A stretch of DNA of 32,000 bases from Erysipelotrichaceae bacterium (GTDB lineage Bacteria > Bacillota_I > Bacilli_A > Erysipelotrichales > Erysipelotrichaceae). The stretch lies in NCBI GenBank assembly GCA_963663995.1, contig OY760660.1:540001-572000 (forward strand), in the 5' to 3' direction. The notes under the pieces were generated by a model that was not told the DNA's origin, ran no database searches, and saw nothing but the letters and a program-made list of their open reading frames with translations. Shown in pieces: positions 1 through 32,000 of this stretch (within the stretch, counting starts at the first letter, position 1; every line of letters begins with the position of its first letter). The translations under genes and the position numbers were made by a program.

Positions 1-170
1 TTTTCCAGAACTATTTCACAGCGCTTAATCGCATCGTGAACTGCTGATCGTGAGGTTTTAGTGTGTTCTGAAATCTCAGATAATGATAGATCTTCACGAT
101 AGTATAAATCGACAATTTCCTTTTGTTTATCGGTTAATTGACTCTCATACCAATCTAGAAGTTCATTCAT
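1..170 (-). CDS. ylxM: YlxM/UPF0122-type small HTH protein (N-terminal part; 3' end runs off the window)
   Basis: Not in the ORF track because it is cut by the edge. Manual minus-strand translation from the ATG at 170 gives [56 protein letters not shown]... This is a sigma-70 region-4-like HTH. It starts 10 nt after the ftsY stop, as in the Bacillus smc-ftsY-ylxM arrangement. Confidence 0.75.
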
Positions 171-180
171 TCTTTCGGTC

Positions 181-1122
181 TTATCCAACATCATTAAGCT
201 CACTTGATATTGCTTCAATAAAACTTGAAGCACTAAAGGGTCTAAGATCATATAAACCTTCACCTAAACCAATATAGACAACAGGTAACTTTAATTCTGA
301 TGCAATCGCAATTAAACTACCCGCTTTTGCGCTACCATCCATTTTCGTACAAATGATTGCACTCACTTCTACTGATTCTAAGAAAGTTTGTGCTTGTGAT
401 AAAGCATTTTGCCCGGTACTTGCATCTAAAACCAAGAAAACATGTTGTGCTTTGAAAGAAAGTGTTTTTTCAATCACTCGATGAATCTTAGCGAGTTCAT
501 TCATTAAATTTACTTTGTTTTGAAGACGACCAGCCGTGTCAACAATGACCACATCATAGCCCTCACTTTGTGCTAAACGACAACCATCTACAACCACCGA
601 AGCAGGATCGACATTTGCTGCCCCAAAAACACATTTCACATCAATTTTTTCAGCCCATGTTTGAAGTTGTAAAACAGCTGCAGCGCGAAAGGTATCGGCT
701 GCAATCAACATAACTTTCTTACCTTCAAGTTTATATTGATGAGCCAGTTTAGCACAGGTTGTAGTTTTACCTGCCCCATTAACGCCCACCATCAAAATAA
801 CTTGCATCCCTTCTTTAAAGTCTTCATAAACTTTAAAGCGCGAGATAACTTCTTGGGTAAGTTCTAAAACAGCTTCTTGGCTTGTTTCAGGTTTTATTTT
901 CTTTAATTTATTGATTAGATCTTGGCTAACTTTTTGACCGACATCGCTATCAATTAATACATTTTTTAAATCAGCATAAAAATTTTCATCAACACTTTTA
1001 CTTAGACCTAATAATCTTTTTAAACCTTTGCCAAAGTGCTTCTCAGTTTCTTTTAAACCTTCTTCGTAGACTTGATCTTCTTGTCCACTAATGAAATTTT
1101 TTACTTTTGAGAAAAAACTCAT
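181..1122 (-). CDS. ftsY: Signal recognition particle receptor FtsY (short form, no acidic A domain)
   Basis: SRP-GTPase motifs are present: [10 protein letters not shown] (P-loop), [19 protein letters not shown] start/stop overlap with smc. Confidence 0.95.
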
Positions 1123-4076
1123 GCTTCACCTTCTACAATTTCTTCACCACTTGTATTGCTTGGTTCTGCCATCATCATCGCATCTGCTAGACGAACTTTC
1201 AACATTTGTGATACACCACCCACCTGCATCGTTACACCGTACAGAATGTCACACATCGCCATAGTTCCTGGACGATGGGTTAAAACGATAAATTGGGTAT
1301 TTTCTTCAGAGAAGTGTTTCATATAGTGCGCAAAACGTTCAACATTGGCTTGGTCAAGTGCTGCTTCTACTTCATCAAAAACACAAAGGGGCATATGACG
1401 AACTTGTAAAATCGCAAATAAAACTGAAATTGCAATTAAACTCTTTTCACCCCCAGAGAATAGGCGCATATTCTTAATCGACTTCCCTTTTGGTTGAACA
1501 TGTATTTCAATCCCAGAATTTAATACATCTTCTGGATTATCTAAAGCTAAATAAGCATGACCACCGCCAAACATATGTTGAATAACATTTGGTAATACTT
1601 CATTTATCTTTTCAATAATTTCAGTGAATTGACCAATCATAATACCGTCAAGTTCAGTAATTAAGCCTAAAATTTTATCGCGACTTTCTTCAATTTCTTT
1701 AACTTGTGTACCGATATGTTCATAACGTTCATTGACTTCTTCAAAATCAGCTGGTGCATTCATATTGATATTGCCTAAACGTTCGATATCTTCTCTTAGT
1801 TGGGCAACTTCTTCAACAGCATTTTCAGATAATATCTCAATTGGATGTTCAAGTGTATATTCATACGTCAATTGATAATCTGAAGATAAGCGATTCATTA
1901 AGTTTTCAACATTTGTTTGCGAACGTGTAATATCTAAATCTAATTCATGTTGAGTCGTTTTTAAAGCAGATAATTCACGTCTTTGCTGACGCATTTGATT
2001 ATCTCTTCTTTCACTCTCATTCCCTTTTTTTAAACGTGTATCACGCTTTGATTCTAATTGAAGTTTTAACTCATCTCGATCCGAATAAGCTTTATTTAAC
2101 AAATCGATTAAATCATCACTAAAGTTTTCTTCTTCACTTAAACTTGGTGAAATAGAATCTAAATCAGACTTTAGACGTTCATACTTTGCTCGTTTTGCCT
2201 CAACAACTGGTTCTAGTTGTGCAGCCGCAATACGTTGTTCTAAAAGATTTGATTCAAGTTCACTTTTTTGTGAACTTAATTCAAAGAGTTTATCTTGATG
2301 GCTACTGACACTAGCTTGGTATTGGACGATTTGTTGATTTAATTCTTCCATTTCCTTGTTTAAGGATAAAGGTGAATTATTATCTTTCTGACGACCACCA
2401 GTCATCGATCCACCACGATGGATAACATCACCATCTAAAGTAACGATTTTATATTGGTAATTTAATAGCTTAGCCATTTCATTACCATTCTCTAAATCAT
2501 CGACGACTAATACATTTCCAAGTAATGAATCATTGACAACATCATATTTAGGTTCGCAGATAACAAAATCAGCAGCTATCCCTAAATAACCTTTTGTTTC
2601 AGAAGCAACAATTGAATGTTCACGATTAATATAGCGTGGTCTAAGCACAGTTAAAGGTAAGAAAGTTGCACGCCCAGACTCATTCTTCTTTAAAAAGTTA
2701 ATTGCTCTTCGCGCTGATTCTTCATCCTTGGTGACGATATTATAAAGTGCTCCACCAAAAGCAGTAGATATCGCATCTTCATAACCTTTCTCAGGTACCA
2801 TCAAATTTGAAATAACGCCAAAAACACCATTTAGGGTTGATTGGGCTCTTACAATCGATTGAACCCCTGCTTGGTTCATAAATGGTCGTGCTTTTAAATT
2901 CTCTGCTACTTCTAATTTGTTTTTAGATCTTTGAAGACGATGTTGACTTTCTTCGACCAGACTATTTTGATCGATTAAAGCACGATTAATCTCAATCGAT
3001 TTTTGATTGAGTTGAATAATCTCTTGATTAATATTTTCTAAACGGGTAGAACGATCTTCATATTCCGCTTTTGCTTCTTGATAAAGTGATTTGAGTTCAT
3101 TCGCTCTCTCTTCACTATTTCCCACTTCTAAGGTGTACTTACGTCTTTCATCAATTTCAATCTTACGTGTTTCAAGCGTTTGAATTTCATTCATAACGCG
3201 CATTAAACGTTCTTGTATTTCATGAATACTTTGGTCTAAGTCATGGATTTCAGAACGTGCTAAAAGATTGGTATTTTCATGAACTTGGATTTGCGCTTCT
3301 AAAATAGCTTCTTGAGCAGAAAGTTCATTGACTTGTGCTTGGTTTTCACTCAAGCGTTGATTAAGTTGAGTAATTTGGTCTGAAATAACAGCAATCTCAA
3401 TTTCTTGGAGTCGTTGTTTCTTTTCAGCATATATTTTTGCTTTTTGAGCCGCTTTTTTAAGTGGTAGAACTTGTTTTTGTAGTTCTAGGTAAATATCATT
3501 GATACGATCTAAATTCGCTTGTGTGCGCTCTAATTTATGGACAGCATCATCTTTACGTTTACGATACTTAGCAACCCCAGCTGCTTCTTCAAAAATACCC
3601 CGACGATCAATCGGTTTAGCTTCAGCAAAATTAGAAATGGTTCCTTGCGAAATCATACTTAATGATTCACGACCAATCCCACTATCTAAAACTAAGTTAT
3701 GAATATCTTTTAATCGACAAGCTGTTTTATTAATAAGGTATTCACCCGATGAATCAGAACGATGAATACGACGAGTAATTTCAATTTCTTCATAATCGGA
3801 GTCAAAAGCACGATCATGGTTGTCAAAAACTAAGCTAACCTCAGCAAATTGAACACGTCGACGACTTTCACTTCCAGCAAAAATAACATCCACCATTTGG
3901 GATGATCTTAAGGATTTAACAGATTGCTCACCTAAAACCCATCGTATCGCATCAACAATATTACTCTTACCACAACCATTAGGTCCTACAACCCCAGTTA
4001 AAGCATGGTCAAAGTTAATTGTGACTCGATCCGCAAAGGATTTAAAGCCTTGCATTTCAATACGCTTTAAAAACAT
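1119..4076 (-). CDS. smc: Chromosome partition/condensin protein Smc (985 aa, short coiled-coil version)
   Basis: N-terminal Walker A GPNGCGKSNIVDAIRWVLGEQS. Long heptad-rich arms and a central hinge. C-terminal signature LSGGEKSLIAISVLFAI and Walker B CVFDEVEAALD. GGAGG SD sits 8 nt upstream. Confidence 0.95.
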   Translation of the reverse strand: MFLKRIEMQGFKSFADRVTINFDHALTGVVGPNGCGKSNIVDAIRWVLGEQSVKSLRSSQMVDVIFAGSESRRRVQFAEVSLVFDNHDRAFDSDYEEIEITRRIHRSDSSGEYLINKTACRLKDIHNLVLDSGIGRESLSMISQGTISNFAEAKPIDRRGIFEEAAGVAKYRKRKDDAVHKLERTQANLDRINDIYLELQKQVLPLKKAAQKAKIYAEKKQRLQEIEIAVISDQITQLNQRLSENQAQVNELSAQEAILEAQIQVHENTNLLARSEIHDLDQSIHEIQERLMRVMNEIQTLETRKIEIDERRKYTLEVGNSEERANELKSLYQEAKAEYEDRSTRLENINQEIIQLNQKSIEINRALIDQNSLVEESQHRLQRSKNKLEVAENLKARPFMNQAGVQSIVRAQSTLNGVFGVISNLMVPEKGYEDAISTAFGGALYNIVTKDEESARRAINFLKKNESGRATFLPLTVLRPRYINREHSIVASETKGYLGIAADFVICEPKYDVVNDSLLGNVLVVDDLENGNEMAKLLNYQYKIVTLDGDVIHRGGSMTGGRQKDNNSPLSLNKEMEELNQQIVQYQASVSSHQDKLFELSSQKSELESNLLEQRIAAAQLEPVVEAKRAKYERLKSDLDSISPSLSEEENFSDDLIDLLNKAYSDRDELKLQLESKRDTRLKKGNESERRDNQMRQQRRELSALKTTQHELDLDITRSQTNVENLMNRLSSDYQLTYEYTLEHPIEILSENAVEEVAQLREDIERLGNINMNAPADFEEVNERYEHIGTQVKEIEESRDKILGLITELDGIMIGQFTEIIEKINEVLPNVIQHMFGGGHAYLALDNPEDVLNSGIEIHVQPKGKSIKNMRLFSGGEKSLIAISVLFAILQVRHMPLCVFDEVEAALDQANVERFAHYMKHFSEENTQFIVLTHRPGTMAMCDILYGVTMQVGGVSQMLKVRLADAMMMAEPSNTSGEEIVEGEA

Positions 4077-4146
4077 GGAATGCCTCCATTCAACATCCCT
4101 TATTATAGCTTAAAAAGTGCTTTCTTTTAACATCGAAACCACTAAT

Positions 4147-4743
4147 TTATAGACGTATTTTTACGTGTATGACTTTACCAAAGATTTGAACTTGTAAATT
4201 TTCAATTTCTTCTGGTCCATAAACACGATCTTCGTATGCATCATTTTCAGAATGAAGGATCATTTTATTACCTTCGTAGTAAACACGCTTAACGGTTGCT
4301 TCTTCCTCAATCATCACAACGGCAATCTCACCATTTTCAACATGATTTTGACGTTTAACATAGATTAAATCTTTTGGAAAGATTCGAGCGTTTACCATTG
4401 AGTCACCAACAACCTCTAAATAGAAATAGGTTCCACCACGAGCTTCATTCATCGAAACGTATTCTTGACCTAAATAATCTTCTTGAGCCACTTGATTGGG
4501 CCCACCACGTACAACACCTAGAATAGGGATTAAGACAGCTTCTTCACCATTCATCAGTTCATCAACAGTCAAATTAAAAAGATCGGCTAAGCCTTGTAAA
4601 ACCTTCATCGGTGGCATCGCTGTTCCGTCTTCCCATTTTTGAATGGTGGTAAAAGACTTATAACCAAAGTGATTGGCTAAATCATTTTGACTTAAACCCT
4701 TGTCTTTTCTGAGTTGTTTTAAATGTTCATTGAAATTCATCAT
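4147..4743 (-). CDS. LexA-like/HdiR-like repressor: N-terminal XRE-family HTH fused to a C-terminal S24 self-cleaving peptidase domain
   Basis: HTH: LKQLRKDKGLSQNDLANHFGYKSFTTIQKWEDG. S24 catalytic motifs: GDSM (Ser) and ATVKRV (Lys). The track start at 4761 is a TTG lying inside the predicted promoter. I prefer the ATG at 4743 (MMNFNEH...). The gene is divergent from a Y-family polymerase. Confidence 0.85.
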   Translation of the reverse strand: MMNFNEHLKQLRKDKGLSQNDLANHFGYKSFTTIQKWEDGTAMPPMKVLQGLADLFNLTVDELMNGEEAVLIPILGVVRGGPNQVAQEDYLGQEYVSMNEARGGTYFYLEVVGDSMVNARIFPKDLIYVKRQNHVENGEIAVVMIEEEATVKRVYYEGNKMILHSENDAYEDRVYGPEEIENLQVQIFGKVIHVKIRL

Positions 4744-4749
4744 GCTTAT

Positions 4750-4777
4750 ATCATAACTCAACTTGAATATTTTTCAA
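4750..4777 (-). promoter_or_regulatory. Putative sigma-A promoter of the LexA-like gene (TTGAAA-16 nt-TATGAT), predicted to give a leaderless mRNA
   Basis: Minus strand reads TTGAAA (4777-4772), a 16-nt spacer, TATGAT (4755-4750), then 6 nt, then the ATG at 4743. There is no SD between the -10 and the ATG. Confidence 0.35.
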
Positions 4778-4780
4778 GTT
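4760..4780. promoter_or_regulatory. Operator candidate O1: perfect palindrome AACTTGAA-N5-TTCAAGTT
   Basis: Read directly: aacttgaa tattt ttcaagtt. It overlaps the -35/spacer of the predicted repressor promoter. Confidence 0.6.
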
Positions 4781-4789
4781 TCACTTGTG

Positions 4790-4808
4790 ACTTGAATTAA
4801 ATTCAAGT
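4790..4808. promoter_or_regulatory. Operator candidate O2: perfect palindrome ACTTGAA-N5-TTCAAGT
   Basis: Read directly: acttgaa ttaaa ttcaagt. Half-sites and spacing match O1. It lies in the spacer of the best polymerase-promoter candidate (TTGTGA 4785-4790, 17 nt, TAAACT 4808-4813). Confidence 0.6.
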
Positions 4809-4829
4809 AAACTAGACTTAGGTAAACAT

Positions 4830-6086
4830 ATGCAAGATCGAATTATATTACACTGTGATTTAAATAACTTTTATGCCTCGGTTGAATGCCTTCATCACCC
4901 TGAATACAAGAACATCCCTTTAGCAGTTGGCGGTGATGTTGAGAAAAGACACGGGATCGTTTTAGCGAAAAACCAAATTGCTAAACGCTATGGCATTCAA
5001 ACCGGAGAAACTTTGTGGCAAGCTAAACAAAAATGCCCATCCATTCTTTTTGTGAAGCCGAATTTTTCACTATATCTACGTTTCTCAAAAATGGTCAAAG
5101 ACATCTATCGAGAATATACTGATCAAGTTGAATCGTTTGGGATTGATGAAGCTTGGTTAGACGTTACCCATAGTATTCACCTCTTTAAATGCTCACCGGG
5201 ACAACTGGCTGATCAAATAAGAGAACGCATCAAAAAAGAAGTTGGAATTACCGCTTCTGTGGGTGTCAGTTTCAATAAAGTTTTTGCGAAGTTAGGTTCA
5301 GATATGAAAAAACCGGATGCGACTACTTTAATCACGCGTGAAAACATGGAAGCTTTGATTTACCCTTTACCGATTAGTGAACTCCTTTATGTTGGTCGAG
5401 CGACCACTAAAAAAATGAAGGAAATCGGTATCTTTACGATTGGTGATTGTGCTCGCTATGATGTCAATATCCTTAAACGTCGTTTAGGAAAATGGGGCGA
5501 ATATATTTGGCGTTTTGCGAACGGTTTAGAAAATAGTGTTGTGGCGGTTAATGATAATCAACCTTTAGTTAAATCGATTGGTAATAGCACTACTTCACCT
5601 AAGGACTTAAAGAATCTTGAAGATGTTAAGATTGTGACTTATGTTTTATCTGAAAGTGTGGCAGCCAGATTAAAAGAAGCCCATTTGATGTGCAAGACCG
5701 TTACGATTGCGGTGCGTGATTATAAATTGAATACCTTTACTCGACAAATACCTTTAAGCCACCCTTCTCAACTCTCAGAAACAATCGCGGCAGCAGCTCT
5801 TTACCTTTTTAAAGAAAATGTCGACTTTAAAAACCCTTTAAGAAGCATTGGGGTTAAAGCCTCTGATTTAGTCAGTGAACAAGACATTCTTCAACTCGAT
5901 ATCTTTATGGCTTATGACGATGAAGAAAAAGCTTTGAGTCTAGAGAAAACAATTGAACATATTCGTCAACGTTATGGTTTTAGTAGTGTTCAAAGAGCTT
6001 TAATGTTAAGCGATGTTGAACTGAGCGGCTTTAATCCTAAAGCAGATCATGTGATTTTCCCTGAAGCCTATTTCAAAGGATCTTAG
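4830..6086 (+). CDS. dinB: Y-family translesion DNA polymerase (DinB/UmuC superfamily; N-terminal motif looks closer to the UmuC type)
   Basis: ILHCDLNNFYASVEC (catalytic Asp plus the FYAS.E motif), GIDEAWLDVT, SVGVSFNKVFAKLGSDMKKPD. Length of 418 aa fits. Symbol is provisional: pipelines would usually call it dinB/Pol IV, but the NxFYAS.E motif resembles UmuC. Confidence 0.9.
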   Translation: MQDRIILHCDLNNFYASVECLHHPEYKNIPLAVGGDVEKRHGIVLAKNQIAKRYGIQTGETLWQAKQKCPSILFVKPNFSLYLRFSKMVKDIYREYTDQVESFGIDEAWLDVTHSIHLFKCSPGQLADQIRERIKKEVGITASVGVSFNKVFAKLGSDMKKPDATTLITRENMEALIYPLPISELLYVGRATTKKMKEIGIFTIGDCARYDVNILKRRLGKWGEYIWRFANGLENSVVAVNDNQPLVKSIGNSTTSPKDLKNLEDVKIVTYVLSESVAARLKEAHLMCKTVTIAVRDYKLNTFTRQIPLSHPSQLSETIAAAALYLFKENVDFKNPLRSIGVKASDLVSEQDILQLDIFMAYDDEEKALSLEKTIEHIRQRYGFSSVQRALMLSDVELSGFNPKADHVIFPEAYFKGS

Positions 6087-6089
6087 ATC

Positions 6090-6326
6090 ATGAAAATATA
6101 TGTCGATGTGGTGATTTTAAACACCAAAGAAGGACAAATTAAACCTTTAATGATTATCTGGAAGAATGGTGTAAAGTACGCCATTGATAAAGTATCTCAA
6201 GTAACACGAGCCGCTTCTACGATTGCTGGTGGAACTGGGATTCGCTATACTTGTTTTATCCAAGGTCAACAACGTTATCTCTTTTTAGAGGAAGATAAAT
6301 GGTTTATTGAAAAGAAGGAAGCTTAA
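6090..6326 (+). CDS. 78-aa hypothetical protein translationally coupled to the Y-family polymerase
   Basis: ATG lies 4 nt after the polymerase stop, with AAAGGA 9 nt upstream. It ends 1 nt before the SRAP start. I recognise no family by eye. It does not look like YolD (no RGxxKW-type motif). Confidence 0.6.
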   Translation: MKIYVDVVILNTKEGQIKPLMIIWKNGVKYAIDKVSQVTRAASTIAGGTGIRYTCFIQGQQRYLFLEEDKWFIEKKEA

Positions 6327-6327
6327 T

Positions 6328-6903
6328 ATGTGTGGACGATATTTATTTAGACAAGAAGTTGATGAAGAAATTGAAAGACTATTAAATGAATTACCCCCAT
6401 CTGTTCAACAAGAACTCTCTTTACATGAAATATATCCAAGTCATAAAACACTCGTTATTGATGAAAGTCAAAAATATAAAGTAATGCGCTGGGGTTACGC
6501 AAAATGGGATACAAAAGGTGTTGTGATTAACGCCCGTTCTGAAAGTATTAAAGAATCAACTTTCTTTAACCAAGACTTAAAAGAAAGAAGATGCATTATC
6601 AAAGCGAAAGGTTTCTACGAATGGAATAGTGATAAAGAAAAAAATTTAGTTACACCAACTAAAGACGAATACTTCTATATGGCCGGTCTTTATACAGATG
6701 AGGAAACCCCACGATTTGCGATTATAACTACCGAGTCTGAGGGAGATTTCAAAAACTTACACAACCGCATTCCATTAATGATTCCAAAGCAATATATCAA
6801 AGCCTATTTAACTGATGGATTTAATGTTTTTGAAGATTTCACTAAACTAAAACAAATGGACGTTCAGTGGGAAAATCAATCTGTTCTACAAAAACTTTTT
6901 TAA
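6328..6903 (+). CDS. SOS-response-associated peptidase (SRAP; YedK/HMCES family abasic-site sensor)
   Basis: Start corrected from 6307 to the ATG at 6328, so the protein begins MCGRY (the family-defining catalytic Cys2). AAGGAA SD at 6315-6320. Further motifs: INARSES, GFYEW, HNRIPLMI. Confidence 0.9.
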   Translation: MCGRYLFRQEVDEEIERLLNELPPSVQQELSLHEIYPSHKTLVIDESQKYKVMRWGYAKWDTKGVVINARSESIKESTFFNQDLKERRCIIKAKGFYEWNSDKEKNLVTPTKDEYFYMAGLYTDEETPRFAIITTESEGDFKNLHNRIPLMIPKQYIKAYLTDGFNVFEDFTKLKQMDVQWENQSVLQKLF

Positions 6904-6930
6904 AAAAACTAGCGCGAGCTAGTTTTCATT
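6901..6930. terminator. Bidirectional intrinsic terminator between convergent genes
   Basis: AAAACTAGC (6905-6913), GCGA loop, GCTAGTTTT (6918-6926). Flanked by an A-run and a T-run, so it can serve both strands. It overlaps the last codons of the 884-aa gene. Confidence 0.75.
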
Positions 6931-9563
6931 TTTCTTTGTTTCATTGATTTTTTAAACCATTTACGATAATCAGTTCCGAAAATAACGAATACAACCATCA
7001 ACATCGCAAGGAATTGAATAACCGCAATGGCAAATAGAATTTTATAGGAAATTGGAAATGTATAGAATTCCGCCTTAGATATAACAAATTCAGAAGCATG
7101 ACCAGGTTCAAATGTAATCCAGCCATCAATAACTTTTACATCTTTTGCTATTAACGAAAATCTATTTTTTAGTGGATCAAAATGGTAAACAGTTACAATA
7201 TCTCCATTTACGAATTGATCTGAAACATCTGCCTCTAAAAATACGCCTGATCCAATTGGACCACTATATTCTAGATTTAAAACTAGTTTTGGCGCAAAAT
7301 TACTGAGTTCATCTAATTGTTTTGAGTAATCAGAACCATAGCCTAAACCAAAGACTAAATCCTTTAAGCTTTGAATAGAATCAGCATTAATATACCAATT
7401 AGCAATATTACCTAAAGCAGGATCATTAACTATAATTTTTAATTTTTTACCCATTTCAGTAATTTTGTTGAGTAATGTTGTATCAATAACTTCACCATTT
7501 GAAATGGATAATATTAAGTCTTCAGCAACAAGCTCATCAATGAATTTAGCCATATCTTCTTGACCCAATTCTTCAATGTTTGCTCCTCTAATAACTGTAA
7601 TGGTAAATGTTTTAAGTTCAAAACTTTCAGAAAGAACATCAACAGTAATCGTGTTTTTCCCAAGCTTTAAACTTTCAGGATAATTAATAGTAACTGTTGC
7701 AGCAGCATCTTCAGCAACAGCATTTACTACGATAGAAGTTTCTTCCAAAGGTATGCTTATTTCATAATTTATAAGACTATTACTAAAATCTAAATCATAA
7801 TTTTCGATACTTAAAGTTGAAAGATTATTATTGTCAGAAACATCACCTAAGAACCCTTTAGCATCTTTTCTCATAATCTTGATACTATAGGTCGTTTTAC
7901 TTTGATTTTCTGCTGTTACAACGATATTAAATGTGTTTTCATAAATCGCTAATGATTTTGTGCCAGCGCCACTTACGGTTGCACTAGATTGATTTGGTGT
8001 AGCGCTAATATCAATTGTTGATACACCATTTTCTACAACTGCATAGTAATACAGTTCTTTTGCATCAAAATTTAGATCTACGCCTTCTAAGCTTAAGTCT
8101 TTTAAACTTGAATCAGTATCACGAGTATCAGTTTTCTTAATAACGATTGTATATGTCTTCACATCAGTATTCTCTGCTGTAACAACGACTTTAAAAGTAT
8201 TTGTTCCATAAGCAAGCGTTTTTGTTCCAGTTCCAGTAATACTTGATTTTGTATCTGTACGCTCTGCAGCAATAGTAATGCTTGTAGCTTCAGTTGATCC
8301 TAAATCATAATACGTTTTAGTATTCGAAAATCCCTCTACAGAACTACCATCAACAGTTAAACTGCTTACCGTGTTTACAGTACTTCTATTATCATTTCGA
8401 GTTACTTTTACTGAATACGTCTTAGTTGTTGAATTTTCTGCTGTAACAACAATATTAAATGTATTAACCCCATATGCTAAAGATTTAGTTCCTGTTCCAC
8501 TAACACTTGCTTTTGCATCATTAACACTAGCTGCTATCGTTATACTTGCATCATCTGTGCTATATGCAAGACTTGAGATTACTGATGTACCATTCACTGT
8601 TAGTGCTGATAGTGTATTGTCAGTACTACGTGTGTCATTTCGAGTAATTGTTAAAGTATATGTTTTCTTACTACCATTCTCTGCTGTTACCACGATATTA
8701 AAAGAATTAGATCCATAATTTAATGTTTTAGTACCAGTACCTTCTATCGTAGCTTTGCTATCAGTGGCAGTTGCGGCTACAACAACAGATGCACTATCAG
8801 TTGAAGTACTAAGCGAACTTAAAACATTTGTTCCATTAACAGTTAATGCAGATAAAGTATTAACAGTACTTCTTGTATCATTTCTTGTAATACTAACTGA
8901 GTAAGTTTTAGTGCTTCCATTTTCGGCTGTAACAACAACATTAAATGTGTTAGCACCATAATTAAGCGTTTTAGTACCTGTGCCAGAAATACTTGCACCT
9001 GAATGATTTGCAGTGGCCGTTATTGTTGCAGAGGCATTATCAGTTGAATAAGCCAGTGAAGATAGGACATTTGAACCATCTACAGCTAATGCACTTAATG
9101 TGTTATCACTGCTTAAAGCTTGCGCAATATTAACTGTTACTGATCCAGATCCACCTGATTGAAAAGAAACTCCATCAGAAACTTCTATTCTTGATAAGGT
9201 AATAGATGTTGAAGTCCCTGCCGTAAAAGAACTTGTTGCTTGAAATGTAATATTCACAACATTAAAACTACCTGTTTGTGCAGTACTTGGACTATCTAAA
9301 AGAAAAGAAGTCGCTCCAGCGGTTAAATTATAATTTGAATTTCCAGAAGAACCTGTAATTGTTAATTTTGAACTATCATATGAAATATATGCTTGAACAG
9401 CCTGAGCAGTTAAATCAGTTGAAACTGAAATTGATACACTAAAAGATGCACCTGAGTTAATTGTTCCACCACCAGAAATTGAACCACCAACATTAGCTTG
9501 GATTGGCAACGGATTTAAAAGCGATATTAAGAGTAATAAAACTAAAGCGATATATTTTTTCAT
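6909..9563 (-). CDS. Membrane-anchored surface stalk protein: signal peptide, cohesin-like module, 6 cadherin-like beta-sandwich repeats, unknown domain, C-terminal TM anchor
   Basis: Signal peptide MKKYIALVLLLLISLLNPLPIQA/N. aa 25-147 is cohesin-like. aa 151-660 holds six ~80-90-aa repeats of the type LSALxVxG...TGTKTLxYGxNTFNxVVTAENxxxKTYxxxxTR. C-terminal hydrophobic stretch ILFAIAVIQFLAMLMVVFVIF is followed by a KR-rich tail. GGAG SD lies inside the end of the upstream gene. Confidence 0.85.
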   Translation of the reverse strand: MKKYIALVLLLLISLLNPLPIQANVGGSISGGGTINSGASFSVSISVSTDLTAQAVQAYISYDSSKLTITGSSGNSNYNLTAGATSFLLDSPSTAQTGSFNVVNITFQATSSFTAGTSTSITLSRIEVSDGVSFQSGGSGSVTVNIAQALSSDNTLSALAVDGSNVLSSLAYSTDNASATITATANHSGASISGTGTKTLNYGANTFNVVVTAENGSTKTYSVSITRNDTRSTVNTLSALTVNGTNVLSSLSTSTDSASVVVAATATDSKATIEGTGTKTLNYGSNSFNIVVTAENGSKKTYTLTITRNDTRSTDNTLSALTVNGTSVISSLAYSTDDASITIAASVNDAKASVSGTGTKSLAYGVNTFNIVVTAENSTTKTYSVKVTRNDNRSTVNTVSSLTVDGSSVEGFSNTKTYYDLGSTEATSITIAAERTDTKSSITGTGTKTLAYGTNTFKVVVTAENTDVKTYTIVIKKTDTRDTDSSLKDLSLEGVDLNFDAKELYYYAVVENGVSTIDISATPNQSSATVSGAGTKSLAIYENTFNIVVTAENQSKTTYSIKIMRKDAKGFLGDVSDNNNLSTLSIENYDLDFSNSLINYEISIPLEETSIVVNAVAEDAAATVTINYPESLKLGKNTITVDVLSESFELKTFTITVIRGANIEELGQEDMAKFIDELVAEDLILSISNGEVIDTTLLNKITEMGKKLKIIVNDPALGNIANWYINADSIQSLKDLVFGLGYGSDYSKQLDELSNFAPKLVLNLEYSGPIGSGVFLEADVSDQFVNGDIVTVYHFDPLKNRFSLIAKDVKVIDGWITFEPGHASEFVISKAEFYTFPISYKILFAIAVIQFLAMLMVVFVIFGTDYRKWFKKSMKQRKMKTSSR
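7584..9113 (-). repeat. Six tandem cadherin-like beta-sandwich (CLD-type) domain repeats, coding
   Basis: aa 151-660. Repeats 1-3 are very similar at protein level (roughly two thirds identical by eye). Repeats 4-6 are progressively more diverged. Confidence 0.8.
9123..9491 (-). other. Cohesin-like module (aa 25-147 of the 884-aa protein)
   Basis: Pattern G-ASFSVSISV....AVQAYISYDSSKLTI..G ... GSFNVVNITFQATSSFTAGTSTSITLSRIEVSD. This matches my recollection of the cohesin profile: a G.tv.v.V strand, a giagfqf.l.YD...L core, then G.la.l.F.v....g.s..I.l. Assignment is by eye only. Confidence 0.6.
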
Positions 9564-9567
9564 TAAA

Positions 9568-12500
9568 TTACTCCATTCCTACTAAGATTCTTCTTAAACG
9601 AATTAAATCAACCAAATTAACACTTCCATCTCTATTTACATCTAATGCTTCAAGATTAGTAGCATCTAAAGTTCCTGTACCAACCATATATTTTCTTAAT
9701 AGAATAATATCAAGAAGATTCGTTACATTATCAGCATTTGCATCCCCTAATATCATTGAAGATACTGTTGCAGTTGCTGTAACTCCCGATCTTAGTGTTG
9801 CCATAATAGTTGCACTACCTCTGCCTACTGCGCTTACAATTCCATTAGATACCGTTGCTACCGATGTATTTGAGCTAGACCAAGAAACACCTTGAGTTAA
9901 TGCGTTGTTCGCGTCATAGCTAGCATATAATTTACCATCTTTTATATTACTTATATCAAGCGTTGCAATATTTAAAGAAACTGAATTTGCTACAAGCGCT
10001 ACTGTTACGTCAATATTTTTAACTATTTTTCCATCTTCACTAATGACTTTAATGTCTGTATATCCATTATCATGAGCAGTGATCAAACCATTAGAGTCAA
10101 CGCTAGCAATAGATGGATTCAATGAATAATATTTAAATGAAGTGTAGTTAGAATCTAAAGGCACAGGTGTTATAGAAATTTGTTGCGTTTCATTAGCGGC
10201 TGTAAGTGTATACGAAGATGATGCTAAAGTGAAATCTGTTAAAGGTATATCTACAACAATGTAAACATAACCCACAATAATTCCATCAATATCAACTGTA
10301 ATTATGGCTGAACCGGCAGAAACACTTGTAATCAAACCAATATTGGTATTTGTTATATCATTTGAGACAGTAACTACATTTTCATTAGAACTTGTAAAAG
10401 TATAAATACTGTTTTCAGCATAGACTAGTTCTAAATTTTGAATACTACCTAAAGCATTAAAATATCTAAAATTTTCGAAATCAGATTGAGAATCTTGCGA
10501 ATCAACTTCTAAAACCAATCCATAATCAGCAAAATATTTTAATCGATAAATCGTTAAGTTTGTTTCATCAAAATATTCAGTGATGGCAGCATCAACGTAA
10601 GTATTATCACTTATAACTGAAGTATATGTAATTGGTGAATATTTACTATTCACATTCGCCACAACATTTAATCGATACACGCTATCCGTTAATTCTAATG
10701 AACTAAAATTAGTATCAGCCAAACTAAAAGCAGAATAATCATACGTATATAAACCATTACCGTAATTATTAGTAATATCAGAAGTTGCAGTTGCTGAAGT
10801 TGTAAGATTCAAAGTTTTCTGAATAGTATTTGTTGAGTCTATGAAATTAAGTTTATATGACACATCAAATGGATTAAAAGTGGAAACACCATCTTGCCAT
10901 ATAGTTCCCGTTAAACTAAATATGTTTGTCAAATCATCATATACAAACGATGTATTCAATTTCGCATCCATATTTGCCAAATATTCATTGTAAGTATAAG
11001 TAATATATTGATAATCAAGTCCTGACGCAACAACATTAAAGTTAGAATATTTTACATATACTCGGCCATTCTGCCAATCATAAGGGACTAAATCAATTGG
11101 ATCAACTTTACTATTAGTTTCAGAATAATAAATTGCAGTACCAGAATTTGTAATTGGCATAGTTGAGTTGACTTCATACCAATTATTACTGCTTACATCG
11201 TTAAATTGATCATTAATAATGAATGAATAATTTCGAATTTTATTTGTAATTGTATATGAATACAAAGTTAATGATGAATCCAATGGTTCACTCTTTATTG
11301 AATAAGTTGCCCCGTCCGGAATCATTCCAATTTCGTAAGTGTTATAGTCTCTAAATCCACTATATCTATCAATTCGATAAGCCCACCCAGCAACTTTGTT
11401 TGCCCAATATGGATCAGATGCATATTTTGTCGCAATACCACTATTTTTAGTTCCAAATGATGAACTGAAAAATCGGAAATCTTCAATACTTAAATAACCA
11501 CGAATATGCAAACCCATATACTCTTCAACTGAAGAAGCTATAGAATCAAAAACTTTTGCTGCATAAACATTTGAGTCATATGCACCCCAGCCATAAAGGT
11601 TTTTATAATCAATCGCTAATTTTGAACGTCCTATGCCACTTTCATGCATTGCTAATGCATAGATTAAAAGTGCATTAACACCATATGTTTTCTCATTTGA
11701 TTTAAATGACTGTCCTTGATTAACAAGCATACTTTGTGTAGAAGATAATGAAGCATAAGTTGTTGGAATTGATGTATAACCAAGTGCATTTACGTACTTA
11801 TCAAAATCAGTAGAGTCTAGATTAGATTTAGTTCTTAATGGTAAATATTGATAGTAATTATAATATTCACCAGGGTTATCTCCATCCATAACAGGTATAG
11901 TTAATCCCATATCATAGAAAAAATGGATAGAATCAGCACTATAAAAATTACCATTTGGTAACCAATCTGGAGCTTTACCATATGTATATTCTGAAAAATA
12001 ATTTCCACTATAAGTAGATACAGTTGCATGAGCAATTTCTCTTATATTGCTAGTAGCACCTGTTGAATCTGGATAATTAGTATTGGTATAAACACGATAA
12101 ACATTCATTTTCGGAATTAAAGTGAATGGTTGCTCTTCTGTTGTTGAGCCTTTAACACGTTCTTCGTAGGTATTACCACCTAAAGTTATGCTCCATCCTT
12201 TTTCAATGTAGATTAAAGGTATAATATCAATCGATTTAATATGAACATAACCTTTAAAGCCATTAATTTGAACAAATGCTGTACCATCACCTGTTGTTGG
12301 ATCAAAACTATCTGTAACGTAATAAATTAAGTCACGATAGGCTTGCATATATGTTGAATACCCTGAGAAAGTTGTACCACTGACATATTGGTGAACTGTT
12401 AAAAGAACACTGTTATCGACATAATTATCAGTTCTTCTTAGTGGATAACTTGAAGCAAGTGCTCTTTGTGCTGCAACTATTTTTAGTGGACTTAATGATT

Positions 12501-12732
12501 GTTCGTGTTGAATAATCATATCGTTATAAGAACTACTATAACTAGTCATGCTTGATTTAGCAGCAGATAGATTCGAGTAACAGCCTAAAGCTGTTTGAGA
12601 TTTATCTTGATTGATATTGGATAAATAGAATTCTGAACTTGAACATGACCCTAAAGCTAAAAGTTCCAATTTTGCCATTGGAAAGATTGAAACTATAAGT
12701 AGGAAAGTTATAAATAGAATTCTTTTTTTCAT
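9568..12732 (-). CDS. Secreted GH73-family peptidoglycan hydrolase (N-acetylglucosaminidase type) with 3 Big_2-like Ig domains and a C-terminal type-I dockerin
   Basis: N-terminal signal sequence. GH73 core: YGVNALLIYALAMHESGIGRSKLAIDYKNLYGWGAYD...ATKYASDPYWANKV. Three Ig-like repeats are SSNENVVTVS...GSAIITV, LNPSIASVDSNGLITAHDNGYTDIKV and WSSSNTSVATVSNGIVSAVGRGSATIMA. Dockerin at aa 995-1054. Start lies 2 nt after the upstream stop. Confidence 0.9.
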   Translation of the reverse strand: MKKRILFITFLLIVSIFPMAKLELLALGSCSSSEFYLSNINQDKSQTALGCYSNLSAAKSSMTSYSSSYNDMIIQHEQSLSPLKIVAAQRALASSYPLRRTDNYVDNSVLLTVHQYVSGTTFSGYSTYMQAYRDLIYYVTDSFDPTTGDGTAFVQINGFKGYVHIKSIDIIPLIYIEKGWSITLGGNTYEERVKGSTTEEQPFTLIPKMNVYRVYTNTNYPDSTGATSNIREIAHATVSTYSGNYFSEYTYGKAPDWLPNGNFYSADSIHFFYDMGLTIPVMDGDNPGEYYNYYQYLPLRTKSNLDSTDFDKYVNALGYTSIPTTYASLSSTQSMLVNQGQSFKSNEKTYGVNALLIYALAMHESGIGRSKLAIDYKNLYGWGAYDSNVYAAKVFDSIASSVEEYMGLHIRGYLSIEDFRFFSSSFGTKNSGIATKYASDPYWANKVAGWAYRIDRYSGFRDYNTYEIGMIPDGATYSIKSEPLDSSLTLYSYTITNKIRNYSFIINDQFNDVSSNNWYEVNSTMPITNSGTAIYYSETNSKVDPIDLVPYDWQNGRVYVKYSNFNVVASGLDYQYITYTYNEYLANMDAKLNTSFVYDDLTNIFSLTGTIWQDGVSTFNPFDVSYKLNFIDSTNTIQKTLNLTTSATATSDITNNYGNGLYTYDYSAFSLADTNFSSLELTDSVYRLNVVANVNSKYSPITYTSVISDNTYVDAAITEYFDETNLTIYRLKYFADYGLVLEVDSQDSQSDFENFRYFNALGSIQNLELVYAENSIYTFTSSNENVVTVSNDITNTNIGLITSVSAGSAIITVDIDGIIVGYVYIVVDIPLTDFTLASSSYTLTAANETQQISITPVPLDSNYTSFKYYSLNPSIASVDSNGLITAHDNGYTDIKVISEDGKIVKNIDVTVALVANSVSLNIATLDISNIKDGKLYASYDANNALTQGVSWSSSNTSVATVSNGIVSAVGRGSATIMATLRSGVTATATVSSMILGDANADNVTNLLDIILLRKYMVGTGTLDATNLEALDVNRDGSVNLVDLIRLRRILVGME
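9571..9750 (-). other. Type-I dockerin module (duplicated Ca-binding F-hand segments)
   Basis: Segment 1: GDANADNVTNLLDIILLRKYMVG. Segment 2: DVNRDGSVNLVDLIRLRRILVG. Both have D/N at loop positions 1, 3, 5, 9 and 12, followed by an amphipathic helix. The linker is 12 aa. Confidence 0.85.
9763..10410 (-). other. Three bacterial Ig-like (Big_2-type) domains, aa ~775-990
   Basis: Each unit carries the recurrent S.N..VA.V...G.v.a...G.a.I.v signature. Confidence 0.7.
11368..11715 (-). other. GH73 (glucosaminidase) catalytic domain, aa ~340-455
   Basis: Catalytic-Glu context AMHESGIGRSKLA, then NLYGWGAYD and YASDPYW, which are typical GH73/LytD-type motifs. Confidence 0.8.
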
Positions 12733-12734
12733 AA

Positions 12735-13685
12735 CTATTCAATTAATGTGAACACGTAAGGTTCATCTACCCCTTCAATATAAAGTTCTAGATAAGCTGG
12801 TTCTTCCATTAGTGTACTTGCACTAGAATATAAATCAAAGAATAAGTAAGCTGTTGTATCATTAGTTAATTTTTCATTAAATAGATTACGCAACTCTTCA
12901 ATGCTAATTCGTGCTGGTAGCGCTGTATTTTCTCTTTGTGTTTTAGTGAAAATATAATTTGCAGCTGAAATTTTTATGGCTGTATCTTCGTCAAGATCTA
13001 TTTCTAAAAGCACAGCATGAATCTTTGCTGTCGAAGGAAACTCAACTGCTTCAGTATTTCCATCCTGAGTCTCATAAATTGTTTTTCCTGAAAAGTCTGC
13101 AACATCTAACACTTTAATCGTTCCACCATCAAAGCGTGCTAGTTTAGCTTCATCTTGTGCATTATAACCTAACATTTCTTTCGTTCCAGATTTTACAGAT
13201 AAATCTAGTGTCACTTGTACATTTTCGTAACGTCCAAAGATTAAATCAAGAGATTTAACGTCTTTATCAACGACAGGTACAAATAATCGAACTGTATATA
13301 ATTCCATGTCTTTAGGAACATCAAAATCAATGTTCTGAATATTGATATCTAAACCATTATTATTTAGCATTTCGATATAATTAGAATAATTAGAAAGGAA
13401 GATATCTTCCGACGTATAAATATCTTCAAACGTCATATCCATAACTTCGTTAGAACTAAGTGTTACGTCAACAATTAAAAAATTAAAATCCATGTCATCA
13501 AAATCAAAAACGATGTAGTTATTGAGAGTTATATTTACTTCCTGAGCTATTTTTTCAGGAATAGGTAAAATAACTTCTTTTTCTGCATCGTATGTATAGA
13601 AGTAGAGATCAAAAACGACCAAAGAAATGGACATTAATATGCTTAAAACAATTGGAATAATAATTAATAGGTGAATTTTTTTCAT
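12735..13685 (-). CDS. Hypothetical type-II membrane protein (N-terminal TM anchor, acidic extracytoplasmic domain); first gene of the hydrolase/stalk operon
   Basis: N-terminus MKKIHLLIIIPIVLSILMSISLVVFDLYF, then ~285 aa of beta-rich acidic sequence with no motif I recognise. Only 2-nt and 4-nt gaps separate it from the two downstream genes. Confidence 0.7.
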   Translation of the reverse strand: MKKIHLLIIIPIVLSILMSISLVVFDLYFYTYDAEKEVILPIPEKIAQEVNITLNNYIVFDFDDMDFNFLIVDVTLSSNEVMDMTFEDIYTSEDIFLSNYSNYIEMLNNNGLDINIQNIDFDVPKDMELYTVRLFVPVVDKDVKSLDLIFGRYENVQVTLDLSVKSGTKEMLGYNAQDEAKLARFDGGTIKVLDVADFSGKTIYETQDGNTEAVEFPSTAKIHAVLLEIDLDEDTAIKISAANYIFTKTQRENTALPARISIEELRNLFNEKLTNDTTAYLFFDLYSSASTLMEEPAYLELYIEGVDEPYVFTLIE

Positions 13686-13693
13686 TACAGTTT

Positions 13694-13702
13694 ATTTTAA
13701 CA
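13694..13702 (-). promoter_or_regulatory. Possible extended -10 promoter element (TGtTAAAAT) in front of the 316-aa gene
   Basis: Minus strand reads CAATGTTAAAATAAACTGTAATG. There is no convincing -35 and no SD before the ATG at 13685. Confidence 0.25.
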
Positions 13703-13724
13703 TTGTTTTGAACATGATTTCGTC

Positions 13725-14771
13725 TTAGAAGAAACTAAATACATCTTTTATAGAAATAAATATAAATAGCAAGAGTAATAACGCCATTGACACCATCATA
13801 ATTCCCTGTTCAAACTTCTGATTAAGTGGTTTTCCTCTTAACATTTCAACAAATATTAATAGTGATCGACCACCATCTAAAATTGGTACTGGAAGTAAAT
13901 TAAAGATAGCGATATTAACCGATAACAAAGCGACGACATAGAAAATAGCTCTAAATCCATATTGAGCACTTTCAGCAGTGAACTGGAATATTCCAACAGG
14001 TCCACTAACAGCATTTAAACCCAAACCCTTCATCAATCTTGATAAGGTCATCACAACTGAGGAAACCATATCTTTCATATCGATAAAAGCATATTTGATA
14101 CTTTCAAAAAAACCGATTTCTTTTACTTGGTATTCAGGGGTTTGAACACCTATCATATATTGATTGTTTTCTTCATTTAATACAGGTGTAACAGTCACCA
14201 CAACTGTTTCTCCTGCACGATCAAGCGTAAATTGAATTTCATCTGTATAAAACTGTAAAGCTTCTACTACATCATAAAAATCTTTAGGTTCTTGCACCGT
14301 ACCATCAGAGAATTGAATTGAAAGGATACGATCACCTTCCATCATTCCAGCTGCTTCTGCAGGCATTCCTGAAGTAATAGGTCCTAAGATAGGTTCTGGG
14401 GTTAAAACCACGGCTCCAGCTTCTAAATTCAATCCTGTTAAAACAATTAACGCTAAAACAAAATTCATAAATATGCCTGAAAGCATTACGATGATTCTTT
14501 TTAATGGCGCAATTTTTTGGATTGAACGAGAAGGATCAACACCCTCTTCTTCAACCCCTTCTTCTCCTAACATCGAAACAAAACCACCAAAGGGTAAAGC
14601 ACGAATAGAATAAAGTGTCTCTTTGCCTTTCCACTTAAAAAGTTTTGGGCCCATCCCAATCGCAAATTCTTTACAATAGACATTAAAAGCTTTAGCACTG
14701 ATTAAATGACCAGATTCATGAACTAAAACAATTAAACCTAATACAAATACAAAGGTTAAAATACTTTCCAT
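13725..14771 (-). CDS. rseP: RIP zinc metalloprotease RseP (site-2 protease)
   Basis: HESGHLISAK (HExxH), a central PDZ-like region, NLLPVPILDGG. Start moved to the ATG at 14771 (MESILTF...), which has a TAGGAG SD. The track start at 14807 lies inside cdsA. Confidence 0.9.
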   Translation of the reverse strand: MESILTFVFVLGLIVLVHESGHLISAKAFNVYCKEFAIGMGPKLFKWKGKETLYSIRALPFGGFVSMLGEEGVEEEGVDPSRSIQKIAPLKRIIVMLSGIFMNFVLALIVLTGLNLEAGAVVLTPEPILGPITSGMPAEAAGMMEGDRILSIQFSDGTVQEPKDFYDVVEALQFYTDEIQFTLDRAGETVVVTVTPVLNEENNQYMIGVQTPEYQVKEIGFFESIKYAFIDMKDMVSSVVMTLSRLMKGLGLNAVSGPVGIFQFTAESAQYGFRAIFYVVALLSVNIAIFNLLPVPILDGGRSLLIFVEMLRGKPLNQKFEQGIMMVSMALLLLLFIFISIKDVFSFF

Positions 14772-14778
14772 AAAACTC

Positions 14779-15546
14779 CTAAATGACCATAAATGAATAT
14801 AAAACATAGAAACTGACTAAAACAAATAGTAATGAGTCAATTCGATCTAATACACCACCATGAGCTGGGAATATTGTCCCAAAATCTTTAACACCAAAAT
14901 AACGTTTAATCGCTGATAAAGATAAATCTCCAAATTGAGCAACAATCGGTAAAATGGCAGAAGCAATAAGCATGACATTAAATGGGACTGAATCAATTAA
15001 GAAATAAGCATATAAACTTGATAAGGCAAATGATACTAACCATCCACCAATCGCACCTTCAACTGTTTTCTTAGGTGAAATCCTCTCATTTAATTTATGC
15101 TTTCCAAACAGATATCCCGAAAAATAAGCAGCTGTATCAGTTAAATATGTTACGACCAACATATATACAAGGGTTAAATTACCTAAACCTTGGATAAGTA
15201 ATACCCCTTTTAAAGCTGCACTAAAGAGTAATACCATTGATAATAGATAACCTGCATCAAAGGGTAAAAACCATTCAAAAAAGATAGGTAATGACATCAA
15301 AACCATCGTTGAAATAACCAAGACCAGGAATAGATCATTTAAATTTAATGCAACCATGGCAATAACCATCAACATCACTAAAAAATAAACCCAAAGTGGC
15401 CAGACATCTGCTTTTAAAGCATACACTTCATAAACACCAAAAGAAATGAATAAGACCACTAAGATTTTAAAAGGGATACCACCGATTAAAAAAGCGGGAA
15501 TAACAACTGCTAATATCGCAAGCCCAGTAATAATTCTTTGTTTCAT
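14779..15546 (-). CDS. cdsA: Phosphatidate cytidylyltransferase (CDP-diglyceride synthase)
   Basis: Polytopic membrane protein with the C-terminal signature SAIKRYFGVKDFGTIFPAHGGVLDRIDS. Confidence 0.9.
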   Translation of the reverse strand: MKQRIITGLAILAVVIPAFLIGGIPFKILVVLFISFGVYEVYALKADVWPLWVYFLVMLMVIAMVALNLNDLFLVLVISTMVLMSLPIFFEWFLPFDAGYLLSMVLLFSAALKGVLLIQGLGNLTLVYMLVVTYLTDTAAYFSGYLFGKHKLNERISPKKTVEGAIGGWLVSFALSSLYAYFLIDSVPFNVMLIASAILPIVAQFGDLSLSAIKRYFGVKDFGTIFPAHGGVLDRIDSLLFVLVSFYVLYSFMVI

Positions 15547-15549
15547 CTT

Positions 15550-16242
15550 TTATAGTCCCCCAAATCTTCGATCACGTTGTGCGACGTCAGCTAAAATTGA
15601 TTTAAATAAGTCGGCACTAAAAGCTGGCCAAGGTGTTGGTTCAAAAACTAATTCAGCATAGGCTAATTGCCAAAGTAAAAAGTTAGAAAGACGAGTTTCA
15701 CCAGATGTTCTGATGCATACATCTACATCTGGATAATCTTTAGTCATCATATATTGATTGAAGTCTTCTTCACTAATATCGATGTCTTGTTTCATGTCTA
15801 AAACAGCTTGTGCATACTTTTGAGCAGCTAAAGTAATTTCTCGACGTCCACCATAATTCATCGCAAAATTAAGAATCATTCCGGTGTTAGTTGAAGTCGT
15901 TTTAATCGCTCTTTCAAGGACATCCCGAGTACTATCAGGAAAAGCTGATAATTCACCAATACTTTGAATACGAATATTTTTATCCATCAGTTCTTTTAAG
16001 AAACGTTTAAAAAAGACATCAGGTAATTTCATTAAGAAATCGACTTCTTCTTTTGGACGTTTCCAATTTTCCGTAGAAAAAGCATAGAGTGTTAAAACCT
16101 CTATTCCTAAATCATTGGCCGCTATCGCGATTTCACGAACTTTTTCTGAACCTTCTTGATGTCCAAATGTTCTCTCTTTATTTTGTGCTTTCGCCCAACG
16201 ACCATTTCCATCCATAATAATGGCTACGTGTCTAAATCCCAT
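15550..16242 (-). CDS. uppS: Undecaprenyl (isoprenyl) diphosphate synthase
   Basis: HVAIIMDGNGRWA, FSTENWKRP, IRTSGETRLSNFLLWQ. Start moved to the ATG at 16242, which has a TAGGAG SD. The track start is a GTG inside the upstream hairpin. Confidence 0.92.
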   Translation of the reverse strand: MGFRHVAIIMDGNGRWAKAQNKERTFGHQEGSEKVREIAIAANDLGIEVLTLYAFSTENWKRPKEEVDFLMKLPDVFFKRFLKELMDKNIRIQSIGELSAFPDSTRDVLERAIKTTSTNTGMILNFAMNYGGRREITLAAQKYAQAVLDMKQDIDISEEDFNQYMMTKDYPDVDVCIRTSGETRLSNFLLWQLAYAELVFEPTPWPAFSADLFKSILADVAQRDRRFGGL

Positions 16243-16254
16243 AGTGCTCCTATT

Positions 16255-16282
16255 AAGAAAGAAGCTCACACAAAGTGAGCTT
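16255..16282 (-). terminator. Hairpin after frr (terminator/attenuator)
   Basis: Minus strand: AAGCTCAC-TTTGT-GTGAGCTT followed by CTTTCTT. The 8-bp stem overlaps the frr stop. The U-tract is interrupted, so termination is probably partial. Confidence 0.5.
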
Positions 16283-16826
16283 ACACAGTCATAATTTCTT
16301 TGTCTTTTTCAGCAACGATACTATCGATGCGTTTAATTTGCTCATCCAAAAGTTTTTGAATCTTCTCATGAGCTCTTTTTTCTTCATCTTCTGTTAATGT
16401 ATCATCTTTTTTAATATGATCATTAGCATCACGACGAACATTACGTAAATCTACTTTTGCTTCTTCAGCAAACTTCGCAACTTGTTTCGTTAAGTCTTTA
16501 CGTGTTTCTTCGGTAAGTGGTGGAACATTAATACGAATCACGGTTCCATCATTTTGTGGATTCATGCCTAAATTATGAGCATTAATCGCATGTTCAATTT
16601 CCTTTAGGAATGTTGGGTCATAAGGTTTAATGACTAATGTACGCCCTTCCACAACGGAGATTGATCCAACTTGATTTAATGGTGTTGGTGAACCATAGTA
16701 ATTGATTGATACTTCCGCGAGTTGATTAGGGTTAGCGCGACCAGTACGAATCGTTTGAAAGTGTGCTTCGAGTTTTTCGATGCGCTCTTCCATTTTAAGT
16801 TCTGCTCTGTCTAAATGTTCTTGCAT
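16281..16826 (-). CDS. frr: Ribosome recycling factor
   Basis: 181 aa. Typical RRF sequence (FQTIRTGRANP, INVPPLTEE.RK.L.K) and conserved pyrH-frr-uppS context. Confidence 0.95.
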   Translation of the reverse strand: MQEHLDRAELKMEERIEKLEAHFQTIRTGRANPNQLAEVSINYYGSPTPLNQVGSISVVEGRTLVIKPYDPTFLKEIEHAINAHNLGMNPQNDGTVIRINVPPLTEETRKDLTKQVAKFAEEAKVDLRNVRRDANDHIKKDDTLTEDEEKRAHEKIQKLLDEQIKRIDSIVAEKDKEIMTV

Positions 16827-16830
16827 AAAT

Positions 16831-17538
16831 TTACTCCTTTGTGACTAAGGTGCCGATTTTCTCACCTGATACTGCCTTTAAGATATTTCCGCTAGTGTTC
16901 ATATTGAAGACAACTAAATCAATATCATTATCCATACACATGCTAATGGCAGTTGAATCCATAACTTGAAGTTGTTTTTGTAACACTTCCATATAAGTAA
17001 GTTTATCAAATTTTACAGCATTTTTGTCTTTTTTCGGATCAGCGCTATAAACACCATCAACCCCATTCTTAGCCATTAAGATCACATCAGCATCAATTTC
17101 TGAAGCTCTTAAAGCAGCCGTTGAATCAGTTGAAAAATAAGGTGAGCCTGTTCCTGCGGCAAAAATAACAACACGACCTTTATCTAAATGACGAATTGCA
17201 CGTCTAACAATAAATGGTTCGGCAATCTTACTCATTTCAATGGCAGATTGAACACGAGTCGCAAGACCATGCTTTTCAAATACACCTTGAATCGCAATCG
17301 CATTAATCACTGTTCCAAGCATACCCATATAGTCTGCTTGAACACGATCAACGCCCATATCGTCGGCAAATTTACCACGGATAAAATTACCACCGCCAAC
17401 GACAATGGCCACTTGTATACCACTATCTTGTAAGGATTTAACTTCTTCAGCGATATTCGCTAATACTTCTGGGTTGAAACCATTGCTTTTACCAGCTAAA
17501 GCTTCACCGCTCAACTTTAAGAGCACGCGTCGATACAT
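16831..17538 (-). CDS. pyrH: UMP kinase
   Basis: [25 protein letters not shown], and a position between tsf and frr. Confidence 0.95.
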
Positions 17539-17555
17539 GTTATATTAACCTCCAT

Positions 17556-17581
17556 TTGAAAAAGGACACAAATGTGTCCTT
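17556..17581 (-). terminator. Intrinsic terminator/attenuator after tsf
   Basis: Minus strand: AAGGACAC-ATTT-GTGTCCTT followed by TTTC. It is followed by the GGAGG SD of pyrH. Confidence 0.6.
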
Positions 17582-17586
17582 AGTGC

Positions 17587-18471
17587 TTAAAATTTTTGAT
17601 TTAAAACTTCTTCTGCAAAGTTTTCTTCTTTTTTCTCTATACCTTCGCCAACGGCGTAACGTACAAAGTAAGTAACTTCTGCACTTGCTTCTTTAAGAAC
17701 ATTAGCCACTTTTTTATCTTGATCCTTAAAGTAAATTTGATCAACAAGAGATGAATCTTGTAAAGACTTACTTAAACGACCTTCTAAGATACCTTTTTTA
17801 ACATTGTCAGGTTTAGATGCTAATGCTTCATCATTGTTTAGAATTTCAGTTTGAATTGCACGTTCGTGTTCAATGAATTCTTCAGGCATATGATTACGTG
17901 AAATATAAGTAGGCATCATGGATGCAACTTGCATTGCCATATCCTTACAGATTTCTTCATTACCATTCTTAACTTTAACAACAACTGAAATTTTTCCGCC
18001 CATATGGATATATAGACCAAAACTTTCATCAGCTGCTTTTTCAACTTTTTCAATACGACGTAAAGTGATTTTTTCACCAATTGTCGCAGTCGCATCTAAC
18101 ATTGTTGCTTCTAATGTTTTACCATTGAATTCAAATGCTAAAGCGTCTTCTAAAGTGGCTGCATTACTTGCTAGTAATGCTTCACCAACCGTTTTGATTA
18201 GTTCTAAGAATTTATCGTTTTTCGCAACGAAGTCAGTTTCTGAATTAACTTCAAAAACATAAGCAACGTTTCCGTTTTCAACAGCGCCGGTTAAACCTTC
18301 AGCTGCAACACGATCAGCTTTTTTAGCAGCTTTAGAGATGCCTTTTTCGCGTAACCAGTCAATCGCTTTTGCGATATCACCGTCAGTAGCTTCTAAAGCT
18401 TTCTTACAGTCCATCATCCCTGCGCCAGTTTTTTCACGCAGTTCTTTAACTTGTGCCGCACTAATAGCCAT
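17587..18471 (-). CDS. tsf: Elongation factor Ts
   Basis: [26 protein letters not shown] (UBA-like N-terminus). 294 aa. The start overlaps the rpsB stop (TAATG). Confidence 0.95.
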   Translation of the reverse strand: MAISAAQVKELREKTGAGMMDCKKALEATDGDIAKAIDWLREKGISKAAKKADRVAAEGLTGAVENGNVAYVFEVNSETDFVAKNDKFLELIKTVGEALLASNAATLEDALAFEFNGKTLEATMLDATATIGEKITLRRIEKVEKAADESFGLYIHMGGKISVVVKVKNGNEEICKDMAMQVASMMPTYISRNHMPEEFIEHERAIQTEILNNDEALASKPDNVKKGILEGRLSKSLQDSSLVDQIYFKDQDKKVANVLKEASAEVTYFVRYAVGEGIEKKEENFAEEVLNQKF

Positions 18472-19415
18472 TACTCTGCTCCTTCGCTTTTTTCTACTTT
18501 TTCACTCGCTACAACTTCATTACTTTCAGGTTTTGGAGTGTATTTTTTGAAGTCACGTGGACGACGTTCGAAAGGTTTACGACCATTACGATCACCTTCT
18601 TTTGCACGACGTTCTTCAGCACGTTGACGACGACGACGATCATTTTCAGCATTGATACGATCAACAGTGATAATAACGTCTTTCATTGTAATATCTTCTT
18701 CGCCTTCCTCTTCTTGGAATGCGTAACTTAATAAACCACCTTTGCTTTCAACAATCGCATCTGCCATTAAACTTGTAATAAGTTTAATTGAACGGATTGC
18801 GTCATCGTTTGCATAAATTGGATAATCAGCCCATTCTGGGTCTGCATTAGTATCGATAATCGCGAAGACAGGGATACCTAATTTTTGTGCTTCTTTAACC
18901 GCGATAAGATCTTCAGTTGGATCAACAACGAAAATCGCATCCGGAGTTTTCTTCATTTCTTTAATGCCACCTAAGAAGTTTTCTAAACGAAGTTCTTCCT
19001 TTTTGATAAGGACGATTTCCTTTTTAGGGTAAACATTGATTGTTCCGCTTGCTTGCATTTCTTGAATATCAAGTAAACGTTTAATACGTTTTTGGATGGT
19101 TCTAAAGTTTGTTAGAGTACCACCTAACCAACGTTGGTTGATGTAGAAAGAACCTGAACGAAGTGCTTCATCTAAAACGATTTGTTGCGCTTGTTTTTTT
19201 GTTCCTACAAATAATACTTTGCCGTTTTTCTCAGCAATCTCACGCATTGCTGCATAAGCTGCGTCTAATCCAACCATAGTTTTTTCTAGGTTGATAATGT
19301 AGACATTGTTTTTAACCGCATAAATATTCGGTTTCATTTTTGGATTCCATTTTTTACGTTGATGACCGTAATGAGATCCATGTTCTAATAACTTCTTCAT
19401 CGATACGACTGACAT
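18471..19415 (-). CDS. rpsB: 30S ribosomal protein S2 with a long charged C-terminal extension
   Basis: Start corrected to the ATG at 19415 ([27 protein letters not shown]), with a GAGAGG SD. The track start is a TTG in the leader. 314 aa; the last ~80 aa are an Arg/Glu/Lys-rich tail. Confidence 0.93.
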
Positions 19416-19523
19416 ATAAATTGCCTCTCTTTCCGTTAGTCCTCCACCAGTTCTGACACAGGTAACCAATTTGGCACGGATCTGTGAATTCCTGATGTGT
19501 GAAGAGCGTCCGCTAAGACGCCA
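19416..19523 (-). ncRNA. Structured 5' leader of rpsB-tsf (candidate r-protein autoregulatory element)
   Basis: ~108 nt between the predicted TSS and the ATG, visibly more GC-rich than its surroundings. Contains hairpin GGCGTC-TTAGCG-GACGCT, a possible long-range CACAC..AGG/CCTGTGT pairing, and an orphan GGTGGAGG SD-like box ~30 nt before the real SD. Confidence 0.4.
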
Positions 19524-19529
19524 TTGAAT

Positions 19530-19558
19530 AATATACCATTAACTACTTTTTTACACAA
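19530..19558 (-). promoter_or_regulatory. Putative rpsB promoter (TTGTGT-17 nt-TGgTATATT, extended -10)
   Basis: Minus strand: TTGTGT (19558-19553), a 17-nt spacer ending in TGG, then TATATT (19535-19530). Confidence 0.5.
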
Positions 19559-19561
19559 GAC

Positions 19562-19594
19562 CTATTGCTTAGCTATTGCTTAGCTATTGCTTAG
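19562..19594. repeat. Perfect 11-bp x 3 direct tandem repeat (plus strand CTATTGCTTAG; minus strand CTAAGCAATAG)
   Basis: Read directly. The copy at 19584-19594 contains the xerC stop codon. The array ends 3 bp from the -35 of the predicted rpsB promoter. Confidence 0.95.
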
Positions 19595-20483
19595 CGCGTG
19601 GATGCGCCTTTAAATATGATTTTTTTAAACGATCTAAAGAAACATGGGTATAGATTTGCGTTGTACTTAAATTTTCATGACCTAAGAGTTCTTGAACCAC
19701 TCTTAAATCTGCGCCATTATCTAACAGATGAGTCGCAAATGAGTGACGAAGCATATGTGGATGAATCGAACGCATAATCCCCGCTTTTTTAGCGGAGACA
19801 TCTAAGATATATTGGACGCTTCTAACAGAGATCGCTTTACCTGTTTTAGAAACAAATACCCGACGATGATTTAAACCGTTTAAGAGTTGTGGTCGAGCAT
19901 GCTCTATATAATCCTTTAAAGAAATAGAAATAGCTTCGTAAAAAGGTGTGATTCTCTCTTTATTTCCTTTTCCGATGAAACGCAAAGTTCTTGAATGATA
20001 ATCGATATCATCAAGATTTAATTGAGTGAGTTCGGAAACCCGCAAACCACAGGCATACATCAATTCAAACATGACTCGATTACGATAGCCTTCAGGCTCA
20101 TTTAAATCAAAGCTTTCAAGTAAAGTTAAAACTTCCTCAAACATCATAAAATCAGGAAGATGCTTGACCCCTTTAGGATTTTTTATTCGCTTAACTGGGT
20201 TTTTTAATACTTCATCTTCTTCAACTAAATATTTATAAAAACTTCTTAGTGAACTTAATTTGCGTGACAAGGTACTCGCTTTATAGTTTTTAAATTGTTC
20301 TGTTTGTAAATTTTCAAAGTACTGATTGATGTGTTTCACATAAATATCTTTAAAATCTAAACCACTATCTTTAAAATAAGCTGCAAAGTCTCTTAAATCT
20401 TTTTCATATGCATTACGCGTATGAATGGACGTATTTGTAGCTGTTTTCGCAATTAAGAATTTATCGATGAGTGATTCATTCAT
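19584..20483 (-). CDS. xerC: Tyrosine recombinase XerC (CodV-like)
   Basis: ACGLRVSEL (Arg), [14 protein letters not shown] (H-x-x-R), [16 protein letters not shown] (catalytic Tyr). Sits in the topA-trmFO-xerC context as in Bacillus. ATGA overlap with trmFO. Confidence 0.88.
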
Positions 20484-21778
20484 ATCTCACTTATTAGTTT
20501 ATCAATAACTTCAAGCGCTTGAGTAGCAATTTTTTCTTTACGTTCTTTCTTTTTAGCCTTTTGATCAAAATGAACTAAACCAAAATTGGCATTCATCGGT
20601 TGAAAAGCATCTGGATTAGCATGACTAATGTAATACGCTAAAGAACCGATGACACAGGTATTAGGGAAAGTGATATATTCACTTCCTTCTAACATCCTAA
20701 CGCATTGTAGAGCCCCTAAAAGACCACTTGCAGCTGATTCTACATAACCTTCAACACCACTCATTTGACCAACAAAGAACCAGTTAGGATTTGATTTAAG
20801 TTGAAATTGCTGATTTAAAAGTTTGGGTGAATTTAAATAAGAATTACGATGCATCACCCCATAACGAACAATCTCTGCATTCTCTAAACCAGGAATCATT
20901 CGTAAGATACGTTTTTGTTCACCCCACGTTAAATGGGTCTGGAAACCAACGATATTGTATAAAGAAGCAGCGGCATTATCTTGTCTTAATTGAACAACCG
21001 CATAAGGTCTTTTTTGACCTTCTTGTTCTAAACCAACAGGTTTCATTGGACCAAATAGTAAGGTTTGATCACCACGACGTGCCATTTCTTCAAAAGGCAT
21101 ACAACCTTCAAAAAATATTTCTTTTTCAAAACTCTTTAATTCTGCTGTTTTTGCAGTAATGAGTTCACGATAAAAAGCATCAAACTCATCTTTTGTCATA
21201 GGACAGTTAATATAATCTTGACCATCCCCTTTGTCATATCGAGATTTATAGTAAGCAATATCAAAATTAATACTTTCTTTCTCAACAATTGGTGCAGCCG
21301 CATCATAGAAATATAGCGACTCAGAATTCAATTGTTCTTGAATAAACTTCGCTAATGGATCCGAGGTTAAAGGACCACTAGCTATAATGGTCACTTCATC
21401 AGGATTTAGACTAACAATTTCCTCATCATGAACATTAATGAGTGGATGATTTTTGATTTTATCGGTAATTAATTCAGAAAAGCGATGACGATCAACTGCT
21501 AAGGCTGATCCTGCAGGAACAGAAGTTGCATCAGCACTTTCTATAATCAAAGAGTTTAAACGTCTCATTTCCTCTTTTAAAACACCAACCGCATTAGAAA
21601 GTTGATTTGAGCGTAATGAGTTAGAACATACAAGTTCAGCAAAACTATCCAGACTATGCGCAGCCGTTTTCTTTAAAGCCTTCATTTCATAGAGATCAAC
21701 TTCAATCCCTTTTTCAGCACATTGCCAAGCGGCTTCACTGCCAGCTAAACCAGCCCCAATAATTTTAATTTTCTTCAT
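20480..21778 (-). CDS. trmFO: Folate-dependent tRNA (m5U54) methyltransferase TrmFO (Gid)
   Basis: True start is [19 protein letters not shown] at 21778 (432 aa). The 89 extra N-terminal residues in the track are read-through into the topA 3' end. Confidence 0.92.
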
Positions 21779-23897
21779 CTTCAGATTTTTTTTCTTCTTT
21801 TTTAATGTATCGACACTTTGGATAGCCAGAACAGCCCACAAAAGCTTTACCATAACGAGAAACTCTTTCAACAAGTGGCTTACCACAGTCTGGACAATTC
21901 TCACCAGTTTCTTTAGGCATTCTTGATTTACCATCTGCCCCTTGGATATATCGACAACTTGGATAGTTTGAACATCCAATAAATTCTTTACCAAAACGGG
22001 AAACACGCTTAACCAGTGGTGATCCACATTCAGGACAATTTTCACCTGTTAATTCTGGTTCTTTTTTCTCTGGTTTTTCAATATAGTCACATTCTGGATA
22101 GTTACCACAAGCAACAAAGACACCAAAACGACCTTTTCTTTCGACAAGCTCACCACCACATTTAGGACATTCACGTCCAACTTTGACTGGTGCTATTTTT
22201 TCCATTTCATTCAATGCTTTTTCATACATCGGTTGGAATTTATCATAGAAATCTGTTAATTCATCAATTGAATCACGTGTACCTTCAGCAATGTGATCTA
22301 AATCATCTTCCATCGCTTTGGTGTAATCAACATTAATAATAGAATCAAAATACTCTAGTAATTTAGTGTTTGTTAAAATACCTTCTTCAGTTGGGAAGAA
22401 AACTTTTGTTTTACCACCTTCTGAATTTTTTTCAAGTTTGACATAGTTACGACTAACAATTGTATCTAAAGTAGATGCATAGGTTGAAGGACGACCAATC
22501 CCCTTCTTTTCCATAGCATCGATTAAGCGCGCTTCAGAATAACGAAGTGGCGGTTTAGTGAAGGATTGAATGCCATTGATTTTTTGAGCATCAATTTCCT
22601 CTTTTTCATCTAAATGCGGTAATTGAGCTTCATTGGATACATCATATTTTGCATACACTTTTAAATAACCATCGAAAACAAGTTTTGAACCACGTGCGAC
22701 AAATCTAAAATCTTTTTGGCTTAAATAAATATTTTGATTGAGTGATTTTGGTGAAGTCATTAAAGACGCTAATGTTCGAGCGTAAATCAATGCATACAAT
22801 TTATATTCATCATTGGTTAAATGTTCTTTAATTAATTCTGGATCATGTTCAAGATGTGAAGGTCTAACTGCTTCATGGGCATCTTGTGCATTTTCATCTT
22901 GTTTAACTTTATATGAGCCTAAATATTTAGCACCAAATTTATCTTTAATAAGACTTTGCGCTTCTGTCACGAAATCATTGGATAAACGTGTACTATCGGT
23001 TCTCATATAGGTAATTAAACCTTCTTGACCATTTCCTACATTAATCCCTTCATAAAGTTTTTGGGCAACACGCATCGTTTTCTTTGCGGAGAAGGATAAT
23101 TTATTAGCCGCTTCTTGTTGAAGTGCAGAAGTTGTGAAAGGAAATTTCCCTTGTTTAGTCACATTTTTTTCTTCAATGCTTGAAACAATGAAATGATTAT
23201 CTAAAAGACCTAAGACTCGATCAGCTTCTGTTTTATTTTTAACTTTTATGGTTTTATCATGCTCACGATCAAGTTCTGCTTCAAATTCAATCGCATCTTT
23301 TTCAAATAATGCTTTAATCGCCCATTTTTCTTCAGGTACAAAAGCATTAATCTCATTTTCTTTTTCAACAATTAAGCGAACCGCTACTGATTGAACACGA
23401 CCAGCAGATTTAGATTTGATTTTACGTTGCAGTAGCGTTGATAGTCTAAAACCAATGATACGGTCAACAATACGACGTGTTTCTTGAGATTTTACCAATT
23501 GCATATCAATTGGACGTGGATGATCAAAAGCAGCTTTAACCGCCTTTTCTGTAATTTCATTAAAGATAACTCGATTTGCTTCATTAACATCTAAACCTAA
23601 TTCGTTGGCTAAATGCCAAGAAATGGCTTCACCTTCACGGTCAGGGTCAGTTGCGAGAAAAACAAGTTCAGCTTTTTTAGCTTTATCTTTTAATTCTTTT
23701 ACCGTTGTTTTTTTATCGGTATGTACTTTATAGGTAGCTACGAATTTATTTTCTACATCAACACCTAAACCACCTTTACCGGTAGTTGCTAAATCATTTA
23801 TATGACCTTTAGAAGAAAGTACTTCATAGTCCTTCCCTAAGTATTTTTGAATTGTTTTAGATTTGGATGGGGATTCTACAATTACGAGTTTTGACAT
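21765..23897 (-). CDS. topA: DNA topoisomerase I
   Basis: Start corrected to 23897 ([27 protein letters not shown]) with an AGGAGGAAG SD. Three C-terminal C4 zinc ribbons (CPKCGG...CGNYPEC, CPECGS...CSNYPSC, CPDCGK...CSGYPKC). Confidence 0.95.
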
Positions 23898-23948
23898 ATG
23901 CTTCCTCCTAATATCTGAGATGTCTTTAACAAAATCTCTTGTCAAGTA

Positions 23949-24686
23949 TCATAGTTTGAACAAAGAATAATCACTTGTCAAGAGCGAAGCACCTTGTTCA
24001 ATTAAATTATTACACCCTAAACCTTCACTTTCATCCATATGAAAAGGACAAACAAATATCTCTTTTCCCATATTCAAGGCAAACTCAACTGTACTCATGG
24101 TTCCACTTTTTGAAGCAGCTTGCATGACTACTAATTGTTCACCTAAAGCAGCGATTAATCGATTTCTCGCAATGAATTGATGTTTTTGAATGGGGGCTTG
24201 TGGTGGGTATTCAGAAAGAATTAAACCATAACGTTTAATTTGTTGATACAGTTCTTGATGTGATGATGGATAAATAATATCAATTCCACAACCTAGTATC
24301 GCTATCGTTTGATGTTTTTTAAGTGCTGCAATATGTGCTTGTCCATCAATCCCTTTTGCTAAACCAGAAATAATGACCATATCTTTAGGTGCATGATTAA
24401 TCAGTTCATCGGTCATTTTCAAAGCATAATCACTGGCTTTTCTAGAACCTATCACAGAAATGGATCTTTTCTTAAGTAAATTGATATTACCTAGCGTATA
24501 TAAAACATAAGGTGGATCAGAAAGTGCTAATAATGATTTGGGATACAAGGGATCACCAATGACTATACGCTGAACATTACAGGTACATGGATAAGCCTTT
24601 TCATTTCGTTCTATCGCTTTTTTAATGTGGTGGATGTCACCTTTATACTTAAATGAATAATATAATATTTTTTCTCTTTCGCTCAT
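23949..24686 (-). CDS. dprA: DNA processing protein DprA/Smf (short form, Rossmann core only)
   Basis: ISVIGSRKASDY, IISGLAKGIDGQAHIAAL, ARNRLIAALG. Lies upstream of topA, as in Bacillus. Confidence 0.88.
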   Translation of the reverse strand: MSEREKILYYSFKYKGDIHHIKKAIERNEKAYPCTCNVQRIVIGDPLYPKSLLALSDPPYVLYTLGNINLLKKRSISVIGSRKASDYALKMTDELINHAPKDMVIISGLAKGIDGQAHIAALKKHQTIAILGCGIDIIYPSSHQELYQQIKRYGLILSEYPPQAPIQKHQFIARNRLIAALGEQLVVMQAASKSGTMSTVEFALNMGKEIFVCPFHMDESEGLGCNNLIEQGASLLTSDYSLFKL

Positions 24687-24718
24687 ACCATTAGTATTTG
24701 CGAAAAGAAATAATAATC

Positions 24719-25324
24719 CTAATCAAATAGAGAGATTTGATTCATTTTGGCCACAGGTCCATACGTTTGACGATGAATCTTTAAAACACCATATTTTTCT
24801 AAAGCAGCAATATGGGCTTTTGTTGGATAACCTTTATGCTGCTTAAAACCATATTCTGGATATTTTTGATCATACATCACCATAATATAATCACGCATCT
24901 CTTTCGCTACAATACTAGCTGCCGCAATCGATATTGATCTTGAATCACCCTTAATAAATGATTGATAATCTTTATTTAAATTCTCTAATGGCATGGCATC
25001 CGTAAAAACAATGTCGACAACTGCATTTTGGGCAATTGTATGCATTGCTAATTGAGTTGCGCGATAAATATTATGTTTATCAATTTCTTGAGCACTGACA
25101 CTGACAATCGATATCCATAAAGCATCCTTTAAAATATCATGAAAACATTGATTTCTTTTCTTCGCACTTAATTGTTTTGAATCATTGATTAAAGGATGAT
25201 TATAGTTCATTGGTAAAACAACACCACAAACAACACAGGGTCCTGCTAAAGGTCCACGTCCAGCTTCATCTATTCCACAAATGACTTTGTCTTTAAACTC
25301 ATTCTCCAGCCAAATCTTCGACAT
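24719..25324 (-). CDS. rnhB: Ribonuclease HII
   Basis: ICGIDEAGRGPLAGP (DEAGRG catalytic motif), DSKQLS, and GDS....IAAASI.AK. The ATG at 25324 is preferred over the track TTG at 25330. Overlaps the ylqF 3' end. Confidence 0.9.
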   Translation of the reverse strand: MSKIWLENEFKDKVICGIDEAGRGPLAGPCVVCGVVLPMNYNHPLINDSKQLSAKKRNQCFHDILKDALWISIVSVSAQEIDKHNIYRATQLAMHTIAQNAVVDIVFTDAMPLENLNKDYQSFIKGDSRSISIAAASIVAKEMRDYIMVMYDQKYPEYGFKQHKGYPTKAHIAALEKYGVLKIHRQTYGPVAKMNQISLFD

Positions 25325-26150
25325 ACTCAAAGCACAGCGGTCCTAATACCCCTGTTTTTAGTTCTCTTAAAAATAAATCACGAGCCTCATTTAAACGATA
25401 ATCATCCGCTTTAACTAAATGACGTAATTTTGAAATTTGAAGATACAAATCATTAATTTGGTCTGTTTTAATTTGATAACGATTTTCAATATAATCAGGA
25501 TATCGCGTATTTAAATAATTGAAGGCAATCAGCGCTAATTCATCTGAAGGAATAACTTTTTCTGCAATTGATCCTGCTAAAGCTAAATTAATACCCACTT
25601 TTTCATCTTCAAATTTTGGCCATAAAACACCCGGTGTATCTAATACATCTAATTGTGGATGAACATTAGCCCATTTCAAAGACATCGTGACACCTGGACG
25701 ATTTGCTGAAACCATCAATTTCTTTTTAGCTAATTGATTAATTAAAGTAGATTTACCAACATTAGGTATACCGACAATCATTGCTTTTAATTTACGTGGA
25801 CGAATCCCTTTTCGTTTCCATCGCTCTAACTTCGTCGTCATTGCGACCATTACCGCATCAACCACTCGTTGACGTGTATTATCATGAAGTACATCTAAAC
25901 TAATAACTTCTACTTCATCAGCTTTTAAATGTTTAACCCATTTATCAACTTCTTTTGAATCGGCCATGTCTTTTTTAGTTAAGACAATCACTCTAGGCAT
26001 TTGTTTAGCTAAATCTAAAAGAAGTGGATTCACACTTGAATAAGGACATCTTGCATCTCTGAGTTCAATAACACAGTCAACTTGTTTTAATTTTTCTTCC
26101 ATTTCACGTTTTGCACGTGTCATGTGTCCTGGAAACCATTGAATGGTCAT
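25299..26150 (-). CDS. rbgA: Ribosome biogenesis GTPase A (RbgA/YlqF)
   Basis: MTIQWFPGHMTRAKRE. Circularly permuted GTPase motifs (LTKKD, GIPNVGKST, DTPG). Confidence 0.92.
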   Translation of the reverse strand: MTIQWFPGHMTRAKREMEEKLKQVDCVIELRDARCPYSSVNPLLLDLAKQMPRVIVLTKKDMADSKEVDKWVKHLKADEVEVISLDVLHDNTRQRVVDAVMVAMTTKLERWKRKGIRPRKLKAMIVGIPNVGKSTLINQLAKKKLMVSANRPGVTMSLKWANVHPQLDVLDTPGVLWPKFEDEKVGINLALAGSIAEKVIPSDELALIAFNYLNTRYPDYIENRYQIKTDQINDLYLQISKLRHLVKADDYRLNEARDLFLRELKTGVLGPLCFEYVEDLAGE

Positions 26151-26704
26151 GATTTAGCTCCTAAGACAAAGTGAATTTCATTAAATGGATAAAAGATAAT
26201 GACATCCTTACAAATGATGTCAGCCACTTGAAATGGTCCATAATCACGAGAATCAACAGAATACATGCGATTATCACCAGCTAAGAACACTTCACCTTCC
26301 GCAACCGTTAATGGCCCGAAATCGCGGTTAAAATAGCCAAATTGATCTGTTATTTCTTGTTTATAAGTATCATCAATAAAGTTTTCGTCATAAGCAAGAT
26401 CATTGATGTATAAAGTGTCATCTTTAAACTCAACTGTTTCACCTTCAAAGGCAATCACACGTTTGACTAAATAATCATCAATTTGTGGAGCATAGAAAAT
26501 AACCACATCAAAACGAGAGATTCCAAATAATTTATACATGAGGATATTCGAAAAACCCAACTGTTGATCTTTAAGGGTTGGATACATACTTGATTGATTG
26601 ACTTGTATCGGTTTAATAATCCACTGTGTTAAGACAAAAACAAAGACAACAGATATCACCAAAGATTTAAAAAATTCTAAAATCGGATTTTCTTGTTTTT
26701 CCAT
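26147..26704 (-). CDS. lepB: Signal peptidase I
   Basis: N-terminal TM, SSMYPTL (catalytic Ser), VKRVIAFEGE (catalytic Lys), GDNRMYSVDSRDYG. Confidence 0.92.
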   Translation of the reverse strand: MEKQENPILEFFKSLVISVVFVFVLTQWIIKPIQVNQSSMYPTLKDQQLGFSNILMYKLFGISRFDVVIFYAPQIDDYLVKRVIAFEGETVEFKDDTLYINDLAYDENFIDDTYKQEITDQFGYFNRDFGPLTVAEGEVFLAGDNRMYSVDSRDYGPFQVADIICKDVIIFYPFNEIHFVLGAKS

Positions 26705-26720
26705 ACTTTACCTATTATAT

Positions 26721-26748
26721 AAGAAAAAGCCGGTAATAACCGGCTTTA
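26721..26748 (-). terminator. Intrinsic terminator after rplS
   Basis: Minus strand: AAAGCCGG-TTATTA-CCGGCTTTTTCTT. Confidence 0.75.
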
Positions 26749-26750
26749 AA

Positions 26751-27098
26751 CTAACGAATTTCTTTAAGACGTGCTGCTTTACCAGATAATCCACGCATGT
26801 AGTATAGTCTACTACGACGTACTTTACCTTTACGAACGACTGTGATCTTTTCAATAAGTGGTGAGTGTACAGGGAATGTACGTTCAACCCCAATTTGAGA
26901 AGAAAGCTTACGAACGGTAAAAGTTTCAGCGATCCCTGCTCCGCTACGTGCGATGACTAAGCCTTCGAACGTTTGGATACGTGATTTATCCCCTTCTTTG
27001 ATATGTACGTCTACTTTAACTACATATCCAGGTCTAAATTCTGGGAGGTCGCTTCTGAGTTGGGACTTGGTAATTTGATCTACTAAGTTCAAGTTCAT
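26751..27098 (-). CDS. rplS: 50S ribosomal protein L19
   Basis: 115 aa. [39 protein letters not shown]. Confidence 0.97.
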
Positions 27099-27204
27099 TT
27101 TTTACGCTCCTTCTAATGTGTTTTCTCACAGTTCATCCACCGTATTGTTTTGGTCAGCGGAACTGCCTAGCCCATAGGCTTATATAAAATAGCATACTAC
27201 TAAG
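27099..27204 (-). ncRNA. Structured rplS 5' leader (candidate L19 leader-type element)
   Basis: 106-nt trmD-rplS spacer, more GC-rich than its flanks. Hairpin GCCTA-TGGGC-TAGGC and an outer helix CAGTTC...GAACTG enclosing CCGC/GTGG pairing. An rplS leader RNA is known in low-GC Gram-positives, but I cannot confirm family membership by eye. Confidence 0.4.
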
Positions 27205-27942
27205 TTATTTATCAAGTTTTTTTAAACTTTCTTCTAATATTTCAATGAATAATTTTGTTTCTTCTTTGTTTAATTCATAATCTTTAAACAAATCTGGTCG
27301 AACTTCCCAAGTTTTTCTTAAAGATTCTTTTAATCTAAACTTTCTAATGTTTTCATGATGACCTGATTTTAAAACTTCAGGAATTACATCACCTTCATAT
27401 TCTTCAGGTCTTGTGTAATGAGGATATTCTAGCAAACCATTCTCAAAGCTTTCATCTAAATGTGAATCTTCTTTAATTACACCCTCCAGTAAGCGTGTAA
27501 TCGCATCGGCTAATACCATTGAAGGAAGTTCACCTCCGGTTAAGATATAATCCCCAATGGAAAATTCTTCATCAACCAGTTTCATCACTCTTTGATCAAT
27601 TCCTTCATAATGACCACATAACAAAATTAAATGATCCTCTTGCGCTAATTCGCGCACTTTACTTTGATGAATTGTTTGTCCTGAAGCTGAAGCTATCATC
27701 ACTTTACTAATATCAGTTCTGACACTTTTTAGCGCATCTGAGATCGGTTGAACAGCCATCACTAAACCTTGACCACCACCAAAAGGATAATCGTCAACAC
27801 GATTGTGTTTATTGGTTGTAAAACTTCGAATATCGACAAGTTCAAACTCGACTAAGTTTTTTAAACGCGCTTTTTTAATAATCGATGTATTTAAGAAGCC
27901 ATCAAACATTTCTGGAAAGAGCGTTAATATGGTTATCTTCAT
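27205..27942 (-). CDS. trmD: tRNA (guanine37-N1)-methyltransferase
   Basis: Start corrected to 27942 (MKITILTLFPEMF) with a GGAGGG SD and an ATGA overlap with the rimM stop. Also GGGQGLVM and LLCGHYEGIDQRV. Confidence 0.95.
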   Translation of the reverse strand: MKITILTLFPEMFDGFLNTSIIKKARLKNLVEFELVDIRSFTTNKHNRVDDYPFGGGQGLVMAVQPISDALKSVRTDISKVMIASASGQTIHQSKVRELAQEDHLILLCGHYEGIDQRVMKLVDEEFSIGDYILTGGELPSMVLADAITRLLEGVIKEDSHLDESFENGLLEYPHYTRPEEYEGDVIPEVLKSGHHENIRKFRLKESLRKTWEVRPDLFKDYELNKEETKLFIEILEESLKKLDK

Positions 27943-28439
27943 AATCCCTCCATCCAACGAACAACAATGCGTTTGTGGTCAAAATCCTTTTCTAAAATAA
28001 AAGCATCAACAACAGGGATTAAAACTTGTCTTTCTGCTGTTTGTACACGAATAAGGCCATGAGCTGCCCCATCTTCCCACTGTAGTACAACACCTCTTTT
28101 TTGATTGTTTTCATCATAAACTTCACAATCTTTATATTCAAAAGCATGAGGTCCTTCGACAAGTGAAATTTGATCAGCACGGACCATTAAATCACCTCTA
28201 GGCAATGTTTCAAGGGCAGTTAAATCATCATAACCTTCATAGGCGATTAATGCTTGGTTTTTATGATAACGCACAGAACGAATGGTTAATTCAATCAAAA
28301 CAGAATTTGTTTTTAAATAAAGTGTTTTTCCGATTTGAAAACGTTCATCAGCAAAATCACTGATGACAGCGACTTTCATTTCTCCTTTAAGACCAAAGGT
28401 CCCAACATATTTTCCAACTCTTATATATTTCTTTTCCAT
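27939..28439 (-). CDS. rimM: 16S rRNA processing protein RimM
   Basis: 166 aa. VGKYVGTFGLKGEMKV (the N-terminal G..G.KG motif) and a position between the KH protein and trmD. Confidence 0.9.
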   Translation of the reverse strand: MEKKYIRVGKYVGTFGLKGEMKVAVISDFADERFQIGKTLYLKTNSVLIELTIRSVRYHKNQALIAYEGYDDLTALETLPRGDLMVRADQISLVEGPHAFEYKDCEVYDENNQKRGVVLQWEDGAAHGLIRVQTAERQVLIPVVDAFILEKDFDHKRIVVRWMEGL

Positions 28440-28450
28440 AACCCTAATAG

Positions 28451-28475
28451 ATAAAAAGGATGTTTAACACATCCT
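28451..28475 (-). terminator. Intra-operon hairpin with U-tract between the KH-protein gene and rimM (attenuator candidate)
   Basis: Minus strand: AGGATGT-GTTAA-ACATCCT followed by TTTTAT. The 5' arm overlaps the stop codon. Confidence 0.45.
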
Positions 28476-28719
28476 AGTAAGATTCAAACTTGATGGACAA
28501 GCGTTTATGATCTAAACGCGCCGCAATTGACATCATGTTGCGAAGTGCAGTAGCCATTGAGCCTTTGCGTCCAATTAGACGTGCGACATCATCGCTATGT
28601 GCATACACATGTAAAACAATTTCATTCTCATTTAAGCTTTCCATTTCTTTAACACTTACACTTTCTTTGTTGTCACAAAGAGGTAAGACTAAATCATAGA
28701 GTGCTTTTTCGAGATTCAT
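28474..28719 (-). CDS. ylqC: KH-domain RNA-binding protein (YlqC/UPF0109 family)
   Basis: 81 aa. [13 protein letters not shown] (GxxG loop). Conserved position after rpsP. ATGA overlap with rpsP. Confidence 0.88.
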
Positions 28720-28994
28720 TTAGCTTTCTTGCTTTTTGATTCGTGAAATTGTTTCATGATGCCCGCATTTGATAACAAATTGCGAACAGTATCAGATGGT
28801 TGAGCTCCATCATTCAACCATTTCATTGCGAGTTCTTCATTGATCTTAACATCAATTGGATTTACCGTTGGGTTATAATAACCGATTGCTTCGATAAAAC
28901 GTCCATCACGAGGATAACGAGAATCAGCCGCAACAATACGGTAGAAAGGTGATTTTTTTGCGCCCATGCGCTTTAAACGTAGTTTAACTGCCAT
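28716..28994 (-). CDS. rpsP: 30S ribosomal protein S16
   Basis: Start corrected to 28994 ([21 protein letters not shown]) with an AGGAGG SD. The track N-terminal extension is leader sequence. Confidence 0.96.
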
Positions 28995-29028
28995 AAATAT
29001 ATAGCCTCCTATATTTGTTTCCTTCGCT

Positions 29029-29057
29029 AGTATACCTAAAGAAAAAAAGACTGTCAA
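29029..29057 (-). promoter_or_regulatory. Putative rpsP-operon promoter (TTGACA-17 nt-TATACT)
   Basis: Minus strand: TTGACA (29057-29052), a 17-nt spacer, TATACT (29034-29029). The -35 lies inside the 3' arm of the ffh terminator. Confidence 0.55.
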
Positions 29058-29074
29058 GTATTTAACCTTGACAG
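29041..29074 (-). terminator. Intrinsic terminator after ffh
   Basis: Minus strand: CTGTCAAG-GTTAAATA-CTTGACAG followed by TCTTTTTTTCTTT. Confidence 0.8.
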
Positions 29075-29079
29075 CTTGA

Positions 29080-30405
29080 TTAGAATTTCATATTTGGGTT
29101 ATTTTTCATTAAACGTTTTAAGTGACGCATTTGTTCTTTCGATTTTTCATATTGACGAATCAATCGATTAACATCGGTAACACTTACCCCGGCTCCTAAA
29201 GCAATACGATTTTTACGAGAAGCACGAAGTAAATTCGCATCATCTCTTTCTTCTTTAGTCATACTCAAAATAATAGCTTTATTCATCTTAATCATTTTTT
29301 GAGAATCTTCATCATTGACCTGTTGAGCCATTTGTCCCATTCCTGGTAACATTCCCATTAAACTTTTTAATGAACCCATTTTAGTGAGTTGATTAAACTG
29401 CGTTAACATATCATCAAACGTAAACTGACCTTCCATCATACGTTGCATAGAACGCTCAGCTGCATCTTGATCGAGTTTATCTTGAGCTTGTTCGACTAAG
29501 CTCATTAAATCACCCATACCAATTAAACGATTAGCCATACGATCCGGATAGAAAATATCGAAATCTTCAACCTTCTCACCAGTCCCCACTAATTTAACAG
29601 GGACATTGGTTAAAGCTTTAACTGATAAAACAGCGCCACCCTTCGCATCAGAATCAAATTTAGTTACAACTAAACCAGTGATATCTAAACGATCCTTAAA
29701 AGCCTTAGCTGTATTAATCACATCTTGCCCAGACATCGAGTCTACCGATAATAAAATTTCATCAGCCGATAAAACTTTAGCGAGTTGTGCAACTTCATCC
29801 ATTAAGGCTTCATCAACATGAAGACGTCCAGCCGTATCAATAATTAAAGCATTATTGTCCGATTTTTTAAATGTCTTAATCGCTTCTTGAACAATCTTTA
29901 AAGCTGAAGTTTCTTGATCATCCGTGTAATAATCCACATCAATGCTTTCAGCTAAGATACGTAGTTGTTCTTTTGCAGCAGGACGCTGTGTATCTGCTCC
30001 TACAAGTAAAGGTTTCTTCCCAGTTTTTTTCAATAGTAAAGCTAATTTAGCTGCTGAAGTTGTTTTACCACTACCTTGTAAACCCACTAAAATAAATGTT
30101 TTCTTTTGTGAGTTTGGCCATTCGAATTCAGGACTTTGTGGACCAAGAAGTTCAACTAAAGCATCATAGATGATTTTCATCAATGCTTCGTTAGCTTTTA
30201 ATGAACTAAAAATCTTTTGTCCTAAGGCTTGTTCTCTAATCGTTTTAGAAAAATCGTCAACAACCTTTCTTGATACATCCGCATCTAAAAGAGAAGATTG
30301 GACTTCTCCTAAAAGTTCATCTAATTGTTTTTCATTGATTCGATCTCTTTTCGTTATCTTACGAAAAGCATCATTCAGTTTATTGGATAGACTATCAAAC
30401 GCCAT
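29080..30405 (-). CDS. ffh: Signal recognition particle protein Ffh
   Basis: [25 protein letters not shown], and a Met-rich M domain ([20 protein letters not shown]). Confidence 0.96.
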
Positions 30406-30416
30406 TTAAATTCTCC

Positions 30417-31607
30417 TTATAAATAATCTTCATCAGTTTTTACACTGATAAATTCTGTGATTTTACTTGTATAAGCTTCTTGCATCAATTCCTCTAAACC
30501 AACACATTTGTTTTCCTCCACTAAAGTGAAGTCAAGTCTTGGCTTCGTTTTAGGATTGGACACCGCAAAGAGTGAACAACAATCTTCAAAAGGAAGAATG
30601 GATGTTTCATAGGTATTAATCTGTTTCGCAAGATTTACAATCTCTAGTTTATCATAGGTTAAAAGTGGTCTAAACATAGGAAGTCTTGACACTTCTTGAA
30701 TGGTTTGAATACTTTCAAGGGTTTGTGATGCGACTTGGCCAATACTATCACCCGTCACTATTGCTAAGCATTTACGCTCATCCGCAATCCAATTCGCAAT
30801 ACGGACAAAAGCTCTTCTCATTAACGTAATTCCATAACTATTGTCAGTTGGACGATAGAGTTCTTGTTGAGTCTTTGTAAAATCGACAATATGCATCGGA
30901 ATTACTGGTTGGAATTTTGTTAGGTGACGTACTAATGTTTCAACTTTTTCTAAAGATTGAGGCGATGTATAAGGTGGGGTCGCAAAGTGAACACATTCCA
31001 CTTTAACGCCACGCTTCATCATTAAATAAGCCGCTACAGGTGAATCGATACCCCCAGACATTAAGAGTAATGCTTTACCACTCACACCCACTGGCAGACC
31101 TTGTAAACCTTGATAGGTTCTAAGTCCAATTAAAGTTTCATCCGCATCTACTTCAATCCGAATACGGATATCAGGATGATGGACATCTACTTTATGATCT
31201 GTTGTGCTTAAAATTCTTGATGCGACAATACGATTAAGTTGATCTGAATTAAATGCTAGGGTTTTTACTTTACGTCTAGCGATGACTTTAAATGTAGAAA
31301 GACGTTCTAAACTCATGTGTAAAGTTGTAAGTTCAGCAATCTTATCAGGATCTGATTCACATTTAACAATTGGTGTAAAATTCGCAATCCCAAATATATT
31401 CTTTAAGATATCGATGACTTCATCCATTGGTTCATCATTCAGTTGAACAAGAATTCGGTCATATTTATTTAAAACTTTAACTTTTGGATAATTTTTTAAT
31501 TGTTCCTTGATATTAAAAATCAGTTTATCTACAAAAAACTTACGATTTTTCTTCTTTGTTGATAATTCGCCATAGCGAATAAGTATGTGATCTATTTTAG
31601 CGAGCAT
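30417..31607 (-). CDS. thiI: tRNA 4-thiouridine synthase ThiI (no rhodanese domain)
   Basis: HILIRYGELSTKKKNR (ferredoxin-like/THUMP N-terminus) and the PP-loop LLMSGGIDSPVAAYLM. The ATG at 31607 with an AAGGAAG SD is preferred over the track TTG at 31628. Confidence 0.9.
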   Translation of the reverse strand: MLAKIDHILIRYGELSTKKKNRKFFVDKLIFNIKEQLKNYPKVKVLNKYDRILVQLNDEPMDEVIDILKNIFGIANFTPIVKCESDPDKIAELTTLHMSLERLSTFKVIARRKVKTLAFNSDQLNRIVASRILSTTDHKVDVHHPDIRIRIEVDADETLIGLRTYQGLQGLPVGVSGKALLLMSGGIDSPVAAYLMMKRGVKVECVHFATPPYTSPQSLEKVETLVRHLTKFQPVIPMHIVDFTKTQQELYRPTDNSYGITLMRRAFVRIANWIADERKCLAIVTGDSIGQVASQTLESIQTIQEVSRLPMFRPLLTYDKLEIVNLAKQINTYETSILPFEDCCSLFAVSNPKTKPRLDFTLVEENKCVGLEELMQEAYTSKITEFISVKTDEDYL

Positions 31608-32000
31608 AGTTCTGTCTTCCTTTTTCAATTACTTCTATTAAACGATTGATATCTTCAATACTGTGTTTACTGCTTAAAGAAATACGAATAACGCCTTTTA
31701 GTACGTTTCCGCATTTTTTCATCGCTACAAGGACATGTGATGCCTTAAATGTCTTATCTGAACATGTAGCAGCAGCAGACGCATAGATATGATGATCGCC
31801 TAAGATATTTAACATCACTTGTGAAGGTAAATCAAGTATCGAGAAATTTAAGATATAAGGTGAACATTGATTTTCTGGACTGTTAATAACAACTTGATCT
31901 AGTTCAGATAAACGAGCTCGAAGATATTGATTAAGATGCTTCACATGATTAATGCTTTTTTGATGCTCATCGCTGGCTAAACGTAATGTCTTCGCAAAGA
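31597..32000 (-). CDS. Cysteine desulfurase (class V aminotransferase, NifZ/IscS-like), C-terminal part; 5' end outside the window
   Basis: The frame stays open to position 32000 (...FAKTLRLASDEHQKSINHVKHLNQ...). The 'M' in the track is an internal GTG. Active-site-loop Cys in SAAATCSDK. Adjacent to and overlapping thiI, like the Bacillus nifZ-thiI pair. Confidence 0.75.
   Translation of the reverse strand, partial: FAKTLRLASDEHQKSINHVKHLNQYLRARLSELDQVVINSPENQCSPYILNFSILDLPSQVMLNILGDHHIYASAAATCSDKTFKASHVLVAMKKCGNVLKGVIRISLSSKHSIEDINRLIEVIEKGRQNYAR

Follow-up and report, generated by a model that had tools for sequence, protein, structure and literature searches.

Our analysis of a 32,000-nucleotide stretch of Erysipelotrichaceae DNA (hereafter the window) suggests that a secreted peptidoglycan hydrolase, g2, probably binds through its C-terminal dockerin to the cohesin of the neighboring protein g3, which would mount the enzyme on a membrane-anchored stalk for trimming or splitting of the cell's own wall. 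Cohesin–dockerin tethers are known mainly from cellulose-degrading complexes. We found no earlier description of a wall hydrolase on a cohesin stalk in the literature, and such a tether for a bacterium's own wall hydrolase apparently has not been described previously.

Architecture of the locus and its proteins

The two genes lie on the minus strand behind a third one, g1, in a tightly packed arrangement (gaps of 2 nt between g1 and g2 and of 4 nt between g2 and g3).

12735..13685, minus strand: g1, 316-aa type-II (N-in) single-pass membrane protein (ORF, hydropathy, AF2)
13605..13673, minus strand: g1 N-terminal transmembrane helix, aa ~5-27 (hydropathy, AF2 helix)
9568..12732, minus strand: g2, 1054-aa secreted LytB-like GH73 enzyme with C-terminal dockerin (Pfam, PDB match)
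12655..12732, minus strand: g2 signal peptide, aa 1-26 (hydropathy, family alignment)
11743..12654, minus strand: g2 N-terminal family-specific domain, aa 27-330 (conserved in the 41-sequence alignment A3)
11371..11712, minus strand: g2 GH73 catalytic domain, aa 341-454 (Pfam PF01832)
11641-11643, minus strand: codon of the g2 catalytic Glu364
9763..10407, minus strand: three g2 Big_2 Ig-like domains, aa ~776-990 (Pfam Big_2, 3 stretches, 67.8 bits)
9571..9750, minus strand: g2 type-I dockerin with two F-hand Ca-binding repeats, aa 995-1054 (Pfam, PDB, family alignment)
9564..9580, minus strand: g2/g3 junction (sequence)
6909..9563, minus strand: g3, 884-aa stalk with membrane-distal cohesin and C-terminal TM anchor (ORF, Pfam, hydropathy)
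9495-9563, minus strand: g3 signal peptide, aa 1-23 (hydropathy)
9120..9494, minus strand: g3 cohesin module, aa 24-148, right after the signal peptide (Pfam, AF2, Foldseek)
7578..9113, minus strand: six g3 cadherin-like repeats, aa ~151-662 (Pfam PF12733, 6 stretches)
7059..7577, minus strand: g3 membrane-proximal domain of no known family, aa ~663-835 (conserved in stalk orthologues)
6912..7052, minus strand: g3 C-terminal TM helix, aa ~838-862, and basic cytoplasmic tail, aa 863-884 (hydropathy, sequence)
6905..6926: terminator-like hairpin common to the 3' ends of g3 and of the convergent SRAP gene

An earlier note on this DNA, made from its letters alone, had described three minus-strand genes with these gaps, and the ORF positions are exact. 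Its outlines of the proteins also hold in full: a type-II membrane protein (g1, with a single N-terminal TM by hydropathy and AF2), a secreted GH73 wall hydrolase ending in a duplicated dockerin (g2), and a protein whose signal peptide is followed by a cohesin, six cadherin-like repeats, a domain of no known family and, at the C-terminus, a TM (g3, on which Pfam and hydropathy agree). The last codons of g2 (GGA ATG GAG TAA) hold a GGAG Shine-Dalgarno motif 7 nt ahead of the g3 ATG, which suggests that translation of the two genes is coupled; the stalk starts 2-4 nt from the hydrolase stop in all loci inspected. Since the gap between rseP and g1 is only 39 nt long and contains no terminator, the three genes may be the end of a uppS-cdsA-rseP transcription unit. 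The operon claimed by the earlier note is tightly packed but may not be a unit of its own. The same architecture recurs in ~20 divergent genomes and is therefore not a chance pattern.

The signal peptide is the sole membrane-type segment of g2 by hydropathy, and in the family alignment A26 is near-invariant and followed by conserved C30 and C51. The N-terminal domain that comes next has no Pfam match and belongs to no known family. The catalytic domain scores 52.4 bits as Glucosaminidase/GH73 (GA 30.2) with both motifs intact, HE364SG and Y437ASDPYW; E364 and Y437-A-S-D are invariant across 41 homologues, the conserved GH73 motif being YA(S/T)D..Y. Among solved enzymes, the pneumococcal LytB comes closest (4Q2W/7PJ3; E 2e-16 with the single sequence and 2e-34 with the family profile), with homology confined to the catalytic region. 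We therefore classify g2 as a LytB-like GH73 peptidoglycan N-acetylglucosaminidase, with a predicted specificity for the GlcNAc-beta-1,4-MurNAc bonds of peptidoglycan. Membership of the choline-binding LytB family was rejected, as Pfam finds no CW_binding or choline-binding repeats. The Big_2 domains are a spacer ahead of the dockerin, which scores 42.7 bits as Dockerin_1 (PF00404, aa 995-1050, GA 22.9) and matches dockerins in the PDB (best E 2.8e-7). It fits type I, with a duplicated segment of ~22 residues and an EF-hand-like Ca loop (D1, N3, D5, D12), and both loops are canonical (DANADNVTNLLD and DVNRDGSVNLVD).

For g3, a Pfam scan of the full-length protein did not list Cohesin, and a single-sequence PDB search with the N-terminal module did not pick out cohesins. 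When aa 24-154 were scanned alone, Cohesin (PF00963) was matched at a modest 28.3 bits (GA 24.1, E 2.3e-6). These results would suit a reading without any docking, in which the module is one more Ig-like domain of a cadherin-like adhesin, the dockerin is a Ca-binding stabilizing or wall-binding module, and the two proteins have separate functions. We hold this to be very improbable, because the evidence for a cohesin is strong at the family level. The orthologous modules match Cohesin in 27 of 32 cases (best E 3.8e-14), and 21 of the 24 PDB matches of the module profile, including the entire top ten, are cohesins. The AF2 model (pLDDT 95.3, pTM 0.85) is all-beta and predicts an elongated beta-sandwich (jelly-roll) like that of solved cohesins. 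Its top 14 Foldseek matches in the PDB are without exception type I, II and III cohesins (E to 2e-8, TM 0.69-0.77), and several of these structures are complexes with dockerins. By score and by modeled fold, the module is a cohesin, as had been proposed before, and is predicted to bind a dockerin.

Behind it, the six cadherin-like repeats score 126.1 bits (GA 24.2) and begin at aa 151, 232, 313, 394, 482 and 576. The membrane-proximal domain of the window protein showed no Pfam match and no significant PDB sequence match (best E 0.13).

Co-occurrence and co-evolution of dockerin and stalk

A co-occurrence table was drawn up for 71 non-redundant related loci. A dockerin and an adjacent stalk are found together in 19 and a dockerin only in 3, while no locus has the stalk only and 49 have neither; where present, the stalk gene sits immediately downstream of the hydrolase gene. 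The loci with both make up essentially one clade, so the 19/0/49 table represents about one gain followed by long retention, and a Fisher p-value computed from it is inflated. One locus that branches with this clade (L026) carries six ChW repeats, taken to be a surface-anchoring module, in place of the Big_2 domains and the dockerin, and its stalk gene is absent. This exchange, exactly where the stalk is missing, speaks against a reading without docking, under which the strict co-presence and co-absence of dockerin and stalk and their co-evolution would also stay unexplained. Cohesin and dockerin distances correlate closely (Mantel r = 0.88, p<=1e-4), also after controlling for the hydrolase core (partial r = 0.855). 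By comparison, r is 0.45 between the cohesin and its own C-terminal domain and 0.54 between the dockerin and its own catalytic core. These comparisons indicate that the dockerin and the adjacent cohesin stalk were gained together, have been retained together, and are co-evolving.

In a deep-branching clade (L063, L077 and L085), the hydrolase carries a dockerin but no cohesin gene lies within 10 kb of it; dockerins of this hydrolase family can therefore have a distant partner or none. Related sequence space also holds other dockerin proteins, for example one with ten Cadherin-like repeats and a dockerin (P0142), and an adaptor-like protein with both a cohesin and a dockerin (P0260); in cellulosomes, cohesins are as a rule promiscuous. 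One could thus propose that g3 is a general scaffold for several dockerin proteins, or that the partner of the g2 dockerin is encoded elsewhere, the adjacency being merely historical. This seems unlikely to us, as stalk and dockerin are always adjacent and apparently translationally coupled within the clade, never single, and cohesin divergence follows the dockerin far more closely than the rest of its own protein. Moreover, the stalk has a single cohesin and would therefore take one cargo at a time.

Outside this family, a Eubacteriaceae MAG clusters SpoIID+SH3_3+dockerin and GH73+SH3_3+dockerin genes with two membrane proteins, both of which have a signal peptide and a cohesin-like module at the N-terminus and a TM at the C-terminus. 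One module passes Pfam Cohesin (29.2 bits); the second has no Pfam match and reaches 22 bits with our own cohesin profile. Judged by these domains, the cluster is an independent parallel to the g2–g3 pairing. We would tentatively go further and ask whether membrane-anchored single-cohesin "rulers" are an unrecognised, recurrent form of wall-hydrolase control in monoderms that arose independently in Erysipelotrichaceae (GH73) and Eubacteriaceae (SpoIID-like and GH73), a generalization that we consider possible but doubtful. If it were true, the lineage-specific stalk length (2-6 Ig repeats) would set the wall depth of cutting, and a dockerin plug would replace anchoring via teichoic acids or wall-binding repeats.

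The membrane partner and the proposed role

In the AF2 model of g1 (pLDDT 83.9), a helix at aa 2-30 covers the hydropathic segment that follows MKK and precedes two beta-sandwich domains (~aa 50-165 and 180-316). The protein has no Pfam match and no PDB sequence match, and Foldseek finds no PDB fold match at E<1e-3. When g1 was compared with DUF4352/DUF5067-type Ig-like ectodomains, its best match in BFVD was a DUF4352 protein, at E 1e-6 but a TM of only 0.30-0.34. In 69 of 79 loci the gene just upstream of the hydrolase is a g1 homologue, and most of 80 Erysipelotrichales loci have the pair no more than a few kb from uppS-cdsA-rseP. The pair also occurs without any dockerin or stalk, whereas one dockerin-and-stalk sub-clade (L009, L024 and L027) lacks g1. 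The neighborhood is conserved, the gene set being kept at 31-53% hydrolase identity. This refuting condition of the earlier note, like the one on the score and fold of the cohesin module, thus came out in favor of its reading, but the trio that it put forward is not uniform. The distribution points to g1 and the hydrolase as an ancient, order-wide pair, to which dockerin and stalk are a later addition in one clade.

We propose the following mechanism. g2 would be exported by Sec, and its type-I dockerin would most likely bind the single cohesin of g3 in a Ca-dependent manner. g3 would be held in the cytoplasmic membrane by its C-terminal TM helix, with the six Ig-like repeats and the membrane-proximal domain pushing the cohesin outward by an estimated ~25-30 nm. 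Docking would hold the enzyme to the surface of the producing cell, a fixed way out from the membrane, and there it could trim or split the mature wall (daughter-cell separation or remodeling) rather than diffuse off or cut the nascent wall. g1, with its two predicted Ig-like ectodomains, would be the older, order-wide partner of the hydrolase, outside the cohesin–dockerin device proper; it probably positions or restrains the enzyme at the membrane.

Of the two roles offered earlier, daughter-cell separation and contact-dependent lysis, the first fits better. As a weapon, the stalk would present the hydrolase beyond the wall to lyse neighbors, and g1 would be a membrane-bound immunity protein or inhibitor. 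The long stalk of six Ig-like repeats, whose reach is extended by the three Big_2 spacers, is compatible with this, as is the constant pairing of g1 with the enzyme, like that of immunity genes; the dockerin-linked putative lysozymes of the rumen have been proposed to serve in microbial competition (PMC6487960). Nevertheless, we rate such a function as improbable. The closest enzyme is the housekeeping separase LytB, and the position of the g1–hydrolase pair near uppS-cdsA-rseP in most related Erysipelotrichales loci is what vertical inheritance predicts, without the patchy, mobile distribution typical of toxin–immunity pairs. The sub-clade that lost g1 yet keeps enzyme and stalk is also incompatible with an essential immunity protein. 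Because the enzyme is LytB-like and the pair stays near rseP, a housekeeping role in daughter-cell separation or wall remodeling appears more likely than contact-dependent killing.

Comparison with known systems

A close parallel to g3 is found in the anchoring scaffoldins of cellulosomes (for example C. thermocellum SdbA/OlpB and R. flavefaciens ScaE), in which a surface-anchored, distal cohesin captures a dockerin partner, as proposed for g3. Their type-I-like dockerins have two symmetric Ca-binding repeats, as in g2, and their cohesins match the g3 module in Foldseek (TM 0.7-0.77). A cellulosome or amylosome identity was rejected, as g3 has one cohesin and no CBM and its predicted cargo is one peptidoglycan hydrolase, not plant-wall enzymes; g3 would work like an anchoring scaffoldin but is no cellulosome. 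It also differs in its anchor (a C-terminal transmembrane helix instead of SLH domains or a sortase signal), in its spacer of cadherin-like repeats, and in being encoded next to g2 with apparent translational coupling.

Non-cellulosomal cohesin–dockerin glycoside hydrolases of a Firmicute are also represented by the Clostridium perfringens toxins (GH84 NagJ/NagH, NanJ), and both the sequence-profile and the fold comparisons of the g3 module place the NagJ cohesin (2JH2, 2W1N, 2O4E, 2OZN) among their top matches. In C. perfringens, one secreted toxin is paired with another and the substrates are host glycans, whereas the cohesin of g3 belongs to a membrane-anchored protein that is not an enzyme, and the predicted target is bacterial peptidoglycan.

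Staphylococcus aureus SagB, a membrane-anchored GH73 glucosaminidase, needs a dedicated membrane partner, the polytopic CAAX-like protein SpdC, for its activity and placement. This couple is a possible analogy for g1 and the hydrolase; g1 is single-pass with Ig-like ectodomains, unlike SpdC, and no sequence relationship between the two systems was found.

Dockerin-linked putative lysozymes from rumen metagenomes, noted as a case of dockerins employed outside cellulosomes (Bensoussan et al. 2017, PMC6487960), resemble g2 in fusing a dockerin to a peptidoglycan-cleaving module. Only this combination of domains in metagenomic ORFs was reported, with cognate cohesin, membrane stalk, neighborhood and lineage-wide conservation undescribed (PMC6487960).

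Finally, Streptococcus pneumoniae LytB, a GH73 daughter-cell separase, is modular like g2 and owes its location to its non-catalytic modules. Wall teichoic acid and the PASTA domain in the ectodomain of StkP, a single-pass membrane kinase, both position it (PMC10434722), and such placement by a membrane protein also favors a housekeeping role for g2. Its anchoring relies on choline-binding repeats, where g2 instead has a family-specific N-terminal domain, Big_2 spacers and a dockerin.

Domain organization and the N-terminal module of the stalk

The three minus-strand open reading frames (ORFs) described in the earlier note were recovered at exactly the same positions, with gaps of 2 nt (g1/g2) and 4 nt (g2/g3):

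12735-13685, minus strand: g1, ORF of 316 aa
9568-12732, minus strand: g2, ORF of 1054 aa
6909-9563, minus strand: g3, ORF of 884 aa

That note had taken g2 for a GH73 hydrolase ending in a dockerin, g3 for a stalk with a signal peptide, six cadherin-like repeats and a C-terminal transmembrane (TM) anchor, and g1 for a type-II membrane protein, and our Pfam and hydropathy analyses agree with all three assignments. According to Pfam, g2 carries Glucosaminidase/GH73 at aa 341-454 (52.4 bits), Big_2 in three copies and, at aa 995-1050, Dockerin_1 (42.7 bits), which has two canonical Ca-binding loops; g3 matches Cadherin-like six times (126 bits). The catalytic Glu (HE364SG) and the YASDPYW motif of the GH73 domain do not vary among 41 homologues (alignment A3). 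Hydropathy indicates signal peptides on g2 and g3, a TM segment followed by a basic tail at the C-terminus of g3, and a single N-terminal TM segment directly after MKK in g1. Searches of the PDB and Pfam with the membrane-proximal domain of g3 returned no PDB match and no consistent Pfam match. A GGAG Shine-Dalgarno sequence for g3 lies within the last codons of g2 (GGA ATG GAG TAA; 9564-9580, minus strand), 7 nt before the g3 start, and a terminator-like hairpin follows g3. No comparable Shine-Dalgarno sequence is visible before g1 or g2 in the window.

Cohesin was not listed in the Pfam scan of full-length g3; the isolated N-terminal module (aa 24-154) matches it with 28.3 bits, above the gathering score of 24.1 (E 2.3e-6). 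We aligned 32 orthologous modules of the stalk family (alignment A1), 27 of which match Cohesin individually (best E 3.8e-14). When the A1 profile was compared with the PDB, cohesins made up 21 of the 24 matches (E up to 1), including the whole top ten and the non-cellulosomal NagJ cohesin of C. perfringens; the single-sequence PDB search with the g3 module had given spurious ApbE or congerin matches and one weak ScaE match. AlphaFold2 run on A1 produced an all-beta model (pLDDT 95.3, pTM 0.85). When this model was compared with the PDB by Foldseek, the first 14 matches were all cohesins, of types I, II and III (E to 2e-8, TM 0.69-0.77), and several of these structures include a bound dockerin. 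Together, the Pfam score of the isolated module, the 27 orthologues, the PDB profile matches and the predicted fold confirm that the N-terminal module of g3, first described as cohesin-like, is a cohesin. When 1.84 billion representatives were searched exhaustively with HMMER, just 73 relatives emerged, and in nearly all of them the module occupies residues ~25-150 and is followed by cadherin-like repeats.

Joint distribution and co-evolution of dockerin and stalk

The order and spacing of the three genes recur in contigs whose g1 is 66% and 35% identical. Hydrolase homologues with GH73 and Dockerin_1 are numerous in Erysipelothrix and in Erysipelotrichaceae MAGs, and each context that we opened has a protein with cadherin-like repeats 2-4 nt behind the hydrolase. 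A GTDB scan with A3, at one genome per species, gave 80 more loci, mostly from Erysipelotrichales (Erysipelothrix, Holdemania, Anaerorhabdus, Solobacterium, Bulleidia and others), with a few records otherwise named. All loci were annotated with our own HMMs for the dockerin, the cohesin, g1, the hydrolase core and the stalk C-terminus, and co-occurrence was counted over non-redundant loci having enough downstream sequence. In this set, the hydrolase bears a dockerin and is directly followed by a cohesin stalk in 19 loci; the dockerin stands alone in 3 and the stalk alone in none, and both are missing from 49 (Fisher p 2e-14, a value that calls for caution since the loci are phylogenetically non-independent). 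Because the loci with dockerin and stalk form essentially one clade in a neighbour-joining tree of the hydrolase core, they show one gain followed by joint retention to ~31-53% hydrolase identity, and not many independent gains. The conserved three-gene neighbourhood put forward earlier thus holds in that dockerin and stalk are kept together, but the pair of g1 and hydrolase also exists without them.

Other hydrolases end differently. One that branches with the dockerin and stalk clade (L026:9800-13285) has six ChW repeats in place of Big_2 and dockerin, and a second (L046:9722-12022) has DUF5648, identified by Pfam, in place of the dockerin; a third, in L057, ends in a repeat resembling the DUF5648 of L046 by likeness. 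None of these three related loci has a stalk gene, and the L057 hydrolase also lacks a dockerin. This suggests that the C-terminal anchor of these hydrolases is swapped modularly, and in our reading the dockerin is one such exchangeable anchor, its occurrence tied to that of the stalk. The splitting of a fused ancestor, with dockerin-less hydrolases bearing their own C-terminal TM segment, was ruled out, as these hydrolases end in a soluble beta-rich domain, in ChW repeats or in DUF5648.

A deep-branching clade of three loci (L063, L077 and L085) carries the g1-hydrolase pair with a dockerin and has no cohesin gene within 10 kb. Here the pair lies between SRAP and rseP in inverted orientation, and its GH73 domain has an insertion. 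Two further proteins of the same sequence space bear dockerins: P0142, a cadherin-like and dockerin protein with short context, and P0260, whose architecture is adaptor-like.

L085, OW818668.1 (complete chromosome), 8700-12511: locus of the deep-branching clade
L092:443-1099: P0260, 218-aa metagenomic protein with a cohesin of the stalk family and a C-terminal dockerin, on a contig of 1.5 kb

Both the dockerins without an adjacent cohesin and these other dockerin proteins speak for a stalk that serves as a general scaffold, or for a true partner of the g2 dockerin encoded elsewhere, a reading that we nevertheless judge unlikely.

Among 13 non-redundant pairs, cohesin and dockerin p-distances correlate with r=0.88 (Mantel p<=1e-4), with a partial r of 0.855 when the hydrolase core is controlled for, and r=0.90 is obtained when 19 pairs are used. 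The cohesin correlates less with its own stalk C-terminal domain (r 0.45) or with the hydrolase core (r 0.44), and the dockerin less with its own catalytic core (r 0.54). By these distances, cohesin and dockerin track each other and not their host polypeptides, as expected of cognate binding partners. That no docking takes place whatsoever is hard to square with this co-evolution and with the co-presence of the two modules, and we regard it as highly improbable.

A parallel was found in L078, a locus labelled as a Eubacteriaceae MAG (CAZHJK010000026.1; cluster 3931-13494):

3931-5145, minus strand: second cohesin-like protein, no Pfam match, 22 bits with our own cohesin profile
5148-6257, minus strand: cohesin-like protein, passes Pfam Cohesin (29.2 bits)
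6270-8300, minus strand: SpoIID-like protein with SH3_3 and dockerin
9974-12004, plus strand: GH73-family protein with SH3_3 and dockerin
12028-13494, plus strand: third C-terminally TM-anchored protein

Both cohesin-like proteins start with a signal peptide and the cohesin-like module, go on with an unknown domain and end in a TM segment with a basic tail. Since L078 combines dockerin-tagged wall enzymes with C-terminally membrane-anchored cohesin-like proteins, the design appears, at the level of predicted architecture, to exist also outside Erysipelotrichales. The cluster is independent of the Erysipelotrichales system.

The g1-hydrolase pair and its genomic setting

A word-indexed search found only five g1 relatives. 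Of 79 annotated loci, 69 have a homologue of g1 immediately upstream of the hydrolase gene, irrespective of dockerin or stalk; therefore g1 and the hydrolase are an ancient, order-wide pair, to which dockerin and stalk are a later addition. One sub-clade with dockerin and stalk (L009, L024 and L027) is missing g1. The AlphaFold2 model of g1, built on a 14-sequence alignment (pLDDT 83.9, pTM 0.46), begins with a TM helix, continues through a disordered linker and ends in two beta-sandwich domains. Sequence searches of Pfam, NCBIfam and the PDB gave no match, and the fold matched nothing in the PDB at E<1e-3; its best matches in a viral fold library are DUF4352- and DUF5067-type Ig-like proteins, with low TM. 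We infer that g1, bound to the membrane, positions or restrains the enzyme as its partner.

In several relatives, an extra gene of 206-217 aa overlaps the start of the g1 homologue (L005:6392-7045, L007:6422-7042), with a weak AbiEi_4 HTH match (22.3 bits, below the GA of 25). It is not present in the window.

LytB is an N-acetylglucosaminidase that separates daughter cells. Among solved structures, g2 comes closest to the catalytic module of LytB from S. pneumoniae (4Q2W and 7PJ3 to 7POD), which the window protein matches with E 2.2e-16 and the family profile with 2.2e-34; the identity of 4Q2W as LytB is confirmed (PMC4633669, PMC10434722). For its placement, LytB needs both its binding to teichoic acid and the PASTA ectodomain of StkP, a membrane kinase (PMC10434722).

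In most related loci, uppS-cdsA-rseP lie 1-9 kb upstream of the g1-hydrolase pair, and in the dockerin and stalk clade a SRAP-dinB-lexA cluster bounds the locus on the other side. Only 39 nt, with no terminator, separate rseP from g1 in the window (upstream genes at 13725-16269), so co-transcription of the g1-hydrolase genes with uppS-cdsA-rseP is possible. The downstream flank (181-6903) contains an SOS-type cluster of SRAP, DinB/IMS and a LexA-like protein, conserved beside the locus in relatives, and after it SMC and FtsY:

6307-6903, plus strand: SRAP
4830-6086, plus strand: DinB/IMS
4147-4761, minus strand: LexA-like protein with HTH and S24
1119-4076, minus strand: SMC
181-1122, minus strand: FtsY

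The locus bears the signature of vertically inherited envelope housekeeping, not of a mobile toxin-immunity cassette. Of the two roles offered in the earlier note, daughter-cell separation gains from the LytB-like enzyme and the proximity of uppS-cdsA-rseP. The other, a contact-dependent weapon with g1 as immunity factor, is disfavoured by the conservation of that position, by the likeness to LytB and by the sub-clade that has lost g1, and seems to us quite improbable.

Proposed arrangement and comparison with known systems

We consider it likely that the g2 dockerin is docked on the g3 cohesin in a membrane-held complex that confines the enzyme within the wall, with g1 acting separately. Once exported, the hydrolase would insert its C-terminal dockerin into the one cohesin that g3 carries at its tip. 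The C-terminal TM segment of g3 would anchor this complex in the membrane, and its six Ig-like repeats together with the proximal domain would push the cohesin outward by an estimated ~25-30 nm. Docked on such an outward-projecting stalk, the enzyme would stay with the producer and reach only a band of the wall some distance from the membrane, a placement that may suit the splitting of septal or mature peptidoglycan. g1 would act on the enzyme at the membrane. Observed here are the domain identities, topology, gene order, co-occurrence and co-evolution, whereas the binding itself, its geometry, the substrate and the physiological role are inferred. Tether length is lineage-specific, since stalks have 2-3 cadherin-like repeats in most lineages and 6 in the clade of the window, whose hydrolase also bears three extra Big_2 domains.

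Cohesin-dockerin pairs outside cellulosomes are established in C. perfringens toxins and in amylosomes. From rumen metagenomes, putative lysozymes bearing a fused dockerin have been reported (PMC6487960). As the earlier note had supposed of a GH73 autolysin with a cognate cohesin scaffold, our search of the full-text literature found no description of a cohesin-dockerin pair tethering a bacterium's own GH73/LytB-like hydrolase or autolysin, nor of a C-terminally TM-anchored stalk with a single cohesin. The order-wide pairing of g1 with the hydrolase suggests that the LytB-like separases of Erysipelotrichales have a membrane partner not yet characterised. If the proposed docking is true, it would bring cell-envelope housekeeping into cohesin-dockerin biology, beside nutrient acquisition and toxins, and would offer a natural, compact 1:1 pair (~125 aa and 60 aa) for surface display. 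It has long been asked how Gram-positive bacteria avoid killing themselves with their autolysins and how they aim them at the right layer and site of the wall. The known solutions are wall- or teichoic-acid-binding repeats, membrane anchors on the enzyme, and regulators such as FtsEX. A dedicated cohesin-dockerin plug on a membrane stalk would solve the problem in another way, with protein parts only and, in principle, reversibly. Since the gap between enzyme and membrane would follow from the length of the stalk, the stalk might also work as a ruler.
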